64,000 nucleotides of DNA from Acidimicrobiia bacterium (GCA_041576165.1 JBFGLM010000009.1:1-64000); one strand, 5' to 3'; shown: positions 1 to 64,000, numbered from the stretch's first letter. Program-made: numbers and translations. The notes: generated from the sequence alone by a model not told the origin.

Positions 1-1180
1 ACCCGGGCCGGCCGGCGTCGACCCACTGGGCGAATGCAGCGTCGTTCCCGATGTCGAAGCCGGCAGCCTGCGAAGCGACATAGCGATAATGGAGGAAGTC
101 GCAGTAGCCCTGAATCGGATCTCCTGACGGATTCTCCGCCCGGATCCGGTCGAGCAGGGGCTCAAATTGCGACACCCGCCACTGAATCGCCGCCACTGCT
201 TTGCCAGAGCCGGTGGCCGCGTCGCGGTCGGCCGCGAAATAGTGCAGGTCGCTGAGGATCTGGCGGGCCTGCCACTCAGACGCCTCCAACCCGGTCAGCT
301 CCCGCAGCCGGGCCGTGTTGTACACGCGGCCGCCCACGATCGGCCGCATGCGCAGCTTGGTCCCGCCGTCAACCGGAATGAGGTCGACCTCGTCCACCGT
401 GAACCCCAACTCGTTGAGCCGCCGGATCCGCTCCGTGATCTTGTACCGCTCCTCGGCTCCGATCACGATCTCGCTGGTCGTCTCATCCCACAGCCAGTGG
501 TACCAATCGGCGATCTCTTCGCCGAGTCCCAGGTCGGCGTCGTCGATGTCGGCACCCTGGGAAGCTGCGATGTCTGCCATGCCGCCCGCAACGTTGACGA
601 TCATGATCTCGACGTCTTCGTGCCGCTGGCCGTCGGTCAGGCGGTCGTGGATCTCGGCGGTTTCCGCGTCGACCATGAGGGCTTCGATGGCCATCGCGTC
701 CCATCGGTACAGGACGTTCGAGAGCGAGCAGTCGCCCCAGAAACAGCCGGCGACGTGCAACTCGACGAGCAGCCCGGCGAAGGCTGCCAGCATCTGGCGC
801 CGCCGCGGCCCGAACCCGGGGCCCTCGAGTAGTTCCCGATACGAGAACGAGAAATCAACGTATTTGGTGATCAGGGCGGCGGCTCGTTCCTCGGTTGGGT
901 CATCGCTCCGCTGTTCGACCAGCGCTACGGCGGTGACGGCCGGTGCTGCTGAGTCCTCGAGGGCGCGCAGGACCTGGTAGTCGGTGCGGGCCGGCTCTGT
1001 GGGCAGCTCCTTGACCGCATAGATGCCCTGGTCGTAGCCGAGGAACCGCACCTCGTGGCGTGAGATGCCCTTGGGAAGATCGATCAGGCGTGGGGTGTCC
1101 CACTTCACGATCGACCGGTCCCACGGCAGGTCGAGGAAATCGGGATGTCCCGCGCGCACGGTCAGTGTGAAGTCGCCCAT
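1..1180 (-). CDS. DUF4032 / LPS-kinase-like family protein, 3' end runs off the window
   Basis: Absent from the ORF track because no stop lies in the window. Manual translation from ATG at 1180: MGDFTLTVRAGHPDFLDLPWDRSIVKW..KGISRHEVRF..YAVKELP..ERIRRLNELGFTVDE, matching actinobacterial DUF4032 proteins from memory. Confidence 0.8.
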   Translation of the reverse strand, partial: MGDFTLTVRAGHPDFLDLPWDRSIVKWDTPRLIDLPKGISRHEVRFLGYDQGIYAVKELPTEPARTDYQVLRALEDSAAPAVTAVALVEQRSDDPTEERAAALITKYVDFSFSYRELLEGPGFGPRRRQMLAAFAGLLVELHVAGCFWGDCSLSNVLYRWDAMAIEALMVDAETAEIHDRLTDGQRHEDVEIMIVNVAGGMADIAASQGADIDDADLGLGEEIADWYHWLWDETTSEIVIGAEERYKITERIRRLNELGFTVDEVDLIPVDGGTKLRMRPIVGGRVYNTARLRELTGLEASEWQARQILSDLHYFAADRDAATGSGKAVAAIQWRVSQFEPLLDRIRAENPSGDPIQGYCDFLHYRYVASQAAGFDIGNDAAFAQWVDAGRPG

Positions 1181-1234
1181 GTCCGACGCGATTGTGGCAC
1201 CTCCGCGCAGGCGCCAGTGCGTGGCGGGCGGCGC

Positions 1235-1546
1235 CTAGGAGGTCTGCCCGGCGGTCTCCGTCAACGCTGCGACGAGGTCCCCCACAGCTGCTGGAGTTGG
1301 CCGGGTCCGGCTCTTCACCAGGTCGCTTTCGATGCGTGCGGAGAACTGGTCGAGACCGCCGAACGTGGCATTGCGGCCCCGAGATGTGAGGTATCGAGCT
1401 GGGCCCGGCCGTCGCTCGACATGACCGAGCCGCTCGAGGTCGCGCGCGAACGCGCCCGTCGACTGTTTGATGATCCCGGCCCGCCCCCGTGGAAGGAAAT
1501 CCTCGAACTGGCCGGCTGGGTGTGGAGTAGGCGGATCTCCCGGCAC
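1235..1546 (-). pseudogene. Degenerate MarR-family winged-helix regulator remnant
   Basis: RAGIIKQSTGAFARDLERLGHVERRPGP-ARYLTSRGR resembles the MarR HTH-wing. The D-x-R wing segment is missing and the N-terminus is unrecognisable. Confidence 0.5.
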
Positions 1547-1605
1547 CGACCTGATCGCCGGCCGGATGGCGAAGGCGCGGTGACAGCCCGGTACCCTTCG
1601 GGCCG

Positions 1606-2235
1606 GTGGAGGTCCTTCTCTTTGATTTTGGCGGCGTCGTCATCAAGACGCCGTTCGAATTGGTGCCGCGGCTGGAGCGGCGGCTGGGACTTGATCCGAT
1701 GGGCTGGTACGGCCCGTTCGATCCGGCCCAAGATCCGCTGTGGCTGCGGCTGAGCCGGCGCGAGATCACGGAACGCGAATACTGGCGGCGGCGCTCGCTG
1801 GAGTTGGCGCCGGTGCTGGGGTCGGATACCGACCCGGTCCGTTCCTTATTCGAGGCGATGTATGACCTGGATGAATCCGACATCGTCCGGCCCGAGATGC
1901 GAGCGCTCATCGATCGTGCCGCCGACTCAAAGCGGCTCGCGGTGCTCACCAACGATCTCGGGCGATTTCACAGCCGGGAGTGGAAGGCCCGGATGTCGAT
2001 CCTGGGCCGGTTCGAAGCGGTGATCGACCTGTCGGAGCGAGGCGTGCTCAAGCCGCATCCAGACGCATACGAAATAGCGCTGGCGGAGCTCGGCGTGTCC
2101 GCACATGACGTACTGTTTGTCGACGACCAGCCGCTCAACGTGGCCGCTGCCCGGGCGGCGGGTCTGCATGCGATCGGGTTCGATGTGACGTCTCCGGCTC
2201 GGTCGGTGGCTGCGGTCGAGCAGGCCCTCGGATGA
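1606..2235 (+). CDS. HAD-IA family hydrolase/phosphatase (DxGGV type)
   Basis: Motifs FDFGGV, LTND, KPHP, FVDD..NV. Confidence 0.85.
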   Translation: MEVLLFDFGGVVIKTPFELVPRLERRLGLDPMGWYGPFDPAQDPLWLRLSRREITEREYWRRRSLELAPVLGSDTDPVRSLFEAMYDLDESDIVRPEMRALIDRAADSKRLAVLTNDLGRFHSREWKARMSILGRFEAVIDLSERGVLKPHPDAYEIALAELGVSAHDVLFVDDQPLNVAAARAAGLHAIGFDVTSPARSVAAVEQALG

Positions 2236-2849
2236 CCAAGGCGCTGTTGTTGGATCTGGACCGGACCCTGGTCGACGTCCAGTCGTTCACCGACTACGAG
2301 GCGGCCGTAGCGGAGCTTCCAGCAGAGCTGGTCGGGGTGGCGGCCCCGACACCGGAGACCGATTGGGGCGCCGCCACGCACCGGGCGATGGAGATACTCG
2401 TGGCGCTGTCTGGCACGGACCGCTGGCAAGAGGCGTCGGACATCATTGAGCGGTATGAGCTGGCGGCCGTGGCGGAGTCGGTGGCCATGCCCGGGGTGCG
2501 TGAGTTCTTGGCGGCGGTCGCCGATATCCCGAAGGTTGTGGTCACGCTGATGGGGCCCGGTGCGGCGCGGGCGACGCTGGATCACCACGGCCTGGGGCTC
2601 CCGAACGTACTCGGCCGGACCGCCGCGCACAGACCGAAGCCTGCGCCCGACCAGGTACTGGCCGGGTGCGAATTGGCCGGGACGGGCCCGTCGGACGTCA
2701 CCATGGTCGGTGACTCGTCCTGGGACGCCGCCGCCGCGGACGCGGCCGGGTGCCGGTTTGTGGGATTGTCCTGGGGCGAGCCCAGCGTGTTTCCGGCAGA
2801 AGCCACGATCGTCCCGGGGCTGGTGGACGCGCTCGAGCTACTGGCCTGA
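2232..2849 (+). CDS. HAD family hydrolase (phosphoglycolate-phosphatase-like)
   Basis: DLDRTL, KPAP, MVGDSSWD; ATGA overlap with the upstream HAD. Confidence 0.85.
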   Translation: MTKALLLDLDRTLVDVQSFTDYEAAVAELPAELVGVAAPTPETDWGAATHRAMEILVALSGTDRWQEASDIIERYELAAVAESVAMPGVREFLAAVADIPKVVVTLMGPGAARATLDHHGLGLPNVLGRTAAHRPKPAPDQVLAGCELAGTGPSDVTMVGDSSWDAAAADAAGCRFVGLSWGEPSVFPAEATIVPGLVDALELLA

Positions 2850-3113
2850 GTTCGGTTCCCGGTTGGAGCTGGGGTAGCGAGAGGGGAGTGCCGGGGTGTT
2901 TTCGTCGTCGACTTCGTGATCAGACGTCTCGAGCTCGTCGATGGTTTCCAGGTGGTCCTGCGTCGGATCGCCGTCCTCGGTGTCCTCCGGGTGGATCTCC
3001 TTGGCCCCGGCCGGACCAACGACGGTGTCGGGTTCGGGGGCTTCCTGCCAGTCCGGAGGGAGCTGGTCGGATTGGTCCCGCTTTGCGCGATCAGTTCTGT
3101 CGTTGTTGCCCAT
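2838..3113 (-). CDS. Small acidic hypothetical protein
   Basis: 91-aa D/E-rich low-complexity ORF filling the gap; no family recognised. Confidence 0.5.
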   Translation of the reverse strand: MGNNDRTDRAKRDQSDQLPPDWQEAPEPDTVVGPAGAKEIHPEDTEDGDPTQDHLETIDELETSDHEVDDENTPALPSRYPSSNREPNSGQ

Positions 3114-3156
3114 ATGTGATCGTTACCCGGCCCGGGCTACCTGCAAACCAGCTTCG

Positions 3157-3417
3157 TTACGCTTCGGGGGAGGGGGGCGGGTCGATCGGCTCGCCCGGGG
3201 CGATCTCACCCGGTTCGGGGACTGCCATGCCTTCTGACCCCGGCCCGGCGGGTCGGGCGCCGGTGGGATATTCGGTCCCGGTCGGTCCAGGCGGAACCGC
3301 GGCCGCATGGTCCTCGCGGGTGAATCGGCCGCGGCGCTGTCGCACCAGCACGGTCACGATGGCAATGAGGGCGATGACGACTGCGACCGCGGCAACGAGA
3401 CCTGGGAATCCACCCAT
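3157..3417 (-). CDS. Small single-pass membrane protein
   Basis: N-terminal hydrophobic helix, then RQRRGR and a Pro-rich tail. Confidence 0.55.
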   Translation of the reverse strand: MGGFPGLVAAVAVVIALIAIVTVLVRQRRGRFTREDHAAAVPPGPTGTEYPTGARPAGPGSEGMAVPEPGEIAPGEPIDPPPSPEA

Positions 3418-3464
3418 GGCGGGTCAATTACCCGTTCGGCCCAATCCCAAACCTCAGGGGTCGA

Positions 3465-4100
3465 TCAAGGGCACGGCCGATCCCACGTGCAGCCGTTGGC
3501 ATCCAGGTTGGCGGCCCATTCCTCACCGTATTGCGCCCGTAGGGCGCCCAGGCTGGCCGCCTCGTCGAGTGAAACCGTCCAGAAGGCGAGTCCCTTCCGG
3601 ATTCAGACCGAAGAACGCCACGTCGGCCGCGACGTCCGGGTGGTTCGGCTCCGCCCAGTCCCGGAACCGATTCGCGTAGGCGTAGTCGGCGACGTCATCG
3701 TCCTCGGTGAAGATTGCGATCCCGCCCGGCTAGACCAGAATCCGGGCCGCAATGGGGACGGATGCCCCCACCGGACCGGCCACCCCGTCGACGTAGAGGT
3801 ACCGGCAGTTGACGGTGCACGTTCCGCGGTCTTCGATCGGTTCTGCGCCACATGCCCGATCGAGGTAGTGGGCACCCTGAGCAATCTGGCAGGTCAGCTC
3901 CTTTTCGAGTTGCTGCAGCGTGATGGAGGATTGAATGCGCAAGCTCGGCTCTTCCGCAAAAACGCCGAGCATGGCTGCGACGTCGCGCGTCTCGTAGGCC
4001 TCGAATAGGAATCAAGAGTCCTCAATGCCTGCGCGGCGGTCAATCCGTCGCACGTCTCGTCCCAGGTAGAGCCGTTCGCCGCGAGGTACGCCGCCCACCG
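3465..4100 (-). pseudogene. Disrupted repeat-domain protein (possibly NTF2/SnoaL-like)
   Basis: Stitched frames: WAAYLAANGSTWDETC..LRTLDSY / frameshift / FEAYETRDVAAMLGVFAEE.. in-frame TAG at 3730-3732 ..FRDWAEPNHPDVAAD.. / frameshift / ..EEWAANLDANGCTWDRPCP*. Confidence 0.55.
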
Positions 4101-4170
4101 ACTCGCGGGCTGCCGGTTCGGACATGTGGGGAATGTAGTTGCGGGCCTCTCATAGGGGTTGCCGGCCTGC

Positions 4171-4839
4171 TCAACCAGTCACCAGCTTCGCGGTCCGCTC
4201 TAGAGCGTCGAGGATGAGGTCGAGGCCGAACTCGAATTCGGTGTCGACACTCATTTCAAGTCTGCGGGCATGTTCTCCAATCTCGAGGAGAGAGGGGTAT
4301 TCGTCGGTGATCTGCTCGAGTACGGATCCGTTCGACTCCGTCATCTCCTGCGAGGTGCTGAACGGCAAGCTGATCTCCTGGATGACGTGTCCGTACACGT
4401 AGCTGTCGATCAGCCAGAAGGCATGGGCGGCGTGCTCGATGGGGAAACCCGCCGATCGCAGGTTGCCGAGGATTGTGTCCAGATAGCGCAGGGTGGCGGG
4501 TCCCATCCGCTGCTGGCGAGTTTCAAATAGTCCGATCGCCCACGAATGACGGCGGAACACCTCTCGCGCCGAGACCGCCCGCCGGCGCATCGCCTCTTTC
4601 CAGTCGGCCCCGCCGGCTGGGATCTCGATCTCGGCGACGACCAGCTCAACGATCCCGTCTAGGATCTCGTCTTTTCCGGCGACGTGTTTGTAGAGCGACA
4701 TCGCCTCGACGCCGAGCTCTGCACCCAGGCGGCGCATCGTCAGCGCTCCCAGCCCGTGCCCATCTACCAGGTCGACTGCGGCGCGCAAGATCCGTTCCTT
4801 GGACAGGGGCGGGCGGGGTGAGGTGTTTTGTCCAGACAT
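4171..4839 (-). CDS. TetR family regulator with TetR_C-type domain
   Basis: HTH LTMRRLGAELGVEAMSLYKHV; C-terminal FEFGLDLILDAL. Confidence 0.93.
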   Translation of the reverse strand: MSGQNTSPRPPLSKERILRAAVDLVDGHGLGALTMRRLGAELGVEAMSLYKHVAGKDEILDGIVELVVAEIEIPAGGADWKEAMRRRAVSAREVFRRHSWAIGLFETRQQRMGPATLRYLDTILGNLRSAGFPIEHAAHAFWLIDSYVYGHVIQEISLPFSTSQEMTESNGSVLEQITDEYPSLLEIGEHARRLEMSVDTEFEFGLDLILDALERTAKLVTG

Positions 4840-4844
4840 AACGC

Positions 4845-4885
4845 TTGACAGCTTACTTAGTAAACCATAAGATTACTAAGTAAGC
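4845..4885 (+). promoter_or_regulatory. Sigma70 promoter TTGACA-N17-TAAGAT overlapped by a 13-bp perfect inverted repeat (likely TetR operator)
   Basis: TTGACA 4845-4850, TAAGAT 4868-4873; GCTTACTTAGTAA (4851-4863) and TTACTAAGTAAGC (4873-4885). Confidence 0.8.
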
Positions 4886-4913
4886 CATCCCAGTGGCTGA
4901 CAGGAGGAATTGA

Positions 4914-5408
4914 ATGTCCAGCCGCACCGAGCAGGCACGGACCACCACCGACGGGCGGTTCGAGCCGGCCAACGTCAATGTGAGGATCAAGATCTCGGGG
5001 CTGTGGGCGGCAGTGCTGTTCGTCTTCGCCTACGTCGACATCTTCAGCCTTTACCGGTCCGACGTTCGGGCCGACGTCGCAGCCGGCGAGATCGCCGGGT
5101 TCACCATCAACCAGGCGTTCCTTGTGGGCACCACGATCTACATCCTGCTTCCCTGTCTCATGGTTGTCGGCTCCCTCATCCTGCGGCCGGGAATCAACCG
5201 AATCGCCAACATTGCACTCAGCCTCGTCTATGCATTGACGATCATCGCGGGGGCGATCGGGGAATGGGCCTACTACGTCCTCGGCAGTGCCATCGAGATC
5301 GGTTTGCTCGCATCGATCGTCTACTACGCCTGGACGTGGCCGAGATTGGCTGAACCGGCCGGCGGGCGAGAAACCACACCCGACCGGGCTCAACTCACCA
5401 CCCAATAA
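4914..5408 (+). CDS. Four-TM membrane protein (DUF6326-like)
   Basis: NVRIKISGLWAAVLFVFAYVDIFSLY; SD AGGAGG upstream; divergent from tetR. Confidence 0.75.
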   Translation: MSSRTEQARTTTDGRFEPANVNVRIKISGLWAAVLFVFAYVDIFSLYRSDVRADVAAGEIAGFTINQAFLVGTTIYILLPCLMVVGSLILRPGINRIANIALSLVYALTIIAGAIGEWAYYVLGSAIEIGLLASIVYYAWTWPRLAEPAGGRETTPDRAQLTTQ

Positions 5409-5501
5409 CCAAGGCGGAGAGCTCGCTGGACGGCAAGGCGATGAAATTGCCACCCCACGGAGCCATAGTTCATTGAAGCGGGCCGGCTCGGGTCGGGATC
5501 C

Positions 5502-6122
5502 TCAGCGGGCGCCCAACCGGCGCAGCAACTGGCGGCACGACCTGGCCGGCTCGGTGTGGTCGAAGAAGAACCCTGGCATCCCGACCGCTTCGGCGCCGTG
5601 CACGTTCACCTCCATGTCGTCGATGAACAAACACTGTGCCGGTTCAAGCCGGAGCCGCTCGGCGGCGATCCGGTACGTGTCCGGATGAGGCTTGCGGAGC
5701 CCGAGCGTCTTGACATCGATCAGCTCAGCAAAAAGGTGCCGGTAGGGCCAGGTTTCCCACCAACCGTCTCCCAGCCACGTGCTGGAATCGTTGGATAGCG
5801 TGGCATGGACGAAGACGCCCTGCAGGGTCTCAATCGTGTCCATCACCTCCGGGCGCACCTTGCCGTCCCAGTTCATGCTGGCGTGAAGGGCGATTGGGAA
5901 CCCCCGGCGGGCAGATTCTCTCTCATAGGCCGCCCAGTATTCGGACTCAGTCAGCTCACCCCTCGAGCACCTGGCGTACTCGGCATCGCCCCCACGGGCG
6001 AACGGTCCTCGCGGAAGGGTCCCTGGTGGCCATCCCTTGGCCGCTTCGATCTCGTCGAACAACTCGAATGGCGTCGCGTACACGACGCCGCCCAGGTCCC
6101 AGATCAGAGCCTCCATGTTCAC
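5502..6122 (-). CDS. HAD-IA family hydrolase, paralog of 1606..2235
   Basis: WDLGGV, TPFEL, LSND, KPHP, FIDD; last gene of the meta-cleavage operon. Confidence 0.85.
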   Translation of the reverse strand: MNMEALIWDLGGVVYATPFELFDEIEAAKGWPPGTLPRGPFARGGDAEYARCSRGELTESEYWAAYERESARRGFPIALHASMNWDGKVRPEVMDTIETLQGVFVHATLSNDSSTWLGDGWWETWPYRHLFAELIDVKTLGLRKPHPDTYRIAAERLRLEPAQCLFIDDMEVNVHGAEAVGMPGFFFDHTEPARSCRQLLRRLGAR

Positions 6123-6511
6123 TGGCGCTCCGGGTCGATCTCACCGCGGGCGACGCCGAGCAGGAAGTCGCGCATGGAGGTGACGGCAGGCGGCGGTGGA
6201 AGGTCGACGAACACTTCGCCATCGATCACGGTGACCGGGTACGACTGCAGCTGCCGTGCAGGTTCGCCCAGCTTGCCACCGGTCTCGAGGTCGTAGCGCC
6301 AGAAGTGCATCGGGCACGTGAGCACGCCGTCTTTGGTGATGCCGCCGCCTAGTGGCGACTGCTGGTGCAAGCACGTGCCTTGATAGGCGACCACGCTCCC
6401 TTCCATCCGGGCCACGATCGCGCGGCCACCGGCCACGGTGCGGCACCGATCGGCCGGTAAGTCGGCCAGGGGACCGACCGGGTGTCGCTCAGTACGTGGC
6501 GCCTCAGCCAT
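6119..6511 (-). CDS. Rieske [2Fe-2S] ferredoxin
   Basis: CLHQ...CPMH ligands; YPV..DGEVFV. Confidence 0.88.
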   Translation of the reverse strand: MAEAPRTERHPVGPLADLPADRCRTVAGGRAIVARMEGSVVAYQGTCLHQQSPLGGGITKDGVLTCPMHFWRYDLETGGKLGEPARQLQSYPVTVIDGEVFVDLPPPPAVTSMRDFLLGVARGEIDPERQ

Positions 6512-6722
6512 TGGCCTCCGCCGCGGCCCGTTCGGCCTGGACGACGGTGATCGGTTTGCCGCCCACGCTGTACTGATGCGGCTTCATCTCGTTCACCATG
6601 ATCCGGACCGTCTCGATCGGTGCATCCAGCGAGGATGCGATCGCGCTGGCAACAGCCGCGGCCATCGCCTCGACCCTCTCCGGTGGCCGGCCTTCGACCA
6701 TATTGATGGTGACCAGGGGCAC
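6504..6722 (-). CDS. xylH: 4-oxalocrotonate tautomerase family
   Basis: Catalytic Pro1 (MPLVTINMVEGR), 72 aa, meta-pathway context. Confidence 0.9.
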   Translation of the reverse strand: MPLVTINMVEGRPPERVEAMAAAVASAIASSLDAPIETVRIMVNEMKPHQYSVGGKPITVVQAERAAAEANG

Positions 6723-6752
6723 TCTGCTTTCCTTTCGGTTGACTGCGCGTAT

Positions 6753-7538
6753 CTATTCCACCATCCGGAGGGATGTGGTGCCGAGCCGATCGATTTCGAG
6801 GGTCAATCGTGATCCGGCCGCGAGATCGGTAGGACCGGTCAGGCCGCCCGCGATGACCAGGTTGCCGCGACCGAGACCCTTCCCACGCCGGGCCAGGCTA
6901 CGTACCAGCCAGGCCACGCTGTTGGCCGGATGCGCGGCCACCGCCGCCCCCGCCGCCGTGTGGGCAATGCGGCCATCCACCGACATCACAACCCCAACCG
7001 TCCGGAGGTCGATCGAGCCGGGCCGGGTCAGGGTGCAGCCCAGTGCGACGGCGCCGGACGACGAGTTGTCGGCAGTGTTGTCCGGCGCGAGGAAGCGGAA
7101 CGCCTCGTAGCGCGAGTCCACGATTTCGATGACTGGGACGAGGAACTCCGTGGCGGCGATCACGTCCTGCGCCGAGACGCCGGCGCCGGAGAGAGGGCGG
7201 CCGAGCACGAACCCAATCTCCGGCTCGGCCTTGGGATGGATGAAATCACTCATCGAGGCCACACCGTTGTTCAAGAGCATGGTGTCGGTGAGCCATCCGA
7301 AGTTGGGTGAGTCCACGCCCAGGGCCGCCCGCATGGCCGCCGACGTGAATCCGAGCTTGGCGCCGCAGATCCGCTCGCCGTTCGCCGTGCGAAGTCGCAG
7401 CCCGGCGTCTTGCACTGCGTAGGCATCTGACTGTGTCATGTCCGGCCAGCGTTCGGTCAGCATCGAGGTTGGCCGTCGCTCCAGCCGGGCCAGGTGTAGC
7501 CGGCGAGCCGCTTCGGCGATCGCAACCGGTCCGATCAT
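6753..7538 (-). CDS. 2-keto-4-pentenoate hydratase / 4-oxalocrotonate decarboxylase family (FAH superfamily)
   Basis: GAKLGFTS, HPKAEPEI, EIVDSRY, ADNSS. Confidence 0.88.
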   Translation of the reverse strand: MIGPVAIAEAARRLHLARLERRPTSMLTERWPDMTQSDAYAVQDAGLRLRTANGERICGAKLGFTSAAMRAALGVDSPNFGWLTDTMLLNNGVASMSDFIHPKAEPEIGFVLGRPLSGAGVSAQDVIAATEFLVPVIEIVDSRYEAFRFLAPDNTADNSSSGAVALGCTLTRPGSIDLRTVGVVMSVDGRIAHTAAGAAVAAHPANSVAWLVRSLARRGKGLGRGNLVIAGGLTGPTDLAAGSRLTLEIDRLGTTSLRMVE

Positions 7539-8311
7539 CGCACCGCCAGCTCGATCGAGCCGACTCGATCGATCGTGGCAGACACGACATCCCCGGCAGC
7601 GACTGGAACGGCGGAGGTGAGGGCCCCGGCGAGCACGACGCTACCGGCAGGGAGTGAGCGCCTACGCTCCGCCAGTTTGCCCACAAACCAGGCGACGGCC
7701 GCAGCCGGGTGGCCCAGAACCGCCGCCCCGGCGGCCGCGCCCACCAGCTGCCCGTTCTTTTCGAACACACAGCCGACTGTGCGCAGATCGATTCCATCGA
7801 CCGGCACCCGGGTCCCCCCAAGGGCGAATCGCGCGCCGGAGGCGTTGTCCGCAGTGACATCTGCCAGCGTGAAGCTGTACCCGGCAAACCGGGAGTCGAG
7901 AATATCGATGGCTGGCATCACCGCCGTCGTGGCGGCCAATACTTCGTGGACCCCGACCCGGCCGCTCAGCTCGCGCCCGATCTCAAATGCAATTTCCGGT
8001 TCGGCACGAGGCTGGATGAGCTCGGCAGCCATCAGTGGGTCACCCGGCGCGATGAGGGCACCATCGGTCAGCCAACCGTAGAGCGGCTCGCCAACGTTCA
8101 TTTGATGCTGCTTGGCCCGGCTGGTGAGCCCGAGCTTGGCACAGGCGACGCGCTCTCCCTGCGCGAGGGCCCGGCCGATGAGGTCGTCCTGAATGTCGTA
8201 TGCCTCATCGATCGTGAGGTTCGGGAACTCGTGGGTGAGCGGTGCGAGGGCAGTCCGTTCGCGAACGGCGGCCTCGAGACGGTCGGCGCACGTAGTGAGG
8301 TCGATGCTCAT
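7535..8311 (-). CDS. 4-oxalocrotonate decarboxylase-like (FAH superfamily)
   Basis: KLGLTSRAKQHQM, QPRAEPEIAF, DILDSRF, ADNAS. Confidence 0.88.
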   Translation of the reverse strand: MSIDLTTCADRLEAAVRERTALAPLTHEFPNLTIDEAYDIQDDLIGRALAQGERVACAKLGLTSRAKQHQMNVGEPLYGWLTDGALIAPGDPLMAAELIQPRAEPEIAFEIGRELSGRVGVHEVLAATTAVMPAIDILDSRFAGYSFTLADVTADNASGARFALGGTRVPVDGIDLRTVGCVFEKNGQLVGAAAGAAVLGHPAAAVAWFVGKLAERRRSLPAGSVVLAGALTSAVPVAAGDVVSATIDRVGSIELAVR

Positions 8312-8324
8312 CGCTGAAATGCCC

Positions 8325-9092
8325 TCATGTCATTGTGATCGTGACCGATCCGAGACGGTCGAAATCCGCCCGGATGACATCACCGGCCGCCACGTCCATT
8401 GCCGCATGCAACGCGCCGGTCATCACGAACTGGCCGGGCTCGAGGGTTACACCGTGCGGGCCAAGCGTATTCGCCAGCCAGGCGACGGTCACGACCGGAT
8501 CGCCCAGTGCGGCCGCCCCGGCTCCGGTTGCTTGGATCTCACCGTTGATCGCGAATGTCATCCCGACCAACCGCAGTTCGAAATCCACCGGTACGATCCG
8601 GCTCGCCATCACCACCCCGCCGCACGACGCCAGATCGGCGATCGTGTCGGGCAGCTTGATCCGCCAGTCGACGATCCGCGAGTCGACGATCTCGACCGCG
8701 GCGACCGCACCCCCGATGGCCCGAGCTGCGTCGAGGGTCGTCACGCCGGGACCGGCCAGGGGTCGATCAAGGACAACTGCGATCTCGGCTTCCGCCTTGG
8801 GTGCGATGAGGCCGGCGGCCGCCACTTCGGGCTCGAACACCATCGAGCGTAATACCGGACCGTAGTCGGGCTCGTCCACCCCGATCATCTGCTGCATTGC
8901 CTTGGAGGTGAGCCCGAGTTTCCAGCCCGAGATCATGTCGCCGTCGGCCAGCATCTTGGATACCAACTCCTGCTGGATGGCATACGCGTCGGCTGCGGTC
9001 AGGTCCGGGTCGGTGTCTGTGAACGGCGCAATGGGCTTGCGATTGCGACGGGCCTCATAGAGCGCCTGCGCTCGTTCTGCCGGTGTGGTCAT
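8325..9092 (-). CDS. 2-keto-4-pentenoate hydratase-like
   Basis: Start reassigned to MTTPAERAQ (ATG 9092); GWKLGLTSKAMQQMIGVDEPDYG, EIVDSRI. Confidence 0.88.
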   Translation of the reverse strand: MTTPAERAQALYEARRNRKPIAPFTDTDPDLTAADAYAIQQELVSKMLADGDMISGWKLGLTSKAMQQMIGVDEPDYGPVLRSMVFEPEVAAAGLIAPKAEAEIAVVLDRPLAGPGVTTLDAARAIGGAVAAVEIVDSRIVDWRIKLPDTIADLASCGGVVMASRIVPVDFELRLVGMTFAINGEIQATGAGAAALGDPVVTVAWLANTLGPHGVTLEPGQFVMTGALHAAMDVAAGDVIRADFDRLGSVTITMT

Positions 9093-9146
9093 CGGGCTGC
9101 AGCTCCCTGCCGGATCATCGGTGGACCGTAGCGAGCGCGTTCCGCC

Positions 9147-10424
9147 ATGGGGGATGCTGTTCTCACATACGGGACGGATGTGTGGAGCGAGCCGGCCGGG
9201 GCTGGGTATTCTGCGACGATCGATCCGATCCTGCGCACCCGACACCGCATCGCACGTTTGATCGTGCCGCTCTATCTGCCTTCGTTCCTGGTGGCGACGG
9301 GGACGGGGATGCTGATCCCTGTCTTGCCGCTGTACCTCCGTGACGTGGGACTCAGCTATACGCTCGTCACCACCGCGCTGGCCGCGGCCGGGTTGGGTGC
9401 TCTCATGGCCCAGCTTCCGGTTGGCGTGGCGGTCAGCAGATACGGGGTGTTGCCGGTGATGGTCGCGGCCATTGCGCTCATCGCGGTGGCGGTGGCGCTG
9501 CTGGGGGTGACCGCAGTCACCCTGGCCCTCATCGGACTGCGGGTTGTGGCAGGAATCGGGTCTACCGCGTGGCTGCTTTCTCGCCACTCGTTCATTGCGA
9601 CCGCCATCCCGGTCGCAATACGGGGACGGGTCAGCTCGGCTTTCGGGGGCGTGAGCCGGGCCGGTCTCCTCGTCGGGCCGGTTTTGGGCGGCCTGGTTGC
9701 CGCCCGATGGGGGTTTGACAACGCCTTCGTGCTCACCGGGGTTGTAACGGCGATTGGACTAGGCCCCCTGTTGTTTCGCCATCACGTGGTTGCCGCGGGC
9801 AGTCCGGTCTCGCAGGTGAAGGGCGCAGTCGGCCGCCTCATCCGCGTATACCGGAAGCCACTCGCAGCTGTGGGCGCGGTGCAGCTAGGTGTGGTCGCGA
9901 CCCGCGAGGGCCGACTGGCGGTGATTCCATTGCTGGGGGCGGCGCTGGGACTCAGCGTTGGTGAGGTTGGCGCGCTGGTGGCGGTCGGGTCCGCCAGCGA
10001 CCTGCTGCTGTTCCCGGTCGCGGGCATCCTGATGGACCGGGCGGGCCGGGTGGCTGCGCTGGTCCCCTCCCTGCTGTTGCTCGGCGCCGGTTTGTTCCTC
10101 GCTGCGGCTGCGTCGACCACGCAGGTTCTGGTGGTGGCGGCGGCGATCATAGGGGTCGGCAATGGGCTGGGAGCCGGCAGCATGCTGACAATCGGTGCCG
10201 ATCTGGCGCCGCGGGACGATCCCAGCCGCTTCCTTTCTGTCATCGGCGCGACTCGCGATGCCGGGCGCGTCGCCGGTCCACTGATCGTCGGTTGGATGGC
10301 CGACCTGGTCGGGCTGTCGGCCAGCGCGGTGGCGCTGGGAGTTGTCGCCCTGATAACCGCCGGTTTCATGGCAATCGTGGTCGGCGACACGCGGTCGGGG
10401 CTGGTCCGCTCCGGCGCCGACTGA
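9147..10424 (+). CDS. MFS transporter
   Basis: About 12 hydrophobic segments; motif-A-like MDRAGR. Confidence 0.88.
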   Translation: MGDAVLTYGTDVWSEPAGAGYSATIDPILRTRHRIARLIVPLYLPSFLVATGTGMLIPVLPLYLRDVGLSYTLVTTALAAAGLGALMAQLPVGVAVSRYGVLPVMVAAIALIAVAVALLGVTAVTLALIGLRVVAGIGSTAWLLSRHSFIATAIPVAIRGRVSSAFGGVSRAGLLVGPVLGGLVAARWGFDNAFVLTGVVTAIGLGPLLFRHHVVAAGSPVSQVKGAVGRLIRVYRKPLAAVGAVQLGVVATREGRLAVIPLLGAALGLSVGEVGALVAVGSASDLLLFPVAGILMDRAGRVAALVPSLLLLGAGLFLAAAASTTQVLVVAAAIIGVGNGLGAGSMLTIGADLAPRDDPSRFLSVIGATRDAGRVAGPLIVGWMADLVGLSASAVALGVVALITAGFMAIVVGDTRSGLVRSGAD

Positions 10425-12281
10425 TCAATCGTCTTCGGGCGGAACCGAAGCCGGGCGCCGGGGCAAACGCAAAGTGAACGAGGTCCAGCCCGGCTCAGAA
10501 CTGACGCTGAGAGAGCCGTTCATGAGCGCGGCCAGATCGCGGCTCACCGTGAGGCCCAGCCCAATCGACCCGGGCCGCCCGGAAGCAGCCGCATCCGACT
10601 CGTAGGCTTCGAAGATCCGCGTGAGCGACTCAGACTCGATGCCGGGGCCATCGTCCGTCACAACGACAGCGACATCGTTGTCATGGGCTTCGACCGAGAC
10701 TTCAATGTGGGGTCCGCCGTGCCGGTGCGCGTTGAGAATGAGGTTCCGCAGGATCTGACGGGTGCGGAGCCCATCCGCCCACGCCACACATTCGTCCACC
10801 CTGACCAGACTCGTCTTGGCTGCGGCCTCCTGCGGGAGCGCCTCTACCACTCGCTCGATCTCGCTGTTGATCTCTATTTCGGCCGGAATGACCGTGATGC
10901 CGGCGTCGATGCGGGCCGCTACCAACAAATCTTCCACGAGGTTCACGATGTCGTGGGTCTGCCCGACGATCAGATCGATGAATTCCCGGACCTCGTGCGC
11001 TTGGAACTCCTCGAGGTTGGCAGACAGTTCCGATGCCAGGCCAAACACCACGGTCATCGGGGTCCGGATCTCGTGGCTGACACTGGCGACAAACTGGTCC
11101 TTGGCGCGCACCAGGTCCTGAAGACGATCGAGGGTGCGCTTCCGCTCGAGGAATGATCCAAGCATGGCGGCGGTCGTGACCAGGGTGCTCTGCTCGGTTT
11201 CGGTCCAGTCCCACGACTCGCGCGACATAACGCCGATCACGCCCTCGAATCTCGCGTTGATCATGATCGGAACTGCCAGGATCGCTTCGGTCTCTGCGCG
11301 CACCGCGCACCGGGCCAGATCGTTCGACATGTCGAGATCCGCAGACGAAGAGAACTTGAAGATCCGACCCCTTTCCAGCGAATGCCACAACTGCGGCCAG
11401 TCCGAGCGGCCGATCGCCGTGTACCCGGTCTCGGCCGGGGCGTTCACGGTGAGGGCCATGCTCGGTACCAGCCGGAGCTGCGGCCCCTCGTGCCCGGCCA
11501 CCCTGTCGTGGAACGTGAGCCCGTGTCCGAAAGCTCCGCTGATCGCCCGCAACGCGTTCTCGAGCGCCGTGTCGTCGAACTCGGACAGCAGCACTCGTGA
11601 GCACTCCGTCAGCGCCTGTTGATGACGAAGAGTGTTGTTTCTGGACGCGAGCGCGGCCTCAGCCAGCTGCAGCGACCGGTCCCTCTCCCACGCGCCCGCG
11701 TACACGTCGGTGATCGCTTGCAGGATGAGGATTTCTGTATCCGACCACCGCCTACCTTCGGTCCGGTTGCCGAACATCACGTGGCCTGCCCACCGGCCTC
11801 CCACCAGAATCGGAAGCTCGATACCCGAGCGCAGGTGTGCGGGCGAGTCCGTGTACAGCTGCCGGTCGATCGGATCTAGATCGTCGAGGCTTTCGAAGCG
11901 GTGGAACTTGCCGCTAGACAGAATCGCCTCGGTCCCGGGCACCAAGCTCCAGTCGACCACGGGCAGGTGTTCCCGGGTCTCGCCTCCGAAGAACGGCGCG
12001 TCGGCGTCCACCCAATGCACCACGTTCGCCAGCGAGCTCCCGTGAGGTCCGTCGATGTTCTCGGTCACGGCGACCACGTCGACCTTCGCCGCCCGACCCA
12101 GGCGATAGAGCAGTGCCCGGATCTCGTCGTGTGAAGCCGATCCGACCACGGCCCGCGTCAAAGCCGCGATCGCATCAATGAGATCGTCGTTCAGCACCCC
12201 CGACTGCGACGGGGAACGCAAAGACTCTGGAGCTGGAGTCACCCATGACATATCGGCGCAAGCTCGGTGAATGTTGACCAC
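10425..12281 (-). CDS. Cytoplasmic sensor histidine kinase with two GAF-like domains
   Basis: H-box SHEIRTPM, N-box NLILNAHRH, G1 DDGPGI, G2 GLGL; no TM segment; start may be ATG 12251. Confidence 0.88.
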   Translation of the reverse strand: MVNIHRACADMSWVTPAPESLRSPSQSGVLNDDLIDAIAALTRAVVGSASHDEIRALLYRLGRAAKVDVVAVTENIDGPHGSSLANVVHWVDADAPFFGGETREHLPVVDWSLVPGTEAILSSGKFHRFESLDDLDPIDRQLYTDSPAHLRSGIELPILVGGRWAGHVMFGNRTEGRRWSDTEILILQAITDVYAGAWERDRSLQLAEAALASRNNTLRHQQALTECSRVLLSEFDDTALENALRAISGAFGHGLTFHDRVAGHEGPQLRLVPSMALTVNAPAETGYTAIGRSDWPQLWHSLERGRIFKFSSSADLDMSNDLARCAVRAETEAILAVPIMINARFEGVIGVMSRESWDWTETEQSTLVTTAAMLGSFLERKRTLDRLQDLVRAKDQFVASVSHEIRTPMTVVFGLASELSANLEEFQAHEVREFIDLIVGQTHDIVNLVEDLLVAARIDAGITVIPAEIEINSEIERVVEALPQEAAAKTSLVRVDECVAWADGLRTRQILRNLILNAHRHGGPHIEVSVEAHDNDVAVVVTDDGPGIESESLTRIFEAYESDAAASGRPGSIGLGLTVSRDLAALMNGSLSVSSEPGWTSFTLRLPRRPASVPPEDD

Positions 12282-12295
12282 TCTGAGAGCTGCGC

Positions 12296-13060
12296 TCAGC
12301 GGCTGAACCCGAGGCGGCGAGAAGCCATCGCGGCCGCCTCGACCACACCCTGGGTGATTTCCGCCATCGCCGGCTGTACGCGGGCGTCGGGCCCGGCGAC
12401 ACTCATCGCGGCTACGACCTGGCTCAGGCGATTTCGGATCGGGGCGGCCACCGACAGAACACCCTCTTCCGACTCATGCATATTGCGGGCGAAACCCTGC
12501 CGGCGCACGGTCTGCAGCTCCTTGGTCAGTCTTGTCCGGTCGGTGATGGTGTGGGGCGTCTTGGCCTCCAGTTCCCATCCGTCCAGCAGTCGCTGCAGGT
12601 CCGAATCGGGTAAGTGGGCCAGCAGTACCTTCCCCGTGCTGGTGGAGTGAGCTGCGTTCCGGCGGCCCACCTCGAGGAACAGCCGGAGCGTATTCGGCGA
12701 GTCGAGGCGCTCGACATAGACGACCTCGCGCCCGTCGAGCACCGAGACCTGAACGGTCTCCCTGGTCAGATTGCGCAGGCGCTCCATCGGCACGATCACG
12801 GCTTCGTGCAGGTCGAGGTGGCTGGCGACCGCCGAACCCAGGTCATACATAGCCAGGCCCAGCCGGTATTTGCCCGTTTCGGCATCCCGGGCGAGCAGGT
12901 GTTCCGCAGTGAGCGTTGTCACGAGTCGGTGGACGGTGGATTTGCCGAGGTTCAGGCGTCGGGCCAACTCTGAAACACCCAGTTCCCGATCCCTGGTCGA
13001 GAACTGCTTGAGCAGTCTGGCTGCGTTGGTCACGGATGACAGGGTCTGACTCTCACCCAT
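12296..13060 (-). CDS. IclR family transcriptional regulator
   Basis: Start reassigned to MGESQTL (13060); HTH GVSELARRLNLGKSTVHRL; HSTSTGKVLLA; SVAAPI. Confidence 0.92.
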   Translation of the reverse strand: MGESQTLSSVTNAARLLKQFSTRDRELGVSELARRLNLGKSTVHRLVTTLTAEHLLARDAETGKYRLGLAMYDLGSAVASHLDLHEAVIVPMERLRNLTRETVQVSVLDGREVVYVERLDSPNTLRLFLEVGRRNAAHSTSTGKVLLAHLPDSDLQRLLDGWELEAKTPHTITDRTRLTKELQTVRRQGFARNMHESEEGVLSVAAPIRNRLSQVVAAMSVAGPDARVQPAMAEITQGVVEAAAMASRRLGFSR

Positions 13061-13727
13061 CCTCGCCTCGCAGCGCCGCCAGCACCGCCCGGCGCAGGGC
13101 CTCCGGCTCGCCGCCCGCTGCGGCCACCGCCGGGCTGTCGGGTGCAATCTCTGCTGCCAGGAGCGCCTGGGCTCTCCGCAGACCCGCCCGGGCCGCCCCG
13201 GCCATTTCATCGACCAGCGCTTCACGCCCGGGCACCCGGGCCCGAATAGCGTCGAAGTCGCGTATTTCAGCCACATGGGCGTTGGCGAGACCCGTGCCTG
13301 CGTGCCCGGCATGATGCTCGCTCAGTTGAGATCCCGGTTGGACGATCAGGTGATAGAGGTGAGTGGTGATGCCCACTGCCCGCCGTACCTCTTCGCCGGC
13401 ATTGCCGGCCGCCTCGTTGATCAGGCCTAAAGGGGGCAGCACCACCGGGTCGTAGAACCGGACCGTCCAGCGCATCTGACCGATGCTGTTCTCGAGTGAC
13501 ACCTCGGGACCGACGGGTGCTGGGAGCGGATCGGTGCTGGCGATCACGTGCAGGTTTTGGACTCCGGCCGCAATGACCGTGAACGGACCGTGCAGCAGCG
13601 GCATCTGCGCTCGCCCGGCGGGTGACTGCAGATCGGCCACGGTCAGGTACGACTGATGGACGGCCCGGACGTAGGCAGCCATCGCCTGGCGCATATCCTC
13701 GGGCCGGAGCTGCGGCAGATCGGGCAT
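13053..13727 (-). CDS. Hypothetical protein, His-rich, overlapping the iclR start
   Basis: Probable leaderless start MPDLPQLRPEDM (TATGCT -10 six nt upstream); globular composition; LYHL..HHAGHAGTGLANAH. Confidence 0.7.
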   Translation of the reverse strand: MPDLPQLRPEDMRQAMAAYVRAVHQSYLTVADLQSPAGRAQMPLLHGPFTVIAAGVQNLHVIASTDPLPAPVGPEVSLENSIGQMRWTVRFYDPVVLPPLGLINEAAGNAGEEVRRAVGITTHLYHLIVQPGSQLSEHHAGHAGTGLANAHVAEIRDFDAIRARVPGREALVDEMAGAARAGLRRAQALLAAEIAPDSPAVAAAGGEPEALRRAVLAALRGEDG

Positions 13728-13803
13728 GGATCGAGCATACTGGTACGTCCCTCTATGCGGGACGGCGTCCCATGGAGGGGAACACGATGAGTAAGTTCCG
13801 CCC
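13728..13803. promoter_or_regulatory. Divergent promoter region with two tandem palindromic boxes (putative IclR operators)
   Basis: CGTCCC-N7-GGGACG (13746-13764) and CGTCCC-N7-GGAACA (13766-13784); -10 TAAGTT 13792-13797 (+) and TATGCT 13734-13739 (-), each 6 nt before an ATG. Confidence 0.6.
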
Positions 13804-14712
13804 ATGGGGATCCTGCGCCTCGGCCACGTCGACATCACCGTCCCAGATCTGGATCTCGCCTCGGCGTACTACACCGGTGTGATGGGCATGACCGAGACCG
13901 AGCGGCGCGACGACCGGCGTTTTTTCAAATGCTGGGATGAAGAAGATCATCACAGCCTTGCCGTCCGCTACGACCCGAGGGTCGGCATCGACCACTTCAC
14001 GTTCAAGGTCGAGGAAGAGGATGACCTGGCGGTGCTCGAACGGCGGGTCGAGGCATATGGATATCGGGTCGACCGGATCTCCAGAGGGGAAGAGGTCGGG
14101 CAGGGCGAGTCGATTCGGTTTGAGACGCCGTCCGGCCACACGATGGAGCTGGTCCACGATGTCCACAAGGTGGGCTCCGCTCTGCCCAAGCTCAACCCCC
14201 ACGCCGCGCCGATGGACCTGCAGGGAATCGCGCCGCCTCGGATGGACCACCTGCTGGTCAATGCCGAAGAAGTGCCCGAAGCGTCGAAGTTCTACATGGA
14301 CGTGCTCGGGTTCCGCCTGACCGAACAGCTGCTGGACGGCGACGGCCATCAGATCGGCGTCTGGCTCGAGCGCTCACACTCCCCGCATGACTTGGCGGTA
14401 GTCAGCGGTCCGAACGGCGGACTGCACCACTTCGCATTCTGGCTGGACGACTGGGATCACGTCCGGCGGGCAGCCGACATCCTCGCGTACAACGCAATTC
14501 AAATCGACGTTGGTCCGACTCGCCACGGCATCACTCGAGGGAGCACGATCTATTTCTTCGATCCCATGGGCACCAGAAACGAGGTGTTCACGGGCGGCTA
14601 CCGGCCGGATCCGGACTTCCCGACCATCACCTGGACCGAGGACAACATCGGCAAGGCGATCTTCTACTACGAAGGTGAGCTGAACGAGCGATTCATGAAG
14701 GTGCACACGTGA
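13804..14712 (+). CDS. xylE: Catechol 2,3-dioxygenase (extradiol, VOC) copy 1
   Basis: RMDHLLV, LHHFAFW, GPTRHGITRG, IYFFDP, RNEVF. Confidence 0.93.
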   Translation: MGILRLGHVDITVPDLDLASAYYTGVMGMTETERRDDRRFFKCWDEEDHHSLAVRYDPRVGIDHFTFKVEEEDDLAVLERRVEAYGYRVDRISRGEEVGQGESIRFETPSGHTMELVHDVHKVGSALPKLNPHAAPMDLQGIAPPRMDHLLVNAEEVPEASKFYMDVLGFRLTEQLLDGDGHQIGVWLERSHSPHDLAVVSGPNGGLHHFAFWLDDWDHVRRAADILAYNAIQIDVGPTRHGITRGSTIYFFDPMGTRNEVFTGGYRPDPDFPTITWTEDNIGKAIFYYEGELNERFMKVHT

Positions 14713-14728
14713 CGGGGAGGCTCCGGTA

Positions 14729-15640
14729 GTGGGCGTGCTCCGCCTGTCGCACGTCCAGATTCGGGTTCCGGATCTCGAACTGGCAACCGCCTACTACTCG
14801 GAAGTCGTCGGCCTGATCGAGACGGCCCGGGAATCCGAGCGGGTATTCCTCAAATGTTGGGACGAGCATCAGCACCACAGCACGGTCCTGCGTTACGCCC
14901 CGACGTATGGGCTCGACGTGGTCGGGTTCAAGGTTCAGGACCGCGCGGACCTCGAGGTGCTGGCCTCCCGGATCGAAGCGGCCGGTTGTGCCACCAAGCG
15001 TTTCCAGGCGGGGGAGCTGGGCCCGGGATCGGGTGAGACGCTGCGGTTCGACGCACCATCGGGTCACACGACCGAACTCGTATGGGGCATGGAGCAAGTG
15101 GGCAACCTGCTGCCGCTCACCAATCCGCCTCCGGAGCCACAGGGCCTGCGCGGAATCCATCCGCCCCGGCTCGATCACGTGTTCCTGATGTGCGAGGACG
15201 TCGACGAAATCACGGCTTTCTATCAAACCGTGCTGGATTTCCGCCTCACGGAGCAGATCCTGGCCGATGACGGACACCAGTTGGTGACTTTCCTGGAGCG
15301 AACACACACACCGCATGACGTTGCCTTCATCACCGGGCCCAACGGCGCCCTGCACCATTTCGCCTACTGGCTCGACGACTGGAACGACGTCCGCCAGGCC
15401 GCGGACATCTGCAGCTACCACGGGGTTCGGATCGACGCCGGGCCCACCCGACACGGAGCCACCCGCGGCTACGGCCTGTACTTCTTCGATCCGGCCGGCA
15501 ACCGCAACGAGGTCTACACCGGCGGCTACTGGGCCGATCCCGATCGCGACCCGGTCACATGGACCGAATCCGAAATGGGCCGGGCGGTGTTCTACTACGA
15601 GGGCGTCGTCGATCACCGGTTCTTGACGGTGCATTCATGA
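14729..15640 (+). CDS. xylE: Catechol 2,3-dioxygenase (extradiol, VOC) copy 2
   Basis: RLDHVFL, LHHFAYW, GPTRHGATRG, LYFFDP, RNEVY; GTG start after SD GGGAGG. Confidence 0.93.
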   Translation: MGVLRLSHVQIRVPDLELATAYYSEVVGLIETARESERVFLKCWDEHQHHSTVLRYAPTYGLDVVGFKVQDRADLEVLASRIEAAGCATKRFQAGELGPGSGETLRFDAPSGHTTELVWGMEQVGNLLPLTNPPPEPQGLRGIHPPRLDHVFLMCEDVDEITAFYQTVLDFRLTEQILADDGHQLVTFLERTHTPHDVAFITGPNGALHHFAYWLDDWNDVRQAADICSYHGVRIDAGPTRHGATRGYGLYFFDPAGNRNEVYTGGYWADPDRDPVTWTESEMGRAVFYYEGVVDHRFLTVHS

Positions 15641-15677
15641 GCCCTACACCGGTGCGCCGACCGGCGGAGAGCCGGGT

Positions 15678-16727
15678 ATGACCGACCGGCCGCCCCTGCC
15701 CCGGACCGAACGGGACGAGGCGCCGCTGTACCTGGCGCGATATCTGGAACGACAGGCCCGGGCCGACGACGACGATGCAAACGGCCACGATGACGGCACC
15801 CCGTTGTATCTGCGTCGCTTTCGCGAGCGCCGGGCGGCCGAGACCATCACTGATGCTTTGCCGCCGCTGTGGGAGCGCGCCGGCCGCGGTGTCCAGCAGG
15901 CCTTGAGTGAGGACAACCGCAACAAGGAGATCAGTGCTCCGCCCGACGCCCGTCCGCGAGTGGCGAACGAGGTTTACCTGGTGCGCCACGGCGAAACGCA
16001 GGGCTACTCCACAGAAGCCGGGCTGACGCCACTCGGTGCATGGCAAGCGCACACGTACGGCCACACGCTGGCCAAACGGGTGCGCTCCGGCGAGCGGATC
16101 GTGATCGCCAGCGCCCGCACCAACCGGGCCGGCCAGACCGCAGATCAGATCTTCAAGGCGCTCCAGGACGGCCTGGCGATGTTCGAAAAGGACGTCGAGG
16201 TGGACTCGCCCGAAGCGTACGACGAGTTCCGCAACTTCCAGCTGGCCACGCCGGACGGCCTACGGGATGTCACGTCAGCGTTCCGTCAGTACTACTCACT
16301 TCTGGAAGAAATCGAGCGAATTGCGCTGGGCGACCGGCCCCTGTGGTTGGTCGAGATCGATCGTTTCTGGCGCACCCAGCTGGGGGGAGGCGATCCGATC
16401 CAGCACTGGCTCACCGTGCCCATGATGCACTTTGAGCCGCCGGCGTTGTGCGTCCGGCGGTTCTGGATGGGGATCCGGCGGCTGGCCGCCGCTCACCCGG
16501 GCGCACGGATCGTCATCGCGTCTCATTCCGGCCCCATCCGAGCGTTCGCCGTGTGGGCGCTGGGGTACGACCCGGGGGAGCCGTACAACACCGAACACGT
16601 TCGGGTGAAGCTGATGGAGGGAGACGGCGCAGCGCTCGTCAGTTACCGCAACCGTGTCCAGGAAGTGAACGTCCCCGAGATTGACTCTTTGCCTACCTGG
16701 TCGTTGGAAGAATCGTGGATGCCATGA
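15678..16727 (+). CDS. Histidine phosphatase superfamily protein with N-terminal extension
   Basis: VYLVRHGET (RHG motif), RAGQTA, SHSG. Confidence 0.82.
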   Translation: MTDRPPLPRTERDEAPLYLARYLERQARADDDDANGHDDGTPLYLRRFRERRAAETITDALPPLWERAGRGVQQALSEDNRNKEISAPPDARPRVANEVYLVRHGETQGYSTEAGLTPLGAWQAHTYGHTLAKRVRSGERIVIASARTNRAGQTADQIFKALQDGLAMFEKDVEVDSPEAYDEFRNFQLATPDGLRDVTSAFRQYYSLLEEIERIALGDRPLWLVEIDRFWRTQLGGGDPIQHWLTVPMMHFEPPALCVRRFWMGIRRLAAAHPGARIVIASHSGPIRAFAVWALGYDPGEPYNTEHVRVKLMEGDGAALVSYRNRVQEVNVPEIDSLPTWSLEESWMP

Positions 16728-16859
16728 CAGCCGCACCCCGCCACAGCACGGTGTCCGGCCGCTCGCCGGGGGCGCGATGTGTGTGAGGCTTGTCCCACTC
16801 TGGGCCCGGATGAGCTCGTCCCGTGTCCGGCGTCCGCGCCCGCTCGATGGATCGCCCCG

Positions 16860-17978
16860 ATGAAATCCGAGTTCATCTTGTGGTTCGACGAATACCAGGA
16901 GTCGCACCGACCGCTCGTCGGAGGCAAGAACGCCAGCCTCGGGGAGCTGATCGGTGCCAGCCTCCCCGTGCCCCCCGGCTTTGCCATCACCACCGATGCG
17001 TACGACACCCTGCGCCGCAACGACGGCTTGGCGACCACGGTCAACGACCTGTTGGGCCGAGTCGATCACGAGGACCCGGTCGGCTTGCGAGAGATCTCTG
17101 TTGCCATCAGGTCGGCGATGGAGGCGGCGCCCATTGATCCGGCCATCACCCGCGACGTTGTCGCCGCGTATGAGCTGTTGTGTGAGCGGTGCGACACCCC
17201 AAATGTGCCGGTGGCCGTGCGATCCAGCGCCACCGCCGAGGATTTGCCGGACGCCAGCTTCGCCGGCCAGCAGGACACGTTCCTGTGGATCACCGGCGCG
17301 GATGCCGTCGCGCACTACGTCGTCCGCTGCTGGTCATCGATATTCACCGACCGGGCGATCTCATACCGCCATGGCACCGGTCACGATCATGAGCGCATTG
17401 CGATGTCGGTTGGGATCCAGAAGATGGTCCGGCCGAAAACCGCGGGTGTGGCGTTCACGCTCAACCCATCGGATGGTGATCGGTCCCAGATCGCGATTGA
17501 CGCCAGCTACGGCTTCGGGGAGGCGGTGGTGAGCGGCGAGGTGACACCCGACAATTTCCTGGTGGACAAGGTCATCATGGAGGTAGTCCGGAGAACCGTG
17601 TCGCCCAAACACATGGAGTTGGTGCTCGATCCCGGCACGAATGGCGTCGTCCGCCGCGACGTCGAGCGGCATCGGCAAACAATCGCCTGTATGACCGACG
17701 ACGAGATCAAGGCAGTGGCAGGGATGGCCAAGCGAGCAGAACAGCACTACGGCTCCCCCCAGGACGTCGAGTGGGCCATCGACGACGACCTCCCGGCCCC
17801 CAACAACGTGGTGCTGCTGCAAAGCCGCCCCGAGACGGTGTGGAGCCGCAAACCCCGCCGGTCCGTGGCGCGCCCGTCCACCGGGCTGATGGATGGCATC
17901 GTCTCGACGCTACTGTCGCCGGTTCACAGTCGGGAGAAGGCTCCCACAGTCGATGAAGAGAAATCCGCGGACAACTGA
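16860..17978 (+). CDS. PEP-synthase N-terminal ATP-grasp subunit (phenylphosphate synthase beta / CreHI-type)
   Basis: Start at MKSEF (16860); VGGKNASLGEL, VAVRSSATAEDLPDASFAGQQDT, QDVEWAID, LQSRPET; stand-alone, no TIM barrel. Confidence 0.88.
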   Translation: MKSEFILWFDEYQESHRPLVGGKNASLGELIGASLPVPPGFAITTDAYDTLRRNDGLATTVNDLLGRVDHEDPVGLREISVAIRSAMEAAPIDPAITRDVVAAYELLCERCDTPNVPVAVRSSATAEDLPDASFAGQQDTFLWITGADAVAHYVVRCWSSIFTDRAISYRHGTGHDHERIAMSVGIQKMVRPKTAGVAFTLNPSDGDRSQIAIDASYGFGEAVVSGEVTPDNFLVDKVIMEVVRRTVSPKHMELVLDPGTNGVVRRDVERHRQTIACMTDDEIKAVAGMAKRAEQHYGSPQDVEWAIDDDLPAPNNVVLLQSRPETVWSRKPRRSVARPSTGLMDGIVSTLLSPVHSREKAPTVDEEKSADN

Positions 17979-17995
17979 GCGAGAAGGAGAGTGGG

Positions 17996-19786
17996 ATGGC
18001 AGAGCGCTTCCCGAGTCCGTTTGAAGTAGATACGCCGGCCGGTGCTGAGGGATGGGAGTCCCTCTACACATACTCGCTGCCGTTCTCCCAGGACCGCCGC
18101 GACGACGAGGACGCGACATTTTGGTTCTATGACAGCGTCCACTGGCCCGATCCGCTCACGCCGTGGGACGCCACCTGGCTCGAGTACGCCCTGGCGTCGC
18201 TCAGCCAGTACAACACCCGCCACTACTTGATCCCTCCCGCCATGGGCGTCGACTACCGAGTGCTGAACGGGTATGCCTACCTGTCGCCGGTGCCCGTGCT
18301 CGACCCGGCAGAGATCGAGGCGCGGGTTCCGCAGTTCATGGAACGCGCCGGCTTCTATTTCATGAACTGGGACGATCTCTACGACAAGTGGCTGGTCAAG
18401 ATCAAGGCGCTGGTCGCCGAAGCTGAGGCGATCACGTTTGAGCCGCTGCCCGACAAAGAAGAGATGGAAGTCATAACCGAGGGCCACGGAGCGGGGTCGG
18501 GGCTGACCATCCAGGAGAGCTACCGCAACCTGCTCAATCTCGGACTGCGGTTGTGGCAGCACCACTTCGAGTTCCTCAACTTGGGATACGCCGCCTATCT
18601 CGACTTCTTCGGCTTCTGCAAGGAGGCTTTTCCCAATATCCCGGATCTGGCGATCGCGAAGATGGTCGCAGGCGTCGACGTCGATCTGTTCCGGCCCGAC
18701 GAAGAGCTGAAAACGCTCGCACGTGTGGTCGTCGAGAATGGTCTTCAGGATGCACTCAACTCCGATGATCCGATGTCCGCATTGGCCGACACGCCGTTCA
18801 TGGATCACTGGGACGCGGTGAAGGACCCGTGGTTCAACTTCTCGAACAGCACCGGCTTCTATCACCACCACAAGGTGTGGATCGAGCATCCGGAGATTCC
18901 GATCAGCTTCATCCAGAATTACGTCCAGGAACTCGAAAACGGGGTGGACATCGCTCGGCCGAGTGATGAGATCACGGCCGAGCGGGATCGAATCGTCTCT
19001 GAGTACGAGGCGCTGCTCGCCACCGACGAGGACCGGGAGGCCTTCCAAGCCAAACTGGGCCTGGCCCGGGTGGTCTTCCCTTACGTCGAGAATCACAACT
19101 TCTACGTTGAGCATTGGAGCCACTCGGTCTTCTACCGGAAGATGAAGGACTTGGGCGACGTGTTCGTAAAAGAGAGATTCATCGATGATCGCAACGATGT
19201 GTTCTACATGAAGCGGGATGAGGTCAACGAGGCGTTGTGGGACATGTACTCGGCATGGGCAGTCGGCACCCGTCCGCGGGGACCCCTCTATTGGAAGCGG
19301 GAAGTTGCGAACCGCAAGGACATACTCGAGGCGCTGCGCGGCTGGACCCCGCCGCCGGCGCTCGGAGCACCGCCGGAGGTCGTCACCGAGCCATTCACGA
19401 TCATGTTGTGGGGAATTACTTCCGACTCCATCAACATGTGGCTGGGAGCCGAATCGGTGGAAGGCGGGGATCTTCAAGGGTTCGCCGCCTCGCCCGGAAC
19501 GGCTGAGGGCGTGGCTCGCGTGATCATGGACGCCGATCAGATCGGTCAGCTGGAAGAGGGCGAGATTCTGATCGCGCCGATCACCGCTCCGAGTTGGGCA
19601 CCGGTGTTCGGCAAGATCAACGGCGCCGTGACCGACATCGGCGGGATGATGTCGCATGCTGCGATCGTTTGTCGCGAGTACGGCTTGCCGGCGGTGACCG
19701 GCACCGCTTTCGGGACCAAGAACGTCAAGACCGGCATGCGGGTGCGAGTAGACGGCAACGCCGGCACCGTGACCGTCCTCGACTAG
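17996..19786 (+). CDS. PEP-utilising phospho-His subunit (phenylphosphate synthase alpha / CreHI-type)
   Basis: C-terminal swivel domain GGMMSHAAIVCREYGLPAV; long N-terminal domain RFPSPFE..GWESLY..WFYDSVHWP. Confidence 0.85.
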   Translation: MAERFPSPFEVDTPAGAEGWESLYTYSLPFSQDRRDDEDATFWFYDSVHWPDPLTPWDATWLEYALASLSQYNTRHYLIPPAMGVDYRVLNGYAYLSPVPVLDPAEIEARVPQFMERAGFYFMNWDDLYDKWLVKIKALVAEAEAITFEPLPDKEEMEVITEGHGAGSGLTIQESYRNLLNLGLRLWQHHFEFLNLGYAAYLDFFGFCKEAFPNIPDLAIAKMVAGVDVDLFRPDEELKTLARVVVENGLQDALNSDDPMSALADTPFMDHWDAVKDPWFNFSNSTGFYHHHKVWIEHPEIPISFIQNYVQELENGVDIARPSDEITAERDRIVSEYEALLATDEDREAFQAKLGLARVVFPYVENHNFYVEHWSHSVFYRKMKDLGDVFVKERFIDDRNDVFYMKRDEVNEALWDMYSAWAVGTRPRGPLYWKREVANRKDILEALRGWTPPPALGAPPEVVTEPFTIMLWGITSDSINMWLGAESVEGGDLQGFAASPGTAEGVARVIMDADQIGQLEEGEILIAPITAPSWAPVFGKINGAVTDIGGMMSHAAIVCREYGLPAVTGTAFGTKNVKTGMRVRVDGNAGTVTVLD

Positions 19787-19791
19787 GAACG

Positions 19792-19845
19792 CGAGTCCGT
19801 TGGGTCGTGGGGTGGCGTCAGCCGCCCCGGGGGACACCGGACTCG
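19792..19845 (+). other. Intergenic stem-loop between kinase and Rieske oxygenase genes
   Basis: Outer CGAGTCCG/CGGACTCG; inner GGGGTGGC-GTCA-GCCGCCCC. Confidence 0.55.
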
Positions 19846-19860
19846 AGACTGGAGACCGAG

Positions 19861-21126
19861 ATGTTGTCCAAGGAACAGAATGAGATCCTCACCCGGGTTG
19901 GCCCGGGAACTCCGATGGGGAACCTGCTGCGCCGCTACTGGTATCCGATTGCGTTCACCAAGGACCTGGATGAATGGCCGATCAAGAAGGTGCGGCTGCT
20001 GGGGGAGGATTTTGCACTGTGGAAGACCCCGCAGGGTGGGTACGGCATCGTGCAGGAGAAATGCCCGCATCGACACGCATCTCTGGTCTACGGCGTGGTG
20101 GAAGAAGAAGGCCTGCGCTGCGGGTACCACGGATGGTGTTTCGACCTCGACGGAGCCTGCGTTGATCAGCCTGCGGAGCCGGAGAAGTCGACGTTCAAGA
20201 ACAACATCCAAGCCTTTGCGGGCCACGCTCGTGAGCTGGGCGGGATGGTGTGGGTCTATACCGGGCCCGATCCGGCACCCGAACTTCCCAGGTTCGACGT
20301 TTTCGTGGATTCCGGGTTCAAGGATGCAGGTCACTCCGTGCTGCCGTGCAACTGGTTGCAGATCATGGAGAATTCAGTCGACCCTCACCACGTCGAGTTT
20401 CTCCACGGTCGGTACTTCGAGTTCCTGGGCAGTCAGCAAGGGTTCGTTGCGCCCAAGTCATTTCAGAAGAAGCACGTGAAGGTGGGCTTCGACCCCATGG
20501 AATGGGGAATCTTGAAGCGCCGGGTTCTCGAGGGACATTCTGAGGAGGACGACGACTGGAAGATAGGCCATCCGCTCGTCTTCCCGTTCTCGATGCGAGT
20601 CGGCGGCGCCGGCATCGACCAGATGCAGATCCGGGTGCCCATTGACGACACTCATACCTGGGCGATCTTCTATTCCAACCATCACCCGGAGGGCTTGCAG
20701 TCCTATCCCGACCAGATCTACCCCGAGATCTACGAATACGAGTGGCTGGACGAGGCGGGCAACCACATCGTGGATTACATCGAAGGTCAGGACATCATGG
20801 CCTGGGTGAGCCAGGGCGACATCGCAGACCGCAGCGCCGAACACATCGGCAAGTCGGACATCGGCGTGATCATGCTGCGACGTATGTTCAAGGAGCAGCT
20901 GTCGCTGGTGGAGGAAGGCAAGGACCCGACGGTCGGATTCACTCGAGAGCCGCACGACCGGATCGAGCTGCCATGCGAGAAGGACAAGTTCGGGGCCGGT
21001 GTCGACTTCGCCCTCGCCTGGCTCGACATGGGCTCGACCCGCTACTCGCCGTCGCTCGACACTCTCCGTAAGATCCACATCGAAGCGGCTGCGGCGCGGG
21101 GCGAGGCACCCACCCAACAGCCGTGA
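19861..21126 (+). CDS. Rieske non-heme iron oxygenase alpha subunit (phthalate 4,5-dioxygenase / LigX-like)
   Basis: Start MLSKEQNEILTRVGPGTPMGNLLRRYW (19861); CPH...CGYH; ENSVDPHHVEFLH; QDIMAW. Confidence 0.92.
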   Translation: MLSKEQNEILTRVGPGTPMGNLLRRYWYPIAFTKDLDEWPIKKVRLLGEDFALWKTPQGGYGIVQEKCPHRHASLVYGVVEEEGLRCGYHGWCFDLDGACVDQPAEPEKSTFKNNIQAFAGHARELGGMVWVYTGPDPAPELPRFDVFVDSGFKDAGHSVLPCNWLQIMENSVDPHHVEFLHGRYFEFLGSQQGFVAPKSFQKKHVKVGFDPMEWGILKRRVLEGHSEEDDDWKIGHPLVFPFSMRVGGAGIDQMQIRVPIDDTHTWAIFYSNHHPEGLQSYPDQIYPEIYEYEWLDEAGNHIVDYIEGQDIMAWVSQGDIADRSAEHIGKSDIGVIMLRRMFKEQLSLVEEGKDPTVGFTREPHDRIELPCEKDKFGAGVDFALAWLDMGSTRYSPSLDTLRKIHIEAAAARGEAPTQQP

Positions 21127-21410
21127 CGTACCGCGAGGTCGACAACCATGTCGAGGTCCCCGAGCCCCAGCCGGGCAGCCGCACCGGCGGGGCCCATTGG
21201 TGGGACCCGGACCGCCTGCAACACCTACACGACCTGCCCCGATTTTGCCCCGACTGTGGGGCGGCTGTCACGGGTACCGGGGGAATCTCCATCGAATATT
21301 GGGAGTCCGACCGGCGGGTATACCACACGTGGTGCCGGGCGTGCGGTTGGACCGGCGACATCGTCCGGGTGCGGCGAATGATCGGCCACGAACCAGACGA
21401 CGACGAGTGA
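21123..21410 (+). CDS. Small Cys4 (CxxC..CxxC) protein coupled to the oxygenase
   Basis: FCPDCG..WCRACGW; GTGA overlap with the oxygenase stop. Confidence 0.72.
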   Translation: MTYREVDNHVEVPEPQPGSRTGGAHWWDPDRLQHLHDLPRFCPDCGAAVTGTGGISIEYWESDRRVYHTWCRACGWTGDIVRVRRMIGHEPDDDE

Positions 21411-21455
21411 GCCGCCGGTGTCGGAGTTGGGCCCGACGGCGGATACTGTGACGAC

Positions 21456-21902
21456 GTGACCGGGGCAGTCATCTACGAACACAGCCAACGCAGCTTCTAT
21501 TGGGTGGCGGTAGGGGCCTTCATCCTGGCCGTGGCCGGCATCCCAGTCGCATTGGGTGAGCCGATCGACGCTCTCGGGACGCTGGCACTCGTCCTGTTCA
21601 CCGCGATCATCACGCTGCTGGTCGCAGCCTTCGCCCGTCTCACAACGACCGTGACTCGTGATGAGGTCGTCGTGCGGTTCACCTGGGGCTGGCCGAGACG
21701 GGTGATCCAGCGCCACGACATACTTGCTCACCAGCCGGTCCGGAACCGGTGGATCTACGGATGGGGCGTTCGGTGGATTCCCCGCGGCATGTTGTGGAAC
21801 GTGTGGGGATTGGACGCAGTCGAGTTGATGCTGGGGAATGGGCGGCGATTCCGCATCGGCACCGACGACCCGACAGGCCTCGACGCGGCTTTGACGCTAT
21901 GA
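21456..21902 (+). CDS. Membrane protein (2 TM plus small soluble domain)
   Basis: Two hydrophobic helices; YGWGVR..IGTDDP. Confidence 0.7.
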   Translation: MTGAVIYEHSQRSFYWVAVGAFILAVAGIPVALGEPIDALGTLALVLFTAIITLLVAAFARLTTTVTRDEVVVRFTWGWPRRVIQRHDILAHQPVRNRWIYGWGVRWIPRGMLWNVWGLDAVELMLGNGRRFRIGTDDPTGLDAALTL

Positions 21903-21917
21903 ACAAGGGGCTCGGAA

Positions 21918-22295
21918 ATGGGTGAATCGTGGCACACCGCCCACCGCTGGGAACTGGAATGGCAGGACGACGTCAACATCCTGGCGCTCGGCCACGGCGT
22001 CCAGGTCAAAGTGCTGTATCAGGACCTCGAGACCGAGCACACCGATATGTTGGTGAAGTTCCCACCGGGCTATGTCGAACCCGTCCACACCCACGACGCC
22101 AGTCATTCGATCATCGTGCTGGAGGGCGTGCAGATCGCCAACGGCGAGCCGATGCGGCCCGGCGATTATGTATGGGCGTCAGGGCCCAACCCCCACGGAC
22201 CGTTCGAATATCCCGAGGGTTGCGTGGTGTTCGTGAGCTTCCGGGGTCCGTCGATCAAACACATCTATCCGGGATCACCCGCGGGCGATCCGTGA
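21918..22295 (+). CDS. Cupin domain protein
   Basis: PVHTH..VLEG..PGDY..PHGP. Confidence 0.8.
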   Translation: MGESWHTAHRWELEWQDDVNILALGHGVQVKVLYQDLETEHTDMLVKFPPGYVEPVHTHDASHSIIVLEGVQIANGEPMRPGDYVWASGPNPHGPFEYPEGCVVFVSFRGPSIKHIYPGSPAGDP

Positions 22296-22331
22296 AGCTG
22301 AACATCCGGTGATGCAGAGGTGCGGAGCGGC

Positions 22332-22727
22332 TCAGGCCGGTGGGAACTCGAATACCTGACGGGGTTCGATCTTCACGATCACTCGAGGCGAGCGGATCGG
22401 GTTCGGGTAGTCCTCGACGCCTAGGTAGCGCTGCGCCAGCTTGTCGATATGGTCCCGTGCTTCCTGGCCATGGACGGCGTCGACCATCTTTCCCCTCACC
22501 TCGACCCAGCTCCAATGGTTGTCCGGATCGACCACCGTCACAGTCACGTTGGGGTTCTCTTGGAGGTTCTTGAACTTCCGGCGCTCGATCTCGGTGTTCA
22601 CGACCAGGTGTCCATCCTCCTGATCGATCCAGACCGGTTGATTCTGGATGAGTCCGCTGGGCAGCACGGTCGCCATCATTCCGATGGTTCCGTTGTCGAT
22701 CATCTTCTCGAGCTTCTCCGGTAGCAC
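22332..22727 (-). CDS. PPOX-class putative F420-dependent oxidoreductase
   Basis: RKFKNLQENPNV, WVEVRG, HIDKLAQRYLG; SD GAGGAGG. Confidence 0.85.
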   Translation of the reverse strand: MLPEKLEKMIDNGTIGMMATVLPSGLIQNQPVWIDQEDGHLVVNTEIERRKFKNLQENPNVTVTVVDPDNHWSWVEVRGKMVDAVHGQEARDHIDKLAQRYLGVEDYPNPIRSPRVIVKIEPRQVFEFPPA

Positions 22728-22762
22728 TACGACCTCCTCGGGTTGGTTGCACGGTAGACGAT

Positions 22763-23641
22763 TCAGTCTTTATGGGAATCCCGGAGATACTGCGCGGTCA
22801 TCCCCATGTCGTCCTCGCCCATTCCGGCCGCTGACGTGGCCTCCATCACTTCCATGTTGGTGGCAGCCCCCGGCATCGGGGTTCCGGTTTCGTCCGCCAG
22901 CCCCAGGATCAACTCGAGGTCCTTGATCGCTAGGTCGACGGTGAACGTGACGGGGATCGAACCGGGCGACTCGTACACCGCACGCCGGTAGGTGAGCATG
23001 GGGGAGTTGGCGGCGCTTGCCGCGAAGGCATCGAGTGCCACCGACCGCTCGATTCCGGCGTTCTCGGCCAAAACCATGGCTTCGGATACGGCTTCGTTGA
23101 TGGCGTAGATCATCGAGTTGATGGCGAGCTTCATGGTCGCACCGGCGCCAGATCGGCCTACGTTGATCACGGGCGATCCCATAGCCGAGAGCACCGGGGT
23201 GACCCGCTCGACGGTAGCGGGATCGCCACCGGCCATGATCATCAGCTTCCTGCCGGCGGCGGCCGCGGTGCTGCCCGACACCGGTGCATCTACCAGTTGC
23301 GCGCCCCGTTCCTCGACCTGGGGCGCCAGCCGGGCGATGGTGGCCGGACCCACGGTGCTCATATCCACCGCAGCTGCATGGTCTTGCAGTCCGGCGAGTA
23401 CTCCGTCGTCACCGGCGTAAATGGCCCGGAGCGCCGTGCCATCCGCCACCATGGTGACGATCACGTCGCACGCGGCGGCTAGGTCACGGGCGCTCGGGTA
23501 GACCGTGGCTCCGTGGTCGGCAGCGAACGCCTCGGATTTCGAACTTGTGCGGTTCCAGACGCCGGTGGTGAAGCCGGCTTCGACCAGGTTGGCCGCCATC
23601 GGGGTTCCCATCCGTCCCAGGCCGATGAATCCAACGTTCAT
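22763..23641 (-). CDS. Beta-hydroxyacid dehydrogenase (3-HIBADH family)
   Basis: GFIGLGRMG, DAPVSGS, MKLAIN. Confidence 0.9.
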   Translation of the reverse strand: MNVGFIGLGRMGTPMAANLVEAGFTTGVWNRTSSKSEAFAADHGATVYPSARDLAAACDVIVTMVADGTALRAIYAGDDGVLAGLQDHAAAVDMSTVGPATIARLAPQVEERGAQLVDAPVSGSTAAAAGRKLMIMAGGDPATVERVTPVLSAMGSPVINVGRSGAGATMKLAINSMIYAINEAVSEAMVLAENAGIERSVALDAFAASAANSPMLTYRRAVYESPGSIPVTFTVDLAIKDLELILGLADETGTPMPGAATNMEVMEATSAAGMGEDDMGMTAQYLRDSHKD

Positions 23642-23649
23642 GCTGCTCC

Positions 23650-25989
23650 TCAGTCGTGTTGTGTCCTTGTGGCGTCCGGATCGCCGGCCGCGATCAAATC
23701 CCGGACCGCTTCCGGCGTCAGCGGGTAGCGGTCGGCCACCACGCCGAAGTCGGAGAGCGCGTTCTCAACTGCGGCGCAGATCGCGGCTGTCACGGGCAGT
23801 GTGCCTCCCTCGCCGGCGCCCTTGGCGCCCAGCGGGTTGTCGGGAGCGGGAGTCTCGGTGTGAATCTTGTTGAGCGGTGGCATTTCACCAGCCGAGACGA
23901 TCCGGTAGTCCATGAAGGTGGTGGTGAGAGGCTGACCGTCGTCGCTGAAGACCACCCGCTCGCAGAGAGCATTGCCCAGACCATGGGCCACGGCGCCATC
24001 AATCTGGCCATCGACGATCATTGGATTCAACACGGTTCCGCAGTCATGGACCACTGTGTAGTTCTGGACGACGATCAGTCCGGTCTCGACGTCGACTTCG
24101 ACCTCGGCGATGTGGCACCCGAACGCGTAGGTGGGGCGCTGGAGCCGGTACGCGGCGGAAGCAGTCAGCCCGGGGCCGATCACTTCATGCAGCGGGACCG
24201 CCGCGGTTCCCTGTACCGATGCGGCCAGCTCGGCCAGGCTCACCGATGCGTCTGGCTGTCCGGCGACCTGGACCCGCCCTTCCTGCAAGATCAAGTCTTC
24301 CGCCGCCGCCTCCAGCCGGTCCGCCGCCAGTATGCGTGCGAGTTGGGCGACCCCTTCGGCGGCGAGGTACACAGATGAACCAGCGGTCACAGCCGTACGG
24401 GACGCTGCGGTGGAGATGCCGTAGCCGTAGCGGTCTGAGTCGGCCGCCCGCACCGTGACGTCGCCGATGTCGATGCCCAGCACGTCGCTGGCAATCTGGG
24501 CGAACACGGTGGCGTGGCCCTGTCCCTGGGAAGCAGCGCCGGTGTCGATCATCACCTTGCCGCTGGGGAGCACCTCCATCTTTGCGCCTTCGAACGGTCC
24601 CAGCCCCGTGTCCTCTACGTAGAGGGCCACCCCGATCCCGCGGTGCCGTCCGCCGATCGTCGCGTTGGACTTGCGCGCCTGGAATCCGTCCATATCGGCC
24701 CGCTCCAGCGCCAGGTCGAGCGCCTGCTGATAATTACCGCTGTCGTACGTGACGAAACCCCCACCCCGCCCCGGCAGGGGCACCTCGTAGGGGAATGCGT
24801 CGGCGGGGATCAGGTTGCGCCGCCGGACCTCGACGGGGGAGAGCCCCAGACGCCGGGCGATGGCGTCCATCATCCGCTCATGTGCGTAGGTCGCGTAAGG
24901 GCGGCCGGCCCCTCTGATGGGATTGGTGGGCGGCTTGTTGGTGTAGACCACCTGGAGCGTGAGATCGAGCGCCGGCAGCACGTAGGGACCGGGCATCAAC
25001 TGAAGACCGGTACCGGGCAGAATCAGCCCGTACGGCACGTATGCGCCGTTGTCGTGCAGCAGGTGGCCTCGTAGTCCGAGCAGCGTGCCGTCGGCGCGCA
25101 CTGCCACCTCCAGCCGGTGGGTCTGGTCACGCTGCTGGAGTGTGGTGGTCAAATGCTCCCGGCGGGTCTCGATCCATTTGACCGGGCGCTGCAGGTGGCG
25201 GGCCAGACCAGTGACCACGTATTCCTCGGCGTAGACGGCGGCCTTGGGGCCGAACCCCCCTCCGACATCGGGGGCGATCACCCGGAGTTGCTCGAGCGGG
25301 ATGTCCAAGTAACCCGACAGCTGGGTGCGCAACGGGTAGGGAGACTGGGTGGAAGACCAAACCGTGAGCGTCCCGAAGTTGGGATCCGGGCTGGCCGCAA
25401 CTCCACGGGGCTCGATGGAGGCGCAGGCCCCACGATGCTGATGCAACTCGACCGGGATGATCTCTTCGGCCGCGGCGTAGGCAGCCGGGATGTCTCCGTA
25501 GGCCGCCGTCAGCTCGGCGATCAGGTTGGAGGCGATGCCGTCGTGCGCCAGCGGCGAGCCGTCGTCGAGGGCTCGTTGGTGGTCCAACACCGGCGGGCGC
25601 GGCTCGTATTCGACATACACCAGTTCGGCCGCATCCGCCGCCTGATACCGGCTCTCCGCTACCACCACGACAACGGGCTCGCCGACATAGGCCACGGCAT
25701 CGGTTGCGAGCGGGCTGGCCTGACGGCTGTCGGCGATGGTTGGCGCTGGATAGAGGTTGGGCATCGGCCGGCCGAGGCCGAGGTCGGCGGCTGTGAACAC
25801 ACCAACAACTCCGGGGGCGCGACGGGCGTCGTCGAGATCGATGTGGCGGATCGCCGCCCGAGGCTCGGGGCTGCGGACGAAAGCTGCGTGCAGGACTCCG
25901 GGTAGCCGGATGTCATCGGTATAGCGACCCCCGCCAGTGATCAGGCGCGGATCCTCCACTCGGTGGGGCGACGTGCCGATCGGCGTCAT
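23650..25989 (-). CDS. Xanthine-dehydrogenase-family molybdopterin-binding large subunit (CoxL-like)
   Basis: VGGGFGPK, PIRGAGR, QGQGH, GAKGAGEGG; not the form I CODH AYxCSFR loop. Confidence 0.9.
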   Translation of the reverse strand: MTPIGTSPHRVEDPRLITGGGRYTDDIRLPGVLHAAFVRSPEPRAAIRHIDLDDARRAPGVVGVFTAADLGLGRPMPNLYPAPTIADSRQASPLATDAVAYVGEPVVVVVAESRYQAADAAELVYVEYEPRPPVLDHQRALDDGSPLAHDGIASNLIAELTAAYGDIPAAYAAAEEIIPVELHQHRGACASIEPRGVAASPDPNFGTLTVWSSTQSPYPLRTQLSGYLDIPLEQLRVIAPDVGGGFGPKAAVYAEEYVVTGLARHLQRPVKWIETRREHLTTTLQQRDQTHRLEVAVRADGTLLGLRGHLLHDNGAYVPYGLILPGTGLQLMPGPYVLPALDLTLQVVYTNKPPTNPIRGAGRPYATYAHERMMDAIARRLGLSPVEVRRRNLIPADAFPYEVPLPGRGGGFVTYDSGNYQQALDLALERADMDGFQARKSNATIGGRHRGIGVALYVEDTGLGPFEGAKMEVLPSGKVMIDTGAASQGQGHATVFAQIASDVLGIDIGDVTVRAADSDRYGYGISTAASRTAVTAGSSVYLAAEGVAQLARILAADRLEAAAEDLILQEGRVQVAGQPDASVSLAELAASVQGTAAVPLHEVIGPGLTASAAYRLQRPTYAFGCHIAEVEVDVETGLIVVQNYTVVHDCGTVLNPMIVDGQIDGAVAHGLGNALCERVVFSDDGQPLTTTFMDYRIVSAGEMPPLNKIHTETPAPDNPLGAKGAGEGGTLPVTAAICAAVENALSDFGVVADRYPLTPEAVRDLIAAGDPDATRTQHD

Positions 25990-26005
25990 TCAGCGCTCCT
26001 GGCGG

Positions 26006-26905
26006 TCATCCCCGTTCGATTCCCGAGTCCTGTTCCAGGTATCGGAGCAGCGCGGCGGCGTCGAGGCCCCCCAGGCCGGCCGTTTTGGACGCTTCGTAGA
26101 TCGGGACGGCCGCATCGAGCAGCGGGGTGGGTGCACCGACGGAACGTGCGTAGGACTGGATGATCTGGGCGTCCTTGAGGATGGTGTCGAGCCGGGCGGA
26201 CGGGGGGTCGTAGCTGTCGGCCGCCATCATTGGGCCGCGAATCTCGAAGATCCGCGAGGACCCGACCCCGTCGGCGATCACCTGCTGCACGGTGTCGGGA
26301 TCCATCCCGGCCGCGATGCCCAACGCGTGCGCCTCAGCGCTCGACAAGTTGTGCACCGCGACGAGCAGGTTGGCGATGAACTTCATGATCGAACCATTCG
26401 GGAAGGGCCCCAAGTAGTACGTGGCGCGCCCGAGCGTGTCGAACACCGACTTGGTGCGGTCGTAGGCGGCTTCGGTCCCCGACGCCATGACCACCAGGGT
26501 GGCGTCGGCCGCCTGGAGTCCGGTGCCGCTGACCGGCACGTCCATCAACTCGACCCCGCCCTCGGCGAACCGCCGGAACGACTTCTCCTTCGATTCGATG
26601 GGGAACACTCCCATCTCGGCCACGATCAGGCCTTCGGGCGCGCCCGATGCCACGTCGTCGGTCGCTTCGGCCAGGCTCTCCACCGTCGGCAGGGACAACA
26701 GGACAAGCTCGCTGGCGGCGGCCACGTCGGCGCCTGAGGTGTGCGGGGTGCCGCCCATCTCGGTGAAGGCGGCCACTTTGTCATCGACGACGTCGTAGCC
26801 GTGGACGTCGTAGCCGGCTGCGATGAGGTGGCGGGACATGGCCGATCCCATTATTCCGAGTCCGACCACCCCTACTCGTCGAATTCCGTTGGTCTCGCCG
26901 CTCAC
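26006..26905 (-). CDS. Beta-hydroxyacid dehydrogenase (3-HIBADH family)
   Basis: Start reassigned to GTG 26905 after SD GGGAGG; GVVGLGIMG, DVPVSGT, MKFIAN. Confidence 0.88.
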   Translation of the reverse strand: MSGETNGIRRVGVVGLGIMGSAMSRHLIAAGYDVHGYDVVDDKVAAFTEMGGTPHTSGADVAAASELVLLSLPTVESLAEATDDVASGAPEGLIVAEMGVFPIESKEKSFRRFAEGGVELMDVPVSGTGLQAADATLVVMASGTEAAYDRTKSVFDTLGRATYYLGPFPNGSIMKFIANLLVAVHNLSSAEAHALGIAAGMDPDTVQQVIADGVGSSRIFEIRGPMMAADSYDPPSARLDTILKDAQIIQSYARSVGAPTPLLDAAVPIYEASKTAGLGGLDAAALLRYLEQDSGIERG

Positions 26906-26919
26906 GCCGCCTCCCGCTC

Positions 26920-26940
26920 GATCGTGCAGAATATACGACC
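26920..26940 (-). promoter_or_regulatory. Operator-like 21-mer, copy 1 (GGTCGTATATTCTGCACGATC)
   Basis: 18/21 identical to 30276..30296; ends 14 nt upstream of the start codon. Confidence 0.65.
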
Positions 26941-27008
26941 GCACCGGAGCACGGTGTGGGAAGAGCGAATCGCCGGTGAAACCGGCGAAAAATGATGGAG
27001 GCGTGTCA

Positions 27009-27395
27009 ATGCGGCCATTCAATCCAGACGGGGTGGCGGGACCGTTCGCCAGCTATGTGCATGGCATCGAGGTTCAAACCCCGGCGAGGCTCCTGTTCGG
27101 CGCGGGTCAGACGGGGGTCGACTCGGACGGTCGCACCGGGGACGGTATCGAAGAACAGGCCCGACTGACTTGGGAGAACGTCAAGAGGGTGCTGGCCGGT
27201 GCCGGCATGGGCGTCGACAACATCGTCCAGCTCAACATGCTCCTGATCGACCGCGCCGACCGGGAGGGGGCCATGGTCGTGCGGGACGAGATGCTGGGCG
27301 ATCATCGGCCCACTTCGACGTTGATGTACATCTCGGGTCTGGCCAATCCCGATTGGCGGATCGAGATCGACTTCATCGCGGTCGACGACAGCTGA
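27009..27395 (+). CDS. RidA/YjgF family protein
   Basis: Start MRPFNP (27009); YVHG, AGQTG, RPTSTL, WRIEID. Confidence 0.85.
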   Translation: MRPFNPDGVAGPFASYVHGIEVQTPARLLFGAGQTGVDSDGRTGDGIEEQARLTWENVKRVLAGAGMGVDNIVQLNMLLIDRADREGAMVVRDEMLGDHRPTSTLMYISGLANPDWRIEIDFIAVDDS

Positions 27396-27487
27396 CCCGG
27401 CTGCGGGTGTAGCTGTGGCCGTCGCCGGTGCCCGCATCTGTAGCCGTGCCGGCGGCCGAATAGGATCCACGTCCGAAGGAGGTTGCG

Positions 27488-28519
27488 GTGCACGGATACC
27501 GGGTTCATGAGTGGGGCGCCGATCCGGTGTGGGAGGAGCTGGCGGATCCCGACCCCGCCGCCGGCGAGGTTTTGATTGACGTCGAAGCCTGCTCGGTGGG
27601 GCTGACGGTCCTCAACTGCATCAACGGCGACCTGGCCAACGATCTCGCTCTCCTGCCGCGGATACCGGGGCACGAGCTGATCGGGCGAGTGAGCGCCGCT
27701 GCGCCCGGCCCTGCGTCGGGGCTGATCGGCCGGCGAGTTGCGGCATATTTCTACCTTGTGTGCGGAGACTGTCCAGCTTGCCTCGACGGACGCGAACCCC
27801 ATTGCTCGAACCTCGCCGGCTGGGTCGGTGTCCATCGCGACGGGGGATATGCGCCTCTCGTCACCCTGCCCGCACGCAACGCCATCCCGCTGCCGGAGGA
27901 ACTCGACCCGGTTTCCGCCACGGTCGTTCCGGACGCGGTGGCCACACCGGTTCATGTGGCCGCCCGGGCCGGCATCCATGCCGGAGATCGCGTGATCGTG
28001 TTCGGAGCGGGGGGCGGCGTCGGCATCCACATGATCCAGGTGGCCCAGCATCTCGGCGCGGTGGTGGCCGGACTCGATGTGGTGGATGAGAAGCTCGCGC
28101 AGATCGAGCGTCTCGGAGCGATCCCCGTCAGGTCCGACGACCTGGCGGCCGTAGATCCGGCCAGAGTTTTCACGGCAGGGCCACCCACGGTGGTCGTCGA
28201 TCTCCTCGGAACGGCCGCTACCGCCCGATGGTCGATCGATGGTCTCGACATGGGAGGCCGGCTGGTGGCGCTGACGACGTTCCGCGACCGAGGCTTCGAC
28301 GTGGAATCACGGGAGCTGGTATTCCGCGAGCTGTCGCTGCTCGGCTCCCGATACAGTCACCGACGCCAGGTGGCGGAGGCGGCCGAGCTGGTGGCATCCG
28401 GAGCCGTCGAGCCCGTGATTGGGACGGTGCGGGGGCCGGCCGAAGTGCTCGAGATCCACGAGATGCTCCGCTCCCGCACGCTGATCGGACGCGGGGCGTT
28501 GGATTGGAGGATGACGTGA
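27488..28519 (+). CDS. Zn-dependent alcohol dehydrogenase (MDR)
   Basis: GHE; CGDCPACLDGREPHC; GAGGGVG. Confidence 0.88.
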   Translation: MHGYRVHEWGADPVWEELADPDPAAGEVLIDVEACSVGLTVLNCINGDLANDLALLPRIPGHELIGRVSAAAPGPASGLIGRRVAAYFYLVCGDCPACLDGREPHCSNLAGWVGVHRDGGYAPLVTLPARNAIPLPEELDPVSATVVPDAVATPVHVAARAGIHAGDRVIVFGAGGGVGIHMIQVAQHLGAVVAGLDVVDEKLAQIERLGAIPVRSDDLAAVDPARVFTAGPPTVVVDLLGTAATARWSIDGLDMGGRLVALTTFRDRGFDVESRELVFRELSLLGSRYSHRRQVAEAAELVASGAVEPVIGTVRGPAEVLEIHEMLRSRTLIGRGALDWRMT

Positions 28520-30150
28520 TCGAGACCAGAGATGTGACCCTGCCGAGCAACATCGATGGCGTGTTTGTCGGAGCCGGCCACAACGCCCTGGTGTGCGCCG
28601 CCTATCTGGCAAAAGCTGGCCAGCGAGTGGTTGTGGTGGAAGCCGCCCCCCAACTCGGCGGTGGTACGACCACCGACGAAGTGACCCTCCCTTTCTTCCG
28701 GCACAATCTCCACGCTTACTTCGTGCGTTGGACCCCCGAGTACGCCGTGTGGACCGACCTCGACCTGGATCGCTACGGCGTCAGATCGATCTACCCGGCG
28801 GCGCAGAACGCCATTCCTTTCGACGGTGGCGAACGCGCGCTGGTGACCTATGCGGATGTGGATCGCAGCGCAGCCGAGATCTCGCGCCTTTCTCCGCAGG
28901 ACGCGGAGGCGTACCGCAAACTCTACGAGGAGTACACGGAACTAACCAGGTTGATCGACACTCCGCTCAGGTTCAGCCCGCCCCTCCCGGCGGAGGAACT
29001 GGCCGACCTGCTCGGTGGCAGCCGTCTGGGCCGGCGCTACGTGGCGATGGATGCCGAAACACCGCTTGACATCGTGCGCAATGCCTTCGAGTCCGAGCCG
29101 CTGCGGAGCCTGATCCTCTTCAACGTTGCCGTTCGGGGTTACGTGCCCAACCTGGACGTCACCGGCATCGGATCTATCGTCGCCCTGGCTCTGGCCAACT
29201 CGCAGGGCGGGCGGATGGTCGAGGGCGGCACCTATGAGGTCGCCAAAGCTATCGCCGCGGCCGTGCTGGGTGCCGGGGGGACGATCATCACCGACGCTCC
29301 CGTTGCAACGATCAATGTCTCGGCCGGTCGCGCCACCGGAGTCACGCTGGAGGATGGCCGCGTGATCGACGCGCAGTACGTCGTGAGCGGGGTGCCGGCG
29401 CCAATCACCCTGCTGGAACTCGCCGGCGGGCAGCACCTCGACAGCGAATTGCGGGAAGAACTGGCGGAGTACCGGTGGCTCGAAGAGGCGCTGTTCGGGG
29501 TGCACTGGGCGCTGGCCGATCGGCCCCGGTTCACGTCAGAGGCCTACAACCCCGATGTCCCCCGCTCGCTCAACCTGGCGCTGGGGTACGAGTCGTCCGA
29601 GGACATCGTCGATCACATGCACGCCATTCGCGCTGCCGAGAACACTGATCACGGGGCCATCCACGTCTCCGTCCCCACCGTGCATGATGCGTCGCAGGCC
29701 CCTCCCCACCGTCACACGACCTTCGGCTGGCATTTCGTACCGGGCCCGCCGACCCGGGGCAGCTGGGATGAAACCGCGGTGCGGGAGCGGGCGGAGGCCA
29801 TCGTTGTCACCTACGCCCGGTACGCGCCGAACATCGAGGCCGAAACGATGGCCGTCACCACTCACTCGCCCGACGCAACCGAGCGCCGCGTGTCGTCGAT
29901 GCGGCACGGTGACCGCCACCACGGAAGCTATCACCCCACAAACTGGGGAATCGATCGTCCGACGGCGGCAATGCCCGGGTACCACACCCCGATCGAAGGC
30001 TTGTACTTGTGTGGAGCTTCGCAGCACCCCGGAGGGAGCTTCCATGGCCAGCCCGGCTACAACGCGGCCGGGGTCGTGGCCGACGACTTGGGGATCGACA
30101 AGTGGTGGAAACCTCAGGATGTGCGCATCGCTCTGCAGCAGCTGGACTGA
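28516..30150 (+). CDS. FAD-dependent oxidoreductase, phytoene-dehydrogenase-like
   Basis: GTG 28516 overlapping the ADH stop; VGAGHNALVCAAYL..GGG; TPIEGLYLCGASQHPGG..GQPGYNAA. Confidence 0.87.
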   Translation: MIETRDVTLPSNIDGVFVGAGHNALVCAAYLAKAGQRVVVVEAAPQLGGGTTTDEVTLPFFRHNLHAYFVRWTPEYAVWTDLDLDRYGVRSIYPAAQNAIPFDGGERALVTYADVDRSAAEISRLSPQDAEAYRKLYEEYTELTRLIDTPLRFSPPLPAEELADLLGGSRLGRRYVAMDAETPLDIVRNAFESEPLRSLILFNVAVRGYVPNLDVTGIGSIVALALANSQGGRMVEGGTYEVAKAIAAAVLGAGGTIITDAPVATINVSAGRATGVTLEDGRVIDAQYVVSGVPAPITLLELAGGQHLDSELREELAEYRWLEEALFGVHWALADRPRFTSEAYNPDVPRSLNLALGYESSEDIVDHMHAIRAAENTDHGAIHVSVPTVHDASQAPPHRHTTFGWHFVPGPPTRGSWDETAVRERAEAIVVTYARYAPNIEAETMAVTTHSPDATERRVSSMRHGDRHHGSYHPTNWGIDRPTAAMPGYHTPIEGLYLCGASQHPGGSFHGQPGYNAAGVVADDLGIDKWWKPQDVRIALQQLD

Positions 30151-30275
30151 TGGGGCGGGCGCTCTTGCCGGACCGGGGGCTGAGTCGCAAGGGTCATTGC
30201 CTGACCGCGCCGACGACCGCCGTGTCTGCATTCGATTGCAAACCTTTGCGCGTTTTACATGCGGTACCCCGGCCA

Positions 30276-30296
30276 GGTCGTATATGGTGCATGATC
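30276..30296 (+). promoter_or_regulatory. Operator-like 21-mer, copy 2 (GGTCGTATATGGTGCATGATC)
   Basis: Matches the reverse complement of 26920..26940 at 18/21; ends 16 nt upstream of the ABC operon ATG. Confidence 0.65.
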
Positions 30297-30312
30297 AAGA
30301 GGAAGGACGTGC

Positions 30313-31299
30313 ATGGCTGAAGTCGTAACGACCGAAGCTGCGACGGGCACTTCGGCGGCGGCTAGTTCTCAGCGGCTGCGGGTGACGGTGATCACTGTGG
30401 TCGCACTCGCCATTCTCGTGGGTTGGATCTTGACCCAGATGAGCTGGCGCTCATTTTGGACCCAGATCCTCAACGGCCTCAGCTTCGGAGCCATCCTGTT
30501 CTTTCTGGCCGCCGGGTTCACGATGATCTTCGGCCTGATGCGGATCGCCAACCTGGCGCATGGCGGCTTCTACCTCATGGGCGGGTATTTCGGGATCACG
30601 ATCGCGCTCATGACCGGCAACTTCTGGCTTGGCTTGGTCGCAGGCGGGCTGCTGATTCTCGTGCTGGGGCTTTTCGCAGAGAGGGTCCTGCTCCGGCCCA
30701 TCCGGGGCATGGAAAAACCGGAAGTGCTGCTGACGATCGGTTTGACGTTCGTGATCGGTGACGTCTCGCTCTGGCTGTGGGGAGGCGATCCGCGCACGAT
30801 TCCGCTCCCTGGCGTTCTGAAAGGCGCCATCAATGTCGGTGACTTTTTCTATCCCAAGTACCGGCTGTTCGTGCTCGGGTTTGCCATCCTGCTGGGCGGG
30901 ACGCTCTTTTACATCGACCGGCGAACCAAGATTGGTGCCATTGTTCGTGCCGGCGTCGACGATCGGGAGACGATTGCGGCGCTTGGTATCAACATCAAAG
31001 CCGTTTTCACGGCCGCGTTCATGTTCGGCGCCTTTGTCGCCGGCATGTCGGGTGTCATCGGCGCCGGGTTCCTGGCGCTGCTGCCCGGTCAGGACTTCGA
31101 GATCCTGCTCTTCGCGCTGGTTGTGGTGATCATCGGTGGGCTCGGCAGCCTGGAGGGAGCCGCGTTGGGCGCCGCCGTGGTCGGGCTGATCGATTCGTTC
31201 GCCAAGGCTCTCGTGCCAGAATTGTCGTTCTTCACGTTGTTCGCGCCCATGGCAATCATCCTCATGGTCCGCCCATCGGGCCTGTTGGGGAAAGTCTGA
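30313..31299 (+). CDS. Liv-type (HAAT) ABC permease, LivH-like
   Basis: LNGLSFG..NLAHG; VVVIIGGLGS. Confidence 0.92.
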   Translation: MAEVVTTEAATGTSAAASSQRLRVTVITVVALAILVGWILTQMSWRSFWTQILNGLSFGAILFFLAAGFTMIFGLMRIANLAHGGFYLMGGYFGITIALMTGNFWLGLVAGGLLILVLGLFAERVLLRPIRGMEKPEVLLTIGLTFVIGDVSLWLWGGDPRTIPLPGVLKGAINVGDFFYPKYRLFVLGFAILLGGTLFYIDRRTKIGAIVRAGVDDRETIAALGINIKAVFTAAFMFGAFVAGMSGVIGAGFLALLPGQDFEILLFALVVVIIGGLGSLEGAALGAAVVGLIDSFAKALVPELSFFTLFAPMAIILMVRPSGLLGKV

Positions 31300-32321
31300 T
31301 GGGCCGGTTCTCGTCGTTGACCCTCACCCGCAAGGTCCAGCTGGCGCTCCTCGCGAGTGCGCTCATCGTCGGCGCCATACTTCCGTTCTTCCTCGACGTG
31401 TTCCTCACGCGGCTGATCACCCTGGCGATGGTCTCCGCTTTGTTCGCCATGAGCATCGATCTCATGGCGGGTTACGCCGGGCTCGTCACGTTGGGTCACG
31501 CAGGAGTGCTCGGATCGGCCATGTATGGCGTCGGCTACGTGGCGTCCAAGACCGACGGCGGCATCGCACTGCAGATCCTTGTCGGCCTCATCGTCGGTAT
31601 GGCCATGGCCGCCGTCTTCGGCTTGATGGCGATGCGCAGCACCGGCGTGTATTTCATCATGATCACCATCGCCCAGGGCATGATCATCTGGGGTCTGGCA
31701 TCGCTGCTCGTGAACGTCACCGGGGCCGAGAACGGCCTGCTTGGGATCCGGCGTCCCCCGCTGATCGACTCGGCCTTCGCCTTCTACTGGGCAGCCTTCA
31801 TCGTGCTGCTCGTGTGTTCGGCCTTGCTTTTCGTGATCGTACGGTCCCCCTTCGGCTACGCCCTCAAGGGCATGCGCGAGTCCGAGACCCGCGTGCGCAT
31901 GCTCGGGCACAACTCGGCCTTCTTGAAGTTCTACATGTTTCTCGTATCCGGCTTTTTCGCCACCGTTGCCGGCATTCTCCTGGTCTATTTGAACGAGTTT
32001 GTGAGCCCCTCGGACGTCATTCTCGGTGCATCGGCGATCCCGGTGCTGATGGCCATTCTCGGAGGGATTGGGACACTCATAGGGCCTGTGATCGGCGCGT
32101 TTGTGATCGTTTTCCTGCGTAACTGGGTGAGCCTGCAGCTGGAGCGATGGCCAACACTCATGGGTCTCATATTCATCTTTGTGGTGCTATTTGCGCGCGA
32201 AGGTCTGGTGGGGGCGCTGGCCAGCTGGTGGTACCGGGTGGTCGACCCGAATGGTCGGGGTTCTGTAGTCACTGCTGAAGCTCCCGATCGGCGCGAGACG
32301 GTTCTGACCGAACAGGCCTGA
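31299..32321 (+). CDS. Liv-type ABC permease, LivM-like
   Basis: GLVTLGHA; SPFGYALKGMRESE; ILGGIGTLIGP. Confidence 0.92.
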   Translation: MGRFSSLTLTRKVQLALLASALIVGAILPFFLDVFLTRLITLAMVSALFAMSIDLMAGYAGLVTLGHAGVLGSAMYGVGYVASKTDGGIALQILVGLIVGMAMAAVFGLMAMRSTGVYFIMITIAQGMIIWGLASLLVNVTGAENGLLGIRRPPLIDSAFAFYWAAFIVLLVCSALLFVIVRSPFGYALKGMRESETRVRMLGHNSAFLKFYMFLVSGFFATVAGILLVYLNEFVSPSDVILGASAIPVLMAILGGIGTLIGPVIGAFVIVFLRNWVSLQLERWPTLMGLIFIFVVLFAREGLVGALASWWYRVVDPNGRGSVVTAEAPDRRETVLTEQA

Positions 32322-32380
32322 CAAGGGTTCGGCTGGCTCCCATCGTGGGAGCCGAGCGGACGAGTAGGAGGAAACGCAAG

Positions 32381-33784
32381 ATGAGACAAAGACTACGAAT
32401 GTGGCTCGTTCTGGCTGCGGTGTTTGCAATCGTGGCTGCGGCCTGCGGCAGCGGAGATGACGATACGGGTGCAACCGACGCTGCCGAGGAGGCAACAACG
32501 ACGGCGGCAGCGGCCGAGGAAACGACTACGACAGCTGCGGGAGACACCACAGAGACAACCGAAGCAGCAGCGGCTCCGACGGGTGACACGATCGATCGGT
32601 TGAAGGTCGGCGTGCTGCTCCCGCTCACCGGATTTGTTGCCGGGCCGGGCGAGGACTCGGCACAGGGATTGCAGCTGTTCTTCGATCAGAACGGTGCCAA
32701 CGGCGGAACGGAGATCGAGGTCGACGGAATCACCGTCGAGTACATCCTCGAAGACACCGGCTCTGACCCGGCCGTGGCCTTGACGTCGGCCACCAAGCTG
32801 GTGGACGTCGACAATGTGGACATCATCATCCCCGGCATCCTGGCCAGCACCGGCGGGGCCGTGGGTGACGCTCTGGGGGATCGCACCGATGTGCTCCTGC
32901 TGTCCCCGTATTCGTGCAACGACGACTTCACGCAACGGGCGCCCTTGCAGGGCTATGCCCGGCCCGGTGGTTGGGCATGCAGTCAAACGTCGCACGCGTT
33001 CGGCAAATGGGCAGCTGAGGAAGCCGGGTACCAGCGCATAGCCACCGCCTGCGCCGACTACACGTTCGGGTACGAGCACTGCGGCGGATTCGCCGATGCG
33101 TTCACGGCCTCCGGCGGGGAGATCGTCAACCAGATCTGGTTCCCGCCGCCGACGCAGGACTTCGGCACGTACTCGACTCAGCTCGCTGGTCTCGATGTCG
33201 ACGCAGTCATGGCACTGTCGGTCGGTGGGTCGGCGATCCCGTTCATGACGGCGTACTCGGACTTCGGGCTGAAGCAGAGCGTGCCCCTCCTGGCCGGGGC
33301 CGTGACGACGGACCAGTCGGTGCTGCGGGCCATGGATCGCGAGGTTGCGATCGGCACGATCTCCCACGGCCACTGGGCCGAGGGTGCCGACATCCCTGAG
33401 ACGCAACAGTTCGTCGAGGAGTTCGAGGCCGCGACCGGCAAGATCGCGTCGTACTACGCAGCAGCCAACTTTGCCGCCATGCAATGGATCGTGGCCACGC
33501 TGCGAGAAACCGGCGGCCAGTTCGAGCCCCAGTTGTGGCTCGACACGATGACCGGTGGGATGGAGATCAGCACGCCGTTCGGTCCGCAAACCCTCGACGA
33601 GTTCGGCTCGCCCATTCTGAACGTGTACGTACGCGAGGTCGTGGAACGCGATGACGGCAAGTTGTGGAACGTGCCGATATTCACCTACGAAGGGGTCGAT
33701 CAATTCTTCCCGTTCGACCAAGCGACCTATCTGCAACAACCGGCATACACCAAGGAGTTCCAGGGCAACGGTGTGGGCGGATAA
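32381..33784 (+). CDS. Liv-type ABC substrate-binding lipoprotein
   Basis: SD AGGAGG; lipobox AAAC; Thr/Ala/Glu linker; KVGVLLPLTG; ADYTFGYE. Confidence 0.9.
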   Translation: MRQRLRMWLVLAAVFAIVAAACGSGDDDTGATDAAEEATTTAAAAEETTTTAAGDTTETTEAAAAPTGDTIDRLKVGVLLPLTGFVAGPGEDSAQGLQLFFDQNGANGGTEIEVDGITVEYILEDTGSDPAVALTSATKLVDVDNVDIIIPGILASTGGAVGDALGDRTDVLLLSPYSCNDDFTQRAPLQGYARPGGWACSQTSHAFGKWAAEEAGYQRIATACADYTFGYEHCGGFADAFTASGGEIVNQIWFPPPTQDFGTYSTQLAGLDVDAVMALSVGGSAIPFMTAYSDFGLKQSVPLLAGAVTTDQSVLRAMDREVAIGTISHGHWAEGADIPETQQFVEEFEAATGKIASYYAAANFAAMQWIVATLRETGGQFEPQLWLDTMTGGMEISTPFGPQTLDEFGSPILNVYVREVVERDDGKLWNVPIFTYEGVDQFFPFDQATYLQQPAYTKEFQGNGVGG

Positions 33785-33835
33785 AACCATCGAGACGAGG
33801 CCGATGAGCACAGGAGCAGTAGTCTGAGCACCGTA

Positions 33836-34567
33836 TTGAACGTTCAGGACGTGACCGTCCGGTTCGGCGGTGTCACCGCTGTCAACAAGGTGTCCCTCCA
33901 AGTAGAGGCGGGAGAACGGTGGGCGGTGATCGGGCCCAACGGAGCCGGGAAGACGACCCTGTTCCGCACGATCTCTGGTGAGGTTCGCCCTACCGAGGGT
34001 CGGGTAGAGCTCTTCGGTGACGACATGAGCCGCGCTGCGCCTTATCGCAAGGCGCAGCGCGGCGTCGGTCGCACGTACCAAGTGACCGAGCTGTTTCAAC
34101 AGCTCACGGTCGAGGCAAACGTGGTAATCGCCATTCACGCGGTCACGCCAACTCGGTTCATTTTCTGGCGGCCCGTTCGCACGTCTGGCGCACTCAACGA
34201 TTCGATCGAGTCGGTGCTGGGTGCGGTGGGACTCATCAATCAGCGCTACACCGTGGTTTCCCAACTTTCCCACGGCGAACAACGGCAGTTGGAGATTGCG
34301 ATGGCGCTAGCTTCCAACCCGCGGCTGCTATTGCTCGACGAGCCGGCGGCCGGTTTGTCGGCCGCCGAACGCAAAATCATGAAAACCCTGGTCAACGACC
34401 TGCCGCGCGACCTGTCGATCGTGCTGATCGAACATGACATGGACATCGCGCTCGACCTGGTCGACCGGGTGCTGGTACTCGACAACGGCGACATGATCGC
34501 CGAGGGCGAACCCGATGAAATCCGCGTTGATCAGCGGGTCCAGGACGTCTATCTGAGGTACGAATAG
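33836..34567 (+). CDS. ABC ATP-binding protein, LivG-like
   Basis: GPNGAGKTT, LSHGEQR, LLLDEPAAG, IEHD; true start may be CTG 33824. Confidence 0.92.
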   Translation: MNVQDVTVRFGGVTAVNKVSLQVEAGERWAVIGPNGAGKTTLFRTISGEVRPTEGRVELFGDDMSRAAPYRKAQRGVGRTYQVTELFQQLTVEANVVIAIHAVTPTRFIFWRPVRTSGALNDSIESVLGAVGLINQRYTVVSQLSHGEQRQLEIAMALASNPRLLLLDEPAAGLSAAERKIMKTLVNDLPRDLSIVLIEHDMDIALDLVDRVLVLDNGDMIAEGEPDEIRVDQRVQDVYLRYE

Positions 34568-35280
34568 TGCTGATCGCTGAAGACGTTCACAGCTATTACG
34601 GCACCGCACACATCCTCGATGGTACGAGCCTGCGGGTCGAGGATGGCGAGGTGCTCGGTCTGCTCGGCCGCAACGGCATGGGTAAGACAACTCTCGTCCG
34701 GACGATCGCAGGAATCGATCCCCCGGAGCAGCGGGCGGGCAAGATCAGCTGGCGGGGGGAGGACATCACGAATCTGGACTCTTACGAGATCGCCCGTCGG
34801 GGGATTGGCTACGTCCCGCAGGGGCGCCATGTGTTCGGCAGCTTGACCGTGGTCGAGAATCTCGATGTCGTAGCACGGCGCCCGTTGGAGGAAAGCCGCC
34901 AGGAATGGGACATGGATCGGGTGTTCGAGTTCTTCCCTCGCCTAGCCGAACGCAAGTCGAGCTTTGCCCGGACGCTGTCGGGCGGGGAACAGCAGATGCT
35001 CGCCATCGGGCGTGCCCTGATGACCAACCCGACGCTGCTCCTCATGGACGAGCCGTCCGAAGGTCTGGCACCGATCGTGCTCGGTGTCATCCGTGACACT
35101 CTGGCCAGCCTGAAGGGACCAGGCCTCTCCATCTTGTTGGTCGAGCAGAACCTGGGCCTGGCGCTGTCATTGGGGGATCGGATCAACCTCATGTCTGAGT
35201 ACGGCCACATCGTCTGGGAAGGCACGCCTGACGATCTCAAGGCCGACGAAGACGCCCAACACAGTCACCTGGGCGTCTGA
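34567..35280 (+). CDS. ABC ATP-binding protein, LivF-like
   Basis: GRNGMGKTT, LSGGEQQML, DEPSEGLAP, VEQN. Confidence 0.92.
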   Translation: MLIAEDVHSYYGTAHILDGTSLRVEDGEVLGLLGRNGMGKTTLVRTIAGIDPPEQRAGKISWRGEDITNLDSYEIARRGIGYVPQGRHVFGSLTVVENLDVVARRPLEESRQEWDMDRVFEFFPRLAERKSSFARTLSGGEQQMLAIGRALMTNPTLLLMDEPSEGLAPIVLGVIRDTLASLKGPGLSILLVEQNLGLALSLGDRINLMSEYGHIVWEGTPDDLKADEDAQHSHLGV

Positions 35281-36194
35281 ACCGTTCCGGCACGGTGGGC
35301 GGCCACTGCGTCGTACACCTCTGGGAACCGTGGGTCGATGTCGAAGTCGTACCCGTCCCAATATCCGTCGCGCTCCGGGGCGTAGCGGCGTGGTGCCACC
35401 ATTCCGGGATGGAGCGCCAGATCCTTCATAGACGCCTCGAGCAGCCGCCATTCCCGTTTAGTTCCCGGAGCCGCTCGCGGGGCCATGATGTGGGCCGTCA
35501 CCCGGCGCCCGTAGCGGAGCTTGTTCGTGAACGGGTGCTCCCACACCCGGTGGGTTCCCGTGATGACAACGGGAAGGACCGGCAGTCCTGCCCGCCGGGC
35601 CAGCCGCAACGCGCCCCGCGCAAACGCCACCTCGAGGCCCAACACCGAACCCTGGGGAAACACCACCACACTCTCACCGCTCGCCACCGTCGAATCGAGC
35701 TGGGCATACACACGGCGTAGTGCGGCCCGAGATGGCGCCCGGGGGATCAGTATCTGCCGGGACGCAGTCAGATAGCGACCGAGAGCAGGCCACTGGAACA
35801 ACTCATCCCGCGCGACAAAACGTACGTCGAGGCCGAGGGCCAGCACCACCAGCGCGTCGGCGAACCCCTCGTGGAGGGCCAGCACCAGGTAGTTGCGACG
35901 CGGGTCGATCTGCTCCCGGCCCGTGATGCGCAGGTCGATTCCCAGATAGCGGGTCGTGGCGCTCGCCCACGCCCGCTCCAACCGATGCAGCAACCTGGGG
36001 TGGCAGGCGGCGGCGGCCAGGGCGCGGCTGGCGGCGCCGACCAGGGCCACCGATCCCGCGATCGTTTGCGCGGTTCGGCCGAGCCCGTCGACCGAGAATC
36101 GCCCTACGTCCCATGTCCGCACCGGCGCCAGTATGGACGCCCGCCGGCCGTACACCGAGACAGGCAGGGACGATGCCTCTTCGCGTGCAATCAC
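35265..36194 (-). CDS. Lysophospholipid acyltransferase (PlsC-like)
   Basis: HEGFAD (HX4D), FVARDEL, VFPQG, PVLPV. Confidence 0.82.
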   Translation of the reverse strand: MIAREEASSLPVSVYGRRASILAPVRTWDVGRFSVDGLGRTAQTIAGSVALVGAASRALAAAACHPRLLHRLERAWASATTRYLGIDLRITGREQIDPRRNYLVLALHEGFADALVVLALGLDVRFVARDELFQWPALGRYLTASRQILIPRAPSRAALRRVYAQLDSTVASGESVVVFPQGSVLGLEVAFARGALRLARRAGLPVLPVVITGTHRVWEHPFTNKLRYGRRVTAHIMAPRAAPGTKREWRLLEASMKDLALHPGMVAPRRYAPERDGYWDGYDFDIDPRFPEVYDAVAAHRAGTVQTPR

Positions 36195-36303
36195 TGGCGC
36201 GATCCCGGCAATCCCGGGCTGCGCCGGATAGGCGGCTCAATTCCGTCAGGGCGCCCCAACTCCTGAGCGAGTGGAGCGTTGTCGCCCGATCCCTGGCTGC
36301 CGG

Positions 36304-39261
36304 TCAGCGACCGCCATCCAGACCCTGTCCATCAAGAGCGTCTGGGTCTGACTGGCTTGAATTGTGCTGCACAGACCGCCGCCCTGCCCCCGGTGCCTGT
36401 GAGTCCTGGTTTGTGCGTTCGTGGTCGAGCCGGCGCATCCTCTGGATCGCGCCGATTGCTCCCAGTTCCCCCAATCGGGCGACGGCGGCATCACTGTCGC
36501 CGCCGAGAGCCATAGCGAGAGCGGCCTCGTATGGGAGGCCGAGATCGTCCCATCGCTCCGCAGCCTCGCTGAATCGGCCTCTGAGTTCACTCAAGTACGG
36601 CTCATCGACCGCCGCGTCGCCCATGTCGTGGCCGGCGAGATGCAACCAGCGGGCTAGCTCGCCGCCATAGCGCAGCTCCCCACGTTCGACCGCCAAGTCG
36701 AATGCTCTCAGGGCATCGGTCGTGGTGGCTTCATCCGATGACTCACCGCTGAGCCAATCGACCTCGGCACGAACTGCCGCCGCAGGGGCGATACGCTGAA
36801 CCTCTCCGCTCGGGGCCGCCAGTGCCCAGATCTCTGCGGCGTACTGGACCGCCCGGGCACGATTGCCCCTTCGAAGCGTGATCCTGGTCAGGGCCTCCAG
36901 GGCCGGTACCCGAGATGGGCTTGAGATGGCGGGGCCCTGTAGGCAGCGGTGGGCCAGTTCTACGGCCTCGTCCCAGCGGCCGACCTCCATCAACAGCCAC
37001 GCGAGCGTGCTGCTCAGGTATGTGACGAAGGTCTCTATCTCGTGCTCTGCGGCGTATGCGATCCCTTCTCGCAATCCCTGCTCCGCACGCTCGTATTGAC
37101 GCCGGAGCACCCGCACCCAATTCAGATTGGTGTAGGCGCGGCATGCGTGTTCGGGGTGGCCGGCTGCGATCGCCGCAAGTCGTGCCTCTTCGAGCATCGC
37201 CTCGCCCCGGACGTGATCCGACCGTTCGAGCGCCGTGGCGACATTGATCATGGCGTGGATCCTCGTTTCGACATCGCCGATCGACTCGGCCAGCTCGATT
37301 GCGTGCTCGCCCCAGGTGATTGCCTCCTCGTTGCGATGCGCCAGCATTGCCAGCTGTGAACGGGTGCTGTAGGCGAAGGCAAGCTCTGGCGTGGGGGATA
37401 GGTGTTCGACGGCTGCGGCTGCCGACTCGGCCGCGCTTGCAGCTTCGGTCGGATGGCCGAGCATCCAGTGGAAGCGCGAGATCCACCGATGGTCGCGGGA
37501 CTCGGCTCGCGGATCGGTCGTGCGGTGGATTTCGAGAACGCGCTGCCGCAGCCCTAGCGCCTCGTTCATGTGATTCATGAAGTAGGCGGCGACCGAACCA
37601 CCCTCCAATGCTTCGGTCAGTGCATGCTGCTCGAGTGAGTCTTCGTGGTCGAGCACCCTGGACCAGTGGGCTAACGCCTGTCGGTGGGCGTTAGCAGCCG
37701 AGGCGGCCCTGGCAGCCGCCATGCCGTGGCGAACGATGGCCTCGGGAAGGTCGGCTTCGGCGGCATGGTGGACGAGGCGGGCTGGATCTGCTGACCGGCG
37801 CTCGAGTGCTTCGAGAACCGCCCGGTTGAGTCGTCGCCGCTCGGCCGGCGCCAGGCCAGCCTCGACCGCCCTGCGGGCGAGCTCGTGGCGGTAGCCGATG
37901 CCCTCGGCCAGGATCAGCAGGAGGCGAGCATCCTCGGCTTCCGAGAGCCCGGCAGTCCCGCCGTGCAGCTCAGTCATGACGTCGGCTTCTATTCGGGTGG
38001 GAGCGACCGACACCAACTCGGCGACCTGGCGTGCATCGGTGGACATCTGTTCGACTCGGGCCAGCACCGCATCCTGGACCGAAGCCGGGACCTCGTCGGT
38101 GCCGGACGCCAGGATTTCGCTCAGGAAGAACGGGTTTCCCGACGTGAGGCGGCGGAGCCGTTCAGCTGCCGCCTCGCCGGCCAGCGCAGCGATGGCCGCC
38201 GTTGACAGCGGGGCGAGTTGGAGCCGGGTAACCGCTCCGGCCGGTGCGTTCACGAGGGTGGAGCGAACCCGGGCCGCACCCGTGTCGCGCACTGTGAGCA
38301 CGAGCATGACCGGCAGCTGACCGATACGCCGGGCCAGGTACTTGATCGCATCAATTGTTGCGTCGTCAGCCCAATGCAGATCCTCGATCACGACCAGGCG
38401 GGTCGGGCCGGTTGCCAGCGCATCGTGCAGAGCTGCAAGAATCCGTTCCGGACGCGGGTCGTCAATGAGCGCGGCCCGATAGCCCGGACCGAGGTCCGGC
38501 GCCATGTCGTAGAAGGGGCCGAAGGCGCGCGGTGTCATCAGGTCGTCGCACCAACCCCAGAGAACGGCGCCCGACAGTTCATCGGCGATCGCCCGTACCA
38601 GGCTCGATTTGCCGATGCCTGCTTCGCCGCCGACCAGGACCACATTGCCCTGACCGGCGGCGGCTCGCTCGAACGAAGCCCGCAAGATCCGCAGTTCATC
38701 GCTGCGCTCCAACAGCTCAGGATGGCTCGCAGGCCGGATGGTGGCGGCCGGCTGCGTCGAGGTACCGGCTTCGAGCATCGCCCGATGGATGCGCACCGGC
38801 TCGTCGATGTGTTTGAGCTGGTGATCGCCCAGGTCCTCGAATCGGACCGGCGACCGACCTCGGAGGCTGTCGCGCACAGAACCCGAGATCATGATCCCGC
38901 CCGGGTCGGCAAGCGCCTCCAGGCGGGCGGCGACGTTGACGCCGTCGCCGAACATGTCGCCGTCCTCGGTGACCATCACGTCGCCGACGTTGATACCGAT
39001 TCGCAGTGTCAGCGGCCCGCCCGGCGCGACCCGCTGCACCTCCACAGCAGCGTCAACCGCCTCCGCAACGCTGGCGAACTCGGCGATCACCGAATCGCCG
39101 GCAGTGTTGGCGATTCGTCCGCCATGGCCTTCGATGATGGGATCGACTCGCCGTCGGAGCGCCTGCAGGTCTGCGAGGGTGCTTTCCTCGCTTCTCGCCA
39201 TCGCCGCCGTGAAGCCGGCTACGTCGGCGGCAAAAATGGCAGCCAGTCGACGCTCGGTCAT
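36304..39261 (-). CDS. Class III nucleotidyl cyclase fused to a STAND/AAA ATPase and TPR-like region
   Basis: Start MTERRLAAIFAADVAGF (39261); GDGVNVAARLE; Walker A GEAGIGKS; Walker B VIEDLHWAD; GNPFF. Confidence 0.87.
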   Translation of the reverse strand: MTERRLAAIFAADVAGFTAAMARSEESTLADLQALRRRVDPIIEGHGGRIANTAGDSVIAEFASVAEAVDAAVEVQRVAPGGPLTLRIGINVGDVMVTEDGDMFGDGVNVAARLEALADPGGIMISGSVRDSLRGRSPVRFEDLGDHQLKHIDEPVRIHRAMLEAGTSTQPAATIRPASHPELLERSDELRILRASFERAAAGQGNVVLVGGEAGIGKSSLVRAIADELSGAVLWGWCDDLMTPRAFGPFYDMAPDLGPGYRAALIDDPRPERILAALHDALATGPTRLVVIEDLHWADDATIDAIKYLARRIGQLPVMLVLTVRDTGAARVRSTLVNAPAGAVTRLQLAPLSTAAIAALAGEAAAERLRRLTSGNPFFLSEILASGTDEVPASVQDAVLARVEQMSTDARQVAELVSVAPTRIEADVMTELHGGTAGLSEAEDARLLLILAEGIGYRHELARRAVEAGLAPAERRRLNRAVLEALERRSADPARLVHHAAEADLPEAIVRHGMAAARAASAANAHRQALAHWSRVLDHEDSLEQHALTEALEGGSVAAYFMNHMNEALGLRQRVLEIHRTTDPRAESRDHRWISRFHWMLGHPTEAASAAESAAAAVEHLSPTPELAFAYSTRSQLAMLAHRNEEAITWGEHAIELAESIGDVETRIHAMINVATALERSDHVRGEAMLEEARLAAIAAGHPEHACRAYTNLNWVRVLRRQYERAEQGLREGIAYAAEHEIETFVTYLSSTLAWLLMEVGRWDEAVELAHRCLQGPAISSPSRVPALEALTRITLRRGNRARAVQYAAEIWALAAPSGEVQRIAPAAAVRAEVDWLSGESSDEATTTDALRAFDLAVERGELRYGGELARWLHLAGHDMGDAAVDEPYLSELRGRFSEAAERWDDLGLPYEAALAMALGGDSDAAVARLGELGAIGAIQRMRRLDHERTNQDSQAPGAGRRSVQHNSSQSDPDALDGQGLDGGR

Positions 39262-39492
39262 CGAACCATACTGGCGGATCTTCCCGCTCTCGGCGTCCGA
39301 TCTGCCTGATGATGGGGTAAGCCGGGCGCTCCCTACGAGAACCGAGCTCGATGACGGAAGGACGTCATCTGCGAGGCTCACTGTGCCTCGGCGCACCGAC
39401 ACACCGGACCCAACCTGGCTGATCACATTTGTTGACGCGCAACGGGTCCCCGTAGCACCGCTTGGTGACGTCGTGTTGGCTCCGGAGCGCGG

Positions 39493-40503
39493 TCACCCCG
39501 CCACGGCGTTGAAATCAATCCGCAGCGCTTCGGTCATGACGGCGCAATGGCTCTCGGTCCAGATATCGGCCCCGCCCAGCACCCCGACCCATTTCGCCTC
39601 GACGTCGGCGGCAGCGACCCGCGCCAGCTCTTTGAGATATTCATCGAAGAGGTGCCACAAGTTCACGAACCCGGTGCGGGCTGCGATCGCGAAGAAGTCG
39701 ACGGTTGCCAGTGCGTTACCGGATGCAGCTTGGACGTCGTGCAGGTATTCGCGTGCGGCCTCGATGTCCTCCCGGGTGCCGAGCCGGGTGAGATGGCCGC
39801 CCACAAAGGTCTGCCAGGGAAGCCCGAGAACGAAGTCGTGCACGGCGATGTACCCGGGCACGTCCTCTGCCAGCGCCAGTTCCAGGAATGGGATCCAGCC
39901 CGGGAACATGACATCAACCAGCATCAGGGTTTCGGCGTGCCGCGCCAGCACGATGAGATTGCCGGGTTCGTGTTGGGGTCCCGGATAGATCAATTCGAGC
40001 CTGTGGGGGCCGTGGCCGAGCTTCATGCGGCGTTTGAACGTCCGGTCGGGAACCGGTCGCAGCGGGTCGTTGGCCCGCCGCAGGATGGCGGCTGTCTCCT
40101 CGTGGCCCACGAACGTGACATCGTGATCGAACAGTCGCCCGGCCACACCGATGTGATCACCGTGGGAGTGGCTCAGCACGATGTGGGTCACCGGCTTTGA
40201 CGTGACCTCGGCGATGGCGGCCGGTATGGCAGCCTCCAGGGTGGGCGGAGCGTCGACCAGGATCACGCCCTTCTTGGTCACCTGGAAGATCGATTGATAG
40301 GCGCCTTCCGTGACCCAGTACAGCCCGGCTCCGATCTCTTCGACCAGATATCCCTTGGCCGGGATGGGCGGTCCGAGGGCGCCGGGCGGAACCGGAGCGA
40401 CGTCGTCCGATCCGGTCTGGGCGGCGGCGGCGCCAGCCGGAATCATGGATCCGACGGCGGCCAGCCCGCACGTCGTCAAGAAGCTGCGGCGAGACATGAC
40501 CAT
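39493..40503 (-). CDS. Tat-exported MBL-fold metallo-hydrolase
   Basis: SRRSFL signal; SHSHGDHIG; GGH. Confidence 0.87.
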   Translation of the reverse strand: MVMSRRSFLTTCGLAAVGSMIPAGAAAAQTGSDDVAPVPPGALGPPIPAKGYLVEEIGAGLYWVTEGAYQSIFQVTKKGVILVDAPPTLEAAIPAAIAEVTSKPVTHIVLSHSHGDHIGVAGRLFDHDVTFVGHEETAAILRRANDPLRPVPDRTFKRRMKLGHGPHRLELIYPGPQHEPGNLIVLARHAETLMLVDVMFPGWIPFLELALAEDVPGYIAVHDFVLGLPWQTFVGGHLTRLGTREDIEAAREYLHDVQAASGNALATVDFFAIAARTGFVNLWHLFDEYLKELARVAAADVEAKWVGVLGGADIWTESHCAVMTEALRIDFNAVAG

Positions 40504-40580
40504 TGGGAAACCCCCCTTCTCACGGCTGCCCGCGGAACCTGATACAGCCTACGCATCTGGATCAGGCCGTGACGGAGGGA

Positions 40581-41939
40581 TCACGCGGCGACCGATGCGT
40601 AGACATCGGCGTAGTGGGCGGCCGCTCGGTCCCACGAGAAATCCGCCGCCATGCCGTTGCGCTGTAGTTTGCGCCACTCGGCCCGGCTCTTGCGGAATGT
40701 ACGCATGGCCCGTCTGATCGTCTTGGTCAGGCTTTCGGGGGTGAAGGAGCGGAACCCGAAGCCGGTCGCCACGTCCGGCTGCTCGTCCAGATCGGTCACC
40801 GAATCAGCCAGACCCCCGGTCAGCCGCACCACCGGCACCGAGCCGTACCGCATGGCATACAGCTGGCCCAGGCCACACGGCTCAAAGCGCGAGGGCATGA
40901 GGTAGGCGTCAGTGCCCGCGGAAGTGAGGCGGGCCAGTTCCTCGGTATAGGGGGTATGCCATACGGCCGCGGGGTGGCGGGTCGCCCACGAGTCGACCAG
41001 GTCATCCAGCTCGCCGTTACCGACGAGGATCAACCGCATGCCGTCGTTGATCAGATCGTCGAGGTAGGGATCCAGCAGCCCGATGCCCTTCTGCTCGGCC
41101 ATCCGTCCGACGTTGCCGAAGAACATCCCTTCGGGTTCGAGGCCGGATTGGGCTATCAGGGCTCCTTTGGCGTCGAGACGGCCCCGCAGCCTCCCCCGGC
41201 TGAACGGGCGGGGGAGCACGGGATCGGTGCGAGGATCCCACGAGGTGGTGTCGATTCCGTTCATGATGCCGATCACGTCGTCGCCCCGTGCCCGTACGAC
41301 CGCGTCGAGGCCGCCCGAGATAGCAGCCTCACTCGTCAGCTGACGAGCGAAGCCCGGGCTGACCGTGGTGACCCGATGGGCCCGATCGATCCCGGCTTTC
41401 AGATAGTTCGCTTGCCCGAACCATTCGATTGGCCCTCCCGCGACCAGGTCTGTGGCGTCCAACCCCAGCAGCGCTGCCACCTCCGGGAGCGGTCCGAGCA
41501 GCGAGTACGCGGCGTTGTGCACCGTCAGAACCGAGGGAACCGGACACCGGAGCGCGGCCGCGGCCGCATGGGAATCGTGAAGATGGACGACATCGAAGTC
41601 GCCGGCCAGCTGGCGCACCCGGAGCGCAAAGAGCCCGAACCGGAACCATTGGTCGTCGTATCCGGTACCCGGCTCCGGGCCGTAGATGCCTGGACGGTCG
41701 AAGGCGGCAGGCTCGTCGATCAGCCACACCTCGATGCCGTCGAGTGAATCCTCAAACAGGTCTACGTCGCCCACGGTCCGACCGCTTCCGAGCGCTCGGA
41801 GATGCCGGTACCGGGGAATGGCCACGGTGACGTCGTGCCCGCCCCGGGCCAGTGCTCCCGCCAGACCGCGGACGGCTTCGCCGAGGCCGCCCGTGCGGGC
41901 CAGCGGGGACAGCTCCGCAGATGCCATCAGGATTCTCAT
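40581..41939 (-). CDS. glgA: Glycogen synthase (GT5)
   Basis: Start MRILMASAELSPLARTGGL (41939); VHLHD; NGID; MPSRFEPCGLGQLYAMRYG. Confidence 0.92.
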   Translation of the reverse strand: MRILMASAELSPLARTGGLGEAVRGLAGALARGGHDVTVAIPRYRHLRALGSGRTVGDVDLFEDSLDGIEVWLIDEPAAFDRPGIYGPEPGTGYDDQWFRFGLFALRVRQLAGDFDVVHLHDSHAAAAALRCPVPSVLTVHNAAYSLLGPLPEVAALLGLDATDLVAGGPIEWFGQANYLKAGIDRAHRVTTVSPGFARQLTSEAAISGGLDAVVRARGDDVIGIMNGIDTTSWDPRTDPVLPRPFSRGRLRGRLDAKGALIAQSGLEPEGMFFGNVGRMAEQKGIGLLDPYLDDLINDGMRLILVGNGELDDLVDSWATRHPAAVWHTPYTEELARLTSAGTDAYLMPSRFEPCGLGQLYAMRYGSVPVVRLTGGLADSVTDLDEQPDVATGFGFRSFTPESLTKTIRRAMRTFRKSRAEWRKLQRNGMAADFSWDRAAAHYADVYASVAA

Positions 41940-43777
41940 TCGGCTGGCGGGGCGACGTCGACGATCGAGATGGACATCGTGTAGGTGCCGGCGCCTCCGG
42001 TCAGGAAATGGGGCCACAGGATCACACCCTGAAAGACGTCGGTGAAGCCCTGCTCGGTGCGCACCGCAGTGACCAGGGGAGCGTAGAACATGGCGCCGGG
42101 CAGACGGAGGTCGATCACCACCTGGGTGCCGCGTCCGGTGTGCTCGAACCGGAATCGATGCCCGGTGATTGCCCCGGAGTCTTGGAGGTCGAGCCAGTCG
42201 CCGCCATCGACTCGAAGACGGGCGGCACCTTCCCATACCGCCACGGGCAGCTCGGGGCCGAACCGTCCCGCCGGAGCTTCCTCGATCTCGTAGGTCAGCT
42301 CGAGCTGCCGGTCACGGGCGGTAAGCGACTTGACCAGCTTCCAGTCCCCGGTGGCGGCCATCCGCACTCGCACGGAGCCGCGGGAGGACTCCGCGGTTTC
42401 CAGCTCGAATCGGGCTGGGCCAGCATGCGGTTCGAACAAGGCGGAAGGTTTGGCGTCCATGCCGGTCGAGCGGTCGATGAGCCATTGTCGCTCCAGATCG
42501 TCGAACTGCTCGGTGTCCGAGTGATAACGCTCCTGGTGCCGGGCTACCACATCCGCCACGCACCAGCCGCTTGGTTTGTCGTCGTAGTAGTGCAGCGCGC
42601 CGCCCCGATGGAGGACCCAGCTCTGGTCTGGCAACTCGACGTGAATCTCCTCCTCGCCGTCGGCATCCCAGTCTTTGACCGTGAGGTCCGACCAGGTCCT
42701 GGTCCGGCGGCCGGAGTCGACGGCCCGCCGGGCCGCCAGCAGGCGCTCGTTGACGGCTGACCGGAGATGCGGCAGATAGATGCCGCCATATGCGCCGTGC
42801 CAGTAGGCGTCGTTGGTCTGGGCCGCCAGGACGTGTTCGACCGCTTCGGCCGTGAGTTTGGTGTCGGTGAGCGCCAGCATCCTTCGGTACATCACGTTCG
42901 ATTCGGGATACCGGGTCAGGAACTCTTTCCAGGGTGCGGGCCAGCCGCGCTTCTCAGGGTCAGCGGTCAGCCAGCTGTTCATCTGCGAGTAGCTGCCAGC
43001 GCCGAGCGCCACTCGCTGCGTTGGCAGGTCCGCGGCTTCGGTCGGCTGCAGCACTTCGATCCAGTCCTGCGTCGTCACGGCCTCGAACAGGTCACGCAGC
43101 CATCCGTGGCGGTAGACCCGTTCATGGGTCCCCTCCCAGGCACCGAACTTCTCGCCGTCGTCGGCAGCCACAACCAGCGCGTCGGGATCACTGTCATGGG
43201 CCTCGCGCAACCGCTGAAGGATCTCGTCGACATCGGACCCCGGGAGCATTTCCCGGAGCCGGCGGCTGATCGGCAGCACCCGCAGGGTGCAACCGAGATG
43301 GTCCACGGCGGCCGGAATGGTCGGTTCGGCGCCTGCAACCTCAAACAGGGTCTCGTCGAGCAGGGTGTAGCGGATCCCCGCGTCATGAAGGAGCCACGCC
43401 AGCGTTGGTTCCCAGACCCGCTCGGCCAGCCAGATGCCGGTGGGTGTCTGCTGGACGACGGATTCGAGCATCTGACGATGACGTTGCAGCTGGCGACGCC
43501 GCCAGCTGTCGGGCAAGACCGGCAGGATTGGATCATGCATGCCCCCGCCGATGAACTCGATCTGTTCGGTCGATCCGTACAGCTCCTCGATCAGGTCTGT
43601 CCGGTGAGTTTGTGCCCAGTCGAGGAGCGTTCCGCTGTAGTGGGCGCCGATCCGCATCGCGGGAACCGCGGCGAGCGTCTCCAGCAACGGCATATACGCA
43701 TCGTCCACGATCCGGTCGATGACCGAATCGAGGTTGCCGGTGGGTTGATGGCAATGGACCACGAAAACGAACTTCAC
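41936..43777 (-). CDS. GH57 alpha-amylase / 4-alpha-glucanotransferase-like
   Basis: HCHQP, GIWLAERVWEP, DDGEKFG, AQTNDAYWHGAYGGIYLPHLR. Confidence 0.88.
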   Translation of the reverse strand: MKFVFVVHCHQPTGNLDSVIDRIVDDAYMPLLETLAAVPAMRIGAHYSGTLLDWAQTHRTDLIEELYGSTEQIEFIGGGMHDPILPVLPDSWRRRQLQRHRQMLESVVQQTPTGIWLAERVWEPTLAWLLHDAGIRYTLLDETLFEVAGAEPTIPAAVDHLGCTLRVLPISRRLREMLPGSDVDEILQRLREAHDSDPDALVVAADDGEKFGAWEGTHERVYRHGWLRDLFEAVTTQDWIEVLQPTEAADLPTQRVALGAGSYSQMNSWLTADPEKRGWPAPWKEFLTRYPESNVMYRRMLALTDTKLTAEAVEHVLAAQTNDAYWHGAYGGIYLPHLRSAVNERLLAARRAVDSGRRTRTWSDLTVKDWDADGEEEIHVELPDQSWVLHRGGALHYYDDKPSGWCVADVVARHQERYHSDTEQFDDLERQWLIDRSTGMDAKPSALFEPHAGPARFELETAESSRGSVRVRMAATGDWKLVKSLTARDRQLELTYEIEEAPAGRFGPELPVAVWEGAARLRVDGGDWLDLQDSGAITGHRFRFEHTGRGTQVVIDLRLPGAMFYAPLVTAVRTEQGFTDVFQGVILWPHFLTGGAGTYTMSISIVDVAPPAE

Positions 43778-43789
43778 CAGCGGCCTCGC

Positions 43790-44098
43790 TCAGCGTTTCC
43801 AACGGGTGAGGAGCCACACCACGAAGCCGACCGCCGCGCCCCACAGGATGAGTTGGGGGCGTAACAGCAACACGAGCGCCGGAATCCCAATCGTGGCCCA
43901 CGTGCGACGATTCACGCGCCGGAGGTTGGGCAGTACCAGCCAGATCGCACCGAGGATGATCCCCGCCCGCAACACGATGCCGGGCCAACCGGGTTCGGAC
44001 TGGGTGACCATGCCAACTCCACCCGCCACCACCAGTCCGAGCGACAGCACGCCGAGGATTCGGCGCTCCAGATCTCCAGCAGTGGTCTCCGACGACAC
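43790..44098 (-). CDS. Small membrane protein
   Basis: Probable leaderless GTG 44098 (TACCAT 6 nt upstream); 3-4 TM. Confidence 0.65.
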   Translation of the reverse strand: MSSETTAGDLERRILGVLSLGLVVAGGVGMVTQSEPGWPGIVLRAGIILGAIWLVLPNLRRVNRRTWATIGIPALVLLLRPQLILWGAAVGFVVWLLTRWKR

Positions 44099-44171
44099 GG
44101 GACGATGGTATCCGGGTTTCGGGCGAGCCGGTTGCTCACCTCGACGGAGAAGGTCGTACACTCTCCGGACC

Positions 44172-44471
44172 ATGCCCATCGACATTGATATCGCGCACGT
44201 AGCGCGTTTGGCCCGCCTGGGACTGAGCGACGAAGAGCTCGCCAAGTACGGCGAGCAGTGCAGCCACATCCTCGAGCATGCAGCCCGGGTCCAAGCTCTC
44301 CCGACCGAGGGAGTGGAACCCACCGCGCATCCGCTACCGATGGTGAACGCGTTTCGCGATGATCAGATCAGGCCGGAGACGATGCTGGATCGGGCCGTCG
44401 CGCTGTCGATGGCCCCGGAGGCAGACGACGTCTACTTCAAAGTGCCTCCGGCCCTGGACGACGAGGGATGA
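44172..44471 (+). CDS. gatC: Asp/Glu-tRNA amidotransferase subunit C
   Basis: [28 protein letters not shown]. Confidence 0.93.
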
Positions 44472-45931
44472 CAACGCCTTCGACTATCGTCGCGGCGGCG
44501 GCCGAGCTGCGAACCGGTGAGCTGAGTGCAGTCGATCTGCTCGAGGCGGCGCTGGAACGGGCTGCGCTGACCGAAGCCCACCTCCACGCGTACCTGACTC
44601 TCGATCGCGACAACGCCCGCAGCCAGGCAGAAGCCTCCGACGCGGCAATCCAAGCCGGCGAGGACGCCGGGCCCCTCCAGGGGATTCCCATCGCCCTCAA
44701 GGACAACATGGTCACCGAGGGAGTGGAAACGACCTGTTCGTCGCGGATGCTGTCGGGATATGTGCCGCCCTACGACGCCACCGTGGTCCGGCGTCTGAAG
44801 GCAGCTGGGGCTGTGTTGATTGGCAAGACGAACCTCGATGAATTCGCCATGGGCTCATCCACCGAGAACTCGGCCTACGGCCTGACCCGCAATCCCTGGG
44901 ACACCGAGCGGGTCCCGGGAGGTTCGTCAGGCGGGTCGGCGGCGGTGGTGGCCGCCGGGTCGGCCCTGGCGGCGCTCGGGTCGGACACCGGCGGATCAAT
45001 CCGGCAGCCGGCGGCCCTGTGTGGTGTGGTGGGGTTCAAGCCGACCTATGGCCTGGTCAGCCGGCACGGACTGATCGCGTTCGCTTCGTCGCTGGACCAG
45101 ATCGGACCCCTGACCCGCACTGTGGAGGACGCCTTGCTGGTCTATGAGGCGATCGCGGGCCACGACCCGCTCGACGCCACCTCGTACCGGGGCGACCTGC
45201 CCGACGTGCGGGCCGAATGGGACCGGGGACTGGCTGGCCTGCGGGTGGGCGTCGTGCAGGAGATCTCCAACGATGGGATTGAACCCGAAGTGCTCGAAGC
45301 TTTCCGGCGCACCGTCGACGGTTTGACGGAGGCCGGCGCCAAAGTCGACGAAATCTCGATCCCGGCCGCCGACTATGCGTTGAGCGCCTACTACTTGATC
45401 GCCCCGGCCGAGTGTTCCGCCAACCTGGCCCGCTTTGACGGCGTCCGCTACGGGCTGCGCGAATCGGGGGAGACCGTCGAAGAGATGATGTCTCGGACCC
45501 GGGCGGAGGGCTTCGGCCCCGAAGTCATTCGCCGGATCCTCCTGGGCACCTATGCGCTTTCCGCCGGCTACTTCGACGCCTTCTACGGACAGGCGCAACG
45601 GGTACGGACCTTGCTCCGCAACGAGCTGGCCGACGCGTACGGACGGTTCGACGTGCTGGTCAGCCCGACCAGCCCAGACACCGCGTTCGAGATCGGCGCC
45701 AAGATCGCCGACCCGCTCACCATGTACCTGTCGGACATGTGCACCATTCCCTCCAACCTGTCGGGCGACCCGGCCATCTCGATACCGATCGGTCTCGACA
45801 GCCGGGGCCTGCCGATCGGCTTCCAGGTGATCGCGCCGTCGTTGGGTGAACCGGTGTTGTTCCGGGCGGCTCAGGGCGTCGAGGCCTTGGCCGGCTTTTC
45901 CGCCGTCCCCCGGCTGGTCGAGGAGCTCTGA
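44468..45931 (+). CDS. gatA: Asp/Glu-tRNA amidotransferase subunit A
   Basis: [27 protein letters not shown]. Confidence 0.96.
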
Positions 45932-47373
45932 TGGCGGATCACACCGCGGTCATAGGGATCGAAACCCACGTGGAGCTGGCGACGATGTCGAAGATGTTCT
46001 GCGGCTGCCCGACCGATTTCCACGCCGACCCCAACACGAACATCTGTCCGACCTGTCTCGGATTGCCGGGCGCGCTGCCCGTCCCCAACCAGGCGGCAAT
46101 CGAGATGATCATGAAGATCGGCCTGGCACTGAACTGCACAATTGCCGAACACTCGATCTTCCATCGCAAGAACTACTTCTATGCCGACCTGCCGAAGAAC
46201 TATCAGATCAGCCAGTACGACTACCCCGTCTGCGTGGACGGCAGCCTCGACCTGGTCGACGGCAGCTCGATCCGCATCGAACGGGTTCATCAGGAGGAGG
46301 ACACCGGCAAGTCGTTGCACGTGGGCGGCGACGGGCGGATCACCTCGGCCGAATACTCGTTGCTCGACTTCAACCGCTCGGGCATCCCGCTGGTGGAGAT
46401 CGTCACCCAACCCGACATCACCTCGGCGGCGCAGGCTCGCGTTTATGCCCAGACCCTGCGCGACGTGGTGGCGTCGCTGGGTGTCTCCGATGCCAAGTTG
46501 GAAGAGGGCACGATCCGTTTCGATGCCAACGTTTCGATCAAGGATCCGGACGCGTCCGAGCTTGGCACCAAAGTCGAGATCAAGAACATGAACTCGTTCC
46601 GGTCGCTTGAACGCGCCATTGAGTATGAGATCACCCGCCAGGCAGCGCTGCTCGGCGACGGTGGTCGGGTGCTGATGGAGACCCGGCACTGGGACGAGGA
46701 CGCCGGCGTGACCCGGGGGGGCCGGGTGAAAGAGGGCAGCTCCGATTATCGGTACTTCACCGAGCCGGACCTGGTACCGCTCCACATCCCAGCCGAGTGG
46801 ACCGACAAGGTGAGGGCGGCACTCCCCGAGCTGCCCGGCGCCCGACGCGCGCGATATCAGGCGTTGGGTCTCGACGAGCAGCAGGCCACTGTGCTCGTCG
46901 GCACCGATCCCCAGCTGGCGGCGCTGTTCGAGTCCGCCGTCGCAGCTGGCGCTCCCGCTTCGGCAGCGGCGAACTGGGTGACAGGCGAGATCACTGCCGC
47001 GCTGCGGCGCGGCGAGCAGTCGGTGAGTGATACGCCCCTCGATGGGCCCGGGGTTGCAGAGCTCGTTGCGCTCGTGGGCGAGGGAGTGGTCTCCGCCTCT
47101 GCCGCCAAAGACGTGCTGGCCGGGGTGCTGGCGGGAGAGGGAGGTCCCCGAGCTGTCGCTGAGGCGCGCGATCTGATTCAGATCTCGGACTTCGGGGCCC
47201 TGGAAGCGGCCGTTGACGAGATCATCGCCGCCAACCCGGATGAATTCGCCCGCCTGCGGGCTGGGGAACAGAAGCTGATTGGCTTCTTCGTCGGTCAGGT
47301 CATGCGGTCCACCGGCGGCAAGGCCGACCCGGGAGCGGTCAGCGGGATCGTGCGGGACCGGGCCGGGCTCTGA
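45931..47373 (+). CDS. gatB: Asp/Glu-tRNA amidotransferase subunit B
   Basis: IGIETHVEL, RKNYFYADLPKNYQISQ, VEIKNMNS. Confidence 0.96.
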   Translation: MADHTAVIGIETHVELATMSKMFCGCPTDFHADPNTNICPTCLGLPGALPVPNQAAIEMIMKIGLALNCTIAEHSIFHRKNYFYADLPKNYQISQYDYPVCVDGSLDLVDGSSIRIERVHQEEDTGKSLHVGGDGRITSAEYSLLDFNRSGIPLVEIVTQPDITSAAQARVYAQTLRDVVASLGVSDAKLEEGTIRFDANVSIKDPDASELGTKVEIKNMNSFRSLERAIEYEITRQAALLGDGGRVLMETRHWDEDAGVTRGGRVKEGSSDYRYFTEPDLVPLHIPAEWTDKVRAALPELPGARRARYQALGLDEQQATVLVGTDPQLAALFESAVAAGAPASAAANWVTGEITAALRRGEQSVSDTPLDGPGVAELVALVGEGVVSASAAKDVLAGVLAGEGGPRAVAEARDLIQISDFGALEAAVDEIIAANPDEFARLRAGEQKLIGFFVGQVMRSTGGKADPGAVSGIVRDRAGL

Positions 47374-47378
47374 TCCCG

Positions 47379-48017
47379 GTGGGCTGCCGCCGTCCCGTTG
47401 TCTTCGACCTCGATGGGGTGCTGATCGATTCGGAAAGGCTCGCCTGGGATGCGTGGCGCACCGTGCTTGGCCGATACGAGATGTCGGTGAGCGATGAGGA
47501 TTGCGCCACGCTCACCGGCCGTACCGAGCGGGTCGCATATGAGCACTTCGCGGCCCGGGGCGGGCTCCCCGAGTTCGAGCGGTTCTGGGAAGAGATTGCA
47601 GCCGTGACCTTCGAGCTGTTCGATGCACGGCTGACCGCGTACGAGGACGCCGTCGACACCCTTGATTACCTCACCGACCGGGGCTTTCAGGTGGCGGTGG
47701 CCTCGTCGAGCCCTCGGGCGCGGGTCGATCTGTCGTTGCGATTCGTGCAGCTGGACGGCAGGTTTGATTTCGTCGTTGGTGGTGACGAGGTCGCTAACGG
47801 CAAACCAGACCCAGAGATTTTCTTGGCGGCGGCGGCCGGGCTGGGCGTGGCGGCGTCCGACTGCATCGCAGTCGAGGATGCGCCGGCCGGGGTGCAAGCG
47901 GCCAAAGCTGCCGGGATGCGGGTGGTCGCGGTCGAACGCGGCATGTTCAGCCGGGAAGAGTTGTCCGACGCCGACCTGATCGTGCCCCGTCTGACACCGG
48001 CCCCGTTTCTGGACTAG
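47379..48017 (+). CDS. HAD family phosphatase (beta-PGM-like)
   Basis: FDLDGVLIDSE, KPDP, VEDAPAG. Confidence 0.88.
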   Translation: MGCRRPVVFDLDGVLIDSERLAWDAWRTVLGRYEMSVSDEDCATLTGRTERVAYEHFAARGGLPEFERFWEEIAAVTFELFDARLTAYEDAVDTLDYLTDRGFQVAVASSSPRARVDLSLRFVQLDGRFDFVVGGDEVANGKPDPEIFLAAAAGLGVAASDCIAVEDAPAGVQAAKAAGMRVVAVERGMFSREELSDADLIVPRLTPAPFLD

Positions 48018-48029
48018 AGGAGGCCCACT

Positions 48030-49256
48030 ATGCGGTTCGAACGAACGAAATTCCCCGGCGGGCTCGGACACCCAGTCTCCGCCCGGCTCGATCTGCCGGT
48101 GGACGGTGAGCCGGTTGCTTACGCCATCTATACCCACTGCTTCACCTGCACGAAGAATCTGCGGGCAGTGGGCCACATCGCCAATGCGCTGACGTCGTGC
48201 GGGATCGCAATGCTGCGCTTCGACTTCACCGGCCTCGGCGAGTCGGAAGGGGATTTTGCCGACACCACCTTCACCTCCAACGTCGAGGATGTGCTGGCGG
48301 CGGCCCGTTACCTAGAGAAGAAATTTGCGGCGCCACGGCTGCTCGTGGGCCATTCGATGGGTGGCACCGTGGCGATCCGGGCGTCCCAACAGCTGCCGGC
48401 GGTGGACGCGGTCGCAGTGATCGGCGCGCCGGCCAATCCGGAGCATGTGCGCCGGCATCTCGGGCACGCAGAGGAAACCATCGAGGAACAGGGGGAGGCC
48501 ACCGTCATGCTCGCCGGGCGCCCGTTCCGACTCAAGCGGGCGTTCCTGGAAGACGTCGAAGCGGCGTCGCTCGAAAAGTCAGTGGTCGGCATGCGCCAGA
48601 GCCTGCTGATCCTGCATTCGCCGACGGACAACTTCGTCGGCATCGAGAACGCGAGCGAGCTGTTCATGACGGCCCGGCATCCCAAGAGCTTCGTTTCGCT
48701 CACCGGGGCCGACCACCTTCTGACGGATGACGCCGATGCGGCGTATGTCGGGCAGGTGATTGCCGCCTGGTCCACCCGCTACCTCGGCATCGACCAGGCA
48801 GCCGTCAAAGCTCCCGACTTCACCTCCGACGCGCCGGAAAGCGTCGTTACCGTACGCACCGAAGATGGATTCCGCACCGATGTGATCGCCAATGGCTTTC
48901 CCTTCGTGGCCGACGAACCGTTCGAGCTGGGAGGCACCAATCTCGGTCCCAGCCCGTACGAATACTTGCTCGTGGCGCTGGGTTCATGCACGTCGATGAC
49001 GATCCGCATGTACGCGGATCGCAAGCGGTGGCCTCTCGAGTCCGTGACGGTCCGGCTCACCCACAACAAAGTCCACGCCCGTGATTTTACCGACGTTGAG
49101 AACACGGAAGGCATGGTGGATCACATCACCCGCACGCTCGACCTCGTGGGTGATCTCGACGATGACCAGCGGTCCCGTCTGGTAGAGATCGCCGAGCGTT
49201 GTCCGGTGCATCGAACACTGCACGGCACGGTGGTGGTGGACACCACGCTCGCGTGA
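48030..49256 (+). CDS. Alpha/beta hydrolase-OsmC fusion protein
   Basis: HCFTC, GHSMGG; ALGSCTSMT..ERCPVHRTL. Confidence 0.9.
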   Translation: MRFERTKFPGGLGHPVSARLDLPVDGEPVAYAIYTHCFTCTKNLRAVGHIANALTSCGIAMLRFDFTGLGESEGDFADTTFTSNVEDVLAAARYLEKKFAAPRLLVGHSMGGTVAIRASQQLPAVDAVAVIGAPANPEHVRRHLGHAEETIEEQGEATVMLAGRPFRLKRAFLEDVEAASLEKSVVGMRQSLLILHSPTDNFVGIENASELFMTARHPKSFVSLTGADHLLTDDADAAYVGQVIAAWSTRYLGIDQAAVKAPDFTSDAPESVVTVRTEDGFRTDVIANGFPFVADEPFELGGTNLGPSPYEYLLVALGSCTSMTIRMYADRKRWPLESVTVRLTHNKVHARDFTDVENTEGMVDHITRTLDLVGDLDDDQRSRLVEIAERCPVHRTLHGTVVVDTTLA

Positions 49257-49304
49257 TCGGTCCGCTTCCCGCCGTTCACGGCCCCCGCCACTATCCTCGC
49301 ACCG

Positions 49305-49505
49305 ATGTTTCAGTTCTTCGCTCAGGTGGGTGACACGGTCAATGAGGCCAGGAGCCTCTTTGCCGAGAACCTGACGCTGGTCATCGCCATCGGCCTGACG
49401 GCACTGGTCGCCTGGTGGATATTCAAGAAGATCTTCAAGCTCGCCCTCTATGCGGGGGTCGCCGGGTTCATCGCCTGGATCTGGTACTTCAACATACGCG
49501 GGTGA
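49305..49505 (+). CDS. Small membrane protein
   Basis: Two hydrophobic helices; TATCCT -10 seven nt before the ATG. Confidence 0.7.
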   Translation: MFQFFAQVGDTVNEARSLFAENLTLVIAIGLTALVAWWIFKKIFKLALYAGVAGFIAWIWYFNIRG

Positions 49506-49512
49506 TTCCGAC

Positions 49513-49545
49513 GCGATGATGGGGACCTTGGGTCCCCATCATCGC
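49513..49545. terminator. Perfect 15-bp hairpin between convergent genes
   Basis: GCGATGATGGGGACC-TTG-GGTCCCCATCATCGC. Confidence 0.75.
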
Positions 49546-49564
49546 CTGGCACCTTTCGATGGCA

Positions 49565-50623
49565 TCAGCGCCGGTGACGCCTGGTTCCCCCGTCTTTCAG
49601 CTGTTTGCGCTCGGGTGATTCTCGCTCGGCTGGCCGATCTTCGCTCTTGCGGCCCTCGCGTCCAGCCTCTGACCCGTCACGGCCATCGCGTCCAGCCTCC
49701 GAGCCGTCACGGCCGCCCAATTCGTCGCCGTGCCGCCGCTCTCGTGGCTTGGCGTCGGGATCCTGCCGAGGTGGATCGGATTTCTTGGCTTCTGGGTTGG
49801 AAGCGCTGATGCATTCCCGCATGGCCTGACGGTCACCAAGGTGGGATTCGATGCACGTGAGTCTGGTCGTGATCGGCTCGACGAGACGGGCAATCCGCAT
49901 TTGCGCCTTCTCGGAGAGCTCGGCCAGCGCCTCGTCAGTAATGCCGAAAGCCTCCGGCGTGGGAGCGTCGCCGCACGCGGCTATGTCGGGGGGCTCGGGT
50001 TCGTGGAGACGGTCGCCGATCACGCAACGGCGCCACTCGCGGGCGGCAACCCGATAGTCCGCAACGGACTGCAGCATGGCGGCCACCTCCGGTGGAATCC
50101 GGTGAACTACCGGCTTCTCGTCGGGACGATCGGGATGGTCTTTGGCGCTATCGTCGTGGCCGACCATCGTGGTGTCGGTCGTCGTGGTAGCGGTTGGCGA
50201 CGGCTCCTCCTCGTCTGAGGATTGGTCGGAGGCGACGGCCGGCGGCTGGGCCGCGTCGGCCACCTTCGGCTCCGGCAGGCCCAGCGAGGACGTGATTTGG
50301 CTGACAGCGCTGCCGACCTCGGCCGGCAGAACCCCCGCGTAGGCGGCTCCGCCGGTGGCGATCATGAGCGCAGCGGCCACCCCCGCCACCCGGGCGAGAG
50401 CCGTCATCCTCTGGCGCCCGCCGCGGGGCGGCGCGCTCGCCAGCTCAGCGGCCAGGGTGGCGGCCGCAGTGACGTGGCGGGCAGCGGCATCTTCCGCCGG
50501 CGGATGTTCACGCAGGTTGCGGAGCGTTTCGGCGGCGTCGATGAGCTGCTCGTCGTTCGGGTCTATTTCGAGTTCGGCCGCCAGCTCGTCGCGGCCGGTG
50601 CCGTTCCTTGAGTTCTCAGTCAT
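49565..50623 (-). CDS. Putative anti-sigma factor (single TM)
   Basis: Directly downstream of the ECF sigma; TM VAGVAAALMIATGGAAYAGVL; low-complexity extracytoplasmic part. Confidence 0.65.
   Translation of the reverse strand: MTENSRNGTGRDELAAELEIDPNDEQLIDAAETLRNLREHPPAEDAAARHVTAAATLAAELASAPPRGGRQRMTALARVAGVAAALMIATGGAAYAGVLPAEVGSAVSQITSSLGLPEPKVADAAQPPAVASDQSSDEEEPSPTATTTTDTTMVGHDDSAKDHPDRPDEKPVVHRIPPEVAAMLQSVADYRVAAREWRRCVIGDRLHEPEPPDIAACGDAPTPEAFGITDEALAELSEKAQMRIARLVEPITTRLTCIESHLGDRQAMRECISASNPEAKKSDPPRQDPDAKPRERRHGDELGGRDGSEAGRDGRDGSEAGREGRKSEDRPAERESPERKQLKDGGTRRHRR
49656..49714. repeat. 30-bp tandem duplication encoding GRDGSEAGRD/E
   Basis: TCGCGTCCAGCCTC(T/C)GA(C/G)CCGTCACGGCC at 49656 and 49686. 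Confidence 0.7.
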
Positions 50624-50648
50624 ACATACGGGTAACCGTACGAACCGC

Positions 50649-51182
50649 TCAGGGGGTTACTCCGAATGCTTGCGATCGCTCGCGCAGCCGCTGCAGTCCC
50701 CGACGCTGAGCCGCTTTGACCGCGTTCTCCTTTTTGCCGAGGATCCGGGCCGTCTCGGCAATGCTCAGGTCGGCCACGATCCGCAGCAGCAGCACGTCAC
50801 GTTGGTCGGGCGACAGCCGGGCCAGCAGGGATGCGATTTCGTCTGTGACCAGCACCTCGATCGCCTCTTCCTCTGTGTCTCCGGTCACCACCACGTCGAG
50901 CGCAACGGATTCACGGTCTAGTTTGCGGCGGGCGTCGACGACCCGGTTGTGGGCCATCATGAACAACCACGACCGGAATGACGACTCGTCCCCAGTGAAA
51001 CGGGCGAGGTTGCGGGCCAGATCGGCGAAGACGTCACCGACGACTCCGTCGGGATCGGCCACACCCTGACCGGCAGCGTAACCGCGGATCGGTCCCGCAT
51101 ATCGATCGTACAGTACCGACCAGGCGAACTCGTTGCCTGTGATGGCGCGTTCTAGGAGCTGTTCGAATGTCGCCTGATGCAT
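50649..51182 (-). CDS. ECF RNA polymerase sigma factor
   Basis: SFRSWLFMMAHNRVVD; LSPDQRDVLLLR..SIAETARILG..VK; start 51182 or up to 51209. Confidence 0.9.
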   Translation of the reverse strand: MHQATFEQLLERAITGNEFAWSVLYDRYAGPIRGYAAGQGVADPDGVVGDVFADLARNLARFTGDESSFRSWLFMMAHNRVVDARRKLDRESVALDVVVTGDTEEEAIEVLVTDEIASLLARLSPDQRDVLLLRIVADLSIAETARILGKKENAVKAAQRRGLQRLRERSQAFGVTP

Positions 51183-51341
51183 CCCCGGCATCCGCCTGTG
51201 TGAGGTCATTGGTTACTCGCACGCTAGGCGTTCGAGGTTCACCGACTCCGGGACTTTGGTTTTTGCGGACGGCCCACCGGCTCATGAGAATGCGCTGGTC
51301 CGGTGCGGGACACCGGGCCCAATCCAGTTCCAGGAGCGTTC

Positions 51342-52925
51342 ATGCGTCCCGTTGTTGTTGTCGCAGAGCAGATCGCCGAAGCGGGCCTCGACGCGCTGGA
51401 GGCGGTGGCCGACGTTCGGGTCGGGGTCGGGCTCGGCCGCGAAGAACTTCGGGGCCTGCTGGCCGACGCCGATGGATTGGTGGTCCGCTCGGGAACCCAG
51501 GTCGATCACGACTTGCTGGGCGCAGCACCCCGGCTGCGGGTTGTTGGCCGGGCCGGGGTAGGGGTGGACAACATCGACCTGGAGGCCGCCACGGCCGCCG
51601 GCGTGCTGGTTGTCAACGCCCCCCAGGCCAACATCGTGTCCGCAGCCGAGCACACCATGGCGCTGCTCCTGGCCCAGGCCCGCCACATCCCGGCGGCGGA
51701 CGCTTCCATGCGAGCGGGCCGATGGGACCGCAAGGTATATGTAGGTGTCGAGCTGACAGGCAAGACCCTCGGCGTGCTCGGGCTCGGCCGGATCGGCACA
51801 CTCGTGTCGCAGCGGGCGTCGGCGTTCGGAATGCGAATTGTGGCGTACGACCCGTACGTGACCGCCCAGCGGGCGCGTCAGCTGGGTGTGGAGCTCGTCG
51901 AGACGCCCAATGAGCTGTTTGCCGCATCCGATTTCATCACCGTTCATCTGCCCAGGACCACCGAAACCGAGGGTCTGGTCGGAGCTGATGCCTTCGCCAA
52001 GATGAAGGACGGTGTGCGAATCGTGAACGCCTCCCGGGGAGGGATCGTCGACGAAACTGCGCTGGTCGACGCGATTCAAACGGGGAAGGTCGGGGGTGCG
52101 GCGATCGACGTGTTCGCTGAGGAGCCCCCGAGCGGCAGCCTCCTTCTTTCGCTGCCCGAGGTGGTGCTGACCCCGCATCTGGGGGCGTCGACAGTCGAGG
52201 CCCAGCAGCGGGCCGGCGCGAATGTGGCTGAAGCGGTTGCGGCCGCCCTGCGCGGGGAGTTGGTGATGTCAGCCGTCAATGTGGATCTTGGGCCGGAGGT
52301 GGCTGACGACGTGCAGCCCTACTTGCCGTTGGTCGAACACCTGGGTCGGGTGCTGGTGGCGCTGGGCGGCGGAGCTCCGCACGAGACGACGCTCACCGCC
52401 GGCGGCCGGCTGGCAGCGTTCGACACAAAAGCCCTGCACCTAGCCGCCCTGAAGGGAATCCTCGCCGGCATCCGCGAAGAGGCAATTTCGTACGTGAACG
52501 CAGCTGCCGTGGCGGCCGAGCACGGCATCATCGTCACCGGCCAGACCGATGAGGAAGCCGCCGAGTATGTGTCGACGGTACGACTCAGCGGAACAGCGGG
52601 CGGCAAGGAGATCTCGGTGGCGGGCACAGTCGGGCGGCGGGGACCAACGCTGATCGAGGTCCGCGGACTGAAGATCGAGCTTCCCGCCCACCAGCATCTC
52701 TTGCTGATCCGCAACGTCGACGTGCCGGGAGTGATCGGGCGGATCGGCACCTACATCGGTGATCTGGGAGTGAACATCCAAGACATGGTCGTCGGCCGTT
52801 CTGAGGTGACCGGGGAGGCGGCCATGATGGGGATCGGAATCAACCGGCGGATGACGCCGGACGAGGTGGCCGGGTTGCGGGCACTGGATGGGGTCACCGG
52901 CGCGGAGTATGTGGGCCTGGAATAG
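51342..52925 (+). CDS. serA: D-3-phosphoglycerate dehydrogenase
   Basis: RAGVGVDNID, GLGRIG, TPHLGAST, C-terminal ACT domain; SD AGGAG. Confidence 0.95.
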   Translation: MRPVVVVAEQIAEAGLDALEAVADVRVGVGLGREELRGLLADADGLVVRSGTQVDHDLLGAAPRLRVVGRAGVGVDNIDLEAATAAGVLVVNAPQANIVSAAEHTMALLLAQARHIPAADASMRAGRWDRKVYVGVELTGKTLGVLGLGRIGTLVSQRASAFGMRIVAYDPYVTAQRARQLGVELVETPNELFAASDFITVHLPRTTETEGLVGADAFAKMKDGVRIVNASRGGIVDETALVDAIQTGKVGGAAIDVFAEEPPSGSLLLSLPEVVLTPHLGASTVEAQQRAGANVAEAVAAALRGELVMSAVNVDLGPEVADDVQPYLPLVEHLGRVLVALGGGAPHETTLTAGGRLAAFDTKALHLAALKGILAGIREEAISYVNAAAVAAEHGIIVTGQTDEEAAEYVSTVRLSGTAGGKEISVAGTVGRRGPTLIEVRGLKIELPAHQHLLLIRNVDVPGVIGRIGTYIGDLGVNIQDMVVGRSEVTGEAAMMGIGINRRMTPDEVAGLRALDGVTGAEYVGLE

Positions 52926-52939
52926 ACCGGTCGGCCGGG

Positions 52940-53392
52940 TCATCCCAGGAACCATTGCAGCAGCCAACCCAGCGCCAACCCCCAGCCGCCGGCGACCAGA
53001 TCGTCGGCGGTGACACCAACGGCGCCGCCCAACCGCTCGGCGGCTGCAACTCCCGGCGCCGTCTTGGTGATGTCGGCGACCCGAAACACCACGAACGCCA
53101 GTGCCGCCCCGGCAGGCCCGAGACCGATGGTGGCCAGCAGTGTCCCGGCTGCCTCGTCCACCACCACCCAGCCCGGATCCCCCTCAGCGGCTGCGAAAGG
53201 ACGGGTCGACCACAGCGACGCGATGGTGACGGCGACAGCGGCGGCCGCCTGGGCCCACCAGCCAACCTGTGCCAGACCCCAGACGAGCAGCAGCGTGGCA
53301 GCGGCGGCCAGGGTTCCGGAGCCCCCGTCGTCGCCGCGAATTCGACGCAGGATCAGACCGGTTCCGAACCAAGATGCGATCACCCGTTGCAC
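52940..53392 (-). CDS. pgpA: Phosphatidylglycerophosphatase A
   Basis: Start reassigned to GTG 53392; SGT; DPGWVVVDE; FRVADITK; DDLVAG. Confidence 0.85.
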   Translation of the reverse strand: MQRVIASWFGTGLILRRIRGDDGGSGTLAAAATLLLVWGLAQVGWWAQAAAAVAVTIASLWSTRPFAAAEGDPGWVVVDEAAGTLLATIGLGPAGAALAFVVFRVADITKTAPGVAAAERLGGAVGVTADDLVAGGWGLALGWLLQWFLG

Positions 53393-53473
53393 GCGTCCGA
53401 AGTTAGAGGATCCCGGTAGCAGTCGCCCGGCGGCAGCGTATCCGCGATCTTTGGCGGTAGCCTGCGCGGTGAT

Positions 53474-55396
53474 ATGCGTCCCCAGGATCTCAGCCGGTTC
53501 CGCACCGTGGCCCGGCCCCACCTCCACCCCGACGGCCACCGGGTCTGTTTCGACGTCGCCCAGATCGACCTCGATGAGGACCGATATCTGCGCCGCGTGT
53601 GGTTGTGGGATGGCGAAGCCCGCCCGTTCACAGCCGGCCCGGGCGACTCGAATGCCAGGTGGTCGCCCGGTGGGAGCCGGCTCGCGTTTCTCCGCCAGCC
53701 GGGCAAGGACCCGGCTCAGCTGGCGGTGATGCCGGCCGAGGGCGGCGAGGCGGAAATCATCACCGACTTCTCGCTCGGCGTGAATGGCTTTGAATGGTCG
53801 CCCGGCTCGGACCGCATCGCGGTCGAAGCGACAACTTGGCTCTCCGACTGGGCCGAGCTCGATGACGAGGAGCGGGCGCGCAAGCCGCGCAGGGTCGAGC
53901 ACGCTGTCTACCGGTTCGACAACCAGGGGTGGCGCCACGACCGGCGAACCCAGGTGTGGCTGGTGGATCCCTCCGGAGGCGCCGAGCCGGAACGGCTCAC
54001 CGACGGTGAGGCTGACGAAATCGCCCCGGTGTGGAGCCCCGACGGGACCCGGGTGGCGCTGCTCACCGTGCTCGACGACCCCAAACGGATGGCCCCCGGC
54101 ACCGACATCCTCGAGGTCGAGCGGGCCAGCGGTGCGGTCACGATCCGGCACCGCCAGGGCGGCTGGTCGGCGCTGGCGTACCGCCCCGACGACACGTTGC
54201 TGGCGGTAGGCGACGTCGACCCGATGGCGTATCCGAGCCTGTCGACCCTGTGGTCCATCGAGGCCGACGAGCCCCGCGACCGGACCGGCCACCTCGATCG
54301 TTCGATCTGGAGCTTTCTCCTGCCCCCGGAGATGGCTCGACCGGTGTGGCTCGAGGACGGCTACCTCGTCGGCTGGGAGGACAGCGGCCGCCTAGGCGTT
54401 GTCCGCATGGACGCGGCTGGTGGCTGCGAGCCGGTGATCGAGGGCGATCGCTACGTCACGGGCTTCGCCGCCGCCGAAGACGGCTCCCGGATCGTTTTCA
54501 CAGCCACCGACCCGACCAACCCGGGTGAGCTCTATGAGCTGACGGCGGAGGGGGAGCGTCCGCTGACCACCATGAACGACGAGTTCCGGGGCTCGGTACC
54601 CATGTACCGCCCGCACCATTTGCGGGTGACGTCGGACGGCGTCGACATCGACGTGTGGGTGGTGCTGCCGGACGGTGCGGAATCCGTCCCGGTCTTGCTC
54701 AACATTCATGGTGGGCCCGCCAGCCAATACGGCTTCTCGTTCTTCGACGAGTTCCAGGTGTATGCCGGGGCCGGTTTCGGGGTAGTGGCATGCAACCCCC
54801 GGGGCTCGTCCGGCCGCGGGTTGAAGTTCCTGCGAGCCGTGGTGGGGGAGGGGTGGGGTGAGGTCGATGTGGCCGACGTCGCCGCCGCACTGGAGGGAGC
54901 GCTGGCCGCCCATCCCCGGCTGGATGCAGCCCGGGTTGGGATCATGGGTGGTTCATACGGCGGATTCCTCACCGCGTGGATGACGGGTCGCGACCATGGT
55001 TTCGCATCGGCGGTGGTCGAACGGGCCTTGATCAACTGGGAGTCGTTCGCCGGGACGTCCGATATTGCACCCCATTTCTCGGCCTGGTATCTGGGGGCAG
55101 TTCCCCCAGGAGGGCGGGACGTGCTGGGCGCGGTCAGCCCGTCCACGTATGCCGACCGCATCACCACCCCGACGCTCATCATCCATTCCGAGGAAGACTT
55201 CCGCTGCCCCATCGAGCAAGCCGAGCAGCTGTTCATGACGCTGCTGCGCAACGGCGTCGACGTGTCGTTGTTACGTTTTCCAGGCGAGAGCCACGAGCTC
55301 AGCCGCTCCGGCAAGCCGCGCCACCGGGTCGAGCGTTTCGACGCGATCCTGGATTGGCACCGCCGCTATCTGGGGCCGGGGCCCGAATCCAGTTAG
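53474..55396 (+). CDS. S9 family (prolyl oligo/acylaminoacyl) peptidase
   Basis: Propeller repeats; IHGGP; GGSYGG; EDFRCP; ESHELSR. Confidence 0.92.
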   Translation: MRPQDLSRFRTVARPHLHPDGHRVCFDVAQIDLDEDRYLRRVWLWDGEARPFTAGPGDSNARWSPGGSRLAFLRQPGKDPAQLAVMPAEGGEAEIITDFSLGVNGFEWSPGSDRIAVEATTWLSDWAELDDEERARKPRRVEHAVYRFDNQGWRHDRRTQVWLVDPSGGAEPERLTDGEADEIAPVWSPDGTRVALLTVLDDPKRMAPGTDILEVERASGAVTIRHRQGGWSALAYRPDDTLLAVGDVDPMAYPSLSTLWSIEADEPRDRTGHLDRSIWSFLLPPEMARPVWLEDGYLVGWEDSGRLGVVRMDAAGGCEPVIEGDRYVTGFAAAEDGSRIVFTATDPTNPGELYELTAEGERPLTTMNDEFRGSVPMYRPHHLRVTSDGVDIDVWVVLPDGAESVPVLLNIHGGPASQYGFSFFDEFQVYAGAGFGVVACNPRGSSGRGLKFLRAVVGEGWGEVDVADVAAALEGALAAHPRLDAARVGIMGGSYGGFLTAWMTGRDHGFASAVVERALINWESFAGTSDIAPHFSAWYLGAVPPGGRDVLGAVSPSTYADRITTPTLIIHSEEDFRCPIEQAEQLFMTLLRNGVDVSLLRFPGESHELSRSGKPRHRVERFDAILDWHRRYLGPGPESS

Positions 55397-55461
55397 CGGC
55401 ACGCGAATTGTCAGAAGGTTGAAACGACGGCAAACTCGACGCGTCGCCGCGGAGGACCGCC

Positions 55462-56001
55462 ATCGGTCAGCAACCCAATATCGAACTCGACGGGTCCGAT
55501 CTTCCCCGCATCGAGCCCGAACGGGCCGCGGAGCGCCGCTGGTCGCCGAACCGTCCCGGCGAGATCACGGCTCCCTCGGACATGCCCCAGAGCCCAGCCT
55601 TCGGCCGCCCGGGCCCGGACACCGGCTGGGCGCTGCGGCTGCTGCGGTTTGCGGACTATGACCGGATGGCAGCCGGTCCCCACGCCGACGATGTGTTGGT
55701 GGCGCTCATGTCGGCCCGGGCGTCCCGGCTGGGACGAGCTCCGACCAAGGAAGACGTGGAGGCGGCGCTCGTTCTTCTGGGCCTGCAACCCGATGGCCTC
55801 GAAGCCGAGACACTTCGAGTGCTCGCCGATCACCGGGCGGCATGGCTCCACGCCGCCGCTCATGAGTGGTCAAAGGGAACGGCGGCCCTCGAAGCCATCC
55901 CGACCGCGCTCCTGCTGGAGACGCCCATCCATCTGCGGACTCGCCTCAACCAGAACCCGCGCCTGATCGGGTCCGGCCCGCTGGAAGGCCACCCGGTCTA
56001 G
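55462..56001 (+). CDS. Hypothetical protein, candidate ATC start
   Basis: Open frame extends 40 codons upstream of ATG 55582 to ATC 55462, preceded by GGAGGA. Confidence 0.6.
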   Translation: MGQQPNIELDGSDLPRIEPERAAERRWSPNRPGEITAPSDMPQSPAFGRPGPDTGWALRLLRFADYDRMAAGPHADDVLVALMSARASRLGRAPTKEDVEAALVLLGLQPDGLEAETLRVLADHRAAWLHAAAHEWSKGTAALEAIPTALLLETPIHLRTRLNQNPRLIGSGPLEGHPV

Positions 56002-56086
56002 CCTGCCGCGTGGCTCGGCCGTAATCTCCGAGCCAAGGGCGTCCGAAGCTGGGCGCATGTCGACCACGAGCGTCGGATGGGTTGGG

Positions 56087-56848
56087 ATGAAGATCGTACG
56101 AGTACAGACCGAAGAAGGAATTCGCTACGGAGGAGTAGAGGAGGAGGGGATTCGCTTGCACGAGGGGACCCCTCTCGTCGCGTGGGAGCCCACCGAGGTG
56201 ATCCTCGAGTTCGGTCACGTTCAACTCCTCGCCCCGATCTTTCCGACCAAGGTGGTGGCGCTCGGCCGTAACTACGAAGACCACGCGGCCGAGTTCAACA
56301 ATCCAGTTCCGGAGCGCCCGATGATCTTCATCAAACCCAATACGACGGTGATCGGACCCGACGCCCCGATCGTCATCCCGCCCGGATCGACCAACGTCCA
56401 CTACGAAGGTGAGCTAGCGGTCGTCATCGGGACTCTGGCGAAACGGGTGGCGGCGGAGGACGTTCACAGCGTCATTCTCGGCTACACCATCGGCAACGAC
56501 GTCACGGAACGGGACCATCAACAGCAGGACGGTCAGTTCACCCGCGGGAAAGGCTATGACACCTTTTGCCCGCTGGGGCCGGCCATCGAAACCGAGTTCG
56601 ATCCGCTCGAGCCCGTGTTCGTCGAGACCCGGCTCAACGGCGAATTGAAACAGAGCGCCTCGATTCAGGACATGGTGTTCGGTGTGGCCGAACAGATCGA
56701 GTTCATCTCGAACATCATGACGTTGCTGCCCGGCGATGTGATCCTCACCGGCACCCCGTCAGGCGTCGGCCCGATGAAGCCGGGCGACGAAGTTGAAGTG
56801 TCGATCGACGGGATCGGGAGCCTCCGCAATCCCGTGGTGGCTACGTGA
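56087..56848 (+). CDS. Fumarylacetoacetate hydrolase family protein
   Basis: GRNYEDHA, HYEGEL, GNDVT, KGYDTFCPLGP, TGTPSGV; usual position upstream of gltX. Confidence 0.92.
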   Translation: MKIVRVQTEEGIRYGGVEEEGIRLHEGTPLVAWEPTEVILEFGHVQLLAPIFPTKVVALGRNYEDHAAEFNNPVPERPMIFIKPNTTVIGPDAPIVIPPGSTNVHYEGELAVVIGTLAKRVAAEDVHSVILGYTIGNDVTERDHQQQDGQFTRGKGYDTFCPLGPAIETEFDPLEPVFVETRLNGELKQSASIQDMVFGVAEQIEFISNIMTLLPGDVILTGTPSGVGPMKPGDEVEVSIDGIGSLRNPVVAT

Positions 56849-58311
56849 GCGTGCGACTGCGCATCGCGCCATCGCCGACCGGACTGCTCCACGTTGGGAA
56901 CGCCCGCTCGGCCGTCTTCAACTGGCTCTACGCCCGGCGGATGGGCGGCACCTTCATCGTGCGGGTGGACGACACCGACCGGTCGCGCAGCGAGCCGCAG
57001 TATGAGGACGACCTGCTGGCCGGCTTTCGCTGGTTGGGCCTGGACTGGGACGAGGGGGTGGAGGTTGGTGGTCTCCACGGCAGCTACCGGCAGAGTGATC
57101 GGATCGACCGGTACCGGGAGGTGGCCGAGAGCCTGATCGAGCGGGAGCTGGCCTATTACAGCTTCCGGCCCTCCGAGGAGCTGGAGGAGCTGCGGACCCG
57201 GGCACAGAAAGAGGGAAAACCCCCTGGTTTCTACATACGCGGCCCGGAGATGCCACTGGACGAGGCGCAGGAGCGGGTCGCAGCGGGCGAGGCCGCGGTC
57301 GTTCGCATGGCGATCCCCGACGAGCTGGTTGTCTTCGACGATGTTGTGCGGGGCGACATGGAATTCACTCACGCCGCCATCGACGACTTCATCATCCTGC
57401 GCTCCGACGGGTCGCCCACATATCACCTCGCTTCTACGGTGGACGACGTCGACTACGAGATCACCCATGTCGCCCGGGGTGAGGACTTGCTCTCTTCGAC
57501 CCCAAAACACATTGTCCTGACCGACGCGATGGGCGCCACCCGTCCCACGTACGCCCATCTCCCGCTGCTGTTCGGCCCGGACGGCAAGAAGCTGTCGAAG
57601 CGTCACGGCGACACGTCGGTGCGGGCCTACCGGGAACAGGGGATCCTGGCGGACGCGATGTTCAACTACATGAGCCTGCTGGGCTGGTCACTCGATCCCG
57701 AGAACGAGGTTTTCAGCCGGGAGGACGCGGTTGCGGCGTTCGACCTGGCCGATGTATCGAAGAGCCCGGCCGTGTTCGATCCGAAAAAGCTTCAATGGAT
57801 GAACGGGCTGTACATTCGCAAGATGGCCGCGGCCGACTTCCAAGTGCGAGCCACCGCCGCATTGGAGGAGGATGTGGGCCGCGACCTGACCGCCGACGAG
57901 CGGGCCCAGCTGGCCGAGGTGGCGCCGCTCGCGCAGGAGCGGGTGGCGCTGCTCACCGAGATCGCCGACAGCGTGCGCTACCTGTTCGTCGACGACATCG
58001 AGACCGACGAGGCGGCCTGGGGAAAGACTATGAAAACGGACGCACCGCGGGCAGTGGCGGCCGCCATTGCGGCCTTGGAGGCGCTCAAAGAGTGGTCGAC
58101 GCCCGGGATCGAAGCGGCCTTGAAGGCCATGCTGGACACCGAGGAGCTGAACCCGCGCAAGGGCCTTCAGCCGTTGCGAGTTGCGATCTCGGGGTCGAAC
58201 GTGTCGCTGCCCCTCTACGAGTCGATGCACGCCTTGGGCCGGGACCGCACGCTACAGCGGCTGCGGGCAGCGGGGGAGCGCCTGGCCAGCGAGGGCGCCG
58301 CCCGCGAGTGA
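56845..58311 (+). CDS. gltX: Glutamate--tRNA ligase
   Basis: APSPTG..HVGN, RGED, KLSKR. Confidence 0.96.
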   Translation: MSVRLRIAPSPTGLLHVGNARSAVFNWLYARRMGGTFIVRVDDTDRSRSEPQYEDDLLAGFRWLGLDWDEGVEVGGLHGSYRQSDRIDRYREVAESLIERELAYYSFRPSEELEELRTRAQKEGKPPGFYIRGPEMPLDEAQERVAAGEAAVVRMAIPDELVVFDDVVRGDMEFTHAAIDDFIILRSDGSPTYHLASTVDDVDYEITHVARGEDLLSSTPKHIVLTDAMGATRPTYAHLPLLFGPDGKKLSKRHGDTSVRAYREQGILADAMFNYMSLLGWSLDPENEVFSREDAVAAFDLADVSKSPAVFDPKKLQWMNGLYIRKMAAADFQVRATAALEEDVGRDLTADERAQLAEVAPLAQERVALLTEIADSVRYLFVDDIETDEAAWGKTMKTDAPRAVAAAIAALEALKEWSTPGIEAALKAMLDTEELNPRKGLQPLRVAISGSNVSLPLYESMHALGRDRTLQRLRAAGERLASEGAARE

Positions 58312-58365
58312 CGTTTGGTCGATGACGTAGTGGGGCGGGCATCGGCCTAAGATCTGTCTGCTTCT

Positions 58366-58438
58366 GGCCCCGTCGTCCAGCGGCCTAGGACGCCGGCCTT
58401 TCAAGCCGGTAACGCGGGTTCGAATCCCGTCGGGGCTG
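58366..58438 (+). tRNA. tRNA-Glu (TTC)
   Basis: Acceptor GGCCCCG/CGGGGCT; anticodon arm CCGGC-CTTTCAA-GCCGG; T arm GGTTCGAATCC; CCA not encoded. Confidence 0.95.
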
Positions 58439-58540
58439 CGAGGTTAAAACCCCTGGTCAGCGGGGGTCTCAGCTGGTCTGAGGCTCACCAGCCGCCACGG
58501 TTTGGGCCACGCCTGGGCGACGAACGGATTGCGCGATTGC

Positions 58541-58830
58541 TGTGCTCCTTCGGTTGATACTGGACGTTGTGGCTCCGGTAGGTGGGTTCCACTTTGTGGA
58601 CGCGGTTCCGGTTGCTGGGCGACGGTGGCTCCGGTTCCTGGGTGACATCTGCTGGTTCCATGCTCCTCGGCTGGTCCGAGGAGGTCGTGTTGGTGGAGCT
58701 GGGTGTTGTGGAGCAGCGGTATCAGGCGGTGTTGAAGGTGTTGGCGGGGGCGTCGGTGACGGGGGTGGCTTGTCGGTATGGGGTTGCTCGTCAGACGGTG
58801 CACACGTGGCTGCGGCGGTATGCCGCCGGT
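58541..58830 (+). mobile_element. IS481-family remnant (left end plus transposase N-terminus)
   Basis: TGT terminus at 58541; GTGGCTCCGGT repeats; from GTG 58687 reads LVELGVVEQRYQAVLKVLAGASVTGVACRYGVARQTVHTWLRRY. Confidence 0.8.
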
Positions 58831-59230
58831 GAGCGAACTCGTGGTGCACCACGTTGTGGCCGCGTTCGGGATGGCGCGCCGCCGCCAGGGCGGCGTCCCA
58901 GGCGACCAGGACCGGCCCGTGGAGGAGGGCCTCACCGGAAAGCGCGGTCGGCGCGTGGCGTTCGATGCCGTCGCCGATGACGTGCCGGCCGCGGCGGATC
59001 ACCGTGGACGGGTAGACGATGATCGCGCCCACGTCCCGGTACCACTCGTGACCGAGCCCCAGCACCAGCAGCGAGGCCTCGGCGGCGATGGTGACCTTCA
59101 CGTCCTCGCAGGCTTCGAACCCGGCGGCGGCCTCGAAGGTCTTCGTGGCCAGGAAGATGCGCACGAGGTCCTCGAGGCGGGATCGCTCGTCGGCGTTCAG
59201 TTCGTTCCACCAGCGCAGCCGGTCGGCAGT
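58829..59230 (-). pseudogene. MtfA/M90 zinc-dependent peptidase fragment
   Basis: FLATKTFE..TIAAEASLL..IIVYP..GEA..GPVLVAW..GHNVVHHEFAH, cut right after HExxH; no proper N-terminus. Confidence 0.75.
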
Positions 59231-59298
59231 GAGGCTGGCTCCATGCACCTGAACGGCGTGGGTCCTGAGCTTGGATGACCGCGACCCGGAGGGGGTGC

Positions 59299-62200
59299 CT
59301 AGCGTCTGCTGGAGGCCATGTCGAGCACGCCCCCCAGTCCGAGTGTCTCGGCCGTGGCGCGAGCTCGGGAGAGGAGGTCGACGGACCGTGCCGGGTCGCT
59401 TTCGGCGAGAGCTCCTCCGTGTGCCGCTTGCGTCAGCGCTGTGAACGCCGGTGCCTGGAGCCGTTGGTGGATCGCTGCCGCCGCGGTGAAGGTGGCGTCG
59501 GCCGCGGCGGCATCGCCGAGAATCGTGTGCATCAATCCGACGAAGAATTGGCCGGCAGGGAGGGGAGTCCACGGAACCCCGCTCATCAGGTCGCTCACGG
59601 GTTCGAAGGCCGTGATCGCGGCCTCAGCCCACGCTGGATCGCCGAGGTGCCACACGGCCATGGCGCAGGTAGCGAGAGCGATGCTGCCGAGGAATAGCTC
59701 GGGAAGACGAGGCAGGCGGTCAAGGCGCACCCGATGGAGCAGCTCCCGGGCCGCCGACTCGTTGCCGCCAGCGGCCTCCGTCCAAGCCAGCGTGCACCGT
59801 GTCGGCTGGCCTCCGAATCGCTCGTGGAGGGCAGCCACTCGCTGCCGGGATGCTGCGATGTCTCCCTCGAGCCAGTCGATCACCAGCCGTTGCCACATGT
59901 GGGTGCCTAGCGATGAGTCGCCCCAGCCTCCGATTTCTGCGGCCCGGTCCGCTGCCGTCTTTGCCAAGGGCAGGCGGCCCTCGACAATGGCGACGGCCGC
60001 CTCGAGCTGAAAGCCGACGGTTGCGATCCAATCCGGGGTTCGGGGATCGTCGGGCTCGAGGGCTGCGACCACAGCCCGGTAGGCCTCGCCGTCGGCGCGC
60101 CAGTACTGCGGACACGACACGCCAGTGGAGTAGCCTGCGGCCACGGGCACATCGAGGAGTTGAGGTAGCCCGGTGTTTGTGTGGGCGCTCATCTCGGCGA
60201 GTTCTTGCTCGATCCGATCCACCTCTTCGAGAGCTAGTGGGCAGTTGATGGCGATGTGTCGCGTGACCAGCGTGGCCGCCAGGGTTGCCGGGTTGGGCTC
60301 ATCGCGAGCCAGCGCCACGGCTTCTGCGGTCACCCGATCGCGTTCGCCGAGGGGAGCGGTGAAGATCGAGAAAGCGGCCAGGCCGGCCTGGAGCCTCGCC
60401 CGGCTCAGCCGATCGTCGGCGGGACAACGTTCGAGCGCGGCCTGCAGCAGCTGTGGTGCGCGCGGGTCGAAGTTGGCATACCACGGATTACCCGCCCAGC
60501 AGCCGAGGGCCGCCTCGGTGAGCAGGTCGAACTGGTCCTGTTCGATCGCCCCGGCGGCCGCTCCTTCGAACCAGGGGACGCCCGCGGCAGCCCGGCCGGC
60601 GAAGTTGAGCGCGTTGCCGATCTCGAGTGCCAGTTCGGCACGCACAACCGGATCGTCTGCTATCGCGAGTGCGCCCTCGAGCAGCGATACCGCCTGGTCA
60701 GGGCTCCCCTTGGTGACGGCTTCCTTGGCTGCGCTTCGCGTCGCACCGATCGCGTCGGCCTTCCCCACGAGCGGTGTGGCAGCAAGGAGGTGATGCGCGA
60801 CCTCCGCACTCGGGCCACCCCGCTGCTCCAGCGCGGCGGCGAGGTCCCGGTGAATGCGCGTGCGGCGGCTTCGCGACGTGTTGGCGGTGATGACATCGAC
60901 CATGAGGCGATGGGTGAACTGGTAGCGATCGAATCGATTCGGCACCTCGATGAGAAACCGCGCCGCTGCTGCCTCCTCGACGGCGTGGACGGCGTCTCTC
61001 TCTCCGAGGCCCGTGATCTCCGCGATCAAGCCGAGGTCGAACTCCGCACCCGCGACTGCGCCGGTAGTGAGCAGGTCTACGGTGGCGTCACCCAACCGGC
61101 CGACTCTTGACTCCAAGAGGGCCTGAATCGACCGGGGCACGGCTGCGGAGCTCTCGCTGTGATCGCGCGCATAGCGGACAAGTTCGGACACGAAGAAGGG
61201 ATGTCCTGCGGTCTGTTCCCAGAGCGCTTCGGCGTCAACATTTGCCTGGCTGCGGTCGACCAGCAACCGCAAGTCGTCGGCATCGAGGCCACCAACCTCC
61301 AAGACCTGCACCTGGGGGAGTCGTTCCAAGCTCCCCAGCCAGGTGGCGCCCTCGTTTCCTGGTTCACCTGCGCCATCGCGGCACGTGACGAACAACCCCA
61401 CAGCCCCTCCATCGGCTTGGTGCAGCATACGTTCGAGGAGGATCCGTGTAGCCGGATCGGCCCACTGAACGTCGTCGATGAGCAAGGCGGTGGCTTGACG
61501 AGATGCGGCCTCCCGCACGATTCGGTTGAGGCCGGCCAGCAGTCGCCAGCGCTCGGTTTCCGCGTCGGGATCGGGCGTCCCCACGCTGACCCCGGCGTGC
61601 GCCGCGAACGCCGGGAAGTGGCGGCCAACCTCGTCGAGATAGGGGCCGGCGTCCGCTTTCACGGTCGCAGCATCCTGGTTCCGGAGGTACATATCGACAG
61701 CGCCCTGAAACGGAAGCAACGGCGCGGTCATTCCCTCCTCGCATCGGCCGCTGAGCACGAGCCCGCCGGCGGCCCGAATCTCCCGAGCCGTCTCGACGAG
61801 AAGCCGAGTCTTGCCCACCCCGGCCTGGCCCACCAGGAACACAGCAACGCACGCGCCCGCGGTAACTTCCATCCAGATGTCGTGGAGCACCTTCAGCTCT
61901 CGGACGCGACCAACGAAGGGGAACTCTTCGTCAACCAGAATCCCGACCCCCGCAGGGGCTGGGATGGGAGTCTCCGACCAATCGAGAGCCCAGCACCGAA
62001 CGCTCCCGAGCCCTTTGAGCTCGATGTCACCGCGATCGATCAGTGGGAATCCCTCCCACGAGCCGGCGAGCGTCCGGACGACGTCAGAGACGAGGATCTC
62101 GTCATCGGCCGCAGCCGCGCACAGACGGGCCGCTTCAACCACCGGGGTGCCGAACACATCCCCCCCAACCTGGGATACGTCGCCCGCGCTGAGACCTACG

Positions 62201-62493
62201 CGCAACTGGATCGGCCCGCCCTCGCGGCGAGTAGCGGCGCGGTTGCATACCACGATCTCGGCCGCCGACGCCAGCGCAGCTCCAGCGCTCGTGAAAACCG
62301 CCATGACGCCGTCGCCCGTCCCCTTCACGACGCGGCCCTGGTGACGCTTGATGACCTCAATCTGCGTCGATTCCACCATTTCGCGCAGCTTCTCGGCCTT
62401 CGCGTCGCCAAGACGCCGTCTGCCCTCGGTGGAACCGACCACGTCGGTGAACAAGACAGTGGCCGTTCCGAGCTGGCTTTGTTCCACTGCCAT
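59299..62493 (-). CDS. Class III nucleotidyl cyclase fused to a STAND/AAA ATPase
   Basis: Start MAVEQSQLGTATVLFTDVVGST (62493); VKGTGDG; GQAGVGKT; LIDDVQWAD; GHPFF. Confidence 0.85.
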   Translation of the reverse strand: MAVEQSQLGTATVLFTDVVGSTEGRRRLGDAKAEKLREMVESTQIEVIKRHQGRVVKGTGDGVMAVFTSAGAALASAAEIVVCNRAATRREGGPIQLRVGLSAGDVSQVGGDVFGTPVVEAARLCAAAADDEILVSDVVRTLAGSWEGFPLIDRGDIELKGLGSVRCWALDWSETPIPAPAGVGILVDEEFPFVGRVRELKVLHDIWMEVTAGACVAVFLVGQAGVGKTRLLVETAREIRAAGGLVLSGRCEEGMTAPLLPFQGAVDMYLRNQDAATVKADAGPYLDEVGRHFPAFAAHAGVSVGTPDPDAETERWRLLAGLNRIVREAASRQATALLIDDVQWADPATRILLERMLHQADGGAVGLFVTCRDGAGEPGNEGATWLGSLERLPQVQVLEVGGLDADDLRLLVDRSQANVDAEALWEQTAGHPFFVSELVRYARDHSESSAAVPRSIQALLESRVGRLGDATVDLLTTGAVAGAEFDLGLIAEITGLGERDAVHAVEEAAAARFLIEVPNRFDRYQFTHRLMVDVITANTSRSRRTRIHRDLAAALEQRGGPSAEVAHHLLAATPLVGKADAIGATRSAAKEAVTKGSPDQAVSLLEGALAIADDPVVRAELALEIGNALNFAGRAAAGVPWFEGAAAGAIEQDQFDLLTEAALGCWAGNPWYANFDPRAPQLLQAALERCPADDRLSRARLQAGLAAFSIFTAPLGERDRVTAEAVALARDEPNPATLAATLVTRHIAINCPLALEEVDRIEQELAEMSAHTNTGLPQLLDVPVAAGYSTGVSCPQYWRADGEAYRAVVAALEPDDPRTPDWIATVGFQLEAAVAIVEGRLPLAKTAADRAAEIGGWGDSSLGTHMWQRLVIDWLEGDIAASRQRVAALHERFGGQPTRCTLAWTEAAGGNESAARELLHRVRLDRLPRLPELFLGSIALATCAMAVWHLGDPAWAEAAITAFEPVSDLMSGVPWTPLPAGQFFVGLMHTILGDAAAADATFTAAAAIHQRLQAPAFTALTQAAHGGALAESDPARSVDLLSRARATAETLGLGGVLDMASSRR

Positions 62494-62846
62494 TGAGCCT
62501 ACCGATGGCCGGTCGAACGCGGCGTGGCCGCTACGTGCTCGGAGCCACCACCCGGCATCTGAGGACGGCCTGTGCCTACTCAGGCCGACCACCTGGGCCG
62601 CCCCGTCATCCTCGGCCTCGTGGTCACAGGCCTCCCCATCGCCCGGAACATGGGCCCTGCCCGTCGAGTCCGAATCGATACACGGTGACGATCCAACAAC
62701 CGGCGGCGTATGCCGCCGCGCCCATCGGCTGCTCTGACCCACACGAGACCATCCCCGATCACCCGCTCTGCTCGATAACGAACCGACACGTGAAGCGAGC
62801 CGATCGGCACCTCGGCGCTCGGTCGAGGCGAGGTGTCGCGTCGGCT

Positions 62847-63495
62847 TCATGGCGACGTAGCAACGGTCTCGATTTGTCGGCAGGTGGCTTCGAGCGCAGC
62901 ATCCCGATCGACGAGTTCTGACAGCTCTTGCGACCGGGTCGCCGTGTCCCAGCTGAGGGACAACTCCACCGCTTGCAGGGCCCGCGTGCCGCGGAAACGA
63001 CCCATGGGGAGGAGACCACCTGCTCCCAGGTCGGCCAGGCGCGAGCCGTTGTCTGGCTGATCGAACCCTGAGTAGGGCCACGAGGTGGGGGATGCCGGCT
63101 GCGAGTGCCTGCGCGATGCTGCCAATGCCGCCGTGGGATACCAGGGCGCGTGATCGGGGTAGCAGCCGCGTGAACGGCGCGTAGGTTTCGTGACGAATCG
63201 TCGGTGGCAACGAATTTGGTACCACGGAGGCGTCGCGGGTCACGAAGACCCCACGAAGGTCCAGGGTTGCACAGATCGACTGGGCCGTGCGGAAGAATGT
63301 GGCGGCGCGGATGTTGGCGGTGCCGGCGGTGAACACCACGGGCGGTGTCCCCCGGGCGATCCAAGCCTCCAGCTCGCCGCCGAGCGGTTCGGCATCGTCG
63401 TAGAGCGGGAACCCGGTGAGGCGTACGAATTTCGGCCAGTCGGGCTGCGGCGGGCCATACCACTCGGGGAACAAACCGAGATGGCGGAGCGGGCC
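62847..63495 (-). pseudogene. GT1 (rhamnosyl/UDP-glycosyltransferase-like) C-terminal fragment, frameshifted
   Basis: LGLFPEWYGPPQPDWP..HGGIGSIAQALAAGIP in one frame; GFDQPDNGSRLADLG..* in another; shift near 63070. Confidence 0.78.
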
Positions 63496-63570
63496 GGGAT
63501 CGAGAAGCGGGTCCATCCGGATGGCCTGCGGCATACGATGGCGTTCGAGCTGATGATGGAAGGCGTTGCA
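63484..63570 (+). mobile_element. Tyrosine recombinase remnant
   Basis: AERAGIEKRVHPDGLRHTMAFELMMEGV resembles the box II HPHxLRHT motif. Confidence 0.6.
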
Positions 63571-63838
63571 TGTCTCCTTCGACCTTCACCCTAAAAGGGC
63601 GATGACGCCGGCTTTGCATGACATGGAATCCCGGTTCGTGCCCCGCTTCGCCTAATGAGCTCCATGCCGCCGACGGAGAACGCGTCATGCGCGCCAAATG
63701 GGAGTGTTAGATCGGCCGCGAAAAGCGCTCAAACTCTCGCAATGGCACCCGGACCCAGATGGCTCTGATCCGGATCGATATCACGCCGTGTCCGACTCGC
63801 GCAGACCGGCAGCTCCGTGCGACGTCATGGCAGAGGTG

Positions 63839-64000
63839 TCACACCTGTTCGATGATTGCCCCGTACCGTTGCTGCGCCGCCTGCGCAGAAGTTCCGAGCA
63901 GCTCGCCGATCCTCGCCCAAGAGATACCGGCAGCACGTGCCGCGGCCACTGCGTCGAGGATCTGACGTTCGCTCCGGGCGCGGGCCATCGCGGCCCGCTG
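63839..64000 (-). CDS. C-terminus of a small HTH protein (antitoxin-like); 5' end outside the window
   Basis: Manual translation: QRAAMARARSERQILDAVAAARAAGISWARIGELLGTSAQAAQQRYGAIIEQV*. Confidence 0.7.
   Translation of the reverse strand, partial: QRAAMARARSERQILDAVAAARAAGISWARIGELLGTSAQAAQQRYGAIIEQV

Follow-up and report, generated by a model that had tools for sequence, protein, structure and literature searches.

Which pathway is encoded by a gene cluster that places a split aryl kinase beside a Rieske oxygenase and two catechol 2,3-dioxygenases? We analysed such a cluster in a window of 64,000 nucleotides from an Acidimicrobiia bacterium (JBFGLM010000009.1:1-64000), for which an earlier note had proposed a phosphorylation-primed conversion of phenol to catechol. 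The reading that we prefer, with a probability of roughly 45%, is an aerobic route that phosphorylates small phenols, oxygenates them, removes the phosphate and cleaves the ring.

Gene content and spread of the cluster

The features concerned, by position in the window, are as follows.

5502..6122, minus: HAD-family phosphatase, second phosphatase of the module (PF00702)
6119..6511, minus: Rieske-type ferredoxin, candidate electron carrier for the oxygenase (PF00355)
6753-7538, 7535-8311 and 8325-9092, minus: three paralogues of the 2-oxopent-4-enoate hydratase / 4-oxalocrotonate decarboxylase family (TIGR03218, TIGR03220)
12296..13060, minus: IclR-family regulator (PF09339, PF01614)
13053..13727, minus: conserved ORF, 224 aa from M38 (tblastn in related loci)
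13748..13782, no strand: two TyCC-N7-GGrA palindromes in the 76-nt divergent promoter
13804..14712, plus: catechol 2,3-dioxygenase 1 (C23O_1), 302 aa (TIGR03211, 381.4 bits)
14729..15640, plus: catechol 2,3-dioxygenase 2 (C23O_2), tandem paralogue, 303 aa (TIGR03211, 366.9 bits)
15678..16727, plus: divergent histidine phosphatase, 349 aa (PF00300, E 3.7e-14)
16860..17978, plus: predicted aryl-kinase small subunit, ATP-grasp, PpsB/CreI/HpeI-like (PF01326, E 9.5e-110)
17996..19786, plus: predicted aryl-kinase large subunit, PpsA/CreH/HpeH-like, substrate-binding part and phospho-His swivel domain (NF006150, PF00391)
19861..21126, plus: alpha-only Rieske non-haem iron oxygenase, phthalate family, 421 aa (PF00355, LigXa_C, VanA_C)
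21123..21410, plus: Cys4 zinc-ribbon-like mini-protein, 95 aa (conserved cysteines, position)

The plus-strand run at 13804..21410 holds seven co-oriented, tightly packed genes, and all those named in the earlier note are present: two catechol 2,3-dioxygenases, a histidine (RHG) phosphatase, a split kinase of the PpsB/PpsA type (ATP-grasp and phospho-His subunits), an alpha-only Rieske oxygenase and a Cys4 mini-protein. The claim that the run diverges from iclR needs a correction: iclR does lie on the opposite strand, but the gene directly facing the run is the conserved ORF at 13053-13727 (minus strand).

Gene order is maintained in nearly all of the best 80 related loci. Where the flanking DNA reaches far enough for a locus to be testable, the gene for the kinase large subunit lies immediately upstream of the Rieske gene in 66/69, the small subunit is present in 63/66 and the histidine phosphatase in 61/62; both dioxygenases head the operon (C23O_1 in 57/57, C23O_2 in 56/57), and the Cys4 gene comes after the Rieske gene in 70/74. 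Cultured carriers include Nocardioides, Nostocoides, Micromonospora, Longivirga and Blastococcus. Because the arrangement recurs in related loci it is far beyond chance: the cluster is real and widely conserved in actinobacteria, and the linkage expected earlier, of kinase, Rieske and C23O genes, is kept in dozens of loci together with the phosphatase and the second C23O. One locus (L087) has adjacent phosphatase and Rieske genes and no kinase, the closest large-subunit relatives in that genome being only 30-36% identical. This kinase-less arrangement is a derived state in the Rieske tree, and it counts against our main reading.

A Pfam scan of the window's approximately 64 ORFs found no P450, UbiD-type carboxylase, biotin carboxylase, phenol hydroxylase or SDR, in line with the absences listed in the earlier note, and the related loci examined share no dihydrodiol dehydrogenase within the cluster. 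The note knew of no characterised kinase, Rieske and extradiol route, and a full-text literature search found no published description of one. The logic of phosphorylating, oxidising and dephosphorylating is known from Cre and Hpe; the new element would be the kinase together with a Rieske oxygenase and extradiol cleavage.

Both catechol dioxygenases score above the curated equivalog cut-off of TIGR03211 (320.2 bits) and are 56% identical to each other. They have the two-domain architecture of type I extradiol enzymes (PF00903 twice plus PF22247), and the H/H/E motifs at MDHL, LHHFA and RNEV are presumably the metal ligands; the best solved relatives of C23O_1 are 3hpv, 1mpy and 5znh (E about 1e-80). 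Further down the meta pathway, the three hydratase/decarboxylase paralogues have TIGR03218 and TIGR03220 as best models, all below the cut-offs. Most related loci carry homologues of them at the borders of the cluster, and in Nocardioides litoris the genes directly 3' of it encode a reductase, an aldehyde dehydrogenase, a hydrolase and hydratases. Counting against the main reading, no DmpG aldolase or 2-hydroxymuconic semialdehyde dehydrogenase scored above its NCBIfam cut-off in the window's own genome.

Placement of the split kinase

The longest ORF for the small subunit starts at 16779 and has 399 aa (372-399 aa depending on the start); PF01326, its sole Pfam domain, spans residues 45-362 of that ORF. 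The large subunit (596 aa) matches NF006150 with 801 bits against a cut-off of 650, and carries PF00391 at residues 519-590 with the motif MMSHAAIVCRE at 551 (Ser-His at 553-554). This is the make-up of an aryl dikinase, with one ATP-grasp-only and one swivel-ended polypeptide (expected ~40 kDa and ~65-70 kDa), and Pfam finds no PEP/pyruvate-binding TIM-barrel domain of the kind present in true PEP synthase or PPDK. A true PEP synthase is rejected, the equivalog models giving 94-368 bits against cut-offs of 598-740. Solved PEP synthases match the large subunit over residues 479-596 only, and PEP synthases and RPH in general align with no more than residues 479-596 or about 300-596, with identities of 23-30%. 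The catalytic swivel His is preceded by Ser in CreH and PpsA and by Cys in HpeH (PMC12167813, in part); the Ser before the predicted phospho-His here follows the CreH/PpsA pattern.

With reference kinases defined by the pathway context of their clusters, the large subunit is 40-52% identical to Cre-, Pps- and Hpe-type large subunits over 99-100% of its length. Identity is 51.7% and 50.8%, full length, to two Rhodococcus Cre-type subunits, whose clusters have the Cre-type make-up (P450, SDR, ferredoxin, reductase, HD hydrolase, ALDH), 47.3% to a Pps-type copy beside ppcBDAG in Azoarcus KH32C, and only 43% to the Hpe-type Rhizobium subunit. In a careful tree 24 Rieske-linked large-subunit rows are sister to the Cre-type pair (support 97/97), and a quick tree rooted on a Bacillus homologue gives the same clade (support 96). 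By sequence, the large subunit is sister to the Cre-type kinases and not to PEP synthases; the phylogeny that had been proposed as a check groups the pair with context-defined Cre-/Pps-type aryl kinases. The pair would convert a phenol, ATP and H2O to an aryl phosphate, AMP and Pi.

Two carriers depart from this pattern. In L029 a different aryl-kinase lineage, in A-B order, lies between the same phosphatase and Rieske genes, and in G008 that other lineage follows a Cys4 gene at a contig start, with the Rieske gene ending another contig; it groups on the Hpe/Acv side of the tree. None of 200 bootstrap trees unites all Rieske-linked kinases as one group. Judged from the trees, a second, unrelated aryl-kinase lineage has replaced the usual one in L029, an independent kinase recruitment.

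The Cre pathway for 4-cresol in Corynebacterium glutamicum consists of the kinase CreHI, the P450 system CreJEF, CreG, CreC and CreD. We compared it through the context-defined clusters of Rhodococcus oxybenzonivorans pRB98 and a Rhodococcus ruber plasmid. Shared features are aerobic operation, a split aryl dikinase that is the nearest relative of the one here (51-52% identity, sister clade), an IclR regulator and a dedicated phosphatase after the oxygenase step. However, the Cre oxygenase is a P450 and not a Rieske enzyme, its side-chain alcohol and aldehyde dehydrogenases are absent here, its phosphatase is of the HD family rather than the histidine-phosphatase (and HAD) families, and it leads to 4-hydroxybenzoate rather than to meta cleavage of catechol. 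Membership in the Cre pathway is rejected: CreJ P450 with ferredoxin and reductase, the dehydrogenases CreG/CreC and HD-domain CreD are absent from the scanned window ORFs, while CreJ-, CreG/CreC- and CreD-type families are present in the reference Rhodococcus clusters.

The anaerobic phenol pathway (PpsABC plus phenylphosphate carboxylase; Azoarcus sp. KH32C pAZKH) shares the kinase family and the likely type of substrate, phenol, but has A-B gene order where the cluster has B-A, and the context here is oxygen-dependent. Its UbiD/UbiX carboxylase and PpsC (CBS), present in Azoarcus, are missing: neither a UbiD-type carboxylase nor PpsC is among the scanned window ORFs, and membership in this pathway is likewise rejected. 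The Hpe/Acv pathway for acetovanillone and 4-hydroxyacetophenone uses HpeHI/AcvAB, a biotin carboxylase and the HAD phosphatase HpeD; it shares the split dikinase and, in the parts of the reports drawn on here, the retention of phosphate through the modifying step before a HAD phosphatase acts (PMC9618137, PMC12167813). It differs in that its biotin carboxylase, CoA ligase and thiolase-like hydrolase are absent here, an oxygenase replacing the carboxylase.

Oxygenase, electron supply and phosphatases

The true start of the Rieske gene is the ATG at 19861, and residue numbers refer to the 422-aa translation from 19858. The motifs CPHR/CGYHG and DPHHVEFLH are intact. Across 79 sequences C69, H71, C88, D175, H178, H183 and D334 are invariant and H91 nearly so; D334 may be the iron carboxylate ligand, by analogy with Asp343 of PDO (PMC8649396, in part). 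No NTF2-like beta-subunit gene adjoins the gene, and the absence of a beta subunit together with CxH...CxxH, the bridging Asp and a predicted 2-His-1-carboxylate site places the enzyme among the alpha-only members of the phthalate family. Its AF2 model has pLDDT 95.3. By sequence and by fold its nearest solved relatives are phthalate and isophthalate dioxygenases, namely 7fjl/7v25 and 9ina of Comamonas testosteroni KF1 (sequence E 1.5e-48; Foldseek E about 3e-30, TM 0.67-0.69), with only about 26-29% identity over the fold alignment; dicamba O-demethylase and carbazole 1,9a-dioxygenase are also among its solved or fold relatives. The modelled resemblance to enzymes acting on anionic aromatics argues for the main reading.

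Phthalate dioxygenase holds the substrate carboxylates with Arg207 and Arg244 (PMC8649396, in part). The equivalents here, hand-mapped on the HMMER alignment in a moderate-confidence stretch, are A198 and I236. On this mapping phthalate 4,5-dioxygenase proper is rejected, and an anion site is therefore not readable from sequence; the missing Arg pair would count against the main reading. The KF1 enzymes share with ours the alpha-only fold, the metal motifs, the bridging Asp and, through the Nocardioides cluster, the FNR-plus-plant-ferredoxin type of reductase; they differ in the Arg pair, in the dihydrodiol dehydrogenase, none of which follows here, and in the Cys4 mini-protein coupled to the oxygenase here. 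The first 4 nt of the Cys4 gene overlap the end of the Rieske gene at its stop codon. The protein carries CPDC (residues 42-45) and CRAC (71-74), and C42, C45, C71, C74, W60, W76, H34, E58 and R65 are invariant in 35 orthologues; family searches gave no family above threshold.

Electrons might come from the Rieske-type ferredoxin at 6119..6511. NCBIfam ferredoxin-subunit models match it below their cut-offs, and 14 related loci have a homologue of it next to iclR. For the Nocardioides reductase, the window's own genome offers no closer relative than a protein of 34% identity on another contig, which counts against the main reading.

The histidine phosphatase belongs to branch 1 of its superfamily by its RHG motif, second His, Arg and alpha/beta fold, with no subfamily assignable. 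The RHGETQG motif occupies residues 103-109 and the SHSGPIR motif residues 282-288; among 35 orthologues R103, H104 and R150 never vary and H283 is nearly invariant. The N-terminal part is disordered with conserved P-x-YL / PLYLR motifs, and there is a large conserved insertion. The AF2 model (pLDDT 76) gives generic His-phosphatase fold matches only, all of them family members (Foldseek probability 1.0, 12-18% identity). Among 400 sampled Actinomycetota, 16 have a homologue at E<=1e-30 and all 16 hold the Rieske gene (one cut by a contig end), with no such homologue found in the sampled genomes outside this set; the two genes share a phyletic profile. A homologue of the HAD phosphatase occurs in 49 related loci, usually directly 3' of the Cys4 gene.

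Proposed route, alternatives and regulation

Gene content, catalytic motifs, enzyme family placement and conservation of linkage are observed; from them we infer the substrate, the aryl phosphate as substrate of the oxygenase, the position of attack and the assignment of the phosphatase. The split dikinase (16860-19786) would first turn a phenol and ATP into an aryl phosphate, phenol or cresols being the most likely substrates. The Rieske oxygenase (19861-21126), supplied by the Rieske ferredoxin or a phthalate-dioxygenase-reductase-like reductase, would then place oxygen beside the phosphorylated oxygen. The dedicated histidine phosphatase, with the HAD phosphatase as second candidate, would free catechol, which the two catechol 2,3-dioxygenases would cleave into the meta pathway. 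Of the phenol-to-catechol route claimed earlier, the kinase family, the gene linkage and the lack of a published description held up in the analysis, and phenol as the substrate, use of the aryl phosphate by the Rieske enzyme and ipso/ortho attack are proposals; the parallel with the glutamylation-then-Rieske logic of aniline dioxygenase is kept as an analogy only. Two further points count against this reading: it needs two ATP equivalents above a flavin or diiron phenol hydroxylase, and it does not account for two phosphatases in one module.

The earlier note had left open whether phosphate is eliminated or removed and preferred a different chemistry, in which the Rieske enzyme dioxygenates the phosphate-bearing carbon and its neighbour and phosphate leaves spontaneously to give catechol (an "aryl phosphate 1,2-dioxygenase, dephosphorylating"), so that the phosphatases would only rescue dead-end aryl phosphates. 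The lack of a conserved dihydrodiol dehydrogenase fits such a reaction. It also has precedent in the phthalate family: carbazole 1,9a-dioxygenase (one of the fold matches), phenoxybenzoate dioxygenase and 4-sulfobenzoate dioxygenase each attack a carbon that bears a heteroatom and release the substituent from it. However, a Rieske-restricted phosphatase subfamily kept in 61/62 loci and a frequent HAD phosphatase would then be superfluous, and known aerobic kinase routes remove phosphate enzymatically after the modification, as suggested by the HD-domain gene of Cre-type clusters and by the Hpe pathway, whose HAD phosphatase strips phosphate only after the modifying step (PMC9618137, in part). 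Since the phosphatase is co-inherited with the Rieske gene and the HAD phosphatase is frequent, we favour enzymatic removal after oxygenation and consider spontaneous loss rather unlikely.

Phosphorylation of guaiacol or a related 2-methoxyphenol, followed by Rieske O-demethylation and a phosphatase, would also yield catechol. The C-terminal domain of the oxygenase matches the O-demethylase models LigXa_C and VanA_C, dicamba O-demethylase is among its solved relatives, and AcvAB is reported active on guaiacol (PMC12624787, in part). Yet the nearest solved relatives are ring dioxygenases, the kinase is closest to Cre-type (4-cresol) kinases, and the cluster has no conserved gene for handling formaldehyde, which makes this origin of the catechol improbable.

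The sister relation to Cre-type kinases could instead mean that the Rieske enzyme stands in for CreJ, the P450 of that pathway, by oxidising an alkyl side chain of the aryl phosphate, the C23Os acting on a later or unrelated catechol; haloarchaeal plasmids do carry a kinase of this kind together with genes for a Rieske alpha/beta enzyme, for alcohol and aldehyde dehydrogenases and for a phosphoesterase. Here no alcohol dehydrogenase is conserved, the sole aldehyde dehydrogenase seen is among the Nocardioides meta-pathway genes, two catechol 2,3-dioxygenases head the operon (57/57 and 56/57 testable loci), and a 4-hydroxybenzoate product would require a protocatechuate pathway that is absent from the cluster; we regard side-chain oxidation as quite improbable. 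Least probable is a kinase acting on a hydroxylated N-heterocycle such as 3-hydroxypyridine, which Ensifer adhaerens HP1 cannot convert without a homologous pair (bioRxiv 10.1101/2020.01.08.898148, in part), or on aniline, for which a phenylphosphoamidate route is reported (PMC7500099, in part), with Rieske hydroxylation to follow: both dioxygenases exceed the catechol 2,3-dioxygenase equivalog cut-off, relatives carry a standard catechol meta pathway, and maleamate-pathway and deaminase genes are not conserved.

Upstream, the preferred phosphorylation-and-oxygenation route would be expressed from a divergent promoter under IclR control. The facing ORF has a tblastn match in 50/80 loci and a conserved His-rich motif, with no Pfam, NCBIfam or Atlas match; its stop overlaps the iclR start by 8 nt, and iclR occupies the same position in most related loci. 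The TyCC-N7-GGrA motif, probably the IclR operator, is found in the 250 nt preceding C23O_1 in 43/57 related loci, as against 17 of 1099 control windows.

Layout of the cluster and its surroundings

The cluster lies in a window of ~65% GC on contig 9 of a 161-contig, 5.1-Mb genome (completeness 96.5%, contamination 7.5%), and the nearest relatives of this window are Acidimicrobiia MAGs. Seven genes run along the + strand, spaced by 16 to 132 nt or overlapping, which confirms the co-oriented run described in the earlier note; the start of the Rieske gene is corrected to 19861.

Features of the cluster and its upstream region (the seven + strand genes together span 13804-21410)
5502-9092, - strand: further upstream, three meta-pathway hydratase/decarboxylase paralogues, a Rieske-type ferredoxin and a HAD phosphatase
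12296-13060, - strand: iclR
13053-13727, - strand: unknown conserved ORF, overlapping the iclR start by 8 nt
+ strand: two catechol 2,3-dioxygenases (C23O_1, C23O_2), each above the TIGR03211 curated cut-off; mutual identity 56%
+ strand: histidine-phosphatase-superfamily protein, motifs RHG and SHSGPIR
+ strand: stand-alone ATP-grasp subunit (kinase small subunit), PF01326 only
+ strand: kinase large subunit, 596 aa, with the PEP-utiliser swivel domain as its last 80 residues and Ser-His at 553-554
start 19861, + strand: Rieske oxygenase, alpha-only, both metal motifs present
+ strand: Cys4 protein, 95 aa, its start codon overlapping the Rieske stop codon

The best solved relatives of the C23O pair are 3hpv, 1mpy and 5znh (at ~1e-80). 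A Pfam scan of the ~64 window ORFs detected no P450, UbiD enzyme, biotin carboxylase, phenol hydroxylase or short-chain dehydrogenase, in agreement with the first reading. The meta-pathway genes are separated from iclR by an MFS transporter (9147-10424, +) and a GAF-GAF histidine kinase with no neighbouring response regulator (10425-12281, -); neither was found among the 80 related loci compared. On the other side of the cluster, the stretch 22332-27022 (-) encodes an F420-dependent PPOX-class protein, two HIBADH-like dehydrogenases and the large subunit of a CO-dehydrogenase/xanthine-dehydrogenase-family molybdoenzyme, which stands alone, its small and medium subunits not being adjacent.

The operon had been described as directly divergent from iclR. 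This does not hold: the ORF at 13053-13727 stands opposite it and overlaps the iclR start. The ORF carries the invariant motif YHL..PG..L..HHA.HAG..LA..H....RD and recurs in 50/80 loci; it has no Pfam or NCBIfam match, and the ESM Atlas gave no usable match for either the window copy or that of Nocardioides litoris. Two TyCC-N7-GGrA palindromes (13748-13782) lie inside the 76-nt divergent promoter. Since 43 of the 57 related loci carry this motif ahead of C23O_1, compared with 17 of 1099 control windows, the palindromes probably form the predicted IclR operator. Imperfect, weaker matches that may be due to chance overlap the start codons at 13796 and 9140. A promoter and terminator scan of 13000-22800 yielded sites no more numerous than in shuffled sequence.

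Identity of the kinase pair

Matches to PEP synthase, whether by family models or by solved structures, were confined to the ATP-grasp subunit or to the C-terminal 120 residues of the large one. Because these matches are partial and fall far below the family cut-offs, a true PEP synthase was rejected. A protein homologue search with the large subunit returned close orthologues only, named 'PEP-utilizing enzyme' or 'pyruvate, water dikinase'. References of the Cre (aerobic 4-cresol), Pps (anaerobic phenylphosphate) and Hpe (biotin-carboxylase) types were taken from a plasmid collection, their roles being defined by neighbouring genes.

Reference kinases, their gene context and the identity of their large subunit to that of the window
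Two Rhodococcus clusters (Cre type), with P450, SDR, ferredoxin, reductase, HD hydrolase and aldehyde dehydrogenase: 51.7% and 50.8%
Azoarcus KH32C, ppsABC adjoining ppcBDAG: 47.3%
Thermomicrobium, with a molybdenum hydroxylase: 45.4%
Rhizobium (Hpe/Acv type), with biotin carboxylase, HAD phosphatase and CoA ligase: 43.2%
Haloarchaeal pairs: 40-43%
Bacillus, NRPS-linked pair: 22%

We then built a tree of 34 rows, comprising the window, 25 hand-picked Rieske-linked copies spanning the range and eight references (IQ-TREE, LG+G4; the root, on the haloarchaeal pair, is arbitrary). The main Rieske-linked kinase clade (24 rows) was sister to the Cre-type pair with support of 97/97, and a quick tree rooted with a Bacillus homologue recovered the same clade with support of 96. 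Together, the identities to context-defined relatives and the trees place the window pair among the aryl dikinases, with the 4-cresol kinase as the nearest type that has been characterised. The pair thus groups with aryl kinases and not with PEP synthases, as the earlier note had anticipated.

Conservation of the linkage and exchange of the kinase

Scanning the Rieske protein against one genome per species gave 588 tblastn-confirmed relatives, of which the top 80 (63-83% identity) were compared after placing the window proteins on these loci by tblastn.

Linkage of cluster genes to the Rieske gene (denominators are the loci with enough flanking DNA)
C23O_1: 57/57
C23O_2: 56/57
Histidine phosphatase: 61/62
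Kinase small subunit: 63/66
Kinase large subunit, immediately upstream of the Rieske gene: 66/69
Cys4 gene, downstream: 70/74

These counts rule out chance co-location of the cluster genes, and the proposed association of kinase pair, Rieske oxygenase and C23O is kept in dozens of loci. The large subunit was missed three times: at L063 an insertion moves the genes beyond the distance window, L029 has another kinase lineage, and L087 has no kinase. Among the 80 loci the conserved ORF upstream occurs in 50, the HAD phosphatase in 49 and the Rieske ferredoxin in 14. Cultured carriers include Nocardioides litoris, N. zhouii, N. baculatus, N. allogilvus, Nostocoides sp. Soil756, a Micromonospora, Longivirga aurantiaca and Blastococcus jejuensis; some carrier records are labelled as Nanopelagicales from freshwater, Acidimicrobiia associated with sponges and Nocardioides from soil. 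When 400 other Actinomycetota genomes were sampled evenly, the Rieske protein matched at E<=1e-100 in 16, of which 11 belong to a single family represented by 21 genomes and one (G283) holds only a 52% paralogue.

Downstream of its Rieske and Cys4 genes, N. litoris encodes a HAD phosphatase, a reductase that combines NAD-binding with plant-type ferredoxin domains, and then a hydratase, an aldehyde dehydrogenase and an alpha/beta hydrolase, which amounts to an electron supply and the remainder of a catechol meta pathway. The window's own genome (96.5% complete) holds no close relative of this reductase, and neither a DmpG aldolase nor a semialdehyde dehydrogenase above curated cut-offs. A search of it for PF02332 (multicomponent phenol hydroxylase) gave no match, nor did the control match in any genome. 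Three Acidimicrobiia loci (L022, L025 and L026) have a second ATP-grasp subunit (~40% identical) beside a HAD gene, ~4-6 kb downstream of the Rieske gene, and may hold a second aryl-kinase system near the cluster.

At L029 the phosphatase gene and a Rieske gene 82% identical to that of the window flank a large subunit of only 51% identity and, after it in A-B order, a small subunit whose sequence is spread over three reading frames, probably through assembly errors. The sampled genome G008 has a kinase of the same lineage after a Cys4 gene at a contig start, and its Rieske gene ends another contig; linkage of the two is likely. The L029 and G008 kinases group together with 100/100 support, on the side of the tree that holds the Hpe and Thermomicrobium references, and none of 200 bootstrap trees united all Rieske-linked kinases. 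In the Rieske tree, L029 falls among the nearest relatives of the window. Since its kinase is of another lineage and its oxygenase is close to that of the window, the kinase was exchanged in place within the cluster, which argues that the module requires an aryl kinase of some kind. As for L087, it is nested in a derived Rieske clade whose other members keep the kinase, so its missing kinase is a loss; relatives of the large subunit in that genome are only 30-36% identical. At L087:6994-15248 the phosphatase and Rieske genes overlap, kinase and Cys4 genes are absent, and a Sulfotransfer_1 protein is encoded at 13959-15248; that sulfation replaces phosphorylation there is pure speculation. The Cys4 gene is lost throughout the clade of L079, L081, L105, L087 and L078 (Rieske tree support 100), which keeps the kinase except in L087, the upstream DNA of L078 being too short to judge. 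Because L079, L081 and L105 retain the kinase without a Cys4 gene, the Cys4 mini-protein is not indispensable.

Oxygenase, phosphatases and the possible order of steps

The oxygenase, previously described as intact, has both metal motifs and a confident AlphaFold model (pLDDT 95.3, from 79 sequences). Its best matches by sequence and fold are the alpha3-alpha3 phthalate/isophthalate dioxygenases of Comamonas testosteroni KF1, followed by SxtT/GxtA, carbazole dioxygenase, dicamba demethylase and NdmA. The family counts 915 representatives at E<=1e-30; within it the orthologue group is tight, full-length relatives beyond the group being at most 52% identical. According to PMC8649396, phthalate dioxygenase binds the phthalate carboxylates by two arginines. 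These correspond to A198 and I236 here (alignment mapped by hand), and because of this replacement the window enzyme is not a phthalate dioxygenase. Residues H206, H238, H275, Q255, K377 and R395 are among those invariant in 29 orthologues and rare in 50 other family members. An aryl phosphate would fit as a candidate substrate, since the family acts on anionic aromatics and the cluster conserves no dihydrodiol dehydrogenase. Modelling of a possible complex between the Rieske and Cys4 proteins, run without controls, scored 0.01 where the mark is 0.32. Even with Pfam opened to E 10, the Cys4 protein matched nothing but zinc-ribbon models below threshold.

The histidine phosphatase diverges strongly from its superfamily: it has no solved relative by sequence, and its fold matches are generic (12-18% identity). 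It keeps R103, H104, R150 and H283 and carries a long, strongly conserved insertion and conserved N-terminal motifs. Homologues at E<=1e-30 were found in 16 of the 400 sampled Actinomycetota; 15 of these hold a Rieske match, and the remaining one (G111) has a Rieske gene truncated at the end of its contig. In this sample, the phosphatase subfamily thus occurs solely with this oxygenase. It is retained where the kinase lineage was swapped (L029) or lost (L087). The frequent second phosphatase of the cluster (49/80 loci) belongs to the HAD family, which is that of HpeD (PMC9618137).

We consider it possible, at a probability of roughly 0.45, that the Rieske enzyme would oxygenate the aryl phosphate ortho to the phosphate, which a phosphatase would then hydrolyse off. 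The ipso/ortho attack favoured earlier, with spontaneous departure of the phosphate, seems unlikely and is ranked lower, since it would make both the histidine and the HAD phosphatase unnecessary. A tentative and rather doubtful proposal is that the Rieske enzyme is the first 'aryl phosphate dioxygenase', which would recognise its substrate by the anionic phosphate ester and either displace that group or hydroxylate the ring ortho to it. The earlier reading of phosphorylation-primed conversion of phenol to catechol is supported in part, as far as sequence analysis reaches.

In textbook aerobic phenol degradation the ring is attacked by flavin or diiron hydroxylases. Phenol phosphorylation was long considered anaerobic, and only recently was it found in two aerobic side-chain routes (Cre, Hpe/Acv). 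Compared with the hydroxylases, the kinase route consumes two additional ATP equivalents. The cluster would carry the phosphorylation logic to ring hydroxylation, with an aryl phosphate as the substrate of a Rieske enzyme. If that enzyme is an aryl phosphate dioxygenase as proposed above, ATP-driven phosphorylation would serve oligotrophic aquatic and soil Actinomycetota as a general high-affinity trap, with oxidation, for membrane-permeant phenols, no classical phenol hydroxylase being involved; two new accessory factors dedicated to this route would be the Cys4 mini-protein and the histidine phosphatase specific to the cluster. Confirmation would mean changing the 'PEP-utilizing enzyme / pyruvate, water dikinase' label of thousands of proteins, and would provide a new phenol-turnover marker for metagenome surveys and a new oxygenase-substrate class for biocatalysis.

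In the full-text literature searched, which covers few subscription journals, we met no description of a Rieske or extradiol dioxygenase cooperating with an aryl kinase, consistent with the earlier note, which knew of no characterised route of this kind. The phenol-kinase settings found there are Cre (by citation), Pps, Hpe/Acv, MarK and 3-hydroxypyridine. A Rieske system acting on 2,4-xylenol (PMC13599478) nowhere mentions a kinase or phosphate, and Datasets S2 and S3 of PMC12624787 are described as covering genomes with AcvAB/HpeHI homologues, among which these clusters may figure.

Other kinase-oxygenase combinations were also seen. Split aryl-kinase pairs lie beside Rieske alpha and beta oxygenase genes on plasmids of the haloarchaea Natribaculum luteum (L092:4033-11976) and Haladaptatus salinisoli (L095:2413-11945), the latter with a Zn alcohol dehydrogenase; both have aldehyde dehydrogenase, metallophosphoesterase, NUDIX hydrolase and IclR genes as neighbours. 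These look like a Cre-type side-chain route in which the Rieske alpha/beta oxygenase takes the place of the P450. On the Thermomicrobium roseum megaplasmid (L090:8986-17462) the kinase pair lies beside a three-subunit molybdenum hydroxylase of the xanthine-dehydrogenase family. This arrangement recalls Ensifer adhaerens HP1, where, according to bioRxiv 10.1101/2020.01.08.898148, hydroxylation of 3-hydroxypyridine is kinase-dependent.
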